The notes under the pieces were generated by a model. The model ran no database searches. It was not told where the DNA came from and saw only the letters and a list, made by a program, of their open reading frames with translations. Shown here piece after piece: positions 1-64,000 of a stretch of 64,000 bases of DNA. Numbering within the stretch: position 1 is the stretch's first letter; each line of letters starts with the position of its first letter. The position numbers were made by a program, and so were the translations under genes. Source of the stretch: Craspedostauros australis (Eukaryota); assembly GCA_030167865.1 (NCBI GenBank), contig JALAGF010006261.1, forward strand, positions 1 to 64,000, read 5' to 3'.

Positions 1-1
1 C

Positions 2-634
2 CTCACACCACTCGTCGGTATGGGAGTCCTCCGTCTTGAGCAGATGCTTCCACTGACCCTCGGAGCCAACATCGGAACCACCGGCACCGCCATCCTCTCC
101 GCCTTCGTCACCGATGGAACCAACGCTCTCCGCGTCGCCCTTGCCCACTTGCTCTTCAACATTTCCGGAATCATCATCTGGTACCCAATTCCATTCATGC
201 GCCAGGTGCCTCTCATGGCCGCCCGCCAGCTCGGAAAGGGAACCCGCGTCTGGCGTGGATTCCCATTGATGTACATCATCGTCATGTTCNTGATCGTCCC
301 ACTCCTCTTCCTCGGCCTCTCCTGGTTGTTCACCCAGGACAAGAAGGCCTTCACCACCCTCGGATCCTGCTTGACCGTCGGTCTCTTCTTCATCATCGTC
401 TACGTTGGCTACTACTGCCAGTTCAACGGCGGTAAGGAGGCCTGCTACGACAGCATGGTCGCCCGCCAGACCCGCCAGGAGGCCATCCAGGCCCTCCCAG
501 AGGACATGGAGTTCCTCAAGGCCCGCATCGCTGCCCTCTCCGAGCACACCGGACTCGCCGCTGACGACGAGGAGATGCCAGAGAAGCAGTTCGATGCCAC
601 CGAGGCCCCCGCTTCGGATGCCGGAGAGGCTTAA
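2..634 (+). CDS. SLC34A: Sodium-dependent phosphate cotransporter, SLC34/NptA family; 3' portion only (gene starts upstream of the window)
   Basis: The frame is open from base 2 (LTPLVGMGVLRLEQMLPLTLGANIGTT...ALAHLLFN...IIWYPIPF). It contains the SLC34 second-repeat signature (LGANIGTT) followed by TM helices. TAA at 632-634. There is an ambiguous N at 290. Confidence 0.92.
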   Translation, partial: LTPLVGMGVLRLEQMLPLTLGANIGTTGTAILSAFVTDGTNALRVALAHLLFNISGIIIWYPIPFMRQVPLMAARQLGKGTRVWRGFPLMYIIVMFXIVPLLFLGLSWLFTQDKKAFTTLGSCLTVGLFFIIVYVGYYCQFNGGKEACYDSMVARQTRQEAIQALPEDMEFLKARIAALSEHTGLAADDEEMPEKQFDATEAPASDAGEA

Positions 635-1599
635 GCAGATGATGACATCCTTCATCGAACAAGCATGCATGTGCAAAATGAAAAAAGTGTTTGATTGGAT
701 TTCGTTGATGGTCTAGAGCAAAGCCGGCGACTCTTCAGTTTCTTGGCAAGCAAAAGATAATCCGAATAGCAATCATGAGTTAACCCCAAACTCGAATACA
801 TTGTAGTAGCTAATGTTGTCTTTGGCGGATATTCTGGCATCGTTGCTCTCGGCAGATGGGCGCCATGTTGGTCCAACCATTGGCTCGAAGAGTACCACAC
901 CACACTTGTACCGTCCGAGTTTACTTACAACCAGCACCACTCCAACATGTGCCAAAGCACAAGTCGCACTCGAAACGGGAACCCGACAGATACCAGCTTC
1001 AATGAGATCAGCCATGCAAGATCCTCGTCCTCGATCGCGCTTCTTCGAACTTGAACCTGTATACATATGAGCCCTCGGGAAACCGGCATCTCTGGAACTC
1101 TTCACAACGATCAGTTGTCCTAACATGCATGCCTAGTTGTTGCAAGATCATTGGAACATGGGGAAAAATTCTTGTCTCACAGCAGATCAGCATGAGGCGG
1201 AACAAAGCGACTTTTCTCTGCATCATCAAGTGCGCTATGTGTTGGTGCCATGATTGTGCTGTGCATCTCCCTCTCTTCCTCTCTTGCTCTGTCTCTGTTT
1301 CTCTCTATGGAAACGGTGGCTTTGCAACTCGACACATTTTCCTTTTCTGTTGTTTCCCATTCGCGACTTCGAGAACAAATGGCTTCGTTCAATCCCGTAC
1401 CACGAATCCACCATTGCTAGTCGTAATCGAATCACGAAAGGCTCAAGACGAACGGTTTGGATAAGATACTACAGACGGACATTTTGTAGACATACTTTGC
1501 ATAGTATATTTGTAGCGAGAATGGTTGTGATCAAAGTGGTCAAAAGGCGCCAAATTTGCGAAAAAACGGTTTGGTGGTGTGCCCAAAACCCGCGCAGCG

Positions 1600-3342
1600 A
1601 TGATGTGTGATGGGGCGCATCGTCGATGGTGGATCGGCAGTGTGTTGCGTCGGCAACAGGAGCATCCTCATCACGAATCTGCGAAGGAGTCAAGGATGGT
1701 GAAACGACGCAAGATCGCTCAAGACCAGCCCGTTCTGAGCGAAGTGCTGGATCATGTCCTGGTGGTCGGTGCCTCAGTTCGCAGAAACGCATGGAGAGTC
1801 CAAGAGGATGAACGTCGACATCGACGCATAGGCGACAACCAAAGCTCGGGTGACAGCGACGGAGGCAGCCTGAGCAGTGCCTCCACGGGTGGATCGTCGA
1901 GCGATGCTGCCGATGATTTGGACGCAAGTGCCAATACCGAGAGCGGTGGCTCCGACAGTGCGCACGATCGTCAGAGGCAGAATAGCTACCGCAACAATCA
2001 GAGTCACGAGGACAGCCGCGAGAGCACAAACTCGTTTGGTTCCGCAGAGATCGATACATCATTGGCAGATGGAGCGAACGGACGGAAAAGGAGGAGGAGG
2101 TATGTCACAGCGACAGATCCCACGGATGCTGATGACACAGCGCAGGATGCAAAGTCACACATCGAAGATTCCATCATCTTTTGTGATCGCTATTCATCAT
2201 GGCCATCGCAGAACGATGCCACTTCGAAGAACGACGACGACGACGACGATGACGACCATGATCCTCGGAGCCAGAGCGCGAGAGGCAGAGATCGCGGCAT
2301 GCGAGACATCAACCGTCGCTTCGATAGGCTGCATGGCGACTCCATCAACCCCGTCGCCTTCTCCATGGCCAAGTGTTCACAAAACACGTCGATACCAGAA
2401 GAAAAGAGACACCTCGTGGATGGAGTCAATTTACGTTGCGACAGCGATGCGGGAGCCATTCCACCGGATCAGACGATGCGCGCGTTACTGCTTCGATGCT
2501 GGGACCGCGCCGTGCATGCTTCATCCAACGCCATGTACGTCAAGATTCCCAACAACGGCGAGAGCAAGACGAACAATACCGTTTCAACGCGTGCGTCTGC
2601 TTCGTCTACGAAGCGCAATGCAAGAAAAGCGAGAGGCAACAAGCGAGATCGTAGTATCAGCGATGGCGACGACAGTGGAGATGATAGTGGAGATGGTCAT
2701 GTCATTGAAGGCGGGCCTTGTCACAATCGCGACACAGAAAGGATTTGCCAAAAGCTTGAAATTGAATTGGCAAAAGACAATGAAGCGCTGGCCTGCCCGA
2801 CCTGCAGTGCAACGTTCCCGACTGTTGCGAGGCTACAAGAGCACTTCTACGGTAGGTCATCAATTCTCGGATGCTGCTGGACCAAGGTGAAGGCAAGGCA
2901 GCAGCTCTTGGTGGGTCAGTACTTGGAACGCGTCGCACAAAACCATGTCGATGTCATCCTTCGCCAACTTGCTCAAACAACATCAGCGACTGCAGCAGCA
3001 GCAGCATCCTCATCATCGGCGCCTAAACTTGAGGATGCTTCATTGGACTGCCACAACCAAGCGGCTCCAGCCAACGAGAGCAACCGCAAGGACGATAACA
3101 GCGATCAAAGAACACAGCAGCAACCGAACCGCAAAATGAAAGACTGGGAGGACGTGTTGAACATTATGGAAGCATTTGCAGAGGAAGATGGAGAGAAGAA
3201 GGCGACCAGAGACAGAACGACATGTGACCACCCCATCCAGAAGCGCATTGCTGTCGATGGAAGAGAGATTGTATTCAATCGCACGGTGTGGGAAGCTGTT
3301 CGCGAGAGAGCAGTTCTGAGGTACACCGATGTTCCGTATTAG
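1600..3342 (+). CDS. Hypothetical, probably nuclear protein with low-complexity acidic/basic tracts and an atypical zinc finger (CPTC-x12-H-x8-GCC)
   Basis: Uninterrupted ORF of about 580 aa, first ATG at 1600 (a later ATG, MVKRRK, is also possible). NLS-like RKRRRR, poly-D tract, and CPTCSATFPTVARLQEHFYG resembling a C2H2/C2HC finger. Confidence 0.7.
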   Translation: MMCDGAHRRWWIGSVLRRQQEHPHHESAKESRMVKRRKIAQDQPVLSEVLDHVLVVGASVRRNAWRVQEDERRHRRIGDNQSSGDSDGGSLSSASTGGSSSDAADDLDASANTESGGSDSAHDRQRQNSYRNNQSHEDSRESTNSFGSAEIDTSLADGANGRKRRRRYVTATDPTDADDTAQDAKSHIEDSIIFCDRYSSWPSQNDATSKNDDDDDDDDHDPRSQSARGRDRGMRDINRRFDRLHGDSINPVAFSMAKCSQNTSIPEEKRHLVDGVNLRCDSDAGAIPPDQTMRALLLRCWDRAVHASSNAMYVKIPNNGESKTNNTVSTRASASSTKRNARKARGNKRDRSISDGDDSGDDSGDGHVIEGGPCHNRDTERICQKLEIELAKDNEALACPTCSATFPTVARLQEHFYGRSSILGCCWTKVKARQQLLVGQYLERVAQNHVDVILRQLAQTTSATAAAAASSSSAPKLEDASLDCHNQAAPANESNRKDDNSDQRTQQQPNRKMKDWEDVLNIMEAFAEEDGEKKATRDRTTCDHPIQKRIAVDGREIVFNRTVWEAVRERAVLRYTDVPY

Positions 3343-3919
3343 TGGCTCAGCGAGCGATAACGCATTGTTTCAATGGAGAGTGAGGTTACCAAGCTCGTGA
3401 GCCTGCAATCAACGATTCTGCGCGTGTTGGCCTTGCCGTCATGCTGGCCGGAGGGTTGGACGATAGCCGATAACCGACAACAACCGCTCCTTCCTGCAAT
3501 ACTTTTCTTTGGGATTTAAGTGTCCACTCTTGTGGAATTCAGCAGAAACAAGTTATCAGTCAACCGCACAGTGTTGTTGATGGTGTTACGCGCTATGTAA
3601 CGGGAGACGAAGACCATGCGTATCGAGTTGTTGTGTTGTACAGCAAATTCTACTCTCCTTGACATCGTTTTTCGGTATCTTCTCTGCACAGAGAGAGTTG
3701 CTGAAGCGAATGTGCGTCTGATGACAAAGACACAAATCGCAGCACTGTCGAAACACAAAGGAGCCACACATCAAAGGGAGCATTCGGCCTTTGTTTACGA
3801 CCAATAATACGTCGGGGATTGAGAGTCTGCGGTGTGCACCACACAAGAAGCTCACGGACATATAGTACGCATAGGACGCATCACAGCACAGCACAACACA
3901 GCCAACACGATCAGCCAAC

Positions 3920-4711
3920 ATGACATTCAACTGCTGTTCCCGCAGCATGCCAGCATCGTGGCTCATCATCCTGCTTGTGGTGAGCTTCCATCGCCAGGCG
4001 CTCGCTTCATCAGCGTCAGCAACAGGCAGCGCCAAGAACGGACAACAGAAGAAGCACCCATCATCACGCTGCGACGGCGTGCCGACGATCCCCACCCAAC
4101 GCCGTGCCTGCGGTCTCTACATTTGGGATCTGCCCTCCGCCGTGTGCTACAAGTGGTGCCACCACCTCCTCAAGGACAACCTCATCGAAGGCCGTGGCGG
4201 CAAGACGTTCGTGCGGTACCAACCCAACTCCATGCTGCAGCTGCTCTATCCGTGCAGTCGCTACAGTCCGGACAGGTGCCTCGTCTGCGGCGGCACCTAC
4301 AACGACCATCTGGCGCTGTGGTGGTCGCGCAATCTATATTCGCCCTACGATCGTCATCTGGACGACACGTACAATCAGGCGTTGGTATTGGATGACGACT
4401 CCAGTAATAACAAGAAGAAGAAGAAGAGATCCGCAGGCAGACAACGTGGAAGGTCCGCTCCGCAACGCACTGCTGGGACTGTCCACGGGCCACATAGGTT
4501 CGCCTTTCACAGACGATACGTCGCGCGGCTATCTACCAAGAAACGACGCTCGAAACAAGATGCAGCGCGGAAGGATGAGGTGAAAGGCGCAAGCAATGGC
4601 AAACGTATTTCGCTCATCTTGAAGTTCTCTCGATTCATCGCCGCCCGCTCGTTTAGCGAGATGGTCCAATTGCAAGAATGGGAGAATCGCAAGCTGCGAG
4701 GTGGATACTAA
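3920..4711 (+). CDS. Hypothetical protein with predicted signal peptide, Cys-rich middle and basic C-terminus
   Basis: 263-aa ORF. MPASWLIILLVVSFHRQALA (ATG 3947) looks like a signal peptide. Codons are strongly C/G-ending over about 4000-4380. The 3' structure is less certain. Confidence 0.6.
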   Translation: MTFNCCSRSMPASWLIILLVVSFHRQALASSASATGSAKNGQQKKHPSSRCDGVPTIPTQRRACGLYIWDLPSAVCYKWCHHLLKDNLIEGRGGKTFVRYQPNSMLQLLYPCSRYSPDRCLVCGGTYNDHLALWWSRNLYSPYDRHLDDTYNQALVLDDDSSNNKKKKKRSAGRQRGRSAPQRTAGTVHGPHRFAFHRRYVARLSTKKRRSKQDAARKDEVKGASNGKRISLILKFSRFIAARSFSEMVQLQEWENRKLRGGY

Positions 4712-5640
4712 TGCTCTCCAGAGACAGGCAGACACAGGGGGAGAGCGAAAGAATGAGTAGAGTTGAGAAACACACAAGAGTAATGCATATGTTGAGATCA
4801 ACAGCAAGTGTGGACAGCGTGAGAAATGTTGAGAGCGCAGCCTGGATGCGGTGTTGTATTATCGACATGCGAACGCAGCGTTAGATTCAATGCGATCCCT
4901 GGTTCAGGCGCTCAATGTCATCGGACAACTCATGCAACTGTTACGCAAAGCCACCATCGTCTCTCCATCTGCAAAGTGTAGATAGATGGCGGTTGCAATC
5001 CCAGCTGCTCCCTTCGTTATGTACAACACGAAGGAACCATTGCGGAACATTGCAAACGTGGCCCCTGCGACTCCCACATGATGTGTAACAACAACCATAT
5101 TATGTAATGTATATAGTACATTGACGAAGTAATCTGTTGGTTTAATGAGTAGAAGTGTGAGTTACATTCCTTTCGGTTACAAATAAGGTATAGTTGATGA
5201 GATGGACAGAGCTGATTGGCTCAATGTTTTCATCGATAGTTTTCGTTCCCAAACATGGAGACAGTTGCTGGAACGTATGGTATGATTGACAGAACTGTTT
5301 TCGGACTGGTGCGAACTCTGCCATCCCTTGTTGTTGTTGTTGTAGGTTGTGCCGACCTTGTTGCATCAGCAACAGCAGGCAGCAGTGGCGGCGGCAACAC
5401 CAATGCACCAACAAATCAGGCGTTGTCCGATTCAACAATGGACATTGGCCATCGGAAATTGATCTCTTTCGTGTTCTTTGAAAGAATGGAGATTCCTACA
5501 TTCGTTCTGTCTGTGTTTCATGACACTAGATCAACACTTGGATTGTCAAGGTAGTCCAGCCGGTGTGGCGGTGGACAGGGATGGCAGAGTGCGAAGAGTT
5601 CACGGTGGAGTTGCTTTCAAGAGGTGATGGCATGCAGAGC

Positions 5641-8209
5641 TTAACGCGCTCTCCTCAATTTGGCAACTGGCACAGTGTTTGTGAGGACCGCTCTGTCGAT
5701 CTTCCATCCCGTTATGGTCTGCAACGAAACGACCGTCGATCCATATTTCTGCTGGTCGATGATGACCTCTTGCCCAAAGTAATCACCCGCCTTGAGTGTT
5801 TTGTTGTCTGGGTGGCCACCAACGACGCGCACCAGCTCTGCAATTTCGTTGGGTTGGGTTGGGGTTGAGTTTTGGAAGTTGGAGGGTGTGGGAGTATGCC
5901 ATACGATACGATAGAGAGTGCAGAATTGTGCAGGACAGTCGCAAGCGAAAATACGCAACAGACAATAAAGTAATAGGGTCAGCATCGATGAATGAGTGTG
6001 AGCAAAGAGTTGGGACGTCGCGCAGAATTTCCAACGTCAACGCATGACGTATGCAAGGTGATTGGCGTTGCATTCAATTCGATGCAGCAAAAGGATGACG
6101 AAAAGGCAGGGGTGTTGCGATGCACTTACGGCAAGTTCCAGAGGTGATGACGAACATGGAGTCACCGAAGTGACCTTGCTCGATGATATTCTCTCCACGC
6201 CCGAACGCAATTTCGTCGAAGGAAGCTGCGAGCTTGTTGATCTGCTCTTGCTCCAGCTCGGAGAACATGGAGATTTTGCTGAGCGTGACGGCGAGCTCCT
6301 TGCGCGTGCCCTGTGCCTGCGCCAGCACCTGACGGAATGCCGATCTGTGGAGTCCCCACAAGTGGCCATCTGACCTGGCGATGATGGAGGCCGATCTTGG
6401 GGCGGAGTACATGAGGGCGAGCTCTCCGAAGCAAGGGTGGGCATTCTTGGCGACGGAACCTTCGTAGACGTGGATGAGCGTTCCGCCGGTCCCGTCATCG
6501 CGTTCGCCGTCGCCGAGGATGCGGACCTCGAACTTGCCCTCGTCGATGATGTAGAATCGATCTCCCACGGTTCCCTGCCGGATGACCCAAGTGCCTCTGC
6601 TGACGGGGATCGGCTCCATGACGCCAAAAATCATCTCGCGCTGTTCCTCCGTCACATTTCGGAACATGACGGACGTCTTGATGGCGTTGGCAATGCGCGC
6701 CTTTTCGGCGGGCGATTTTTCTGTGTACAATTCCTCCAGGTCGACCTCCTGGTTCATGAGGACAGTGTAGTCCTGATCCTCGAGGACGTCGCGCTTGAGC
6801 TTTTCGATGGCCTGCGCCTTCTCCTTGGTCATGCGCGTACGGATCGGACGGAGACCCTCGTTGGGCATGGCCTCGTTCTCCTCCTCGGGGTCATCGACGG
6901 GCAGGCGACCCATGGAGATTTGCTTCTGCTGGGTGATGTCCCGCATCGACGAGGTGACGTAGCTCCTCTCCATGCGAGCGGCGTCGGCGACGGTGTCGAC
7001 GAACATGACGATGATGGTGATGTCGTCGGTTCTGAGTTCGTACTGGAGCCAGAGCTCGTAACTCTCCGCCACGACGGCACGGCAGGCCTCGAGGGGGTCG
7101 GTGAATTTGGCGCAAATGTCGATGACGCTCTGGTTGGTGAGGAACTCAAAGATCCCATCACTCGCAATGACGACGACGCGGTCCTCGGGTCGGATCTCCC
7201 TGGTGAGCATTTCTGGCTCGGCAAACACGCCGAGCTCTTCGGCCATGGCATCTCCCAGAGATCGGGTGAAGGCTGTGCCTGGGTAGTCGCCGTTGGGGCT
7301 CCAGACGCGCGGCGGGTCGCCGCCCTCATCGAGCTCCTCGCCGAGCTCTAGTTCGCCCTCGTCGTTCTGCGAGTCCTCGGGGCCGATCGGTTCCAAACCT
7401 TCGAGCTGATCGAGGGAGAGGATGCGCGCGCCCGTGCCCTTGACTCGGATGCGCTCGTCCTTTCGGTACGGCGTCTGATCCCGCGACAGAGGGATGGCCT
7501 TGAAGGTCTTGTTGTCGCCCACGCCCCCGTGATTGGCCTTCCCCAGGACGGCGCGGCTGTCGCCGACGTTGCAGACGGTGACGCGATTTCTCTTGCCGTG
7601 CACAAAGACAGAAATGGCGGTGGAACCGGACAGGGAGTCGTCGAGGCTGTTGTCCTGGTGCATCGCCTGGTTGCACTCCACGTGGGCCTTGAGGCAGGCC
7701 TGCTGCATCTGGTCCTTGGAGAGCTCTATGTGGTTGAGCGGGTTGAAGGGGTGGTTTGGGTTCTGCGCTTCGGCCATGCGCTCCAGGTGGTGCTTGTGCT
7801 TCTGCGCCTCCTTCTGCTTGCTGCGGTTGATGTGGCGGTTGAGGTAGCTTGGCATCTTGTCGCGGGCGAACTGGGCGCAAAGGTCGCCGTCGCGGCCGTG
7901 GCCGTCGTAGACTGCGAAGTGGGAGTCGGTGTCCTGATTTCCGAAGCGCGTGGATATGCTGTAGGCGTCCTGGTTGGCCTTGTGGGGGTCGTCGGGGTAG
8001 TAGCCGCGCTGGCTGAGGAAGGCGTACCTCAGCTTGAGGCCGCCGCAGATGATCTCCTCGGGCTTTTCACTCTGGTCGATCTTTCGCAGCGCCTTCTGCT
8101 GATGTCCGGCCTTGAGGGACGTCTCTGGCCCTGCGCCGTTGGCCTTGGCCGATCTGTTGCCATTTGGGGCATCGACTGCGTCCTCTGGGACGGACTCGCA
8201 GCAACCCAT
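5641..8209 (-). CDS. PP2C (PPM) protein phosphatase fused to two cyclic-nucleotide-binding domains, with N-terminal MGCC acylation motif; 758 aa, 2 exons (8209-6130, 5837-5641)
   Basis: PP2C motifs: NQDAY, VYDGHG, NVGDSRAV, FTRSLGD, IASDGIFE, DDITII. cNMP domains: IRQGTVGDRFYII...FGELALMYSAPRSA and IIEQGHFGDSMFVI. A GTAAGT donor at 6129 and TTGCAG acceptor at 5838 join in frame (..GTCQLVRVV..) and complete the second cNMP domain. Confidence 0.92.
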
Positions 8210-8211
8210 CT

Positions 8212-8258
8212 TTGCTGTTGCTTGTGTTGCTGTTGCTTGTGTTGCTGTTGCTTGTGTT
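8212..8258. repeat. 15-bp tandem repeat (about 3 copies, TGCTGTTGCTTGTGT) immediately upstream of the PP2C start codon
   Basis: Directly visible; it translates as QATAT x3 in the extended ORF. Confidence 0.8.
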
Positions 8259-8582
8259 GATTGTAGTGGTGCCTGTGCTGGTGCTGTTCGATGGGTTCCG
8301 TGAGTTGCGGAGGAGGCGTCGATGACTGTGGCGACTTGGGTCCCTTGAATGCGATTGTCCGTGGAGAGTATGAACAGCTGGATCAATCAAGCAAGGCCCT
8401 CTGAGGTCCTCCAAGTGAGAGATCGAAGCTGTCCGAGGATCGTCTGGAGTACTTGAGATACGAGGAAGAGTGGCAAGAGCGACACGGAAGCGATGTGGTG
8501 CTGCTTTTGGTGATGTTCTGTTGGACGATGTGAGGAAGGAAGGATGTTGTGTAGTGTGTTGGTGCAGCCTCGTATAATACTT

Positions 8583-8622
8583 TACTCAGTTCAACTCAAC
8601 TCAATTCAACTCAACTCAACTC
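8583..8622. repeat. Imperfect (ACTCA)n pentanucleotide microsatellite
   Basis: tactcagttcaactcaactcaattcaactcaactcaactc. Confidence 0.85.
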
Positions 8623-10093
8623 GGGCGCGTATTCGCAGGTGACGCTGTGACCGCGAAGATGAAGAGGCTGGCCCGTGTGTGATGGTCTTTGTGATGTCGG
8701 GAGCCTTCAACTGGCGATGACCAAGAGCTGGTTGCCGCCTTTTGTGCTTCTCTCTCTCCTTGTTTGCTGCTGTGCCTGCACCTGCGGATGTGGTGTTCGC
8801 CCTTCCCTGGTCGTACGATCTGCTCGTAGGTCGTAGTCGTGGTCGTATGGAAACTGCGGCTGCGACAGTATTGATGAAGTGCTCTTGTGCCTTTCCTCTT
8901 GTTTGCCTTGCTTCGTGTGGCGACGATGGTGGTCGTTGCTGCGGTTGTATAATGGATGTTATCGCGACACACGGGGCTGCTTTGTTTGTCGCTGCTGCTG
9001 CTTCTCTCTGTGTGTCAGTGCTTCCTTTGCGCGTGTGTTGTTCGTGCCGTCGTTGCCGTATCTCCTTCGCTTCCCGCCAAGGGAGGTGCCCGCAGATACC
9101 GATACCTTGTTGGCGCCTCTGCGTGTCCACGCTTTCGGCCTTGCGCGGAATCCGCTCCTCTCTTTTTCGTGTTGTTGTTTGTCTCGCTTCTTTTCTTCGC
9201 CATAAATTCTGCCCGACTTCGTCAAGATGTCCATTGTCGAACACTTGATTCACTATCGGCACTAGTAGTTCCTCTCTCCGTTGATAGACTGCGCTGCCCG
9301 AATCATCTGTGCCCCAACAGATCCAAACCACAACAAACATCCCATGAAGGTGACAGACAGCGTGTGGAATCGAATTCAACTCGGGTCATTTGGTGTGACA
9401 CCACAATGACCGTTCGGGTTTTTCGTCTCCTCCCGATTTTGGTCGTCTGCCCTGTGTCCTGGTCGTGGATTGCGGGTATCCGCTTGACGTCACGCTTGTT
9501 CCCAACACGCACAGACACATCACATCACCTCGCAGAACATCAATCATGTCTTTTGGGAGGGATACATCACACCCAATTTGCACAGACAGACAGACAAGGC
9601 GTTGCCCGAACATCAAGGAAGAAATCCAAACACTAACACGTGTTGTGTCCACCACAACAAGGAAGACGACCACAAGAAAGTCCATCAACCGACACCACCA
9701 AAACGGAACCAAGAGGATCAAGGATCCGAGCACCAACACAGCCTCAGCAAAGACGGCTTGGTGAGAGAGCACCTCGAACGCAAACACACTCCGTCCCGCG
9801 CTCCATCTTCCGCTACATCCCACACTCCATCCTCAACCCCTATCCCTGTCACATTCCTGTTCCTGTTGGTGTTGCTGCAACAATACAATAAAACGCAACA
9901 CAACGCAACACAGCGCAACACAGCGCACACGTCATTGCTGTCTTGCCCAGCTGGTTGAATTGACAGAACCGAAGAGGACTGCAGAGAGCCATCAGAGCTG
10001 TCAGAATCGTCAGAGCGGCCGAAACGAATCATCGTGCACCACTTCTTTGCTCCACTCTTTTTGCACGCTCGCTGAGCATCACTTCTCGTCACC

Positions 10094-12865
10094 ATGGCGT
10101 CCACCATCTTGTACAAGTTCCGGTCAGGAACGACCTTCGAGGCGCTGCCGCTGCCAGGATCTGCCGCGCGCCTGTTCGACGTCAAGAAGGGCATCGTGCG
10201 CGCCAAGAAGCTCGATGGCAACGGCATGGAGTTCGACCTCTCCGTGCGCAACGCGGACACCAACGAAGAGTACGCCAACGAGGGCATGGTGCTTCCCAGA
10301 GGCACCCGATTGATCGTGCAGCGGCTTCCCGCACCTCGCGGACAGGGCTTCCTGGCCCGCATGGCGCGCAACGAGCAGCTGGGCGGATCTGCACCGGCCG
10401 GCGGCCCCACGCAACACCCCAGCGGCTACTACACCATCGAGAGCCACCAAGACGACGAGGACGAATTCGTCTCGTCGTCCGCGCGCGCTGGCACCGATGA
10501 TCAGGAGATCGCGGCTCTGCAAGCCGTCACGCACATGCGCCCCGATGGTCCCACCATGACGGGCGGTGGCGGCCATTACGGCGGCGGTGGTCCCGGGCGC
10601 GGTGGTGGCGGTCCTGCTGGAAGCGGAGCGGGCAGAGGTGGCTTCCGATCGCACGGCGGCGGAGGCCACTACCGACCCAACGCAGACCCGGAACTCCGAG
10701 ACCAGGAACGGAAGATGATGCCGAAGAAGCGCGCCACCGGAATCCCAAGGACCTTCCTCAACCTATCGGCACCGCCGCAAACGGACGGCGCGCAGGACGG
10801 GGAGGGCAACGAGACTAACGTGCCCCTGCTGCAGCCCAACGCCATCGGCTTCGAGGAGCTCAAGAACCGAGGCGGCGGCCAGTCGGAGATCGCGACGGGT
10901 ACTAAGAAGGATCTAGACTACGCATTGAAATTGACCGCGACTTCAATTCCTGATTACCTCCAGTGTGCCATTTGTGAAAGTGTTGTCAAAAATGCAATGA
11001 TGCTGCCCTGGGACCCGGAAGGCCGGACCACGTGCGAATCCTGCATCCGAGATGCGCTCACGCAGAACGGATACCGGTGCCCGCTCACGGGACAGGACGG
11101 GGTCAGCCCCGACGATCTCATCGCCAACATCGGCCTGCGCAAGGCCGCAGAGATGTTCATCAAGGGCGTCATGGACAAGATCGACGAGATCGAGAAGCAG
11201 CAGGTGCAGGAGGCCGAAGTCACCGCCACCGATGTGGGCAAGGCCGGCGGCGACATCCTCGACGGCGACAGCACCGAGAAGGGGGTGCTCGTCACCAAGA
11301 AGATCAACCTGCAGAAGAAGAAGGCTGACGATGATCCCTTCGGAGGCTCTGCCGATGACATTTTCGGTGGCGACGTCTTCGCCGTGGGTGGTGGCGACGA
11401 TGAGGACAACAACAACAATACCGACAACGACACCAAGACCAAGACCAAGAAGAGCGTCACTGCCAACAGCAACGCGAATGACAAGGCAGGCGATGGCAAT
11501 GCGGCAAAGGCAGGTGACGCCAAAGCGTCGGGCAACGATGGAGACGCTCGGGCCATCAAGTCGGAAAGTGCTGCAGCCAAGGATGCCACCCAGCATCCTA
11601 ACGAATCAGCAGGTGCGACGAAGCAAGGCAACGACGCTGGAACCAACCAAAATCACAGCGACGCCAATGGCAGCAACGCCATCCCTAACAATAACAGCAT
11701 GGATAAGCAGGACGGTACCACCGGGGCGCACGGCGGGCGTTCCCACAGATCCGGGAGCTTTGACAGCCAGGGCCGACACGACCGACGCTATGGCAACCAC
11801 CACAACGATGGCAACCGCCGCGAACGTCGGCGTGGGCCGCCAGCTGGATACGCCATGGGACCGGCCGGCGGGGCCGCAACCGCCATGCGTGGTCGCGATA
11901 ACCGTTACAATGACAGAGGCCGCGGGCGTTCTGGCAAGCGCAACGATCGTTCGGGGTCCTTTGATGGCGATCCATCGGCGGGCGGTCATGATCAGAGACA
12001 ATATGTAAGTTGGTTGGCATGTCTTGTGCTGTTGTGGGGTCTTGTGTCTGTTTGCGTTGTGTTTGGATGCATGGCAACACTGAGGAAGGTTCATCTCAGA
12101 AGAGCCATGGCATATTTGGCATTCAACAGATGCAGGCCGCACGGCGGTGCTTCAATGTTGCGTTTGCCATGTTGCAGGTCGTTTGGATTGGAGAGGCTCG
12201 GTTCCATTGGTATTATCCTTTCGACAAGTGGTTGAGAGAACGACGAACAGATTCTTGAGGAGTGATGCAAACAGCGGTTACTCTACGAGCATTGCATACT
12301 TGTTCTGCCCCACACATACATATAGTCTGCCCCATTCCCATTGTAATCAATCATCGAAGACACTTTGACCAAATCTAACGAAGCTGCTTCTTCTGCGATT
12401 CCCTTGACTATCTCATATGCAATGTACGACACTGCGATGTACTTTCATGTCCTGCATTCTAATGCAATGCATGCTAATGCAATGCATAACCATCTGATCC
12501 AACTGAAATGCTGATTGCTGCAGCGCGAGAACCAGGACAACAGAGGCCCGAAGCGAAGTCGCGGCGAGGAACACGGCGATCCTCGATGGGGCCATGGTCA
12601 CACATATCCGCCACCACATGGCCACATGAATCAACAGCAACAGCAGCAACAACAACCGCAGCAGCACGGCGGACGATACAACGATGGATCGTTCGATGGC
12701 GGACGCGGTGGACGTGGCGGTGGTCGCGGCCAGTTCGGCGGTGGCTTCCGCGGAGGATACCGTGGTGGACGTGGCGGCGGTGGTCGTGGTGGTGGCGGAC
12801 GATGGGGCGGACGTGGCCCTGGCGGATTCCGAGGTGGTCGTGGATACGGACGCGGGCGGTTCTAA
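10094..12865 (+). CDS. RBBP6: RBBP6/Mpe1-like protein (DWNN ubiquitin-like domain, RING/U-box-like domain, RGG tail), pre-mRNA 3'-processing factor / E3 ligase; about 750 aa, exons 10094-12004 and 12524-12865
   Basis: DWNN start MASTILYKFRS...FDLSVRNADTNEEY...VLPRGTRLIVQRLP. Family motif KRATGIPRTFL. IPDYLQCAIC...CESCIRDAL...CPLT. GTAAGT donor at 12005 and CTGCAG acceptor at 12523 (phase 0) lead into an RGG-rich last exon. Confidence 0.9.
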
Positions 12866-13143
12866 GACGGTTTGGACTCTGGGAGGAAGATGCAGTCAGT
12901 GTTGCAACACAGTCAACAAAGGAGGTATAGTACACTACAAATCAACAAGGGCACCGCAAGCGATGTATGAGCTCGCCTCTCTGTGGAGAGCGTTGAAATG
13001 GAAAGCCAAGGAAGATGCGACGAGGAAGGTCTTCGTCAAAGCGGGAGGAGCAGAGGGAGGACCACGGAAGCAGAGAGTAGGAAGAATACTTCTCTACCCT
13101 CTTCTCTTCCTGCAAAACAAAACGATGGATTTGCCACACACAA

Positions 13144-13179
13144 TAAACAGAACTAAACAGAACTAAACAGAACTAAACA
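13144..13179. repeat. 10-bp tandem repeat (AACTAAACAG, about 3.5 copies) downstream of RBBP6
   Basis: taaacag aactaaacag aactaaacag aactaaaca. Confidence 0.85.
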
Positions 13180-14444
13180 ATGGATACAGTCACCACGCAG
13201 CAACCAGAAACACACGCTCTACAAGTATGCATCGATGTTGTAATGATGGTGTAAGTCTCTCAACAGAGATTGAAGTTACAGGCAGATAGAACGAAACTAG
13301 AGAGTGGGTACGATAGGTCGTAGAGTATGCACGTAAAATATAATATGATAACATGGTAGAATAGAATCTAATATAATACTATCCAAACAAGAAGATGATG
13401 AGGGAAGTGCACCCGAAGATAGAATAGCCGTGAGAAATTGAATCTGTTGGTACTGACACGATACTGATACGACTACTTCGCAGAAATTTATGCGTCGTTG
13501 CAGTTGTGGCGATGGTGATGATGGTGTCGTGATTGGTGTCATTTGTTGTGATGAGTCCGGGCTGACGTGGTAGTGAGATTCGTTGCGCTGTTCGAGTCAT
13601 GCCAAATGGTGATTGCGTGGGTGCGTCGCGAGAAATTTTTGGTTGGCCCACACCACATCGGGTCATGTTCTGCTGACTTGTGATGAGAAGTTTTGCCGTG
13701 GTGGCGGCCATCAAAAATGCCACGCATTCCACATCCAAAGACGACAAAGACGATACTGGGGACCACGCACACAAACAGAGAGAGTGTTGAGTAGATCAGA
13801 GTAGATCGGAGTCGACTGCGCTCCACCTCACTGCAATTCACAACAACTCACTGCAACTCACTCAAACAGACCACAGATACCAGAGTACTATCCTTCCACG
13901 CGACAACGAGAAACCTGCGCTGCCATTCGAACAACCGATCAACCAGAGACGAGCATTGTTGGCACCATCCCAGTCACAACAGACTATCGCAGTTCGCCTT
14001 GTGTCTCTTTGAACATATATTATATTATACTACGTCGAGCACATTCAATTCATAGCATACTATACTTGTGGAGCATTGTGCAGAACACAACAAGCACAAC
14101 AGTGGAAACACCATCTTCTGCTTCCTCTTCGCCATCATCGCCATCTCCTTCCGAAACCTGTCACAAACATCCACATTGACACCAACACCCGCGTTCGCTG
14201 ACAGCATCAGTTGTCAACATCAATCAGCCACAAATTCAGAACTTCACCGCATTCCCACAATCTGACAAAAGCGGCGTTCCACTGCGAAGCACCCAAAGAA
14301 TCGGCCATCTCTCTGCTCGTTTCCATTCCTCTTCCCGATCATCCAACCATCCAACAATCCGAAGTTCGTGATCACAAAAGACAGAAGCAGCTATATAAGC
14401 AACATCATTGGCAACATTTACAACATCAGCAACAACAAGCCAAC

Positions 14445-15940
14445 ATGAAGGCCAGCACTCCAATCAACGTCGGTCTCATGACGACGATATGTTCCGCGAT
14501 CGCCACAATGCAGTTGATGCAGCATTGCGCTGCGTTCGTCCCATCAACCTCCAATGGCCGATCCATCAATGCGAGGCTCTCGCAGAACCGATTGCTGCAA
14601 ACCGAGCGGCCCCAGTCGCCAACATCACAATTGCAATCGCAGCTGCGAATGAGAATGCACGACCACCAGTCTTCCTATCAGCCCATCTTTTCCAATGACC
14701 GCATCAGCCGCACTCAAACGAAATCAACGACAAGCACACGTGCTGCCGCTGTCGGGAGAAGCAGCGTCAAACTCAACCTCTTCGAAAACAAGGATCAGGT
14801 CGTTGATGGACGAACGAAGCTCAATAGCAGCGAGATCAACAGCGCCGCATTGTCGGACAAGGCCGACGTCAACGCCATGGCGATGGACGACGGCGTCCAA
14901 CTCGCCCTGCAACGAACTGGCCTGTGGGTCAGCGCCGCCATCGTCTTTGGCACCGCGCTGGGACAATTCTACGACGTGGACACGAGCGGTGAATTCTTCG
15001 CGGGATACCTCCTCGAACAATCCCTCTCCATTGACAACCTCCTCGTCTTCCTCCTCCTCTTCGAATACTTCCAAATCCCCACGGAGTACCAGAATCGCAT
15101 CCTCAATTGGGGTATCATGGGTGCCATCGTCATGCGCGCCATCATGATCGGCGCCGGCGCCGTCGCCATACACCAGTTTCACGCCGTCTTGCTCGTCTTT
15201 GCCGCCATTTTGATTTACAGCTCCGGCAAGGTCCTGCTGGGATTCGGCGAGGACGACGACGAAGAGGAAGATCTCAGCAACAACCAGATCATCAAACTGG
15301 CCAGCAGCCTCATCAATTCGACCGACCGCTTCGATGGCGACAGATTCTTCACCATCATCGACGGCGTCAAGACGGCGACACCCGTCTTTCTTTGCATGGT
15401 GGCCGTGGAGATCAGCGATATTGTCTTTGCCGTGGATAGCATTCCGGCCGTCTTTGGTGTGACGGAAGTAAGTGGGTTGTGTTTTCTGCTCTACATGTGT
15501 TTTGCATCCTGTGCATTGTGCCATGCGATGATTTGCTGCGTGTGCAATGCACTGTTCAATTGTGCTCGTGCATTTGCAATACCCAACATCTCACCCCTTT
15601 CATTTCTGCATCGCCTCAACAATCAACCACTGTGTACAACACACACATCCATGCAATCCAAAATTCCCAGAACCCGCTGGTCGTCTTCTCGTCCAACCTC
15701 TTTGCCATCATGGGCCTGCGGAGCCTGTACACCATCCTCTCCAAGGCGGCATCCGAACTCAAGTATCTGGAACCGGCCGTGGCAGTCGTGCTGGGATTCA
15801 TCGGCGTCAAGATGGTCGCCGAGTACGCCGGATACGCGACACCGACGGAGGTCTCTCTCGGCGTCGTCCTCACCTTGCTGGGTGCGGGGATCGGGGCATC
15901 GGTGTGGGAGAACAACCAAATCTCGGCGTCGGAGCAGTAG
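14445..15940 (+). CDS. TERC: Plastid (thylakoid) TerC-family membrane protein; 430 aa, exons 14445-15467 and 15671-15940
   Basis: TerC motifs: EFFAGYLLEQSLSIDNLLVF, RILNWGIMGAIVMR, EISDIVFAVDSIPAVFGVT|NPLVVFSSNLFAIMGLRSLY. GTAAGT donor 15468, CCCAG acceptor 15670. Signal peptide ending CAA-FVP followed by an S/R/T-rich transit peptide. Confidence 0.93.
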
Positions 15941-16245
15941 CAAACCATTGTGGCGTTCTATGATGCTAGAGAGAGAAAGAGAGTAGAGTAAAGTCCTCAA
16001 ATGATAATCTCGATACTATCAATTATGTTGGTCTCCGCGGATAGAGAGAGGTGTGTTCCATTGCTCCGCAAACTAGTCACGGAACAATCGTTGCGCGAGG
16101 TTGCAGGACATGCGATAGGAAAGACCCTGCTGTTCGAGAACCAACATCTCCAGTGTGCCTGCTTCTTGCAAAGATCCACAGCTTCTGTTCAGAGCACGCA
16201 TTCGATAAACACGGGAGAAGCAAGCTGGTGTTGACGATAGTATGG

Positions 16246-16264
16246 CAGTAGTAGTAGTAGTAGT
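16246..16264. repeat. (TAG)n trinucleotide microsatellite
   Basis: cagtagtagtagtagtagt. Confidence 0.8.
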
Positions 16265-16924
16265 ACAGAGTTACTGACAACGTGCATCTGGTCGTGGACG
16301 AATCCGAGGTGACGACAACGTTGATCATTGTTGGTTTACTCCGATTCCTGTCCTTCGTCGCGGCTTGCAATGAATTCTCCGCCAACCGGGGCTGTCTTTG
16401 TTGGTTTGCTGTAGTAGCTTCCTTGTGTGTGTGTGTTTGTTTGATTATTATTGTTTGTTTTGTGTTGGAGGAAAGACGCACGCGTGATGGAGGTAGAGAA
16501 GGATAGGGAAAGAGCGGTGCCGACCGTACCTATGTTCATGCGTTCCGATGACGACCACGGCAGAGGCGGCTGGAGTTGGAGTGAGCAAGACTTCACATCT
16601 TGTGTCTCCTGCAATGATCGAAGATAAGAGGATGTGGTTGCGCTTGCCATGATGCTGCTGAGAGTGTTGATGAGAGTGTTGACAACGACGACGGCAACAG
16701 TACCGATGACGACGATTGATATGAATATGACAGTGCTCGCTGGCACGTTCAAAATTGCGATGGGATGAGGTTCATGCACGGCCAAGTCAGCAGCTCGAGC
16801 AGGCAGATCATCGGTCTGATGTATGGTACTCTGTGGATATTCGTACGCGCTGCGAGTAGCACGCTTCGAGACATCGTCGCATGCGTGGTCGAATGGTTTA
16901 GAGTTTCATCGTCCGTATCCCAAG

Positions 16925-18173
16925 CTACAAAATGAGGCAAGCACATCCTTGCTCGGCAGGTTCGGTAGTGGCTGGTGTTCCTGTGGTTGTCGTGGCTCGC
17001 GCTTTTGGTTCGGCTGCGGTGCTGGATTCCGTCACCTGCATGGTGGCTGGTCTGACCGAAACATTGACGGGTGTTGGGTGTGTCTTGAACACCGGTATCT
17101 GACAGTCGTCGAGGGTCCGCGTGTCAGGCATCAGCATTCCCTTGCCCATACAGATAAGCCGCAGGTATTCTCCACCGGCACATTTTGGTAGGTCTGCATG
17201 TCATGTCATGTCATGCCATATCAGTTCATTTCATTCGTTGTTGCGTTGCGATGCATTGTGTCGAAATGAAATGAGTTCATTGGATTCCAGTTGAATGTAG
17301 TTGACGAATTGGAATCGAAGCCGTGTCATGTCATGCCATGCCATGCCAGTGATTTGGTTTGATCGTACATTTGGATGAAAAAGTAGAGTGAGCGAGAAAG
17401 CGGGAGGGAACAGTTAGAGAGAGAGAGCAAAATGACATGAGACGATTGTATCGAAAACGATGGATCCGAATTGCCGATTGGTTCATTGGATTTGGCCTCC
17501 ATACCGAGACAACAGAGTCTCCCTCGGAATGAATCACAGCATTTGAGAGACCAACCATGTCGAACCAAACATTCCATCAATGCGTACATCTGCAGGCGCA
17601 AACCTGTGCACACCTGCACGCACAAATCCGAGCAGATGAGATGGCTGAGAAGCGCAACTTACCATCAGGCCAAACGGAGAGTAGCGCGCCCTTGACCTCG
17701 CCGACTGTGTCAGCTGGTTTGCATTCCACCGTCACCGTAAGTCCGTCCCGATTGGCAAAGATGAATCTGAGGGTGATCTTGGTGGGATCGTGCTTGTAGG
17801 GTGGCCGTGTCTTCTTGCTGGAGGACACGACAGGCTTGGCGCTGGCGTTGGGGTCCTTGGTCGCTTCCTTGGCGTCGTCTTCTGCGTCGGCGCCGTTGGT
17901 TCCGTTGTCCTTGCTCTCGGCCTTGTCTTCCGCCGCTGGAGCAGCAGCCGCGGGATCCGTCTTCGACTCAGCTTGATCCTCGGTGGTGGTTCCGTTCGTG
18001 TCCGGCTTGGCATAGCCATCTATCCCTGGCTTGCCTGCGTCTGTTGGTCGGGCCTCCGCAGATGCGGATGATTGGGGAGCTGTCTCCGACGTCGCCGGTG
18101 CCGCAGCTGGTTCGGTCACAGCTGGTGCTGGAGCGGGGGTCTCCACCGCATTGGTCTCAGCCTCTTCTGCCAT
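16925..18173 (-). CDS. UBL3: Membrane-anchored ubiquitin-fold protein (UBL3/MUB family) with long acidic N-terminal extension and C-terminal CaaX (CACLIL); 259 aa, exons 18173-17663 and 17193-16925
   Basis: KITLRFIFANRDG...PADTVGEVKGALLSVWP|DLP...LRLICMGKGML...TLDDCQIP...PTPVNVSVRP...GCACLIL*. GTAAGT donor at 17662 and ATGCAG acceptor at 17194 are in frame. Confidence 0.88.
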
Positions 18174-18470
18174 GGTGCTGCTGATTGATTGGTTTGTTCG
18201 ATGTTATGCTCGTTTGGTGTGGCTCAAGGAGTGATTCAAGGAGCGATTCAAGGAGTATGGTGCGCACACGCCAATGATGTCCGATTCAGGGATTTGCCTT
18301 TGGCTTCAGTCTTCTCTGCTATGCGATTCTATGCTATGGAGAGTAGTGGTGTCGCTGTTGCTCCTCTTCGAAGGCGACGGGCACAGATGATGTGACAATG
18401 CTGTTGTACGAATACTTGTGCGGAAGCAAGTTCAGTCGGAGCAATGCCCGATGGCTGTTTGTGTATGGTG

Positions 18471-18493
18471 TGGTATGGTATGGTATGGTATGG
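18471..18493. repeat. (TGGTA)n pentanucleotide microsatellite upstream of UBL3
   Basis: tggtatggta tggtatggta tgg. Confidence 0.8.
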
Positions 18494-19507
18494 CACAAAT
18501 GGAGAGTGTTGTTGGTCTCTATGTTCGCACTCTGCTTTGCTTTGCTCTACTCTACTCGAATCGTCTCGTTTGTCTCTTGGTCTTCGTCCAATGCCAGATG
18601 ATGTCTGCGATCTCGGATGTCTCTTTGGTTGTTGCTCAATGTCCTGGCGCCAGTTCGCTCCTTCCTTGCTTCCTCTCGTGATGCTCAATGGTGTGATGTT
18701 CCGGAGTGCACTGCTCTCCGATTGTGATGAACCTCTCTCTGCCGCTCCCTGATTACTCTACTTCCGGTTGCCTTGCGCTTTGGCTTTGATTCCTCTCCTT
18801 CCTTTGGCTCTTCGCCCAATTGGACTTTGTCTTTTTGTCTCTGCGAATCGTCTTTCGCTCGTCCTCTTCCTCGTGGTGTCTCGCTCGTTCTGCGGCCTGT
18901 TTGGGTGTCGCGGGATGTTGTTGTGCCAAAAAATTGGCGGCAACAAATAATCTGGCGAACTAGTTCGCGCAATCGTGCCGCGCTTGCTCGTCAATGCGAG
19001 CTCTTGAACGGACTTGGCGAGACCTCGTCCGAGGACGATGAGAAAGAGATTTTCTCTGCCTTCAATCGTGTGGCTACTACGGCATCGAGACTAGAAAGAT
19101 GGTGTCAAACAAGACGCGCAGAAATCGTGGACAAGTTCGGCACGGTGTCGATGAGAGCGCAGCAGGTCTTCTGGTAGCGTTGGTCGCGACAGCTTGTTGG
19201 TAGTGCATTCATCTTGGGGTTCAGGCCTTTGAGAATGATGACAATAGACATGGATGTCACCAGAGTGCGCTAATACATTCAAACAATATATTATATGCGT
19301 TTTATAGTCATTTAGTGCATGTTCGGGCTCGTGGTGCATTTTGTGCGAGTATTTGTAGAGTAGCTCGTCGGGACCAAACAATTCCAACAGAGAGTAGCGT
19401 CGAGTACTCACTCTACTTGTCTGACTCTTGAAGTTATGGCATTGCGCTACCCGTCGAATGCGGGGACTGCGCGTGGATTGTGTATTGCAGCAGCCGATTG
19501 AGTACCT

Positions 19508-19972
19508 TCACGAGTGATCGTATCCGCAGTCCGCCGACGGCCCTTTGATGTTCAACCGCATACATTCTGGAATGGGACACACGTCCATGGCGACATCCAA
19601 CCCAGCATCCAATGCCCGTTGCGCGGCGGCTTCATCGATGACGCCCATCTGCAGCCACACCGATTTGGCACCCACCGCGATGGCCTCATCAACGACGTCG
19701 CCCGCCGCGGCCGAGTTGCGAAAGACGTCGACCATATCGATGGGATGCGGCACGTCCTGCAGGGTGCTATACACGAGCTTGCCGCAGATCTCCTGGCCGC
19801 CCAGTATGGGGTTGACGGGATGCACGTCGTATCCGCACTGCACAAGGAATCGCATCACCTCGTTAGATGCGCGGTGGGGTTTGTTGCTCGCGCCCACAAG
19901 GGCGATGCGTTTGGAGCATGTCAGGATCCTTCGCAACGTGGCGTCGGTGTTTTCGAATCTTGTCGTCGTCAT
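19508..19972 (-). CDS. YccU-like CoA-binding protein (CoA_binding_2), intronless, 154 aa
   Basis: LRRIL...[23 protein letters not shown]...YDVHPVNP...[10 protein letters not shown]...[16 protein letters not shown]...[11 protein letters not shown] matches the bacterial YccU pattern over its full length. There is an in-frame stop 8 codons upstream of the ATG. Confidence 0.9.
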
Positions 19973-22485
19973 TGTGCTTTTGCCTTTTTGTCGTCACTGT
20001 TGTTGTTGGGCGGTTCTGTTGCTGCGATTGCTTGTGCTTGTGCTTTTGGGTGTCGTCGTTGTTGCACTCCGCAGTCGCAAGATACTTTCTCTTGGCGTGG
20101 CGTGATCATGCGTCGCAAGGCAACAGTAGTGCCTCGGTGCAAGTACTGAATACCTTCGCTGCTGGAGAGGACAACGACGTTGAATCCCATGCGCTGCACG
20201 AGACGAAACGATCCGCTTCCAAGCTGGTGTAGCGGAAGAGGATCTGTGGGAATGAGTTTGGGCGATGAGATGTTGTCGGTAACCTCCTGAGCAGTTTACG
20301 GGTTCTTCTTCATCACCATTGTGCTCCATCTGTTCTGATCGGCGAAATTCGTGGTTTTCGCCGATGGTTTGCTCATCGGCAACACAAATTTCCATGCGCG
20401 CGGAATCCAGTGCCGATCAAGTTCATCCTCTTCCATCAATCTCCAATGAATCGGATTGAAGAATGAGATTGAATTCGTTTCGACTCTGCAGCATGTTGCA
20501 TTCAGTTGCCGTCATGGTTGCTCGCTTGATTGATTGCTTTATCTCATTGCAACCGCCGTTTTCGCCTTTGAGACTGGCGCCATCAGTGTCTTGCAGTCTC
20601 GGGTTTGCTTCTGAAGCTGGTGATACCGATGCTGATCGGCAGCGGCTCCTCGTGCGATCCTCAATATATTCTCCATTTTACGTCATGTTGGATGCATGAT
20701 CACATGAAGCAGATTCATGGTCTTGGGAGTGAGCTGCCGATGTATCTGCCAAACTCCGAGAAGGATAATGTATCTGTTTGTTTGTGCGATGCCTTGCTGC
20801 GGCGCGATCCATCACACATTTCCATTCTTTCAGCCGTTGTTGGTGCTACCGGCCTTTGCGCCGTGGCATTTCGTTGAACGGCCATCGTAACATTGCATGC
20901 TGGCTGTTGTAAAGGAACGCCGCCATCGTCTGTTCTACCTTGGTCTCTCCATTGCGTATCGTATTCCGATCAACTGTCGTCGCGGTCACCGTCATACTGA
21001 CGCTGCCGCCAGCTGACACCGAGGTGACCATTCACACCCTGATGATGTTGCGCAATGGCGTTGCGCAGTCTGTGGTGCTTGTCGGCAGAAGACGGGGCGA
21101 GATGGAATGGAATGGAAAGAATGAGCATGATCGTTGCAACTGCAACGGCCGCGCAAGGTGGGTGGCGACGAGCGCCGATGAGGCCCAATTTGTGGAGAGG
21201 CAACCTTCTTGGTTGTTCTTGTGATTTTGTTCCACTCGCACGATTGCTTGGTGAGCAACGAATGATCGTGCCCAGGAATTGTTGTGTGCGCGTTGTGACG
21301 TCACGAGAAAAAGCAGAAACACGATTGGCGCAAACACGACTAGTCCAAGGTACTTGATAAGTTCCGATGGTCCTGGAAAGAACAGCGCCCAAACCGAACG
21401 AGGCAGTCACGCCAACAACGGACACCAAAGAAGAACTTCGATCTCTTCTGTGATGTCACGTGTCGCCAGCAACAACAGAGAGATTGGCACCGCTATCACG
21501 ATGCTACGTGATACGACTGGACACAATCAAACACACCGTGCAGGCGTACGACTACTTGTGGAACGGCGACAGTTGTTGCTGCGCAATTCGAACTGGTTTT
21601 CTCCCCTTGTGTTTGGTTTTCGCTGCAAAATACACGGCGTTGATTGCAGAGAGAAACTCGCGCTCAGCGAAGAACAGCGCGAAAAAAAGAAGGATGCACA
21701 TCTCCTGCTCCTGATCTCGGCTGCAAACTTGTCAGCCTTTGGAATCAACCACAACAGGACGAACATCAACAGCCAATCAGTCAACTCACCAACCTGCCGA
21801 CATCGAACCACTCGCAAGACAAGAAGAAGAAGAAGAAGAGCCTCGCATGGAGTAGACGCGCTGCGCCAGATACAACCCAATCCAAGATCTGCCTCTGGAT
21901 CTGCAGCAGTCCTGCGTCCACGCAAACACGGTCATTGACACCAACAACAGAGAGGCCTGGCTTTTTTCAGGTGGTTCCAGCTGTCCTCTCTTGGCGCCGC
22001 AAACGCGCTTCCGCTGACGAATATCTTCCATACAGCATCAAGAGCGCGGCCTCTCGGAGACACGCAAGCAGATCGAATTGAGCACATCCTGTTGCGCAGA
22101 GGAATAGGAAGGCAACTGCGCGCAAGGAAAGCCACACAAATTAGGCCAAACACTCGCAAAGATCCAACAAAGCAAGAACAGGGGGCAGAACAGTTCCTCC
22201 AGGAGAAACAATCTGGGTCCGACAAACCCGGCCAGCCACGCACCCCTCTCTTGAGCGTTTGAGTCCGAGACGCTCCAACGTACGAGCATAGTCAACTGAA
22301 GACGAAACTTTCAGGAGTAGTTGCGTAGTTGCGCACCACAAGACGCCCCACACGAGCACAGCTATCACCTGACTTCGTATTCTGCACATCGCATTCAACG
22401 CATCGCATTCAACACATTGCACGGCGACTCGGAGCATAGCAGAGCAGAGGCCACCAACGCACTTCCCGCAGATCTATCATCGATC

Positions 22486-25400
22486 ATGAACAACTCAAAC
22501 GAGGCAACGTCGTCGGCAGCAGCTGCCACGGCATCGACGAGTGAAGATGCCATCAAGCCGTGGTCTATCGCCGTCAAGACAGTCGGGCAGACGTACGAGC
22601 ACATCAGAAATCACAACTCGTCTGGTGCCGCCGAACTGCAAGGCAACGGAGGAGAGGGGAACTTCTTCGTCTCCGTGTCGCCCGAGGACTCCATGGCGTC
22701 CCTGCATGATCAAATCGAGCACATCACCGGACTCAAGGCATCGCAACAGCGCCTCATCTACCGAGGACGTCTCATCGGAAGATCTGATCAGCTCAATGGG
22801 AAGGCCGGGAATTCGTCCTTGCATCCCCCAACCCCAACAGCCGCCACAACAAGCACATCGCCATTTGCATCGGCATCGACGTCGACATCTCCAGATGGTG
22901 CTCCCATTTCTCCTTCCTCTGCATCACCCACGACGCCACAACAAGTCGCATCCACGGCACCATCTGCCGGAATTGGTTCCCCCGAATTTGCATCGCCCGC
23001 GTTGAGACTCTGCGAACCCAAAATCAAGGAAATCGAAGGACTTTGCGATGGCCAAACCATCCATCTGGTCAAACGACGCGAGACGCCATCCAGCACTCCG
23101 GAGAGAAGCGGCAGTAACAACAATAACAACAACAACAACAATCTGCAGAACACACAGGTGGCAGATGGCATGAGCCCGCTCTTGGCAGCAACTCTCGGGT
23201 TCAATGGCTACTCATCCCTCACAGGCGGCGGAAACGGTGGTGGTACGACCGCTGGTAATCCATCGTCTGCATCTTCGACAACCGCTTCCGCATCCACCTC
23301 GGCAGGCAGACGCCGTTTGCGAACAATCCGGCGCCCGAGATACCGCCTCACAGAGGAAGACCTCGAACTCTCCGATCCTGGATCGATGGAGTCCGTGCGA
23401 CAGGGCCTCATGACGTTGCACACCATGCTACCTCACGCGCAGACCACAATCGCGTCAGACGCTGGCATCAACGAAGCATCCCCTGACAACGCACATTCGC
23501 ACACACATGCGCAATTATCATCTGCGACTGGCAGAGCACGAAGTGGAAGCACAGCCAGCGCTGGCACTAACGCCACAGCAAATACAGCAGCGACCGCAGT
23601 GAATGCATCCCTCCTGGACCCAGTTCGGGCCAACCGCCAGTGGTTCCTCGGTCAGTGGATTGACTGCCGCGACACAGTCAACCAGTGGCTGGAGGCAACC
23701 ATCGTGGAGATCGTAGATCCGGACGAGATCTTGCCACCGAGACGGCAACGCGAAGCACCCATCGCAGCGGAAGTGATGAATGAAGGACCTGCAGAGTATG
23801 CCAGTGCGAACATTTGTGGTAACGCCAAGGACGAAGAGAACGAGGAGGACGAGGAAAACAGTGAGAAGGATGCCACTGCCAATGGAGTTGATGCCGTTGC
23901 GGTTGTGTTTGCGGCTGAAGGGGCAGAAGAAGAGGCCAAGGTTGCCTGCAAACCTGCCAGCGCAAACATCAAGGTCGATGGGAACATCGAATACGACGAC
24001 ACCTTGGCAGACAAGCATCTGTCAGGGGAACCATCGGAGCCAGACGAGGCAGCCCAGGAGCAAAAGCAGAACAACGAAAGCGAGAGCGACTCAAATCCGG
24101 CCGAAGAGGAACCAGATGAACCGGTGCAGGGTGGTCACATCGCGGCACCCCTGCTGCGTCGCAACACCGATTTTGAGAACGACCCCGCTGTCAGCGAAAC
24201 GGATTTGGACGGTCGCTTGCGGCTTCTCCTCAAGCCGTGCTCCGAGGGCGACGAAGATGATGAAGGTGGGGCGTTGGCAGGATACCGTCGCCGCGACAAC
24301 AATGAGGGTGTGCAGCTCCTGCTGATCCACTACAATGGTTGGCCTCACAGATGGGATGAATGGATCCGCAGCGACTCGGAGCGCCTCCGCCCCTTCCGAA
24401 CTCGAACCCGCCATCCCGCCACAGTACGTCAATTCTGCATTTGCGAAGTGGAGTGGAGTGCACGTTGAGTTGCTGCCATTGATTTGGTCGCATTGCTTGT
24501 TTCTGTATGAGTACTCTGCGTACGTCCACGTGAAGAAGCAACAAAATCCTTTGTACACTATGATCGTATCTCACACGACTTCGTTCTACTCTACATTCCC
24601 GTCCACACAATATTCGATGATACTGTGGCCCAAACAATGCTTGCATTTGCGCTTCTGCCATACTCATGTGCACAAATGCACAATTGCACGTACAAACCCA
24701 TCCATTGTGATCTTTGGCACGTTCCACACATTGCGCAGTCTTCCACGTTGTCGCCAACACCACAATCTGTCTACCATGAGTCGCCGATGACGTACATCAC
24801 GGAGGGTGGTGAGATGACCGATCGTGCTGCGGTGTTGCCTGAACTTGCACGTGCACTGAACGCCGTCAACGCATTGCTCGGCCAAGCCATCGGCCCTGAC
24901 GCCGCAATCATGAACGCACCGATGGCATCGACAGTGCGAGCTGACCGCCTCCCATGGGTCGACCCTGCGCAGGCATCGTCTCAACGCCAGGCACAATCCA
25001 CAACACGCAACCCCGTTGCTGGCCATCGCACCAGCCGCAACAGCGCCAACCCACACGTCGGTCGCAACGCACGCAGTCAGTCCCTCGGCTCGTACCCAAC
25101 AATCGCAACAGACGACGAGGACAGCAGCGCCGACATGGCCTATCATCATTTCCCACGCGTGCGCACTCATCACCAGCGCCAGCAACGACGCAACCGCAGA
25201 CAGCTCGAATTGCTTGCCCCCATGCTTGATCGTCTGGGTCGCACTCTGGTGGATGTTGCACCACATGTGGCATCCTTGTCAACTGCTCTCCCGAGCCAAC
25301 GATATCCCATAGGACCAGTCTCCGCATCATCGTCAAGCAGCGAAGATGACATCGACAACGTTGACGGAGGAGATGACGATGCCAACGAAGAGAACAATGG

Positions 25401-26607
25401 AGGCAATGGTCGTGGCAACATCGAGGGCGGCCTGGAGAGTGGCAGCCACGCAGAAGGTGTTGCACGTGCGCAAAGCAATGGCAACAACAGCATAGCTGGT
25501 AATGCAGAAGATGATGACAGTGGCGAGGACGTCGACGATTTGCCAGATCTGATCACCACAAACGACCGCGCAGATCCGTCTTTGCTGAACTGGTCGAATC
25601 CCTACGGACAGGTGGATTTGGAATCGGCACTATCCGAACTGGCGCCGGCGCCCGCAACTCACCCGTTGCTGTCGGAGGGTGTAGATCCTGACCACGTCGA
25701 CTACGCCAGCGGCGTTGTCAACACCACTCGCGGCGAAGTTCGCTCCGGTCCCCGAACCCGTTCTCGTGACAGCGACGACGTGGCGAACTTGCTCGGCGCG
25801 TACCTCGCAGCCGCCAGCCTTAGTGGCATATCTCTAGACTCCGACAGCAACAATGGCGGAGACGGCGCAGCTGGTGGATTGCGCGGTCTGGCTCAGCTCC
25901 TCCGTAATCGCAACAGCACCTCCACAAGCAACGGTGGCATCGACATTCACATTCACGCAGTGGTGACGGCGCCTGGAATGAACTCAGGCGGCGGGACCAC
26001 CATGGCAGCTGCTGGTGACGGAGGTACCAGCGGCAACGGCGGTGGGGCAACGCCAGGTCTTGGCGGAGCCAGCACGGGAGGTGCTGCGGGCGGTATCAAC
26101 GGGAACGACGGAAATGCAGCAAACCAAAACGCCAACAGCATTGGCTTCATCCAAAGTCTCTTCTCGTCGGGCAGCAACCAACCTCGCGCAGCTGGTGAGC
26201 AGCCGCATGCTGGAAGCGAAGAGGAAGGTGGAGCGACCAGTGATGAGGACGACTACGATGATCTGTTCTCTGATCTGTACTCCGAAAATCCGGAACCAAT
26301 CAACCCCAACGCCAATCCACCACCTGAGCACAACGTCAGCACTGAGATTGCGCCAGCCGCCAGCACACCCGCACCAGCGGCGAGACCGGCCCAATCTGCT
26401 GCGACCGTCCAGCCCACCACCACCATCGCATCACCAACGAGCAGCGTGCGTCGGCGTTCCTCGACCGAGACGGTGTCGTGGAACCCTCGTCAGCGCCCAC
26501 GAACACGAGACAACGATAGAGAGAGCTCTGGCTCGGAAAACCGTGGCTGGGGGCGTCTGTTCCGACGCCGCAGCAACCGCAGCAATGGTGATGGCAGCAA
26601 CAGCTGA
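22486..26607 (+). CDS. Large BAG6-like protein: N-terminal ubiquitin-like domain, Tudor/MBT/chromo-barrel-like domain and long disordered regions; about 1268 aa, exons 22486-24423 and 24739-26607
   Basis: UBL: IAVKTV...VSPEDSMASLHDQIEHITGLKASQQRLIYRGRLI...DGQTIHLVKR. Barrel: GQWIDCRDTVNQWLEATIVEI...LLIHYNGWPHRWDEWIRSDSERL. BAG6-like segments LAPMLDRLGRTL and GIDIHIHA. GTACGT donor 24424 and GCGCAG acceptor 24738 (phase 0). Confidence 0.8.
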
Positions 26608-27238
26608 AGCTGAGCCTTCACCTTCCACCGAGAACTGCAACAGACTCGAGACGACAACATAGTATTTTCCGTTGACTCGCACGGGCACCTGCAGTTTCGC
26701 TCGGACAACAACGAGTACATGCGTGCAGTCTATTGTTTGTCAATCAAGAAGCCGTCCAAACTTTTGAGCTCTTCGATGAGAACCATTCCGTATTGCAGAA
26801 ATAGGATTTTGCAATCACAAAGAGTAACCGCAATGCCATGGCGTATCACACGTACCATGCCGTGCCATATCCGTAGCAACAGCGACAACAAGCTGGGTAA
26901 AGCCTTTCATAGATCACTAATACCATACCTCACAACTCCACGGCACTAATGAGTTGCATGCGGAGTATTTCGCTGGGGTGGTGGCTCATTGGAAAAGTAT
27001 GTACCTATGGTATTATCCAAGCAATAACATGTGAGATTCTGTACGAGGACGTACATAGATGCCACGTTTCTTCAATGTGATAGCATTATCCTTCGTGGAC
27101 GAGTGCTGTGTGCGAGTACTCATAGTCCGTTACCGATGCGGCGCGTACTCATAGTAGTTGTGCTACGCCCATTGCTTGCTGCTTCCATGTACTAGCATAC
27201 TTCTGCGACAGCAGCACAGAAGCGACGACGTGACATGA

Positions 27239-29205
27239 TCAAGCAAAGCCTGACAGCCATGGTAGGATCTTCATCGATTGATCCTGCAGGGCGTCCTTGA
27301 CGGTGTCCTGGGGGATGAGATTCTCGAGCAGCACTCTCTTCATGAATGCGGCGTTGAATCCTGCGAGGGCCCCGTAGGCTGCGTCCTTCCAGTACTTCTG
27401 CAGGACGTCGCGACTGGTATCTGGATTCATCCCACGGCGGATGATGATGTAGCTGAGCCCCCCGCACAGCGATGTGACCAATGACTCGTACACTGCCTTC
27501 CAAAGTTCGTCGGGTGTCGGAAATCCAAACAGGAAGATCTGCCGTGTTGCAGCTGACTGGCTGATCCATAGAATGACGGATGCGACGAGGCCAGCGAAGT
27601 CGCCATTGGATATGCATCCGAACAAGGCATCCTGATCAGCCGCGCAGTTCTGCACCTGGTTGAAGTGCCGTTGCAACGAGGAATGCCAATGAGGGGCCCT
27701 CGCTTGGATTTCTGCCGATATGGCGATTATGGAAAGGAAGAGGACGAAGTAGTTGGCGAGCATGAAGATGACCCGTCGTCGGCTGTGTTGGCGTGGAACG
27801 CGGCGTCGCTGCAACCGCAACAGCTCGGTGATTTCTCCAAGCCGCGCTTCGATGGCATGCTTGGAGTGCGCGGACTTGGATAGTGACGATTGCATAGCAG
27901 CGTCGTTATTCTCGTCGTGCATGTGCATCAGTCGATCTTGCTCATTTCGATTGGCATCAAGAGGCTTGTCAGCTTCTGAAGAATGCGCAGACGACTCTGA
28001 AGAAGATGCAAGACCATTAGAGGTCTCATCGTCATGATGCAGCTTGGACTGACTTTGCAGGTCCATGTTTCCAGCACCATCACTCCCATGATTGGTACTT
28101 GTTGGATGCGCCGCGTCCGCAACCATGCTGTTTTCTTCGAGCTTGGCCATCTCCGCGAGCTCGAGCCTAGCTCCCAACAGGGCGAGACGGTTGATGCTGA
28201 GATCCAGTCCTTCGAGTTCTGTCAATGACGGCGATAACAGACTGGGTGCGGCCGATGGTGAATGTGGAGGGCTCACTGGTGCGTACTTGTACACGTCCCT
28301 TGGAACCGCGTGTTCCTCATCGATGTGCTTGATTTGAAATCTCACCGTGAATGCCGATTCATTTGGAATGTGCGGACTGAGCACAACTTCTGCAATCACA
28401 AAGCAAGAGCAAGAAGAAGGTTCAAGTTGACAATGGCGATTGGTGTGAGAATCTCTGCAGAGCAATACGCAAGGTAGGTCCCAGCAACAGTGCAACGCGC
28501 ATAGACTGGCAGCAGCCGAGAGTGCGACAGACGATCCGACAGCATCGCACTGACGCAACGACGTAGTCATTACGTCTTGCAAGAGTCTGCAGGTCAAGAG
28601 TTTGCTTGACACCATGCCGTACCTTCTGGTGGAGCGGAGGAGCTGTCCAATATTCGAAGATCCATCAGCTTGGTTCTTGTCTGCTGCATTCCGAGTTTCC
28701 GCAGGATGCTGCTTCGGATGTGTTCCTCGAGTTCCGCTGAAGTTGTTCCAGGATACCACGAGATGGTGAGGTTTCCTTTGTCCTCGCCTCTGGATACTTT
28801 CGACGCAGCCTGGCTGAACGTCGGTGAAAAGGAGCGACTTCGCAGAGTTGGATATTTGTTGAAGGAGGCAAACAGAGGTGATCGTCTGGATGTACTTGTG
28901 GGAGCGGCGGGAGATGTGGAGTTGGTGGTGGCATCGATTTCCTCGACGAGTTTGAGATTCATCTTCTTCCTGCCATCGACGGTGGTGCCATGTATCAAGA
29001 TACTGGGTAGCGGTGCCTGCATGCGGATTGGCTGATGATGCTGACGGAAGTTCTCCGGCGACGTGAGATGATTGTAGCTTGCGCTGTGGCTTGCGCTTTG
29101 GAGACTGGTGAAAGTTGGCTGCCCATGCTGTTTGGATGGTGATTGGAATTGCTGCTGTGAAGTGTCAAGCCCAAAAGTCTGTGTCCCATCGTGCTGTGGC
29201 GGCAT
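27239..29205 (-). CDS. Hypothetical membrane protein (small globular N-domain, coiled/disordered middle, C-terminal TM helices); 577 aa, exons 29205-28623 and 28389-27239
   Basis: GTACGG donor at 28622 and TTGCAG acceptor at 28390 join the two ORFs in frame (..APPE|EVVLSPHIPN..). Hydrophobic helices VIFMLANYFVLFLSIIAISA, FAGLVASVILWI and SLVTSLCGGLSYIII. Confidence 0.75.
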
Positions 29206-29367
29206 GTTGGTGATAAGACGAGGTGAGATGGTGGTTTGTTCTGTCGTTTGCGAGGGTGGATTGGAATGGGTTGGTGTGCTTGATTTGCTTTGAGTTCCTG
29301 GTTCTTCTGTTTTGTGACCTGTTTGGCTGTATTATGGTATGAGTGTTTGATAGATTGGTCGAGTCGG

Positions 29368-29407
29368 TGATGGTGGCAACGATGGTGGCAACGATGGTGG
29401 CAACGAT
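29368..29407. repeat. 12-bp tandem repeat (GATGGTGGCAAC x3)
   Basis: tgatggtggcaac gatggtggcaac gatggtggcaac gat. Confidence 0.85.
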
Positions 29408-30056
29408 GACGACAACGATGATGTTCATGAAGACATTTGCAAGGATGTTTGTGGCTACGGTTGCGTGTTCCACTCCACTCGGCTGGGCTCAGATCGGCTC
29501 GATTGTTTGTGTTGCGCTCCTGCATGTGTTCGTGCTCGTACGTTTGTGACATCCACGAATCCATCACACAGACGTGTCTGCGGCAAATCAAAGCGAAAAA
29601 CGATGCCAAAAATTCGCCGCGTTCGCGAAATTTGTGGCTCTCGTCGACACGTGGTGAAATTTGACGCCACCGATTATCGTCCAAGAGAGAGAGAAGGAAA
29701 GCAGGACTGAAGGAGAATTGGTTCCACGAACACAGAATGGGGTGAGAGGTCTATCATATCCATTGAGGTGCACGTGGGACACAACATCCCAGTCGTTGCC
29801 GATGCAGGAGTTCCAGTCTTCAATTGCTGCTGCTATGCTCAGTTCTTCCACGTTGTAGAAGCGGAAGTGGAAATGCTTGGAATTGCACAGTCACAGATTG
29901 CACACTCATCACCTTTTTCCGATGTTGGCGATGTTCATCACGTTCGTCCCATTCATCTTGTACTTGTACTCATACGGGCAACTACTCGAAGATTCGTGGC
30001 CTACGAGGTCGTCTTGATGGAGACAGTCTTATTGCAGACAGTACCGAAAACGGGAC

Positions 30057-30082
30057 CGTGGGACGTGGGACGTGGGACGTGG
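30057..30082. repeat. 7-bp tandem repeat (CGTGGGA, about 3.7 copies) in the divergent intergenic region
   Basis: cgtggga cgtggga cgtggga cgtgg. Confidence 0.85.
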
Positions 30083-31074
30083 AACTACGAGCGTGTTGGG
30101 CAGCCACACGAGACCAATTACTTATCTAGACACGATAGATAGGCTTAGATACGAACACGGAAATTGAACCTCGTTGTTCGCTGGGTTTCGGCGAAATAGG
30201 CGAACCGACAAGTTTGACTGTATTGCGATTCATTCGACCACAATGTGCGACATTCGAGATTCTCCTCCCACCGAACTTTGTCGCCGACATCAGCAGCGAA
30301 GTCGTGAGGAGGAATGGTCACAGCGCTTGTGTTGTGGCGAAATGGCATCCCAGTTGTTCTCGGTGATAAAACGCCCCAAACGATGGAGGGAGATGCCCTT
30401 CCGGGTGGCGGCACAGCGCTTTGCGTTTGGGTCACCGCCGACTCCCTCTTGTGTCCGTTTCTCTTGTGGCGCTTTCGTTGTTTTGCTTTTCTCTGCTGCG
30501 GTCTTGGGCCGCCCACCAACCCATCTACCATACCGTATTCATCTTTGCATCCATCGACAAGCCTCGAATCTGGCCATCGCCATCGTTTGCTTGTGATCAA
30601 TTGAATGCAACAGGAAGAGCAACACAGAGCAAGAGCAACAATAGTCACCCAAAGAGCCGCAGCTACAGCCACAACGGGAACTGCTGCGAGTCGTGCGATA
30701 TAGTCGCGCCATCGTCCTGCAGAGCGAATTCATCACGAAGGGAGATTCGCAGAGAGCTTCGCCACCACCCACAGACGCTTGCATCTGTGTCCTTCCCGTC
30801 AGCGCAATCGAAGCTGCAGCCACAGTTGCAGTTGCATCCCCAGCGAGAGGCAGCGCTTGAGAGTACTTGGGGCGGCGAATTCGACAGCACAAGTTGAGCG
30901 TTACGCTGCGCTGCTCTACACTGCACTGCACTGCACTATACTGCACGAGTACTCGCGAGCACAAGCTCAACTCTATTCAATTGCACAATTGCGTGCAACT
31001 ATACCAGAGAGTATCCAAGAGCGCAACCGTAAACATACCAGCACAGTGCAGCACAGCACAGAACAACATTCCAA

Positions 31075-32160
31075 ATGACTTACCTGGACAACGATGACGA
31101 GAGGCTGTCACCGCACGGGATTGAATTCATCGTGGGCTTCTCCGTGCTCGCTGCTGGCTTCGTGATCATCGCCTTCTCATCCTTCATCATGGCATCCAAC
31201 GACCGGACCTTCTACGAATGGAACGCCATACGGCTAATCTTCCCCTGGGTCTCCTGCGTCCTGGCTGCCGAGTGCGCCACGCTGGCCTGGGACTCCGCCG
31301 AAGGCAACATCGTCAACGAGGCCTGGGCCATCGTGGTCTACATGGTGCAAGCCACGGTGGCACCCAGCCTCTTCCTCTCCACGTTCGTCAGCACCTACAT
31401 CGCGCACAGGACCAGATCCATTCCCTTCTGTCTGGTCTACAGAGGTTCCGGCAAGCCGGAGCAGGGCGACGAGGAACCCATCCAGCGCCTCGTGCGTCCG
31501 CCCACCATCATCGCACTCAACCGCCTCTTCGGCATCGCCCTCCTCATCCTCACATTCACCATCAACTTCGATGAGGTCTTCGACGACGATCTCGAGCTGC
31601 CGGGTCGATCGGGATGGTACACGGTCATTACGGAAAGCGATGGTGATGAGAGATTCGCAGTGTTTGTCAGCCTCATACCGATGACCTTGGTCAGCGTACT
31701 CTGCTTCTACTTCGCCATCCTGCTATGGAGGTACGGCACGGTCTTCTCCATGACGATATACCCCTCGATGATCAACCCGTGGCTATTTCCCGTCATCGGC
31801 GTCTCCTTTCTGTTGGCGGGACAATGCGTCGGATCCAGGTTATTTCCCATATTATCCAACGCCGGCATCTTCCTCTACGTTCTGTGCCTCTTCCGCATCC
31901 TCATCGAGATCCAGCGCGACGTCAAATCGGCACACGATCTCGGTCATTTCCTTGACGCCCTGGGCGATGAGGAGGCCGTGGGATCGGTCATCAACGACCG
32001 CAGTCACCTCGGCGAGTCGACTTCCCACATCAAGCCAGTCAAAGGCTCCAGACGCGCCGACAGGGCAGCGTCAGCCACGACCAAGTCCGTCACGAATGGT
32101 GGACGCGGCAGCATGGATTCCGCAGTCAATTCGTTGCCGTCGATACCCTCGATACAGTGA
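31075..32160 (+). CDS. Seven-transmembrane (GPCR-like topology) protein, intronless, 361 aa
   Basis: Seven hydrophobic segments counted by eye, a short N-terminus and a Ser/Thr-rich C-tail. Strong coding codon bias. No classical GPCR signature recognised. Confidence 0.8.
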   Translation: MTYLDNDDERLSPHGIEFIVGFSVLAAGFVIIAFSSFIMASNDRTFYEWNAIRLIFPWVSCVLAAECATLAWDSAEGNIVNEAWAIVVYMVQATVAPSLFLSTFVSTYIAHRTRSIPFCLVYRGSGKPEQGDEEPIQRLVRPPTIIALNRLFGIALLILTFTINFDEVFDDDLELPGRSGWYTVITESDGDERFAVFVSLIPMTLVSVLCFYFAILLWRYGTVFSMTIYPSMINPWLFPVIGVSFLLAGQCVGSRLFPILSNAGIFLYVLCLFRILIEIQRDVKSAHDLGHFLDALGDEEAVGSVINDRSHLGESTSHIKPVKGSRRADRAASATTKSVTNGGRGSMDSAVNSLPSIPSIQ

Positions 32161-33306
32161 TGCGAAACATGCAATGCAACGATACGAATGGATGGCAGGC
32201 AGTGCGTGGAAGCGCGCCGCGTCTTTCATTTATGTGCCCATGCAGGGGTGAATCGGATTCGTTCATTCTGGCTGATTCGCACGGTTCAGTTGCACGCTTG
32301 TTGGAGCCATGGCAGGTGCTGTGGTGGATGGATGTGAAGTACGAGGACGGAATGAATAAATGAGAGAGTAGGTCAAGGAACAGATCATATGGATGGCACA
32401 ATCCATGACCAGCAGCAAGCACAGCACAGCACAACCGGACGGCTTCGCTCAACACGGGCATGCGTCGTGGCTTGGCACAAAGCGATGGACAGTGCACGCC
32501 ATCGACGAACGAATTCCTGCATGTGCACGGCCAGGCGTTCGTACCGCATGTTGACGCGGGCAAGTTCTCCACTCTTCGCAAGCATGATGATGACGAGCCG
32601 CCAAACGAATGAACCAACCAACTGACCAACGATCAATAAACGAATGTGGATCCTCTGGACATGGCCCCAGATCTCCAAGTAGAGTCGTGTCGCAATTCAT
32701 AAACACCAATGAACATTGATCCATGGATGTGCACAAAGTACGAGCTACGATGCTCAGGTAATGAACCCGGAGCAACGCAACGCAATACAGTACCCCAACC
32801 TCTGAACATCGTGTTCACAAGCTCCTCGCCTATATCTCGCCAAGCCACCAGTGAGACAGACTGGGCCACCACGTGCACCACACCCAAAAGTAAAGCTATC
32901 ATCATGTTGAAAACTGCTCCAGACCAGAGCATGGTACTCCGATAGATACTTGTACTTCACGTCACTCCAACAGCACTATCACGCATCCCAATACAAGCTA
33001 GTCCGCATAATAATATGAAGCTACTGTTACATCTTGTAGGCCAAGGGTATCCGCCACCCCCAATGCCCCAGCATTCCAATCCAGTGCACGAACGTAGTCC
33101 TGATCAGCACCGAGCCATACGTAGAATAGGCCACCATACGGTGAAGTATGGCACTCTGCCATACACAATACCGTCTCTCCATGGACCTCCACGCATCCTC
33201 GTCCCTTCCCCATTGGCACCATCGACACCATTGCGCAGTGCCATATCCCCTGAAACTGCGTCCACGCTCCACTATCGCAATCGTCGGTACGTGCTCTCCA
33301 CGAGCC

Positions 33307-36300
33307 TCACAATTCATCAAAGCTCGGTTTGGCCGACATCTTCTTGTTCTTCATCTTCTTTTCCTCCTGGTAGCGCGTCTTGTAGTCCTCAATCGCCTTC
33401 TTCCCGGTCAACGCGAACCTCTTTCGATTCTGAAGCGCATAGTTCAGGTACTCCTGGCTGTGAGCTCCAAAGACACCGCACTCGTCGAGCTTGCGAGCCA
33501 GCGGGATGACGTAGTTGTCGAAAAACCAGATCTCGCTCTTGAACCAACCCAACGAAGGCTCCGTATTGGAACGATCCAGCTCGTACGCCCTGCTCATCTC
33601 CTGGAACAGCCTGTAATTCCATTTCATGTAAATATCGAAGTGCTGCATGCAGTGGCTGACATCCGAAGCCTGGATGAGATGCTCGATGACGATGGTTGCC
33701 TTCAGGTTGATTCCATCGATCTCAGACAATGGGCTGTCTCGGACACGTTCTTGAACACTGCCGGTGACGGGAAGTGGGGCGCCTTCCTCGAAGCCGTCGG
33801 AGAATGCCTTGGCCCAGCGACGTTCGCGGATGGCCTTCATGTCCTTGTCGAAGATGTCTGTGGCTAAGACGATATTCACCATCATCTGTCGGAACCGCAC
33901 CAGCTCTTTCTGGTTGCAGTAAATCGCGCTGCGAAGGTGGCTGTAGCGCTCATCCATCAGGAGGTCCCACGCGATGTCGACAGAATTCTGCTCGGCAACA
34001 GATTTGTTGTTGTACACGCGTGCCAGCGTGGTCTTCTCGGCCACCAGCTGAAAGTTGGACACGCCAGGGTGGTCGACGTCATGGATCAGAGCGCAGAACA
34101 CGAGCGTGAACTGTGTCAAAGGATCGGTCGCAAGGCCGTGACTGTATGTGTGCAGATCTTCCTTCGTGAGCTCCTTGTCGGATGCATGATCGTTGTCAGA
34201 CATGACGATCCGCTTCAGCAGCTTGCTGGTGGACTGTGTGACGTGCGACGCATGCTCGAAGTTGTGGAATGAGTTCGGCTGGTACATGGACGCGATGGTT
34301 GTGACGTAGTCCTTTAGCTCGGATTGGACCAGCTCGTTGAGCTCGATCGTTTCGGGGTCTGTCTTGAGGAGGCCAATCTTGCTTTCATCAAAGCCAGGGA
34401 GGCGGATGATCTCGGTCACTTCATTCAGAGCCGTCGATCCCTCCCGGAGTCGCAGCGAGGGGCTTTCTTTCGGCTTCAGGTTGACGCCAGTGTCGATGTG
34501 AACGGCTGCGATCTGCCTCAACAAGGACGATAGCACTTCGACGTTCCAGTTCACTAGCCGATTTTGACGCGATGACTGGATGGACAAATCAAATACACGC
34601 AGAGGGCATGGCTCGTCGACTTCCGAGTCGACGTCTTCGTCTTCGTGTGTGTCTCCTGAGGCCCTTGGGGCGATCCAGTAGGTCTACTCGTAATCAGATC
34701 ATGGGCACGGTGGACGTATGGTTGGCCCATCAAGAGAGCCGAAGGGGGATGCAAGCAGGGCGTACATGTGGTTGGGTAAGCGAAACAGGCTTTCAATCTG
34801 AGAACAGGGCAACGTCATCTTTCCAACAACCATCAAACTGTCTCCATGCACAACGCATGCAAAACGCATCAATCAAATCTCGGCCCCATGTCCATCCGTA
34901 GAATAATCTTTCAAGCACTCCGCGAAGCCCTGCGGAACATTCCATGATATACCATACTCGTGGTGGCGCACTCACCTGAATCTCCCCCTTGCCTTTCGCG
35001 CTGATGATGTCCTCGCGTTCGTTGACCCAGTGACTTTTGCCAGCCTCCACGAGCAACTTGGCAGTGGCGCCTGTGCAATGGATTCTGCCCACCTGTCCAT
35101 TCGATTCCATGCGCGCGGCCGTGTTCACAGTGTCGCCGAACAGTTGGAACCTGGTCTTTTCACCCTTCAGCACGCCGGCAGCCACGGGTCCGCTGTGGAG
35201 GCCGACTCGCATCCGGAGTTCACCCGTGTCAGGACCAAGCGACAGCTCCAGACTCTTGGTGACTTCGTTCATCTTCGTCAAACATTGCGAAGCAAACCGG
35301 GCCATGCGCAGTGCATGGTCAGGCTGTGCAACTGTGATTAAAGCGGTTGTTCGGACGGTTGGTCGCAAGCACCAGTAAGAACAGCAATCACATTGTGTAC
35401 CATACAACGAAGCAAAGGTGTACGAGGATGGAATTGAAGCTGTTTCGTGAGTGGAAGTGCGCACGTGCTTGGCAGAGCTATGGGAAAGGCAAGCGCAAGT
35501 ATATGCAGACAAAAGTCACATTGAATCCAATCCAATCCAATCCAATCCAATCTAGTCCAGCCCAATCAAATCAAATCAAGCTCACGAGTTCACGAAGCTT
35601 TGCATTTGTCATGAGATAGAATGGGAGTGGATGACACATGATACGAGTGCAGCGTACAGAGTACGGCTACTTACCGGGAAGCCCCGTGGCTGCAACGTAG
35701 CAATCTCCAATTGTCTGATGACCGTGTGAGGTGGAATACGTGAAAAAGAGAATTCAGTCAGAAGGAGTTTTCCCAGAGCATGTGAATGAGCGACACGATT
35801 CAGGTTGGATTCCAACAAAGCACACTCCCCCTCTAGAGAGAGCAGTACATGGATCCATTCAGGACTTCATGGAACCGCGCTGGAATCGCGTACACCGATC
35901 TGTTCCCAACTTACCTCCACCTTGAACACGAGGTATCGCTTTGCCAGACCATCGAAGTTGTGATAAAGCGTTTGGAGTAGAGTGAAGACCTGTTTGAAGA
36001 TGGCAATAAATTGTCACATGGCGGATCATTCCAGGCGAGTTGCCGCAAAGAAATGGAAGAATAACGCACAAGAGAGAGAGAGAGATGGACGGATTGTGAT
36101 TATTTGTGAGTAATACAGCGAGAGATGAAGCACTTACGAGATTGGGTATTTTTGATACCCAATTGCAGAACAGGATGGATAAAAGCACCTTCACGACAAA
36201 TCCAGCAGTAGAGAATACGAATACAGTCACATACACACTGAACATACCTGCTGAGGCTCACGCTCGCTACTCCAAGCGGTGAATCCGACAATATCTGCGA

Positions 36301-38284
36301 ACAGGATGGTGGTTTCGGGGAAAGTGTCAGCCAACGGGCCACCGCCGGTGAGACCGTCCACGTCGAATGTCTTCGCCTTGAGCTTAGCGAATTCTTTGGC
36401 TGCGGGATTGTGTTGCAGGAAGCTCTTGATCTTCATCTTCTCTGGCTCCATTCTGTGCATGGACTTGAGAGTGTTGTCCGTTGTGTCGCGACGGATTCGA
36501 CTCGTGTGCTTAGACCCGAATGATAGGAATCCTCTCGGTGAAGCGGGCCTCTCCCGTGCACCCTGGCTGTCGGAAGCTTCAATGTCGCCGCCTTGCCCTT
36601 GAGACATCTGTTCGTCGTACAACCGTTTGCGGACCGCTGCAGGGAACATTGACTTGACGATGGCGTTGGCCTGCTCTGCCTTGGAAAGCACGATGCGCTG
36701 CCTGGCTTCGACATTGCGATCGTAACATAGCATAATCAGGATGGTTGCCAGGAAGATGCAAATCACAAGAACGAGGAAGTAGACTGGCCGGTCGGAGAGG
36801 TACTCATCGCGGGTCTCATCGGTGGGGTACAGATGCAGAGTGTAGGACTCGCACATCTGTCCAAGAGACTTGCCTTTGTATCTATGCACAGAGGATTGCA
36901 ACTCGGGGAAATCGAAGATGTTGGACGACTCCACATGGAAGTCGTTGTTCTCATGAAGGTCCCGCGGTCCGACGTAATCGACGGTCTGGCCCGGCGTGAT
37001 TTGGAAGGTATGGTACGCATCGGGATCGCAAGAGTTGGCGAGAACAACGTCCATCGCAGGTGTGTCAGGTGGGAGAATGTTTGCAAAGTACGACTCCCAG
37101 TAGATGCCAACCGTGATGATGCCAACCACATCCTGACTGGGCCCAAGGCTGTCGAAGACTGGAAAAAACCACAGGGAGAGTGGCGAGTTCTTCTGCGTGT
37201 TGGTGGTTTGAGCCGAATCAATCAGGGCCTGGAGCACGTAGTCATCGTCGCTGGCGACCGTGACATCGCCCACCAGGGCTTCCTTGGAGTCCAGGACCCT
37301 TTCGAGCTCGGTGGTGAAATCGCCCTGTGCCAACAAATCCACATTGATGAGATCATGGATCACGGGCGAAGTGTGCCAGGTTGGTGAGTACGTGACGACC
37401 TCCTGCTGCTCCCCGAGCGATGTTGTTTTGGTGCGTCGAAATGCGCTGGCATGTGGCAGCGGCACGACGGAACCAGTATCTTTGTCGAATACGGAGATAG
37501 AGGAGTGGATGTCGCGGGCAGGTTGCACCGGCGCTTGCTCGTGAGAGAGGCTAAGCGGGATCCAGTCATCCTGGTGCTCAAGGGAGTACTGCTGCCACTG
37601 GGCACGGCTTGCTGTAGTTTCTAGGTCGCCGGGTTGCTCCTCGACGACGGGCGTGTAGAGTACGGCGACGGCATCGAGCATGGATTGAACGTCGCCAGCC
37701 AGGATACCGTAGGATTCCATTGTGACGTTGGGCCAGTTTGCCGCTGCTGCAGCTGTTTCAGCGTTCGCGGATGCGTGCAGACCGTGCGATGTCATGGCGA
37801 TGGAGAGGGCATCCAGAGTTCCAAGCTTGCGTTCCACCATGGCTTGGAAGGAATCCAGGACCTTGTTGGCCTCGTCCTTGAACTGTGTCTCCATTGTATC
37901 CCACTCGTTTTGTCGAAGGATGCGGAAGATGCCGTACGAGACGAGGATGCACGAAGTGACGAGGAAAAGCAGGATTGCGTATCGAAATCGTTGCACTTGA
38001 CGCGTCTCTCTCCACCCCAAAGTCGAGTCCTCTAGCGAGTGCGTTTCTTCTTCCATGGACCCTCTGCTGTTGATGTCATCATCGTCATCGTCATCGTCTG
38101 CGTTGTTACCGTTACCATTCTTACCATCATCAACACGCTCGCCGCCTCCGCCAACAATCCTGCGCAGGCTTTCATTGTTCACGAGCAGGTGTTGCTGGGA
38201 AGGAGGGTGGTGATGATGGCGATGATTGCTGGCCGGGCGTGCATCCTGGCGTTGCACCGAGTTGTTGCGGTCAGCTACATCCAT
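33307..38284 (-). CDS. Receptor-type class III nucleotide (probably guanylate) cyclase fused to a class I cyclic-nucleotide phosphodiesterase, with an extracellular CHASE-like sensor between 2 TMs; about 1294 aa, 5 exons (38284-36248, 35989-35915, 35714-35675, 35331-34976, 34683-33307)
   Basis: Reassembled cyclase: TILFADIVGFTAWSS..PQQ|VFTLLQTLYHNFD..FKVE|TIGDCYVAATGLP|..MRVGLHSGPVAAGVL..RFQLFGDTVNTAARMES..KGKGEIQ|TYWI. PDE: FHNFEHASHV, HDVDHPGVSN, ATDI, ASDVSH. All four introns are GT-AG and keep the frame (total 3885 nt). Confidence 0.93.
35525..35580. repeat. (ATCCA)n / (ATCAA)n pentanucleotide microsatellite inside cyclase intron 3
   Basis: atccaatccaatccaatccaatccaatctagtccagcccaatcaaatcaaatcaag. 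Confidence 0.85.
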
Positions 38285-38461
38285 GATGGAGATGGCTGGC
38301 GCCTCGCTGGATCCAACGCTTTGCAATGGAATGGCTCTTGGCTTGGTTTGATTTGCCCCAGCTTGGGCAGGACGCGGAGAGAGTGCGTAAGCTTGGTCCT
38401 GGTTTGTTGCAAGTCAGCGAAGCTTCCTGATCTCTTGAGGCGAAGATGGTAGGCTGCAAGT

Positions 38462-38485
38462 CTTGTTGTTGTTGTTGTTGTTGTT
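38462..38485. repeat. (TTG)n microsatellite upstream of the cyclase-PDE gene
   Basis: cttgttgttgttgttgttgttgtt. Confidence 0.85.
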
Positions 38486-40267
38486 AAAAGAAGGGAGGAG
38501 TTTTGCGAACCCAGAACTTGTGAGATTGACGAGACGAGAGGACGCAACTGGCTATGATCTGCCTTGAAGAGAAAGCCAGATACACACAATGGGCAGGGCA
38601 GCAACTGAGCGTCCTCTCGGAAGACTTTGCACAGAGTCGATCGGGGACGCAGCGATCACCATCGAAGCAACAGCCAGAATCTGCAGCGGAACTTGGACGG
38701 TTCCGAAAATCATCGAATGCGCGAAGTGTTTCTCCCCTCTCCGGAGAGTGGGATTGGCCCCTGCATCGTGGCGCAGCCGTCGACCATCTTGCCTACCTTG
38801 AGAATGACGATAGAAAGTATTGGCCTCCGAAAGGCACGGTCAGCAAGTTATGGCGTCAGCGTGTTGTGGGACGAGCAGTCAGAACTTTCGAATCAGCGGT
38901 GCTTTTGACGCTGCTCTGGACCGAGTCGCTCGCTTCTTGGGTGCGATGGTGGCTGCCTGTTGTTTGTCTCATCTGCTGGTTGATCTCTCTCTCTCTCTAC
39001 GAGCGGCTCGTACATGAAGGGAAGCGCGGAAGAAGGAGGAGCAGTAGTTTGGCGCATTGAGATGCTTCCGTTGACCAAATAGCCATCGCCGACCCAGTGC
39101 GAGGAAGGCCTCCCCGAAACACGAGCAACTTGACAGAGGGGTCTGCCGGTCCCTTTTCCTCTTGGCCTCCAAGGCATCAAGGTGTTGCGGGGGTGCAGAA
39201 CATGTTTGGCGCTTCCAGACGCACACAGTGCCTGGATTTCGTCGACTGACAAAAAGTGGTGTTGCCCGCACTGCGAAAAACCGAACCATGACAGAAATCA
39301 GTGACAAGATGTCTTGTTTGTTTCATCTTCGAAGTATCATCGCAAACTGTTGTCAGTCATGGATAACGAAAAAACCCTTGTTCCACAGAACGGACACAGA
39401 AACGCAGCTGTTGTGTGTGTGTGTTGCTGGTGGGAGTAACTTGGTGGTTTCGTCGCGGGGCGGGTGACCCCACCCTCTCTTCTCACATCTTGGACATGGA
39501 AGCGGGCGCGGACAGAGCACAAGGACGGATCCAACCGGGTTGGTGAGAGATGAAGGGGGAATAGTAGAAAGAGAGAGAGAGAGAGAGCGATCCAAACAGA
39601 GAGTTGACGAGTGATCTCACGGAGATGGAGGACGCACCAAGGAGGCGGAGAGGCAGAAGGATGATGATGAAGGCCAGGCCCTTCCTTCGGTCCAGGTCCG
39701 CGTATGGTACCTTCCTGGGAACAATTGGCGACCTGGAGCGTCGATTGCTTTCACTCCATGACGGCATCAGTAGTAACACCAATAGCAACAACAATGCGGC
39801 GACGACGACAGCACGAATGAAGGCCAACTCCACAAAGGCTACGTGCTCAGTGGCGCACCCAGAGGAGACACAGCAGTACACTGGCGAGAAGCGAAGCGGA
39901 TGTTTCATACCTATGGATGTGAAGGCGCGGACGTGCACGAGGCTCTCAAACGCCATCTGATCCCAGCCTTTTACGCTTGGCCCAACACAGAGAACAACCT
40001 CGTATTCCTGCAGAGAGGGAGAAATCTCGCTGTGGAAAATGGAGACGTGGCCTCATTTCTTTGAGCAATCAGACGGATGACGACAGTTTGCGTGCTGCAG
40101 ATTAATGGACATCCTGCTCTGCTACTGTCGTCCTGATGACAGGACAATCAAAGCGTGGCGCGATGACGTCCGAGTGTGTCATCCTAGATTAGTATGGCGC
40201 TACGAGCAAGAGTAAACGTGTCTCGGCTCACAATCACCTCATTTATGCTTTTGGTCTTTATGCGAGT

Positions 40268-42174
40268 TCACTTCGTATCTTCGTCCTTCTTGTCATCCGC
40301 ACCGCCAGAAGTTTCACCCTCTGCTTCTGTCTTCTCCTCTCCGTCATCCTCTTTGACCTCCTCCAGCTCCCAGGTCGTATCCATCTCCTGGAGGATGCGC
40401 TGTGTCAAATCACTACCCAATGCAGAGGCAGGTGTCAGCACGCCTCCCGGCAAACTGCTGGACTTGGTGAGCATGGTCATTCCCGTCTCCACCAGCAACG
40501 CGGCGGTGTACAGGTAGGCGGTGTCCTTGTTGAAATGGAACTTGGTTTTGATCTTCGTGGTCTTGTCGCCATCCTTGGCTTTCATGACGCCCAGCCCGTA
40601 CAGGGTCAGGTATCCACTCTCCATATCCTCACGCGATGGACCCTCGCCAGGTTTGGGGACGAATCGTTGGAAGATGCTGGGCATGTAGATGGCACCGGCC
40701 ATGATGCCGTCTGCGACCTTGGCCTTCATCCAGCTCTCCCAAGTTGAGGCGGAGATCACGGCATCTCCGTACTTCAGCGTCTTCGAGTAGTTGAGCAGGG
40801 CGCTGCGATTGAAACGTTGTTGGCATGGTGCGAATGCAAGTCCATTTCAGTATTTGTATTATGTCCGTCGAAGAGAAGATGACAACAATGGCAAAGGATA
40901 CTCGTTAGTCTCCAATAATCAAGCAAGACAGGAAGACAGCAACATAACAACGCATCACTGCGACATCACCGCCCGCACATACAAATTGTACTCACTTGGA
41001 ACGACGGACGCAGTTGAGCATGACGGGGCCCATGATCCATGGCTCCGCCTTGCATTCCAATTCTTCCACATCCACCGATTTCTTGGGGCAAATGTTGGTC
41101 GTCTTGAAGGTCGATTTTTCTCCCAATGGCTGGCTCAGCAAGAGCGTTCATCGAAGCATGGATGCATTATGTATAATATGTTTTGGAAGAGATATCATAG
41201 AATATAATAGTAACGTGGAGCAGAGCAGACACACACGAACATGATAGGACGCGCAGATAGGATGGAGTGAGAGAATGGGGAATCTCAACGCAAACAAGCA
41301 AATGAACGACGGCAGACTTGCATCTCAGAAAACGAAGGGCACACGTGACCGCATGTTGAATGAGAAAGACACTGCATTCGCCATTGTGCAATTGTGGATG
41401 ACGACGATCATGGCAAAGCAATTCGATGGTTCATGCTCGACCTCCGACCGACGCCCAGCCTCCACCAATGAGGGACCATACTGCACATGCACACACGATA
41501 CAATAGAGCACACATTCTTCCATTCGACTCACCGTTGTCAAGAGCGGATCGAACGCTGGTCTCTCGGCATTCGCTCGGTCCTTGCTCAGTTGGAAGGTGG
41601 CGGTTGCAATCGTGCCGCCGGAAAAGGACGCGCTCTCCGCAAATTCACCAAACGTCCGCGCCTCGATGAGTTCAGCGCCCTGCTGCGCGGCGTAGCTGTT
41701 CATCTCGAACACCGTGAGATCCTGAGGGATGCAGTCGTTGCCGCAATGCGACAAGATGGTTGCGTGGGACTCGCGTGCCGTCTTGTCGTGGAGCTGGATC
41801 ATCTTGCGCACGAAGTCCGTCTCTCCGGTGATGTCGCCGTAGTGCACGCCATTCTCAGCGCACAGCTTGACGAGCGTTTGGCCGTACTTCTCAAATGGAC
41901 CAGAGCAGGTGAGGACGACCTTCGTTTGGCACACGATCTCCTTCAATGTCGCTTCCTGTTCTGGGGTGGAGCAGAGCAGGTCGGCCTGCAGGATGGGAAC
42001 GGGTTCGGCCTTGTGTTCCGCGGCGATCTTCCCCAGGACGGCTTCCGCCTTTGTCGTGTTCCTTGCGCTCACTGCCCACGCGATGCCGTATGACTTTTGG
42101 TAAAGATACTCGGCAGCAAGCTTGCCGGTGAAGCCGGTCACTCCGAACAGCACGATGTCGTATTTCTTGTCCAT
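40268..42174 (-). CDS. SCCPDH: Saccharopine dehydrogenase-like oxidoreductase (SCCPDH / trans-acting enoyl reductase-like); 436 aa, exons 42174-41533, 41129-40996, 40802-40268
   Basis: MDKKYDIVLFGVTGFTGKL (Rossmann), VVLTCSGPFEKYG, HYGDITGE, HCGNDCIPQDL, SGGTIAT, PWIMGPVMLNCVRRSNALL, PKPGEGPSRE, GGVLTPASALG. Two GTGAG...CAG introns restore the frame. Confidence 0.9.
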
Positions 42175-42976
42175 GATTGATCTCTCTTTGATGTTTGTAC
42201 TGCGTGTTATGGTGATGATCGATGGTGTTGTTGTGTTTGTGTTGTGTTTGCGTTGTGTTTGCGTTCTGTTGTGTGTTATGATGCTTACCATGAGCAACAT
42301 GCGCAACCGTGGCGATGGTTGTTCTGTTGCTGTTACTGCTGTTGCTGCTGGTGTCGATGTTGGTGGCGTGGTGCTGTTGGTCTGGGCAAGGTGGAGGCAA
42401 GGCTCCAGGATTCGGTTCTCATCCATCTCTCTCTCTTTCTGTCGTGCCAAATGGTGATGCCTCTCTATCTTCGTGCTTCCGTGTCTTGGCTTGTTCCATC
42501 ACTTTCCATCATGGCCGCGGCTGGTGACGAAAGAAATGAAATCTCAACGCGAAGCACGGTGATCTGACCAATGAAAGTGTTCGCAAATCGGTCCTGGAAG
42601 CGAACTGGATCGCTGATGATGATGATGGCAACGATGTCGAAGTTGGCGGATACGAACACCTTTTGTGGGACTGGGATCATCGTCATCAATTTGGGTTCGT
42701 ATTGATTGATCATGCGAGTCGATAGGACGACTATTCGTGTGAATCCAAGACTCATGTTGTCTTCGCAGTCGTGCAGCCATCCACGATCGTCGATTTCGTC
42801 TGCGGAAATGACCCCTCACAACGCTGACCATGGCGACCTCACTCCTCCACCGATGACAGGTCACACCACAACCATGGGGAGAGCCCGATCAGGTCGCGCG
42901 GCGTGGCATCAAGAGGAAGATCAACATCTTGAGCTGCCGCGCACATCCGAGATCTGCCTCCAAGCGCACAACAGTC

Positions 42977-44251
42977 ATGGCAGTCATCCGGTTGCAGACA
43001 AAGCAGAGAGACAGAGTGAAGTTGGCGGATCGACGTTGGCTGGTCATCCTTCTCTGCGCCATTTCAGTATCTTGCCTGGCGTTCCGTCAGGCTTGGGCAT
43101 CATTTGGTTCGTTGGGTGACAGCGAATCGCTCAGTATCTCTCATCGGTTGCAACAGGCGGGGCTACAGGCAGGGTTGCAGCCGCAATCTGAGACAAAGCC
43201 GAAGCAATTGCCATTGCGAGATGCATCATCGGTCAGGGATGGATGGCAGTCGGCCAGCAAACAGAGACGACAGAATATTGACGTCAACGTCAATGACAAA
43301 GCCCTATTTGATACCGATATCGATATCGATATCAGGAATCCATTCGGCTTGAAACATCATCAGCACGACGATCGCAAGCATCACAATGTCACGATTCGTA
43401 TATTGCAGCAACGATCGCTGCCAACAATGAAGGACGGTGGCTTCATCTTCTTTCTCCATGTTCCCAAGACAGGTGGCACGACCTTCCGGGTGGCACTGGA
43501 GAGAATGCAGAATACATTGGAGTATGGCTTCATTCCAGGTCGCGGAATCTGGGATACATCCCTCCCTGCCATCGAAAAGTACGTCAATTCACCGCCATCA
43601 CCGCGAAAAAACCGCCGCCGGCATCGCAAACTCATGGTCATCGAAGTGCACGGACGTGATGCACCCCACCTTTTGGAACTGCTGCCGCACATTCGTCGGT
43701 GGCGGGAATCTGCGGCACGCAATAAAATCCCGACCTTCTTCTTCACGATCCTGCGAGAACCAGTGTCGTATGCTTTCTCGTACTTCAACTTCTTCTACGT
43801 CCAGCGCAAGAACACGAATTTTCCGAATGTCGCGGCGACGCAGGCAAACTTCCTCAAGTTCTTGCTGTGGAATCCGCAGTGCCAGTTCTTGGCGCGGGGT
43901 GAATATTCATTGCGAAAGAAAGAGAAACAGCAGCCAACCGTTCAGGAATGCGACGACGTGTATGCGGGGTTGTTGGAGATGATGGATTGGATCGGAACGA
44001 CCGATCGCATGTCAACGGAGACACTGCCGTTGCTCGCCAAGATCTTGCGAGTTCCGACCGCCGCCTTCGAACCACAGATGGTGACCACGAAGGATCGAAC
44101 CACGTCCATCGGCAAGGATCAGATGAGTGCCGAGACGATGGATCTGATTCGTGAGCAATCCGCCATGGACACGAAGCTGTACGAATCGATACGCAGCGTT
44201 TACAATTTTGGAATGTGGAGGGATGCTGTGGATGGAACAGCACCGCCATGA
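42977..44251 (+). CDS. Type II membrane (Golgi-type) PAPS-dependent sulfotransferase
   Basis: N-terminal anchor WLVILLCAISVSCLAF. 5'-PSB motif FFLHVPKTGGTTFR and 3'-PB motif FTILREPVSYAFSYF. C-terminal DTKLY. Confidence 0.88.
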   Translation: MAVIRLQTKQRDRVKLADRRWLVILLCAISVSCLAFRQAWASFGSLGDSESLSISHRLQQAGLQAGLQPQSETKPKQLPLRDASSVRDGWQSASKQRRQNIDVNVNDKALFDTDIDIDIRNPFGLKHHQHDDRKHHNVTIRILQQRSLPTMKDGGFIFFLHVPKTGGTTFRVALERMQNTLEYGFIPGRGIWDTSLPAIEKYVNSPPSPRKNRRRHRKLMVIEVHGRDAPHLLELLPHIRRWRESAARNKIPTFFFTILREPVSYAFSYFNFFYVQRKNTNFPNVAATQANFLKFLLWNPQCQFLARGEYSLRKKEKQQPTVQECDDVYAGLLEMMDWIGTTDRMSTETLPLLAKILRVPTAAFEPQMVTTKDRTTSIGKDQMSAETMDLIREQSAMDTKLYESIRSVYNFGMWRDAVDGTAPP

Positions 44252-44473
44252 AGTCAGATCAAGATCATCTCCGGTGATGCTCTGCACAGACGATGAAGGT
44301 GGATTTTTTGATTGGGGGTTCTATATGCTCTACGAGAATTGGTACTCGTTCGCTCTCTACTCTCGAATCTTTCTTCAAACGGTCAAAGGCAAGAGCGATG
44401 ATTCCGCCCAGCAACGTGCATGGCGGGGTGCCTTTTCCACTCTTCTGTCCTACCAATCTCGTATAGTACCCAA

Positions 44474-45638
44474 CTACAACTTCTTACCAATGATACGCAG
44501 ACGTCTGTAATCTGTCACCCATCGCTCTCCATCGTACATGCTCGGCTTGAGCTTCTCATCGACGAAATCCAGCATGCGCTCGATCTCCTCAGGCGACTGG
44601 TCATGCCAAAATGCCTCGCCGAACATGCGGATCCAATTGCGCATGCCATCCGCGCCCGAATTCAAAGGCGTGGGGCGGTCGAAGAGGACGGCGTTCGTGA
44701 CCTCGATGCCATGCTTCTCGAGCAAGCTGGTGTACTGCGCGATGCTGGGGAAGTACCAAGGCGATGCGGAGGCGGGCTTCTTCAAGTACTCCAGCATGGC
44801 TGTGACGATGCCATCGACGTTGCCCTTGCCACCCATCTCGATAACGAATCGTCCGCCAGGTTTCAAGGCTTTGGACATGGCTTTGACGGCACCTTCAGGG
44901 TCGCTGACCCAGTGCAAGGCGGCGTTTGAGAAGATGGCATCGACAGGACCACGCTCGGGACCTAGATCGAACTCCTGCGCGAAGGCTTGGAAGTAGTGCA
45001 GGTTCGGAAACTGCTTTTGCGCCTTTTCGACCATGTTAGGATCGGCATCGAATCCCATGGCGGTGGCACCACGATCTGCGATGGCCTTGACCAATTCGCC
45101 TGTGCCGCAGCCGACATCGAGGATGGTCTCACCTGGTTGAGGATCGAGGACGTCGATCAACGATGATCCAAACTCCCAAACGAAGTTGTACTGGTCAACG
45201 TACTCCTCGGCGTTCCACTGCGATGTGTTTGGATGTTGACAATCACATAATAACCAACAAAAGAGGAGTGTAGGGTAGAGCAGGATAGATGATTGGATAC
45301 ATGCTATTTGTGAGACAGTGATGGGCATGTGGTGTGCAAGATACAACATGTGCGATGATAGTTGCGTTGATGTTAATGTTCTTGTCCAGTTGTAGCCAAG
45401 TAGAAGAACAGATCAACGAGCAAGCAGCACGCTGCCTCACCTCTTGGGTCGCCGTGGCTTGATCACCTCCTCCTTCGTTGGTTGCCATGGCAGATGCCTC
45501 ACACTGCGTTGTTCCTTGAGGACACGACGACGATACTGATGCTGATGGTGGGATCGGTTTCGCAAAGCCAAGTGCCACGGAAGTGCTTGCAGCAAGAAAG
45601 AGAAGGGCCGGAACGTTGCAGAATCTATGGGCGGTCAT
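44474..45638 (-). CDS. Class I SAM-dependent methyltransferase (Tam/trans-aconitate methyltransferase-like) with signal/plastid-type presequence; 313 aa, exons 45638-45441 and 45217-44474
   Basis: ETILDVGCGTGEL, GFDADPNMV, DAIFSNAALHWV, LKPGGRFVIEMGGKGN, WYFPS, DYRRLRI. Exon 1 MTAHRFCNVPALLFLAASTSVALG-FAKP. GTGAGG donor 45440 and TCGCAG acceptor 45218 give ..TQE|WNAEEY.. Confidence 0.88.
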
Positions 45639-46561
45639 TGCTGTTGGATACAGAAGACGATAGCGGTGTTGCGCTCTGGTTGTATTGTCGTGTTGTATTG
45701 TGTGGTCTTGTATTGTACGGATATGCTGCAAGACACTTGTTCTTCTTGGACGAGGGAGTGGATGATGTGAATGCTGATGTGAGTTGTTGTGAACTTGAAA
45801 GTATGTGAGGAAGGAGAGCAGATCCTGTCCCATGAATGTGCCCTCGCTGATCTTGGAGCGATCACTGGCAACGGCGATGACAGCAACAGGAACAGCGATG
45901 GTGAGGCCGACCAAGAAGCACAGAAGGACCCATCCAAACCCATCAACCAAAGACGCGTTTGCGCAGGATGTGAGAACTTTGGTGGTATCTTTTCTGTCGT
46001 CGTTTTCGTCGATGGCGCAGGATTGGAAATGTCTTTGGAGCACGATTGGAACAACTGAAGTGTTCTCGGAACACGTACTTAGTTAGGCCTAGGTCATTTG
46101 ACAATCGACTGGTAGGATCAAAACGTGTCTGAATGACGCACGCGAACGTCTCCTGTAGACCACAAAAAAGATGTGTGCGCGACGTTGTCGTCTGTCCAAC
46201 GTTGTGGTCATGGTGATCGTGGCTGAATGGGAACCCCTTTGGCTGAACGGAGCAACGCACGAAGGTGGAAAAACAACGAGGGCAACGATGGCAACAAGAG
46301 ACGATTTCGTGTGTGGGCGTTGAGATCCGCGGTAAAGGAACGCAAAGAGGCCAACCAGGAGTTGCGCGGCCATCAACAGCAGCACCAACAGCCGTACCAT
46401 CAACGACAACGCCAACAGCAGCGACGTCCCAGCGTTAAGGTTTTTCACCAACTGGCGCATCACCCAGACCACCATCTGCTCCATCCTCACAGTCAGTCCA
46501 ACGTCCTCATCACTAGTCGTAACTCCTTACAATACACTACAGTCCAACCCAATACAGCACC

Positions 46562-47488
46562 ATGATGAAGCAAACTCTTATCGTCGCCGCCCTTGTCGCA
46601 TCTGCCTCCGCTTTTGCCCCAAGCAGGTCCGTCCTTTTCAGTGTGCCTTCCATTGAACCTTCCAGTGAACCCTTCAGTATCCTTCTCCCTGTCCTGGCGA
46701 TGCCCCTTGACACGATGTCGCACAACGACGGGCATCACATCTCGCAGCCACGAAGTCCGAACGATCGTCGGTTGCCGATGTCCCCAGCTATCATTGATAT
46801 CCGTTCACAGCGGTCCATGGAATCCACCAATGCATCGATCGATCGACATGACACTGTTGATGACAACCACCATCATCATCAGCCCGATCCCACGGATGGA
46901 TGTCACCACATCAATCGATGAAGGCAGACGGGGATCATTGTGGCGGCAGCGATTGATCGGCATCCTGTTGGCATGACAGACATGCCACTCTGAAGGCACT
47001 GCAACGGCTCCATCAGAGATTGGGTGGACGAGTGGATGCCCGTGTTGTTCGAAGAGCACCATCGGCAGTTTGCATTGAAACATGCAGAGATCCATCATGC
47101 GCAAAGTTTCCCGTGAAACTCAACCAATGACTCTCATCATTCTCACCGCGACCTTTTCTCTCTCTTGCCTTGCGTTGCATTGCATTGTGCTGCTGTCATC
47201 CTTCCCATTGCATCACATCACCATACTCATGATGACCAACCAATGGAATCAATGACAATGACCCAATGTACAAACACCCACCCACACACCCATCAATACG
47301 AATGAACACAAAACAGACCTTTCGTCGCCAAGACGACTGCCCTGAATGCCGAATGGGAGAAGGGCTGGAAGGAGACCGACTTCGAGGCCGACATCGAGAA
47401 GCTCAAGAAGGAAGCCGAGGAGCGCCTCGAGGACAAGATCTCCGAGCTCACGGCCAACATCGAGAAGACCGGTGCCGCCGAGAACTAA
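46562..47488 (+). CDS. Small plastid-targeted protein of unknown function; 78 aa, exons 46562-46626 and 47317-47488
   Basis: Exon 1 MMKQTLIVAALVASASAFAPS has a perfect ASAFAP motif. AG|GT at 46626/46627 and ACAG acceptor at 47316 give ..RPFVAKTTALNAEWEKGWKETDFEADIEKLKKEAEERLEDKISELTANIEKTGAAEN*. Exon 2 uses almost only C/G-ending codons. Confidence 0.85.
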
Positions 47489-48242
47489 GCACACCAACTA
47501 TTGACGCCAAACCATTCGATGCGGTATGCCACAGCATGACTGCGTTGCGCCATCGGCACTGACAACCACGGTGCACGCGCTGTGTCCGCAAATTATACAA
47601 GCTACAAATCAAACACACACACAACCAACACACCAATGTTCGCACGGTACAACAGCTTGTGCGGACGGGGAAAGGGACGCAAGGGATCTCTCTTTTCACT
47701 CGCTACTACATTAAACCAGTAGTACGAGCGTAGAGCCATAACTTCGAGACCCCTGTTTACTTCTCAACAGATGAAATCAACTTTGTAGATTCGCACGTCG
47801 CCCATTGCCTTGGGTCAGTGCAGCCTCTCTCTCTGCACATGATGGAGTGCATACTTGTATTGCTTCCAGTGATCATTGTCACTGTATCTACCCATACGAG
47901 GCGAGTGCAGCTGTCCCACTACGAGCACTGAGTATTCGCATGTATTACTCCACCGAGGCCAGGCGCATGATGATCGCCATCACAGCGTCTCCGCAGTCGC
48001 CTTGGTTGCTTCAGCCATGTTGCCAACAGCATACGGATACAGTGTGATGGGAGACCATGCAGATACATGCAGAAGAGAGTAGTTGTACTTGTACTCGTGG
48101 TACTTTACGTGTGAACCATAATGCAGCACTGAGTGTCTGTACTAATATGGATATGCACATCCTGTCCAAGCACCCGCCGCGATCCCATGCCTCATGCTGA
48201 CGAGTGGGCACGTGAGCTATAGGACACCACTTCCTTGGCTCT

Positions 48243-51200
48243 CTACGTGTTTCCACAGTTCATGTCCGAGTACAGACGTTTGACGTGATTGGCCCAGTGT
48301 CGCAGACCGGTAGCGTGGGTCTTTGTCTCGTGCTCCAGCTGGTCCAATGCATCGGCTCGCAGTATCTCAGCCTGTTCCAGTGCCATGGCCAGCTTGATAA
48401 TATCCTGCTTCATCTGCGCCATCAGCTCGCGGTCGTTGCCATCGTGGAGGGCGACCTCGGCCGACAGCTCCTCGTTCTGGGATCGGAGTTGTTCAAATTC
48501 GGTGGCCAGCGTGTACAGATCGCTGTCCTTCTTACCGATCTCCTCTTCGACCTCCCTCAATTGCTGCTCCATGCCCGCCACCTGCGATTGCAGCAGCTTC
48601 ATCTGCTCATCTCTCTCCGAGACAGCATCGTGCGCGGCGGTCAACTCGCGACGCACGCCGGACTCCCTCGTGCTGGACTCCGACTCGGCGATCGCCTTCT
48701 GATGCATGAGATCGACAATCTTGCTCTCCAACACGCGCATTTGCTCCATCGCCTGACTCTTGCTCTCCTCCAGTGCGTTGCGATCGGCGACGCGCTCCTT
48801 CGTAGTGCACAGCTCGTCCTGCAATGCAGTCAAGTGCTGCTGAAGCGAGGTGTTGTCCTGCTGCATCGCTGCCAGTGTGCTCTCCTTCTGCCGGAGTTCG
48901 GACTTCAATGCTTGCAGACCCTCCTCGATCTCGTCTCTTCTCTTGGAGTCAAAGTCCATCTGGAGGTCGAACAGCGAGGATTCAGTTTCCGACAACTTGA
49001 ATTTCGTCGCTTCCAGATCGTTCCTTGACGATTCGCAGAGGACTTCGAGCTCGCGGATCCTCGCTCGTCCCATCTCGGCAGCTGCTGTCATATCATTGAT
49101 GGTATGGTGCAACGCATCAATCGTCTCCGCACCGCCTTGCGATCCTCGCATGACGTTGCTGAGCTGGGTCTGCAGATCCAGGATGGCCGCATCCTTCTGC
49201 TCCACCGCAGCCTGCTGGTCCGCCAAGCTGCGTTCCAGAAACCCAATGCGATTCTGCAAATCGCTGGTCCGACCCATCTGCGTGTTCTGGTTCTGGAGTT
49301 GTGCTGTGGCCTGATCGAGCTGTCGTGACAACGACGCGTAGCGATCCTCAAGAGCCTGGCGTTCACTGGCCAATCTCTGCATCTCTGCAACCATCTGATT
49401 CTCGCTTGCAACCTTGCCCTCCTCGAGGTCGGCAAGGTCTCGTCGGAGACCTTCAACGGTGCCATCCAATGTTGCTTGTGACTGTCCCACGTGCTTGAAT
49501 TGCATGCGCAGCTCGTTGCACTCTTGAGTTGCCTGTTCGAGTTCTGCCTGCAGCCCCAAGTTGGCCTGACGAAGAGCCTCCACTTCTTCGTCAGGAACCG
49601 TACCGCCGGGATGCGTCTCAGCCTTGGCATGCTCCAACTCGATGATCGCAGCATTCCTCTCCTCGATTTCGTGCTGCAGCTCGATGATGTGCTGTTCACC
49701 AGCATCCATCTGCTCCTTGAGCATTCCAAACTGCACCAGCATCTCTTCGCTCTCAGCCTGTAGAGCCTCGTTGTCTCTGTCGGCCTGTTCCTTGGCGTCG
49801 GCCAATCCTTGCGCTTCGACTTGCAACGCTTCAAGGTGCGATCTTGTCTCCTCCAGGGCGGCAGCAAGGCTGCCTTCGTCGTTGCCCCTATTCTGCAATG
49901 CTTCTTTTGCCTGTGCCAAGCGTTGTTGCAGTTCCTGCTTCTCCTCTTGCAGAGCGGTGATGGAAGAGTTCCACTTTTCGCCATCTTGCTGCAATTGTGC
50001 AATAGCGCGTTGCTTCTCTTCGATGACCACCTGATTTTGCGCCATCGATCCCCGCAAGGTGGCAATGCTTTGCTTCGCCTCATCCAGGCTTTTGGCGAGG
50101 TTATCCTTCTGCTTCATAGCATCTTGCGTCGCCTTTGTCTCGTTGTGGAGCTTCTGCTCCAGGGCAACGAACCCACCGATTCTCGCGTTGGCTGCTCGCA
50201 ATTGTCCCTCCAAGTCCACGCATCTCTTGGAGAGAGTCTCGATTTCAACCTGACTGGTCGAACCAACCTTGCTATTCGTTTCCAACTCACGTGACACCCG
50301 CTCAAGTTCCTGCTGCAAGTTCATCATCTTCGTCTCATCATTTGTCGCCAGCTGCCTCGCCCGTTCCGCAGCCTCCTCCAACGTCGCGCAACGCCTCTTG
50401 ATGTCTGCGATTGCGTTCTTCGCACCATCACGTTCTTTCGTGATGGCGGCACGTTGGTTGGTCAAAGCCCCAATATGAAGATCCTTTGCGGATGATGCCT
50501 TGCGCAGGCTCTCTGCTTGCTTCCGAAGCGACTCGGCCTCACGCTTGGAGCTTTCCAGCATGCTGCCCATCTTCATCAGCTCCTTGTTCTGATTTTCCAG
50601 ATGCCCAATCATGTCACGCGATACCGAGAGTTCCGTGCGCAATGTGTCTCGTTCCTGCGACACAGATCTCAGCTCGATATAGATGGAACCAAGCTTCTGG
50701 CCATCTGCCTCAACGCTTGACAGCTTCGAACGAACTTCAGCGTTTTGAGTCTCCAGGGCCTTGCATTTGCCTTCCAGGGTCTCGATTTGCTGCGTTGCTC
50801 CCATGAGCTTCGCTTCCATGGCCTGGATTGCTTGTGCGTGAGATTGCTTGATACTTACAATCTCCTTCTCCAGTTGTTCCTTTGCAGCACGCGCCGTTTG
50901 CTCTGCGGTCCGAATCGTGGAAATCCGCTTCTTAGCTTCGTTTGTCGTCACCTTCTTCGCCTCGAGCAGCTCAATGATGCGCGCCTTGTCCTTCGTGGAC
51001 TGAGAATGGAGCTTTGCGACAGTCTGAGCATGCTGCTTTGCGACAGTCGCTGTATCTCTCTTGTTCTGGACCACCTCGGCCTGGCTGAGCGCCAGCTTCC
51101 TCTGTGACTCATCAAGATGGACCTTGATCTCTGCATGCTGCGCGTCCTTGGTGGTCAACGTCGCCCGCAGGCTCTGCAGCTGGATCTTCACCTGCTCTTC

Positions 51201-54200
51201 GGAAGTCACCTGCATCATCGCGTCGTTGAGAGAGGCCTTCAAGTTCTCAATCTCTGCGGTCTGGCCATTTTGGCGTGCTCGGAAGTCCGAGATCATGTTG
51301 TCCTTGTTCGTAATCTCCTGCTGATGCCGCATCATCTCGGATTGCAGTTCCTGGTGCTTGGCTTCGACGGAAGAAAGTTCCGATTGGAGCTCCGAGGTCT
51401 TTGCGGACAGATCAATGTTCGTATCCTGCAAAGACTTCATCTCAGCCTCAATCCTCTGAAGATCCTGCGCGTACAGCTGGGAATTTGCCACAGCCTGCTT
51501 CTTCGCGCTCTCAACTTCGGAAAAGAGTTCCTTTCCGCTCGCTTCCAGTGCGCCTTTCTCTGCCACCCATGCGAGTTCCGACTTTGCCTTCTGCTCAAGC
51601 TCGTGACGTAGCTCGCCATTGACCTTCTCAAGATCTGCAACCATCGTTTCGAAGTTCTTCAGCTGTTCGACAGATCGCTTGGTTGAAGTTTGAAGGCTGG
51701 CGAGCTCTTCGTCATGAGATCCCTGCTTCGATTCCATGTTGGTCTTGGACTTCTTGAGCGCATCGTTTGACGATCGCAAAATCTGGACCTCCTTCTCGAG
51801 CAGTTGGCGCTTCAATATCTCCTGCTGCAGAAGCTTCTCAAAGTCGATTTGTACATCTCCGTTCGGCGTCTTCAACTTTCCCACAAGCTTGTCCTCTCCG
51901 GCGTTCATAGCGATTAGGCTTTTCACGCAGGGACATCCTGTATCAAAGTTGTTCGGGCAACCCGGACAGGCTGGATCAATGGTGCTTGTGGTTGTGGTTG
52001 GATTGATAGAGGAAGACGATCCTTGAGTTTTGGGCGTCAGACCCAGTTCGGCATCGTTCAAGAGGTTTGTGTCAAGGCTGTATCTCCCCTTGGGCGTGGA
52101 TGGTGGCGTGTCATCCTGATCCATAACAATGCTGCCATTCCAGCCGCTGCCTTGTGTGTTGTTGGGATCGTAGTACCTTGTTGTGTTCAAAGATACGTCG
52201 CCCATTTCGGCATCGTAGAATTCGCCCTCGTCGGACAGTGATGGGCCCATGCCGTGGCTTGTCGCCACCACGGCATCATTCTCGCTGAGGCTGTCCATCC
52301 ACTTGACGGAGAGATTCCTCTCGTCAGTGGAGTGATCCGTGGCACGCCCAACGAGCGAGTTGGCATGCACGGACGTATCGGTTGGCATGCCATCGTCGGA
52401 ACCACCTCCGCCGATGGAGTCATCATCGACCTCCGACACGGTTGCGAGTGCATCGACGGTGGATCCACCTCGTGACGGGGCGAGCGACGATCGAGACGAT
52501 TGCATGGGAAGATGATCGACGACGGGTCCGAATTCGTCCTCTTCGACATCTTCAGTGTCCTTGCTCGTGTCTGCTGTTGAGAGTTGCGCTGCCACGGAGT
52601 CCAGTGTTCGCGGTCTGCGCACCGTTGGATCTGCAGCTGGTTTCCTGTCCTCCTCCTGCACCGGTGGAGCAACCGGTTCGGTTGCAGGAGCCTGAGGGTC
52701 GGGAACTGGCGTGTGATCGACGACTGGGCCGAATTCATCCTCCTTCTGGTCATCTGGTGGTAATGCCGACTTCTCGCCGACAGTTGCCATCTCGGACGAC
52801 GCATCTTGAGGGGGCTCCGGCACCTCAGTTTCTTCGGGCAAGTGATCCACGAGCTGTTCGCGATTCCTGTCCTCGTCATTGCCCGACTGCGGATTTGGGA
52901 CCTCGGTGATGATGTCCAAGTCGTCATGATCCCACGCGTTCGGTTCGTCCCCTCCTGAGGTCTCCACAGCATCGTCAAGATCATCGTCGACCATGGATGG
53001 TTGGGCGACGACGGTGGATCCGGCAGCAGAAGGCACCGCTGGCGGTCGAACGACGGGAGTCACATCAACGACAGGACCGAAGTTTTGCTCCTCCTGACCA
53101 AAGTCATCGACTTGGGACAGCATCTCAGAGGGATCGGCCACGACGTCCAGCGTGGAAGCGTCGGTTGCTCGCGATTCCGGACGTTGAGGCACATGATCAA
53201 CGAGATGAGGCATCTCGGGAGCTGAACGTGGCCCGGCATTCTCCAGTTCGGCTTCCTCATGTTCCCATCCTTCTTCTTGCTCCTGTTGCTGTGCGGATTG
53301 CGTACCGTCATTCAATGTAGACTCGTCCATCTCCTCGTCACGCTTGATTTCGGTGTTCACGGCAGACGTTGCAGTGGCTTGTCCGGTGGCGACGGAAGCC
53401 GCGGTCTTGTGTGATATGATTGGCGTGTGATCTACGACAGCGCCGAAGTTGTCATTTTCAATGATGCTGTCGGTCTTGTCTTCCTTCTTGCGTGCTGAGA
53501 CGACGGATGGATCCACGACGACGGCAACAGATGAATCTGTGGGAACGCTGTCCCTACGCGAGGGGATATGATCCACCACAGAGTCCTTCGCCTTTTCAAC
53601 AACACTGCCATCGACGGCATCGTCGCCATCGGTGGAGGTCGTAGTCGCAGGATGAGCTGGCGCATCCAGCTGCTCCAATGTGACTTCGTCATCCCAACCT
53701 TCCCCGATGGCAGTATCACCTCCGATCGTGGAGGTTCCAAACCACGTGCCATCCATGTCGTCTTCAGTCTTTGCTTCATTCCGAGCGCTGGCTGTGGCAC
53801 CTGCACCGAAGGTTGCCATTGACGTTGCGATTGAGCGGGAAGCGCTGCGTGGTGCGGGGGTAAGATCGACCATCTTTCCAAACCTGTCGCTCTTGACGTT
53901 CTCGTCATTGAAGCCATCGACTGTCGACGCCACATCCGCTGGATCAGCAATCACGATCGTCGACGCGTCCGCGCCACGCTTTCTTGGCGCGGTCTTCGGG
54001 ACATGGTCCACCAGATGGCTCTCTGCGAAAGTCGAGTTGAGCCCATCCGCGATCGCTGGTTCGTCCTCGGCTTCCCACACAGACTCCACCACGCTCGCCA
54101 TGCCCGCCAATGTATTTTCTTCCATCTCGTCACTCTGGCGGATGTCTGCATCAAGACCGGTTGCCTGCGGCGCCATGGAGGCTGCGACTGAATGCGCCAC

Positions 54201-57200
54201 AGAACGGTTGTCGATCGGGGTTTGATCCACAACGGGGCCAAAATTAGTGATCGTATCTCCGGCAATTGTATCTGGATTGTTCGTGGACGCATCGCATGGA
54301 TTCAAGGCCAGCACGGAGCCATCTTGTTCCTTCGTCTTGACCTCTGGAACGTGGTCCACCAGAGTCTCTTCCTTCTTTCCCGTTGGGGCGCTTGACCCCG
54401 TGTCCGTCCCCGTCTCAGCATTGCTGTTGCTCCAAGCGCCGTTCGCCCGTGCGTCCATGCCGGTGCTTTCAACTTCATCAATGACGGTTTCCAGCTCCTC
54501 ATCCAGCTTCCAATCTCCGTGCAATCCTGTAAGCTGAGTGACAACCGAGGTTGCCACCGAGTAGGTGGACAGTCTGGCGGCGCTGGGAGCGATCACGCCA
54601 GGCGTGTGATCGACAATCGGGCCGAAGCCGCTTGGGACCGTGTCATCGTCGTCGCCCACGTTATCGTCATTTTGGCTGGAGGCATGAGACGCGCCAGCGA
54701 GAGTAAATGTGGAGGCATCTGCTCGCTTCGCTGTCTTGGTGTCTCCTCTCGGGACGTGGTCGACGAGATGATTCTCTTCCACCATCGAGAGCTTGATGGT
54801 GCCCACCACGCTCCTGTTCTCGCCATCAAGGTCCAAGGTTCCGCCGAAACCTGTTACTTGCGTGGAGTCGTCGTGGCTGAAGTCGTCCATGTCGTTGTTT
54901 TGCCGGATGTCTTCATCGACGTCTGTAATGTCGGCAAATCCCAGGACGGTGTCGTCCATGATCGATGCCGAAGTGTTGCCGACACTCGCCTTTTTCTTCG
55001 CCTGAGGCGTTTCGGGAGTGTGGTCGACCACCTTGCCGAAGTGGTTCTCTTGCGTGTCATCCATTCCATCGTTGGAGACGTCCAGCTCTTCCTCTGACGA
55101 CGAACCACCGATGGGGTCCACCGATGGGTTCACGGTGTGCCTTGGTTCGTTTTGCACGGGTGTGTGGTCGACGAGCGGAACTTTGAGAGGGACCAATGTA
55201 ACTGGCATCGACTCGGGATCATTTTCGTTGCTTTGTTCCGAAAGCCGTGACAAGACCGCGGGTGGAGACGATGCGCCGAACGGATACACTGTGGAATCTT
55301 CATGGAATGAGATGGTGTACGCGCTTCTTGGCTTGTGGTTGTTGTGCCTTGCCATGAACTCCTTCTTCTTGCTGCTGCCGCTGTCGCTTCCGTTGACGTT
55401 TTTGGAATGTGGGGAGTCCGGTGCATCTTCCTCACCTTCGCTGATGGAGTTCAAGGATTCCCCGATCGAGGCGCCGCCCATGGCAGCCCACGATGACTCG
55501 TAGGCAGAACCGCGGACGATGCGCGCGGTCGGTGCTGGTGTGTGATCGACCACCTTGCGCGCACCCGATGCCGATCGCAGCGCGGAGCGTCGCTGCTCCT
55601 TGTGGTAGCTTTCCTCGTCGATGGAATCCAACGTTTCGGCAACAGAAATATCTGCACCAAAGACGGCCATGGATGATGTCGACTCCATCCTTTCCTTGAT
55701 CGGTGGCGGCGGTGGCAGTGGGGTATGATCCACAAGCTTCGGTGCTGATCCTGCGTCGCCGTTTGATTCCAGTTGGATGGAAGCATCGAGATTCCCGAGC
55801 GTATCGTCGTCGTCTGCCCACACGCTCTCGATGCATGAGGCAACCGCGTCGTTGGTTGCATCCGTTTGCCGTGCAGCGGTTGGAGTTGGTGGTGGAGGCG
55901 GCGGTGGTGTGTGATCCACCAAGGGAATTTGCGCGACATCGTCGGCGAGATCGTTGAGAATTGTGTCGTGCTCGCCGCCCCAGGCATTGTCGTCCTGCTT
56001 GAGCACTGTCTCTGACATGCCTTCCTGCGAAGGGTTTTGCCCTGAAGACGATGCAGACGCATCGATACGCTCATCCGTCAAGGCGTCATCGAATTCGTTG
56101 AGGTCGATGTCGTCGTCATCGCCCCATCCGCTGTCTGGTGCCATGGCGTCGCTGGTCTCCATTCGTTTCAGCGTGCGCCTTTCTGGTGTTCTGTCGACAA
56201 CATTGGCTTGGGTCTTCATTGTCGTCGCGATGGGCGAGCCACTTTGGGAGACAGCCGCCGAGTCGTCCCCGAAGATGGACGATGACGCTGAGGCCACTGC
56301 GCTGCTCGTCGTCTGTCGTTGGTAGAGGGTCTGCGGTGGCGGCGGGGGTGGTGTTTGATCAATCATCGATACGCCTGTGCCGTTCGCAGGGGGTTGACGT
56401 CCCTGCATCGCATCTTGGAACAGTTCATCGTCGGCAGCTCCCACGTCAACTTCCAGGTTTCTTGCGGGTGCATGGCCGATGACGCCCGTGTTGACATTGC
56501 CGTTGGTGTTGGCACTGGTATCGCCGATGTCTTTGCCAGCATTGTCAATGTCGGTATCGCCAACGATGTTGTCCAAATCGTCGAGGCCGTCGTTGTCCCA
56601 TCCCGAAGCGTCGCTGGATTGGCGCGCAACAGCAGCTGTGGAGAGTGCAGTTGCGCCCAGCGAAGTGGCTGTGCTTGTGACAGATACTTCACGGTTGGAT
56701 GCGAATCGAGGAGGTGGCCGCGGCAATGGGGTGTGATCAACGACGTTCGTCAAGCCCTGTTTGATCTCCGCTTCATCCACGTCCGCGTCCGTGTCCACAT
56801 CATCCATGTCATTCCATCCGTTGCTTGGCGACAAAGCTTGGTTGGCAGTGTCCAGTGCCGCTGCATCCACCTGAGTTTGAGTCACATCGTTGAGCGGCAC
56901 CACAGAGTCGGGTTTTCGATGAGTTGGTCCCGACTGCTCCTGGGCCCTGGGGGTGTCAGGGAGTCCTTCGAGATCTAGATCGTCGTCCCATCCAGACTCC
57001 ATCAACTCCGAGCTTGTTGGGTCTGCAGCGAGACTGGATGGCACTTGCGCTGCTGCCGTTTGCGCACCAAATGTGAAGGCAGGCGTCTGTGTGGGCGCGG
57101 GTGCGGCAACTGGCACAGGTGTTGATGCAGCGGCTGTTCCGTTGGCGTCCTCGTCGAGCAGACCATCGAGACCGTCGTCATCATCGCCCCAGCCATTGTC

Positions 57201-57848
57201 GTCATTCCCATTGTCAATTGCATCATCCTTCTGCGCATTGGTGACATGGTCGACCTGCTTGGTGGAGAGAGGAGTGCCGTTGGCAACAGGATGACCGCCA
57301 TTCATGCGAGCACCCACAGCAGCATGCCCTTCGTTGTCCTTGTCCTTGTCATCGTGATCGTCATGGTCATCGAGTCCCAGGCTGTCGTCATCGCCCCATC
57401 CTTCTGCATCTCCGGCATCTGTCACTGGGTCCACTTGTGGCTGCGCGGCCTGCTCCAGAAGACTTGCTACCCGTCCCATGAGGGAGCCATCACGATTTGG
57501 AATGCTCCCCATGTTCAGCGCGCCGAAACCAAAGCCTGCAGCAGGTCGTGGTGGTGGCGGCGGTGGAGGCCGCGGCGGTGGGGCACCAAAGAGCGTGTGC
57601 GCTGTGACGTTGGATACACCAGCAGAGAACGCATTGGTGGTTGCGTTTGCGTTTGTGCCGACCGCATTGTTGCCACCGCCTTTGTTGTGGTCATCATCAT
57701 CATTGTCATCATCATTGTCATCGAAGGAGACGTCCCCAAAGTCATCATCGTCGCCCCAGCCGTCCTGCATGTCTCCATCGTCGAAGTCGTTGCCGCTGAC
57801 GCCGATGTTGGCATTGCTGGAGCCGTTCGATAGGCCAAAGAAGCTCAT
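48243..57848 (-). CDS. Giant intronless protein (3201 aa): acidic disordered N-terminal ~2000 aa with VDHxP and GW-acidic repeats, short Cys cluster, then ~1200 aa of coiled coil (golgin/tether-like architecture)
   Basis: 9.6-kb stop-free ORF starting ATG AGC TTC (MSFFG). Repeated motifs are visible in the translation, and the C-terminal third is E/K/Q/L heptad-rich. Confidence 0.88.
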   Translation of the reverse strand: MSFFGLSNGSSNANIGVSGNDFDDGDMQDGWGDDDDFGDVSFDDNDDDNDDDDHNKGGGNNAVGTNANATTNAFSAGVSNVTAHTLFGAPPPRPPPPPPPRPAAGFGFGALNMGSIPNRDGSLMGRVASLLEQAAQPQVDPVTDAGDAEGWGDDDSLGLDDHDDHDDKDKDNEGHAAVGARMNGGHPVANGTPLSTKQVDHVTNAQKDDAIDNGNDDNGWGDDDDGLDGLLDEDANGTAAASTPVPVAAPAPTQTPAFTFGAQTAAAQVPSSLAADPTSSELMESGWDDDLDLEGLPDTPRAQEQSGPTHRKPDSVVPLNDVTQTQVDAAALDTANQALSPSNGWNDMDDVDTDADVDEAEIKQGLTNVVDHTPLPRPPPRFASNREVSVTSTATSLGATALSTAAVARQSSDASGWDNDGLDDLDNIVGDTDIDNAGKDIGDTSANTNGNVNTGVIGHAPARNLEVDVGAADDELFQDAMQGRQPPANGTGVSMIDQTPPPPPPQTLYQRQTTSSAVASASSSIFGDDSAAVSQSGSPIATTMKTQANVVDRTPERRTLKRMETSDAMAPDSGWGDDDDIDLNEFDDALTDERIDASASSSGQNPSQEGMSETVLKQDDNAWGGEHDTILNDLADDVAQIPLVDHTPPPPPPPTPTAARQTDATNDAVASCIESVWADDDDTLGNLDASIQLESNGDAGSAPKLVDHTPLPPPPPIKERMESTSSMAVFGADISVAETLDSIDEESYHKEQRRSALRSASGARKVVDHTPAPTARIVRGSAYESSWAAMGGASIGESLNSISEGEEDAPDSPHSKNVNGSDSGSSKKKEFMARHNNHKPRSAYTISFHEDSTVYPFGASSPPAVLSRLSEQSNENDPESMPVTLVPLKVPLVDHTPVQNEPRHTVNPSVDPIGGSSSEEELDVSNDGMDDTQENHFGKVVDHTPETPQAKKKASVGNTSASIMDDTVLGFADITDVDEDIRQNNDMDDFSHDDSTQVTGFGGTLDLDGENRSVVGTIKLSMVEENHLVDHVPRGDTKTAKRADASTFTLAGASHASSQNDDNVGDDDDTVPSGFGPIVDHTPGVIAPSAARLSTYSVATSVVTQLTGLHGDWKLDEELETVIDEVESTGMDARANGAWSNSNAETGTDTGSSAPTGKKEETLVDHVPEVKTKEQDGSVLALNPCDASTNNPDTIAGDTITNFGPVVDQTPIDNRSVAHSVAASMAPQATGLDADIRQSDEMEENTLAGMASVVESVWEAEDEPAIADGLNSTFAESHLVDHVPKTAPRKRGADASTIVIADPADVASTVDGFNDENVKSDRFGKMVDLTPAPRSASRSIATSMATFGAGATASARNEAKTEDDMDGTWFGTSTIGGDTAIGEGWDDEVTLEQLDAPAHPATTTSTDGDDAVDGSVVEKAKDSVVDHIPSRRDSVPTDSSVAVVVDPSVVSARKKEDKTDSIIENDNFGAVVDHTPIISHKTAASVATGQATATSAVNTEIKRDEEMDESTLNDGTQSAQQQEQEEGWEHEEAELENAGPRSAPEMPHLVDHVPQRPESRATDASTLDVVADPSEMLSQVDDFGQEEQNFGPVVDVTPVVRPPAVPSAAGSTVVAQPSMVDDDLDDAVETSGGDEPNAWDHDDLDIITEVPNPQSGNDEDRNREQLVDHLPEETEVPEPPQDASSEMATVGEKSALPPDDQKEDEFGPVVDHTPVPDPQAPATEPVAPPVQEEDRKPAADPTVRRPRTLDSVAAQLSTADTSKDTEDVEEDEFGPVVDHLPMQSSRSSLAPSRGGSTVDALATVSEVDDDSIGGGGSDDGMPTDTSVHANSLVGRATDHSTDERNLSVKWMDSLSENDAVVATSHGMGPSLSDEGEFYDAEMGDVSLNTTRYYDPNNTQGSGWNGSIVMDQDDTPPSTPKGRYSLDTNLLNDAELGLTPKTQGSSSSINPTTTTSTIDPACPGCPNNFDTGCPCVKSLIAMNAGEDKLVGKLKTPNGDVQIDFEKLLQQEILKRQLLEKEVQILRSSNDALKKSKTNMESKQGSHDEELASLQTSTKRSVEQLKNFETMVADLEKVNGELRHELEQKAKSELAWVAEKGALEASGKELFSEVESAKKQAVANSQLYAQDLQRIEAEMKSLQDTNIDLSAKTSELQSELSSVEAKHQELQSEMMRHQQEITNKDNMISDFRARQNGQTAEIENLKASLNDAMMQVTSEEQVKIQLQSLRATLTTKDAQHAEIKVHLDESQRKLALSQAEVVQNKRDTATVAKQHAQTVAKLHSQSTKDKARIIELLEAKKVTTNEAKKRISTIRTAEQTARAAKEQLEKEIVSIKQSHAQAIQAMEAKLMGATQQIETLEGKCKALETQNAEVRSKLSSVEADGQKLGSIYIELRSVSQERDTLRTELSVSRDMIGHLENQNKELMKMGSMLESSKREAESLRKQAESLRKASSAKDLHIGALTNQRAAITKERDGAKNAIADIKRRCATLEEAAERARQLATNDETKMMNLQQELERVSRELETNSKVGSTSQVEIETLSKRCVDLEGQLRAANARIGGFVALEQKLHNETKATQDAMKQKDNLAKSLDEAKQSIATLRGSMAQNQVVIEEKQRAIAQLQQDGEKWNSSITALQEEKQELQQRLAQAKEALQNRGNDEGSLAAALEETRSHLEALQVEAQGLADAKEQADRDNEALQAESEEMLVQFGMLKEQMDAGEQHIIELQHEIEERNAAIIELEHAKAETHPGGTVPDEEVEALRQANLGLQAELEQATQECNELRMQFKHVGQSQATLDGTVEGLRRDLADLEEGKVASENQMVAEMQRLASERQALEDRYASLSRQLDQATAQLQNQNTQMGRTSDLQNRIGFLERSLADQQAAVEQKDAAILDLQTQLSNVMRGSQGGAETIDALHHTINDMTAAAEMGRARIRELEVLCESSRNDLEATKFKLSETESSLFDLQMDFDSKRRDEIEEGLQALKSELRQKESTLAAMQQDNTSLQQHLTALQDELCTTKERVADRNALEESKSQAMEQMRVLESKIVDLMHQKAIAESESSTRESGVRRELTAAHDAVSERDEQMKLLQSQVAGMEQQLREVEEEIGKKDSDLYTLATEFEQLRSQNEELSAEVALHDGNDRELMAQMKQDIIKLAMALEQAEILRADALDQLEHETKTHATGLRHWANHVKRLYSDMNCGNT

Positions 57849-58600
57849 CTTGCTTCGCCCGGTCCCGCCTGTCCTGGTATGCGAGTGGTCAATGTGTCTC
57901 GGTTGGGTCCTTGCCGGTTGGGCGTGCTCAAGTGAGGAGGGGTCAGCCGTCGCTGTGCCAAGGGACCGAATGAAGGATCAATGACGAGAGAGGCAGGGCG
58001 GAGCAGGGGTACACGTTCCTGGTTGAATTCAATTCCTCTTCGCTTCAATAACTCTGAGTTGTCGTTAGTTGTAGTGCGTGAGTCTGTGTGTGTTCTGTGC
58101 TGTGGAGTCTTCTCAGAGACTCTGTGGTGTTGAGTGTGGACCACACTGGCGCCCACCTCCATCCACAATCAGCCGATCTCTGGAGCTCGTGTTGCACGCT
58201 GTGTATTGTTGTGTGGGAGGTGCCAGCGCGCATGAGATTTCTCGACCGTTGGAATGACCCAGCGAGCGCACCGCTCAATTTGTATTCGTGTTTCAGTTTG
58301 GTCCGACTGGTCGAATTGCGGTTCTGGACAACACAAAACAAGACAAGAAGAGAATGGACAACTCAAACAAGACTAAAATCGCCTGTTCCAACATTCGAAG
58401 CTAGAATTCAGCTTGGCGTGATGGTCTCTCTACTTCACGGGTCCTCAGTGTCAATCGTTATCGCCACCATCATCATTGCTGTAGAAGTTATGTTACTTCA
58501 CATGCAACACTTCGCTCGACTCTCAAGATTGCAGAGTGCTTTACTTCACTGTTACTATCATGTCCGACTTCATGACCATCACCACTTCACTCTTCGTTCA

Positions 58601-61600
58601 TCAAGTTTGTTCTGCTGCCGTTGTTGCTGCTTGTTCGTGCTGACGAGTCTTGCGCGAAGAGGAGCGTCGGTTCGACGGCGACAGCATGCGGCGCGTGCCT
58701 GCGGATCTCTGCGCATCTTCGGTGCCGTCGCTCTGCCGTGCGACGCTAGGGTTCTTGCGCAAACTCGAGGAGCTGTCGCCATTGCGCGTGCCGCGGCTGC
58801 GTCGTTCCACGCTGCTCGTCTTTCCCGCCAATGAACGAGTCGAGATGCGTCGGTTCTGCCGTCTCTGCACCAGTTCCGGGCTCATCGGCGATAGCATTCC
58901 GCTGTTGTGGAATGAAGAACTCGATTCAGGCGGGGAGTCTCGGTGTGCTTTGCCATTTGGCGTGCCTATCGCCGCGATATTCTTGCGGCCCCTCGAGGTG
59001 CTCGGTGTGCGTTCGAAGTTTCGGTTTGATGTCGAGCCTTGTTGCATCGGTGAGGGTGATATCGGTGCGTCCAAGGGCAGAGAATCGTTGCTCGATGCCG
59101 AGCGTGATCTGCCGGATTTCGAACGAGAGGTGGATCTGGAACGATGCGATCGGCGTCCAGCGCGATGAGGCTTGCGGCGACGGACGCGGCTAGATGAGTT
59201 CTGTGACGATGGTGATAGCGACAGCCGCCCGCTTTCGTTCCAGTCGTTTGGGAGATCAATGCGAGCCCGCCGGCCGCTTCGAGACGAGCTGCTCATGCTG
59301 CCGAAGCTGCTGTTGAAGGAGGTTTGGGATTGCTGGTTGTCACACATGTTCTGCATTCGCGGCTTGCCATGCTCGTAGCTGTCTGATCCATCCCTCAAGG
59401 GCATCGTGCCGAGCATGTCCAACGATGACGGATTGAACGAGTAGTCGCCATCGCATGTTGATTCGTTTTTGTTGGCGGATCTGGTGCCGTTGCCATTCAT
59501 CTGCGGGCGGGATAGTCCTGGGCTGGGCAGATGGTTGCGGTTGCCGAATGGCTTTATCTGCAAATCCTTGCCAGGACTTGATGGACTGTCCCACCGAGAC
59601 TGCAGCTGTACCATGCGCTTCGATGGTACCGGCGCAGTTTGTGGTGCATCAGTCGCGGATGCACTCGATCGAACTTTGCGACGTGGCTTTGGTGTTGCAG
59701 ATGCTGGCTGTTTCTTGGGTTTTGGTGTTGACGATGACGAGGGCGCTCGCTTCGAGCGTCCCACCGAGGACGAGCGAGATCTCTTGCCGGCAGGCCTGTT
59801 GGGCGATTTGAAATCAAGAACCGGCGCAGAGGCTGACATGGCCTCCTTTTCCTTCCTTCGGGACGATGACGACGATGACGGTTGCCGCTTGCCTGATGAT
59901 GGGGTTGCTGGGAATGGAACTTGAGGACGTTCCTTGGAATGGTCATCCTGAGGGCGATGCGGAGACTTCGGTGTTGCTTTCGGTGACCTCTGCCTCGATA
60001 CTTTCCGCTTGGAAGTTGTCGACGCTGTCAACTGGAATGGATCCCAGTCTTGCTTAGTCGCACTTCCATGCTTCTGCGACGGCGTACCAGGCACTGACGG
60101 TGTCCGCTTGGAAGATGCACTTGTCGAACGCCGAGACTTGGATGACTTGCTTTGTGCTGGTGAGGGCGGGGACAGAGATGGCGGCGAGGACGTCGACGAT
60201 GATGATGGAGTCGATTTTGGAGAATACTTCGCTGGCTTCATTCTCGATGGGTCGAACTGCAACGGGCTGTCCGGCGTGCTCCTCGACTGCCTGTTATACA
60301 GCTCATCCAAGTACGCTTGGGTGCTGTGTTGAGAATCATCGACAGTTGGGATCCTGCCGAGGCGAGCACCTGGAGATGACTTCGATTTTTCATTCTTTAC
60401 TCGTATTGAAGCGTCCTCGTCAAATGAGAATGACGGTGGCTTGACGACGCTCGTGCTTGCTCCGTCGGCCTTCTTTACATTCGAGCGCGCAGGCTTCCTC
60501 CTTTGAACTACATACGAGGCGTCTTCTGCAGAATCATCCGAAGTACTGGGAGCACTCTTTAGCTGCGGGCTGGTATCATTGGCATGGTGCTTCAATATCC
60601 CGTTCACCTTGTTGGGATCTTCAAAATCGCAACTGAAGGCTTCCGTTCCGTCACCAATTCCCATGCTGTCCTGATCGGAATCGTACGATGCGTCCGACGC
60701 AAGGCTCTGATTCATATGGTACGACGGTTCCCTCTTCTTTCGTCGATGCAGAGGCAGGCTTGCCGTACGGGCCGGTTTTGACTTTTTCTTGGGCGGTGTC
60801 TTCTGCAATTTTTTCGGTGTGCTGCTGTGTGCTGGTGCGGGTGGCGGGCTCTGCGATACTGGCGGTCCTTTCGACATGTCGACCAACTCCTGCTCGCTCT
60901 TGCTCGCAGCGTTCGAGTTTCGCCTGGATTTCGAGGAGAGGAGTTTGGGGAAGCCTGGCGACCAGCTGGTGGAGCGTCCCGGCGTGCTTGGCTTCTTGAT
61001 GCTCTTGTGGCTGACAACACCCGCGCTTCCGTTGTGGCTGAATTTCCCGCTTTTGTTGTTCTTGGAACTGGAGGGCAGCATCAATGGCGCATCGTCATCC
61101 ATCTCGCTGGCGTGCGATGACTCGCCCATGCGAAGGCCGGGGCCGGAATACGGACCCCGATCGTCTTTGCCCGAATTGTGCAGTCCGTCGTTGATGGAAT
61201 CGCCTCTACTGCGATTGCCGTCCAATCCGGAGCTGCTGTTCAGATGTCCACCGCGCCGATCAGCGTCGAGGATGGAGTCAAACTCCATGCTGGCATTTCC
61301 CTTCTCCAGGTCCTGTTCCTCGTCATCCGTCGAGTCCGGCTGCGGGATCTGCTCCTGCCTGCCATGATTCCGCCCACGATGGTGTCCAAAATCGTCGGTG
61401 CCGCGGTTGGATGCCTCATTTCCAATCTCGTTCGGGAACAATGGATGAGCTTCGAGTGTTGTGATGAATGTGCAATATGCCAGATGGATGACGGAGAGCA
61501 GAATCCAAATAAGCAGCCCGAGGTACAGTGGCAGCGACAGATCTGTCTTTGCCATGGCATCCAAGATGCCGTTGGGCTGGACCATGAACGGGATCGCCAT

Positions 61601-62473
61601 CAACAGACCGACACCAATGAGGATGCGTCCGATCCACTCCTGCGTACGTTCTTTTCTGTACTTCCGCTGCAACAGACTCGATAGAATGATGGAACTCTCC
61701 ATTGGGTGGATCGGAAGCATGAAATTCAGCAGGAGCAGCACTGCCTGCAATGCGACCGCACGCCGTGCCAGCGTCCCCACCCAATCGTAGTCATTGATGT
61801 AGAACGAATGCTCGAAATATTTGAGACCGGCCGAAACGAAGAGCACGAACAGCCAGAAGATCAGTTGGCATAGCCACGCGAGTGATCCGTACGCTATTGG
61901 TAGTAACATTTCCTGCGTCGTTCGTCTTGGGGCTGTTGTCGGCGTTGGCGTCGTCATTGCAGCTGTGTCCATGTCGGCGTTTGTGTCTGCGATTGCCAGC
62001 GTTTTGGATTGAAATTTAGTGTCAGCGGCGATGTCAGTTTCTGATTCTGTCGCCAGCGCGAAGCCTTTATCTGTTGGTAACGATGTTGATGTTGACGTCG
62101 ATGCAGATACATTCGTCTGTCCCACGTCATTGGTGGCTGATGCTGACGCTGTCGCTATCGTTGCTGATGTATACGACATGGACATGGTTCCCAAAGGCCA
62201 CAGTATCATCTCCGTGCACTTGTGATCTCCACCATGATGATGATTGCCAAGGAGCTTGGCCAGGCCGTAGGAGAACATGGTGATCAAGAGGATTGGTCCG
62301 TACAATACAAACGCCATGGATGTGTATCCAGCGTCACTGTGATCCCTGCTGTATCTCGCGATCTCTACGACGAAGGGGATGAAGTAGGTTGCAGATAATC
62401 GCATGCTCGTTCCGCCGAACCATGTTCCCAGTGGCACGGCCGTATACCTCGGTGCCTTTGACAGCCATTCCAT
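58601..62473 (-). CDS. Membrane protein with degenerate peptidase M50 (site-2 protease)-like N-terminal domain and ~940-aa disordered S/P/R/K-rich tail
   Basis: 3.9-kb ORF, first ATG at 62473. The N-terminal ~350 aa follow the M50 layout (VPLGTWFG..MRL, LYGPILLIT.., ILWPLG, IAYGSL, LLNFMLPIHPMES), but the HExxH and NPDG motifs are substituted. Confidence 0.75.
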   Translation of the reverse strand: MEWLSKAPRYTAVPLGTWFGGTSMRLSATYFIPFVVEIARYSRDHSDAGYTSMAFVLYGPILLITMFSYGLAKLLGNHHHGGDHKCTEMILWPLGTMSMSYTSATIATASASATNDVGQTNVSASTSTSTSLPTDKGFALATESETDIAADTKFQSKTLAIADTNADMDTAAMTTPTPTTAPRRTTQEMLLPIAYGSLAWLCQLIFWLFVLFVSAGLKYFEHSFYINDYDWVGTLARRAVALQAVLLLLNFMLPIHPMESSIILSSLLQRKYRKERTQEWIGRILIGVGLLMAIPFMVQPNGILDAMAKTDLSLPLYLGLLIWILLSVIHLAYCTFITTLEAHPLFPNEIGNEASNRGTDDFGHHRGRNHGRQEQIPQPDSTDDEEQDLEKGNASMEFDSILDADRRGGHLNSSSGLDGNRSRGDSINDGLHNSGKDDRGPYSGPGLRMGESSHASEMDDDAPLMLPSSSKNNKSGKFSHNGSAGVVSHKSIKKPSTPGRSTSWSPGFPKLLSSKSRRNSNAASKSEQELVDMSKGPPVSQSPPPAPAHSSTPKKLQKTPPKKKSKPARTASLPLHRRKKREPSYHMNQSLASDASYDSDQDSMGIGDGTEAFSCDFEDPNKVNGILKHHANDTSPQLKSAPSTSDDSAEDASYVVQRRKPARSNVKKADGASTSVVKPPSFSFDEDASIRVKNEKSKSSPGARLGRIPTVDDSQHSTQAYLDELYNRQSRSTPDSPLQFDPSRMKPAKYSPKSTPSSSSTSSPPSLSPPSPAQSKSSKSRRSTSASSKRTPSVPGTPSQKHGSATKQDWDPFQLTASTTSKRKVSRQRSPKATPKSPHRPQDDHSKERPQVPFPATPSSGKRQPSSSSSSRRKEKEAMSASAPVLDFKSPNRPAGKRSRSSSVGRSKRAPSSSSTPKPKKQPASATPKPRRKVRSSASATDAPQTAPVPSKRMVQLQSRWDSPSSPGKDLQIKPFGNRNHLPSPGLSRPQMNGNGTRSANKNESTCDGDYSFNPSSLDMLGTMPLRDGSDSYEHGKPRMQNMCDNQQSQTSFNSSFGSMSSSSRSGRRARIDLPNDWNESGRLSLSPSSQNSSSRVRRRKPHRAGRRSHRSRSTSRSKSGRSRSASSNDSLPLDAPISPSPMQQGSTSNRNFERTPSTSRGRKNIAAIGTPNGKAHRDSPPESSSSFHNSGMLSPMSPELVQRRQNRRISTRSLAGKTSSVERRSRGTRNGDSSSSLRKNPSVARQSDGTEDAQRSAGTRRMLSPSNRRSSSRKTRQHEQAATTAAEQT

Positions 62474-64000
62474 GAGGTCCACATCCAATGCCCCTCCAGA
62501 GGAAAGTGAAGATGATGTTGACTTTGAGGGGTTCGTTGGCGTTCAATAAGGGGGTTCTAGTGCCTTTCTCTCTCCAGAGTGTGGGGATGTGTGGGTGCGC
62601 CTCCGGTGAACTGAACGTTCAATGTGACAGTTGTTGCGACAATTGTTGTGACAGTTGTTGGGTTGATGGAATCCTCTGCGCAGATGCGCTGTTCTGATCT
62701 TGATGCTGCTTCTCCTGTTGTGGATAGAGATTGGTGTCGATGACTCTCGTGGGTGATCTGTGCAATTCCTGCGCGGAGAGTGGGAAAACCAAAGATGCAA
62801 TGATGCGTGCGCTGGCTCCGATCAGATTGGGCTGCTTGGGTCTCTGCTGGCTTGCTATCGTCTGAGCGGAAGCGGCGGGCGGGTTGCGGATGTTTGTGCA
62901 CGTGAGAGAAGAAAGCAGATGGGTATGGGGGCTGGGGGCCACCCTCGATTTCGTTGTTGCCGACGCTGCTGTTGTTGATGATGTTCGTGCGTGTTGATGT
63001 TGCCTCTTGTCTCTGTCTCCCTATCTTTTGTCTTGACGCTGGGTTGGGCTGTCGCTGGCTGTCGCTCTTGCTTGCCTTGGTCCCTGCCCGAACACACGCA
63101 TGCAAACACGCCGAGAGAAAGACACGTGAGAAAGAGGAGGTCTTCTGTGGCCGGAAAGCAGAAGAAGGGAAGGGCACAACAAGATTGCTCAGTCTCCGGC
63201 TTTTGTCGTCGCCTCCCGCGCAAAACCGATCTCTCCACTGAAGCCGATGCGGAGAAGAAGTGCAAAACCAGCATCACTCCCAACAGTGCTTGCAAGCATG
63301 TCATCAACACTGCCATGAGTGATAAGAGGCAAACAGAGCGCCAAAACCGTGAGACATCGCTTCGCGTGAGGTGATACAATTTGGTGAATTTGTGATGGAT
63401 GCTAAAGTGTCTTGTTTTGCTTGTTATGTTGTTGCAAGACACCGAGACGTGATGGGCCCATAACAACTCGACTTGAGCAAGACACAGTTGTGACCTTCCT
63501 GTTGCCACTAATTAAACGGCCCTTGTGCCAAGAGGCTCTTAGTTGCATCGTTCGTGACACCAACCAAGACTTCACAAGTCACAATTTGGCTCGCCCATTT
63601 GTAATTTTATGCCTGTCTGCTGGTTTGTCGGCATCACAGGTCGTGCTTGTGCAGTACATGGCCTGTACATGGAGGGGACGCTGCAACCTCCTCGCCTCAC
63701 CCCACGCCAGAGCCTATTCCTCTCTCCGTATATCCACGGAAGAGAACATGGTGAGATCGTCGTGCACGCAAGCGTACCAATAGTGAAGACAGCACGCCAT
63801 CCAGCAACCAAAGTAGTTCACCTTGTTGATTCATCATCCTACGTTCCACACTTGTTCTGAACATCTTTGCAAAGCGTGATGCCATTCTGCCATTGCTCTT
63901 TGCATTTCTTTGAATTGGGTCATCTGTTGGTATTAGTCCTGTCGAGCACTCTACTCCACAGGTGATGGAGCTTCATTGCAACATCTCAACTGGTGGCCAA

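Follow-up and report, generated by a model that had tools for sequence, protein, structure and literature searches.

A repeated V-D-x-x-P motif in the acidic arm of a long diatom coiled-coil protein: a candidate multivalent docking array

What is the short peptide that recurs some twenty times in a very long reading frame of Craspedostauros australis, and what might it do there? The window we analyzed, 64,000 nucleotides of contig JALAGF010006261.1, encodes on its minus strand a 3201-aa protein (P0001; single, uninterrupted ORF, from the ORF listing and its translation) with an acidic, disordered N-terminal half and a C-terminal half that is a coiled-coil rod. The pattern [VLIM][VI]Dx[TVIL]P matches P0001 exactly 21 times, at aa 369-1776 (window positions 56744 down to 52506), which bears out the initial annotation's count of about 21 copies at 52500-56750. 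The form VDH[TVIL]P accounts for 16 of the 21; FGx precedes the motif in 8 and T-P is present in 14. In 5000 shuffles of aa 1-1850 the loose motif occurred 0.08 times on average (maximum 2) and the VDH[TVIL]P form 0.009 times (maximum 1), and translating all 64 kb of the window in six frames yields the loose motif 22 times, 21 of them in the P0001 frame and one elsewhere. The array, located by pattern match, begins with six N-terminal copies:

48243..57848, minus strand: P0001 ORF, 3201 aa
55536..56744, minus strand: N-terminal motif copies, whole set
56727-56744, minus strand: VVDHTP, aa 369, polyproline next
56349-56366, minus strand: MIDQTP, aa 495, polyproline next
56184-56201, minus strand: VVDRTP, aa 550
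55905-55922, minus strand: LVDHTP, aa 643, polyproline next
55719-55736, minus strand: LVDHTP, aa 705, polyproline next
55536-55553, minus strand: VVDHTP, aa 766

A Ser/Ala patch and a GW-acidic motif follow each of these six, and in four a proline run comes directly after the motif; three of the runs had been noticed before, and the one at aa 705 is additional. Seven bipartite A/B units and one extra B copy come next:

52506..55175, minus strand: seven A/B units and extra B copy, whole set (pattern match)
55158-55175, minus strand: A copy, aa 892
55014-55031, minus strand: B copy (FGx-VVDHTP type), aa 940
54750-54767, minus strand: A copy, aa 1028
54600-54617, minus strand: B copy, aa 1078
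54345-54362, minus strand: A copy, aa 1163
54216-54233, minus strand: B copy, aa 1206
53997-54014, minus strand: A copy, aa 1279
53856-53873, minus strand: B copy, aa 1326
53562-53579, minus strand: A copy, aa 1424
53421-53438, minus strand: B copy, aa 1471
53187-53204, minus strand: A copy, aa 1549
53055-53072, minus strand: B copy, aa 1593
52836-52853, minus strand: A copy, aa 1666
52707-52724, minus strand: B copy, aa 1709
52506-52523, minus strand: extra B copy, aa 1776

A and B alternate strictly in units of 116-145 aa, close to the alternating unit of 110-140 aa, repeated about six times, that had been described from the letters. The A half reads HLVDHVP..DAST..DP and the B half FGPVVDHTP..SVATS..EEMDE..GW-acidic. 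The core of the motif is hydrophobic-V-D-(H)-hydrophobic-P, with a [S/D][V/A][S/A][S/T] patch about 8 residues on. What is conserved is larger than this 6-mer: each unit of about 125 aa has about six short blocks that are conserved across orthologues, several with alternating hydrophobic residues (AVVVDPSVV, SVATSMAT, TWFGAST); the spacers are long, highly acidic and of different length between orthologues. The earlier proposal of a short linear motif under selection holds in that conservation peaks on the motifs, but it understated a unit with this many conserved blocks.

Within the libraries searched, the repeat is by sequence comparison previously undescribed, as the initial annotation had supposed. 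No Pfam-A family matched the array in P0001, five homologues or the paralogues, where only sub-threshold coiled-coil matches outside the array were obtained; a profile search of PDB sequences returned two matches with E values of 0.07-0.08, which we take as noise, and the motif strings are absent from 8.4 million full-text articles but for one unrelated paper. All named relatives are pennate diatoms, which bears out the initial annotation's pointer to diatoms, and no occurrence of the protein outside the pennate group is known so far. Each of the 52 homologous proteins collected carries 7-27 motif copies, and 1006 motif contexts from 68 long homologues give the family logo acidic-[FY]-G-P-[VI]-V-D-[HQL]-[TL]-P. 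The motif module is reused in a second architecture, a paralogue class of about 1300 aa (P0092, P0094, P0095, P0054 and P0055) in which a short N-terminal coiled coil is followed by 13-14 motifs and a basic ..SVFGKLF..GTWA tail; both architectures occur in Cylindrotheca fusiformis.

Is the motif maintained as a peptide? Across 17 orthologues with an overall identity of 30-54%, V-D-x-x-P is invariant at 16 of the 21 sites and V-D at 17, including V-D-x-x-P at all 15 sites of the A/B region; the first four N-terminal copies are less well conserved than the later ones. Mean identity is 0.77 for motif residues, 0.36 for spacers and 0.27 for the rod. The initial annotation had named loss of the motif from related species as evidence that would count against it; the orthologues keep the motif, so its proposal stands on this point. 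Tandem Repeats Finder detected no DNA-level array of the unit's period (only periods of at most 24 bases, with at most 8.3 copies). The copies use all four codons for Val, Thr and Pro and both codons for Asp and His, and pairs of identical residues between copies share a codon in 348 of 901 comparisons. The invariant V-D and V-D-x-x-P together with these scrambled synonymous codons indicate selection at the peptide level, and the claim that the motif is upheld in the protein while the DNA diverged is confirmed. The array is also old and positionally stable: one unit compared across 16 orthologues is more alike (identity 0.45) than are different units inside P0001 (0.32).

Such precision bears on two rival readings. 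One is that the unit is a self-assembly sticker that drives condensation or assembles into a matrix or brush surrounding an organelle, possibly with cations bound. A net charge of -242 over 1850 aa and short hydrophobic blocks (VD(H)xP, SVATS) at regular spacing would suit this, the rod would pair the arms, and the paralogue joins the same module to a different short coiled coil; however, sticker repeats rarely hold five exact positions at 16 sites in proteins that are 30-54% identical, and we consider this reading unlikely. The exactness of the invariance across orthologues suggests instead a stereospecific pocket. The other is that the motifs are regulatory sites, with proline-directed phosphorylation at the T-P of VDHTP and possibly docking of a kinase or phosphatase. 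This is the least probable of the readings we weighed: T-P does occur in 14 of the 21 copies, Ser/Thr-rich patches follow each motif and a conserved DDDTPPSTPR block lies close by, but the A copies conserve V-P rather than T-P (with an invariant V at aa 1553 and a conservation of 0.82-0.88 in the other A copies having V), so the phospho-acceptor is not the constrained feature, whereas V, D and P are.

The unit exceeds a classic SLiM in size and may fold as a module upon binding or assembly. A rival reading treats it as a degenerate domain, folding either by itself or when bound, in which the A and B motifs form strands and act as structural core rather than as ligand. In its favor are the roughly six conserved blocks and the alternating hydrophobic residues in several of them. 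We regard it as very unlikely, since an AlphaFold model of two units has a mean pLDDT of 48.7, a pTM of 0.12, no residue with pLDDT of 70 or more and no strands; the spacers are long, acidic and variable in length between orthologues, and no PDB sequence matches. With an alignment as shallow as 17 sequences, the low AlphaFold confidence is weak evidence for disorder. Disorder together with a selection peak on the motifs fits a multivalent docking array, and this is the function that the array of P0001 most likely serves, as a many-handed platform. The other features mapped on the protein are these:

57831..57848, minus strand: N-terminal tip MSFFGL, an aromatic/hydrophobic start (sequence)
57438..57482, minus strand: short conserved block LMGRVASLLEQAAQP (consensus of 17 orthologues)
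52434..52469, minus strand: 12-mer GGSTVDALATVS, directly C-terminal of the array (alignment)
52203..52223, minus strand: FFAT-like motif EFYDAEM, with SDEG upstream (sequence and homologues)
51843..51968, minus strand: Cys4 head, C-x2-C-x8-C-P-C, then a short helix and beta-hairpin into the rod
48399..51842, minus strand: coiled-coil rod of about 1150 aa (composition, sub-threshold Pfam, AlphaFold)
48246..48413, minus strand: C-terminal box, ..LAMALEQAEILRADALDQLEHE..HVKRLYSDMNCGNT in P0001 (C-terminus alignment)

By composition, aa 1-1850 contain 13% Asp, and aa 1991-3201 are rich in E, A, L and Q with 3 Pro in 1211 aa. The block near the N-terminus has the family consensus GxGxFMGRLTxFxExVxxP (17 orthologues), and 26 of 62 homologues have a similar xMGRLT-like block in their N-terminal 400 aa. 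No 12-mer in P0001 is better conserved than the one after the array (mean identity 0.98 in 17 orthologues). The Cys box is found in 49 of 68 long homologues; in the Cys4 head C26, C29, C37, P38 and C39 are invariant among 32 sequences, from which AlphaFold models (mean pLDDT 79.1) a helix at 38-46, strands at 54-59 and 62-67 and, from 68, the long helix that starts the rod (pLDDT 95-99). In the C-terminal box (family consensus SLAxALExSExRRAxAIERLExERxANADSLRRLTESVKRFYSTL), A3154, E3158, E3161, R3164, A3165, R3191 and Y3193 are invariant in 17 orthologues. Used as a query the box, which is family-specific, retrieves 24 proteins, apparently members of the P0001 family or fragments of such members.

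On balance, at slightly better than even confidence, we read the array as a multivalent linear-motif docking platform carried by a tether of golgin-like or contact-site type. It is a tandem repeat of long standing at the protein level, built on a linear motif specific to this lineage, and the acidic, disordered N-terminal arm of about 1850 aa would display one or two kinds of peptide ligand in many copies. Flexible, polyanionic and set at one end of a long rod, the arm could hold by avidity a folded partner that is itself present in many copies; coats or adaptors of vesicles, or arrays on an organelle's surface, would be partners of this kind. The aromatic tip, the many GW-acidic motifs, the FFAT-like motif, the Cys4 head, the rod of about 1150 aa and the C-terminal box would be the parts of this tether. 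The array with its anatomy and conservation, the disorder predicted for it, its absence from the searched libraries and its second architecture are shown; we infer the docking of a partner, the partner's membership in membrane traffic and the tether role of P0001.

AP-1 is the first candidate for the partner, because the B half resembles gamma-adaptin ear ligands. The B copies (acidic-FGPVV) would then be ligands of the ear, and P0001 would gather or capture AP-1/clathrin carriers. For GAE domains, found in the gamma-adaptin ear and in GGA, a review gives the ligands FGxLV of rabaptin-5 and DFGGF of p56 (PMC13581114); the B copies resemble both in having an aromatic-Gly-x-hydrophobic core within disordered, acidic sequence. 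FGx[VIM]V is present in 8 of 8 B copies; family-wide, F-G occurs in 308 of 1006 copies, followed by P in 83% and then [VI]-V, and acidic residues are enriched at -4 to -10. The resemblance to a GAE/AP-1 consensus that the initial annotation pointed out is real in sequence for the B copies, but the match is good for only 2 of the 8 when the acidic flank is required. Among the six positions ahead of F, acidic residues number 4-5 in these two and 1-2 in the rest, with two basic residues in one copy. The FG half is missing from 13 of 21 copies (7 A and 6 N-terminal), and GAE ligands have no counterpart to the invariant V-D-(H)-x-P with which the diatom motif continues; the gamma-ear reading explains neither. 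An ELM-style GAE pattern has three matches in P0001, one of them outside the array. We rate AP-1 capture as rather unlikely, and AP-1 as a partner is a lead, not a result. A docking scaffold is likewise something we infer, given the two strongly acidic flanks, the 13 copies without FG and a gamma-ear likeness of sequence only.

The FFAT-like motif would hook P0001 to VAP on the ER. As defined in PMC7705450, FFAT reads E1F2F3D4A5x6E7 with an acidic flank; EFYDAEM with its acidic flank fits 6 of 7 core positions, comparable in this to the VAP-binding FFAT proteins of ER contact sites, and a second, weaker FFAT-like motif, TRYYDPN, lies about 12 aa downstream. The family keeps the motif in place: at this site, 25 of 63 long homologues have [FY][FY]D[ACST] and 45 of 63 have a looser form, against backgrounds of 0.005 and 0.114 per 350 aa. 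Many homologues have Pro at position 5 (YFDPE), which in STARD3 kept Asp at position 4 from binding (PMC7705450). P0001 also has one such motif beside the array, whereas the array itself is not FFAT, since VVDHTP is without an aromatic residue at position 2.

Like the golgins golgin-84, TMF and GMAP-210, which have a capture motif M-S-W-L/F at the tip (PMC5267433), P0001 combines a short aromatic N-terminal tip with a long rod and a conserved C-terminal end. Among 62 long homologues beginning with M, 41 have tips that recall the golgin motif, MW[STGE] in 26 and M[NDSA][FW][FWL] in 15, and 21 start otherwise; the MSFFGL tip of P0001, however, has no Trp. Golgin membership fails where it can be tested, because a Pfam scan with E values up to 1 found no GRIP, GRAB or TMF family in P0001 and inspection by eye found no hydrophobic C-terminal membrane anchor. 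Sequence homology to golgins was not found either, and golgins do not have a disordered acidic arm of 1850 aa that bears a motif array.

A further comparison is with coat-binding Trp-acidic loops such as the 'lasso' of the Dsl1 tether, to which COPI docks via Trp-based motifs in acidic surroundings (PMC7145657, PMC4868844). P0001 likewise has Trp in acidic, unstructured sequence, with 19 Trp in aa 1-1930, mostly adjoining acidic runs. The delta-COP class in ELM is a di-Trp motif, whereas the Trp of P0001 are single and far apart, the closest pair being separated by 16 aa and most by much more. The sole adjacent aromatic pair in these Trp contexts is in the invariant TWFG at aa 1368-1371.

The 3201-aa protein P0001, encoded on the minus strand of the window, combines an acidic N-terminal arm of about 1850 aa with a coiled-coil rod in its C-terminal half. 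The arm holds exactly 21 matches to the pattern [VLIM][VI]Dx[TVIL]P, between aa 369 and aa 1776 (window positions 56744 to 52506). This array is real and, in the sources searched, undescribed; by type it is best read as a multivalent scaffold of linear motifs attached to a coiled-coil protein. The gene and the regular part of the array are as follows.

48243-57848, minus strand: uninterrupted ORF of 3201 aa encoding P0001 (ORF listing, translation)
aa 892, 1028, 1163, 1279, 1424, 1549 and 1666 of P0001: A-type copies, mostly HLVDHVP followed by DAST..DP
aa 940, 1078, 1206, 1326, 1471, 1593 and 1709 of P0001: B-type copies, FGxVVDHTP with SVATS, an EEMDE-like patch and a GW-acidic motif after it
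aa 1776 of P0001: extra B copy

The number of copies is far from what composition would produce. When aa 1-1850 were shuffled 5000 times, the loose pattern appeared with a mean of 0.08 and never more than twice, and the VDH[TVIL]P form, to which 16 of the 21 copies conform, with a mean of 0.009 and never more than once. Six-frame translation of the whole 64-kb window yielded the loose pattern 22 times, 21 of them in the P0001 frame, and 16 of the 46 His residues in aa 1-1850 lie within the motif. The first six copies span aa 369-766, and polyproline abuts four of them (LPRPPP, PPPPP, PPPPPP and LPPPPP). Strict alternation of A and B copies starts at aa 892 and continues through seven pairs, with units of 116-145 aa, before the extra B copy. 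FGx stands directly before 8 of the 21 copies. In family logos built from 1006 motif contexts of 68 long homologues, the A and B half-units have in common the core and a [S/D][V/A][S/A][S/T] patch about eight residues past the Pro, and the complete B form is acidic-[FY]-G-P-[VI]-V-D-[HQL]-[TL]-P.

Tandem Repeats Finder detected no DNA tandem repeat of matching period, only short unrelated arrays. All four codons each for Val, Thr and Pro and both codons each for Asp and His occur among the 21 copies, and identical residues are written with the same codon in 348 of 901 pairs. The absence of a repeat at the DNA level, together with the mixed codons, indicates that the repeat is maintained at the protein level. 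The initial annotation had reported a repeat at 52500-56750 with polyproline after several N-terminal copies, a strictly alternating larger unit, and a motif kept in the protein while the DNA had diverged, and each of these points is borne out.

The array is widely shared among homologues. A word-indexed search recovered 51 relatives of 1760-5602 aa, a search of shorter proteins recovered 22, and aa 881-1800, run exhaustively by HMMER against 1.84 billion cluster representatives, matched only 61 of them at E <=0.001, including 33 at <=1e-30. All 52 proteins examined carry the motif, in 7-27 copies; full-length proteins have 15-27, and some more distant homologues as few as 9. Loss of the motif from orthologues was looked for, and the motif is kept: in an alignment of 17 full-length orthologues sharing 30-54% identity with P0001, 17 of the 21 sites keep V-D without exception and 16 keep V-D-x-x-P; only the four most N-terminal copies and the P at aa 771 (0.88) depart from this. 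Mean identity to P0001 is 0.77 at motif residues, against 0.36 elsewhere in aa 361-1800; the rod has 0.27. Further conserved blocks emerged from a two-unit alignment, namely DASTxVLVDP, SVATSMAT, DDMDGTWFGAST, DIKRDxEMDETTW and GWDQDEPELE. Corresponding units of different orthologues are more alike (0.45 identical, n=112) than are different units inside P0001 (0.32, n=21). The array is therefore older than the split between these species and has kept its positions.

The long relatives that bear an organism name come from Cylindrotheca fusiformis, C. closterium, Nitzschia inconspicua, Seminavis robusta (under the automatic name 'kinesin K39') and Mayamaea pseudoterrestris, and those from the search of shorter proteins from a Bacillariaceae MAG, Amphora coffeaeformis and Grammatophora oceanica. 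Since NCBI taxonomy places Grammatophora in the Fragilariophyceae and Mayamaea in the Bacillariophyceae, all named relatives belong to pennate diatoms, raphid as well as araphid. The array family is conserved in pennate diatoms, as judged from these named relatives, which are a minority of the matches. Among metagenome contigs, 46 pattern matches yielded no confirmed related locus. No sequencing runs are listed for window positions 52500-56750.

The module also occurs in another architecture. P0092, P0094, P0095, P0054 and P0055, all five 1292-1354 aa long, have one common design, in which an N-terminal coiled coil of about 170 aa is followed by 13-14 motifs in A/B alternation and a basic, K-rich tail (..SVFGKLF..K-rich..GTWA); the long rod and the C-terminal box are absent from this class. 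Cylindrotheca fusiformis encodes both forms, the shorter as P0094 and the long one as P0012. The occurrence of one repeat module in two different frames argues that the module is a functional unit in its own right.

No repeat family described in Pfam-A corresponds to the array. Pfam-A gave nothing above threshold in aa 360-1800 of P0001; its three sub-threshold matches all fall in aa 2353-3015, within the rod, and are to coiled-coil families. Five homologues gave only sub-threshold coiled-coil matches. The paralogues P0094 and P0055 had no family above threshold, and neither they nor P0076, an araphid homologue, showed any Pfam-A match within the array. A profile of two units matched just two PDB sequences, both ribose-binding proteins at E 0.07-0.08, which we take as noise, and aa 1020-1830 had no usable match in the ESM Atlas. 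Among 8.4 million full texts, the strings VDHTP, VVDHTP, LVDHVP and FGPVVD had a sole occurrence, which is unrelated, and literature listings on diatom golgins, diatom FFAT motifs and the Seminavis robusta kinesin K39 showed nothing on the array family. We conclude that, within Pfam, PDB sequences and 8.4 million full texts, the repeat is undescribed, as the initial annotation had supposed.

The composition of aa 1-1850 (net charge -242, Asp 13%, Tyr 0.3%) and an AlphaFold model of aa 1273-1548 fit an array region that is intrinsically disordered; the model, built on a shallow alignment of 17 sequences, has a mean pLDDT of 48.7 and a pTM of 0.12, with no residue at >=70 and no strands. P0001 would then be a long rod bearing a flexible polyanionic arm on which one or two peptides, precisely conserved, are displayed many times over. 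That five positions are invariant at 16 sites, in proteins that share one-third of their residues elsewhere, is a sign that a folded partner reads them in a stereospecific pocket, and the large number of copies indicates avidity for a partner that is itself multivalent. The reading we favour, and consider somewhat probable, is that P0001 is a multivalent docking platform. A docking scaffold had been proposed at the outset; the many strongly conserved motif copies in an acidic, predicted-disordered arm speak for it, and the docking itself is what we infer from them.

A more specific hypothesis within this reading is that the B-type copies are ligands of the gamma-adaptin ear, a likeness also drawn in the initial annotation. 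All eight B-type copies contain FGx[VIM]V (shuffle mean 0.05), and they have the aromatic-G-x-hydrophobic core of the GAE-domain ligands that a 2026 review names, FGxLV of rabaptin-5 and DFGGF of p56 (PMC13581114). However, although D/E is enriched at -4 to -10 in the family logo, a strong acidic flank is present at only two of the eight: the six residues upstream of the F include 4-5 acidic ones at aa 1706 and 1773, against 1-2 in each of the remaining copies. A strict ELM-style gamma-ear pattern matches P0001 three times, once outside the array, at aa 34. If the B-type copies were ear ligands, the invariant V-D-x-x-P and the 13 copies without FG would still be left unexplained. The likeness of the core therefore stands, but its identification as an ear ligand seems improbable.

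Several other motif classes were considered and set aside. FG nucleoporins carry dense FG dipeptides, tens of copies spaced every ~15-20 aa; the 8 FGx[VIM]V copies of P0001, 67-145 aa apart, are too sparse for this. The di-Trp ligands of delta-COP have two Trp or Phe a few residues apart in acidic sequence. This class (PMC7145657) was rejected because the 19 Trp of aa 1-1930 are single, with an adjacent aromatic residue only in TWF at aa 1368-1370. The invariant positions also do not fit the patterns of LC8 TQT, the SUMO-interaction motif (VIDLT-like), LIR (Gly-Pro in mid-motif), the clathrin box, calcineurin PxIxIT/LxVP, B56 LxxIxE, kinesin-light-chain W-acidic motifs, Argonaute GW hooks and D-H metal sites.

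The remaining parts of the protein bear on where such a docking platform might act.

57831-57848, minus strand: aromatic N-terminal tip MSFFGL; MWSxL or MNFLL in relatives
57438-57482, minus strand: early conserved block LMGRVASLLEQAAQP, consensus GxGxFMGRLTxFxExV
~52930-57758, minus strand (aa 31-1639): ~13 Trp in G/S-W-acidic-run motifs (GWGDDDD, SGWDDD, EGWEHEE)
after the array: nearly invariant block GGSTVDALATVS, 0.98 identity among 17 orthologues
52203-52223, minus strand (aa 1876-1882): FFAT-like EFYDAEM, fitting 6/7 core positions, with M at position 7
51843-51968, minus strand (aa 1961-2002): Cys4 head, with the Cys4 box C-x2-C-x8-C-P-C at aa 1961-1974
48246-48413, minus strand: C-terminal box, ending (S/H)VKR(F/L)YS

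A conventional FFAT motif reads E1F2F3D4A5x6E7 with an acidic flank, and the Phospho-FFAT form has Ser or Thr at position 4 (PMC7705450). The P0001 motif agrees with the sequence definition (core E-F-[FY]-D-A-x-E plus acidic flank, here SLSDEGE) and sits in a low-complexity stretch with the array on one side and the Cys4 head on the other. Among the 63 homologues with enough post-array sequence, 25 have [FY][FY]D[ACST] at the corresponding place (background 0.005 per 350 aa) and 45 the looser [FY][FY][DEST][ACSTP] (background 0.114 per 350 aa); some orthologues have FFSA or FFTA there, which is the Phospho-FFAT form. Inspection of the P0001 translation by eye shows neither a signal peptide nor a membrane span. 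A second copy, YYDP, lies about 12 aa downstream of EFYDAEM.

At the N-terminus, the 62 long homologues that start with Met have MW[STGE] in 26 cases, M[NDSA][FW][FWL] in 15 and other sequences in 21. The aromatic tip and the FMGRLTxF-like block could be membrane-binding or vesicle-binding elements. Gly precedes 10 of the 19 Trp in aa 1-1930, an acidic run follows most of them, as in GWGDDDD and SGWDDD, and W1258, W1369, W1385, W1528 and W1639 are invariant in the 17 orthologues.

The Cys4 box, found in 49 of 68 long homologues, could be a zinc binder or a palmitoylation cluster. AlphaFold, with 32 sequences, models this small head at the rod's beginning as a short helix and a beta-hairpin followed by a long helix (mean pLDDT 79.1). 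The head had no match to PDB sequence profiles at E up to 1, and its model none in the PDB by Foldseek at E <=0.001; a wide VIA-align search gave single-helix matches only (model residues 67-114, Z ~6), which barely cover the head. A confident long helix is predicted where the rod starts, and the rod itself, ~1150 aa, is rich in E/A/L/Q and has 3 Pro (1211 aa counted). It ends in a polar coiled-coil C-terminus, ..HVKRLYSDMNCGNT. The C-terminal box has the family consensus ..ERxANADSLRRLTESVKRFYSTL, of which P0001 (HVKRLYSDM) is the most divergent copy seen.

Known tethers provide the closest comparison. The golgins golgin-84, TMF and GMAP-210 have in common the vesicle-capture motif M-S-W-L/F (PMC5267433), and golgin-84 orthologues across eukaryotes are described as retaining such Trp motifs (PMC5840792). 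P0001 has the long coiled-coil rod of golgins, and the N-terminal tips of its family are similar, no more than similar, to M-S-W-L/F. The two differ at the other end. Pfam at E up to 1 found none of the golgin C-terminal devices (GRIP, GRAB, Rab6-binding TMF) in P0001, and no transmembrane anchor was found at its C-terminus; the protein ends instead in the C-terminal box, which is found only in its own family (a search with it returned 24 proteins, apparently all members or fragments). On paper, P0001 appears golgin-type and tether-like in design; golgin membership itself goes beyond the evidence.

Resemblances to known systems suggest a membrane-traffic or organelle-contact role for P0001. 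Through its FFAT-like motif P0001 would be attached to VAP at the ER, the N-terminal tips of the family are reminiscent of the golgin capture motif, and the Trp-acidic motifs recall the Dsl1 tether, to which COPI is docked by Trp-based motifs in acidic, unstructured sequence (PMC7145657, PMC4868844).

A bolder reading, which we regard as rather unlikely, is that hydrophobic-V-D-H-hydrophobic-P, its [FY]GP-prefixed form included, represents a new eukaryotic linear-motif class with its own folded reader domain, on a VAP-anchored, 21-valent giant tether invented by pennates. If this were the case, the arm would capture coated carriers or organise some organelle specific to the architecture of pennate cells, for instance in positioning the silica deposition vesicle, and another site would receive this ligand array from the shorter paralogue.

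To our knowledge, very few trafficking or organelle-positioning scaffolds have been defined in diatoms, and we know of almost no lineage-specific linear motifs beyond animals, yeast and plants. The signature is unusually clean, with 15-27 copies per full-length protein, five invariant positions and two architectures, which makes the putative reader domain directly findable, and the FFAT-like motif, the Cys4 head and the C-terminal box offer three more handles for placing the protein in the cell. If the partner is a coat adaptor, the result would be a new coat-tether pairing, and otherwise a new motif-domain pair.

The domains encoded elsewhere in the window (PP2C fused to a cNMP-binding domain, DWNN-RING, phosphodiesterase, TerC) indicate that it is eukaryotic in content. 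The PP2C phosphatase and cyclic-nucleotide-binding domains lie in ORF 6074-8386 (minus strand), and a PDEase_I ORF lies at 33307-34587 (minus strand). Upstream of the P0001 gene, the neighbouring ORF (58601-62488, minus strand, 1295 aa) has no Pfam family; it begins with a hydrophobic, multi-span part, which is followed by a basic, Ser/Pro-rich tail of about 900 aa. About 3 kb downstream is a class I methyltransferase ORF (44474-45349, minus strand). Methyltransferase Pfam matches also appear in the precomputed annotation of the homologue P0018, which suggests a fused gene model and a conserved neighbourhood.
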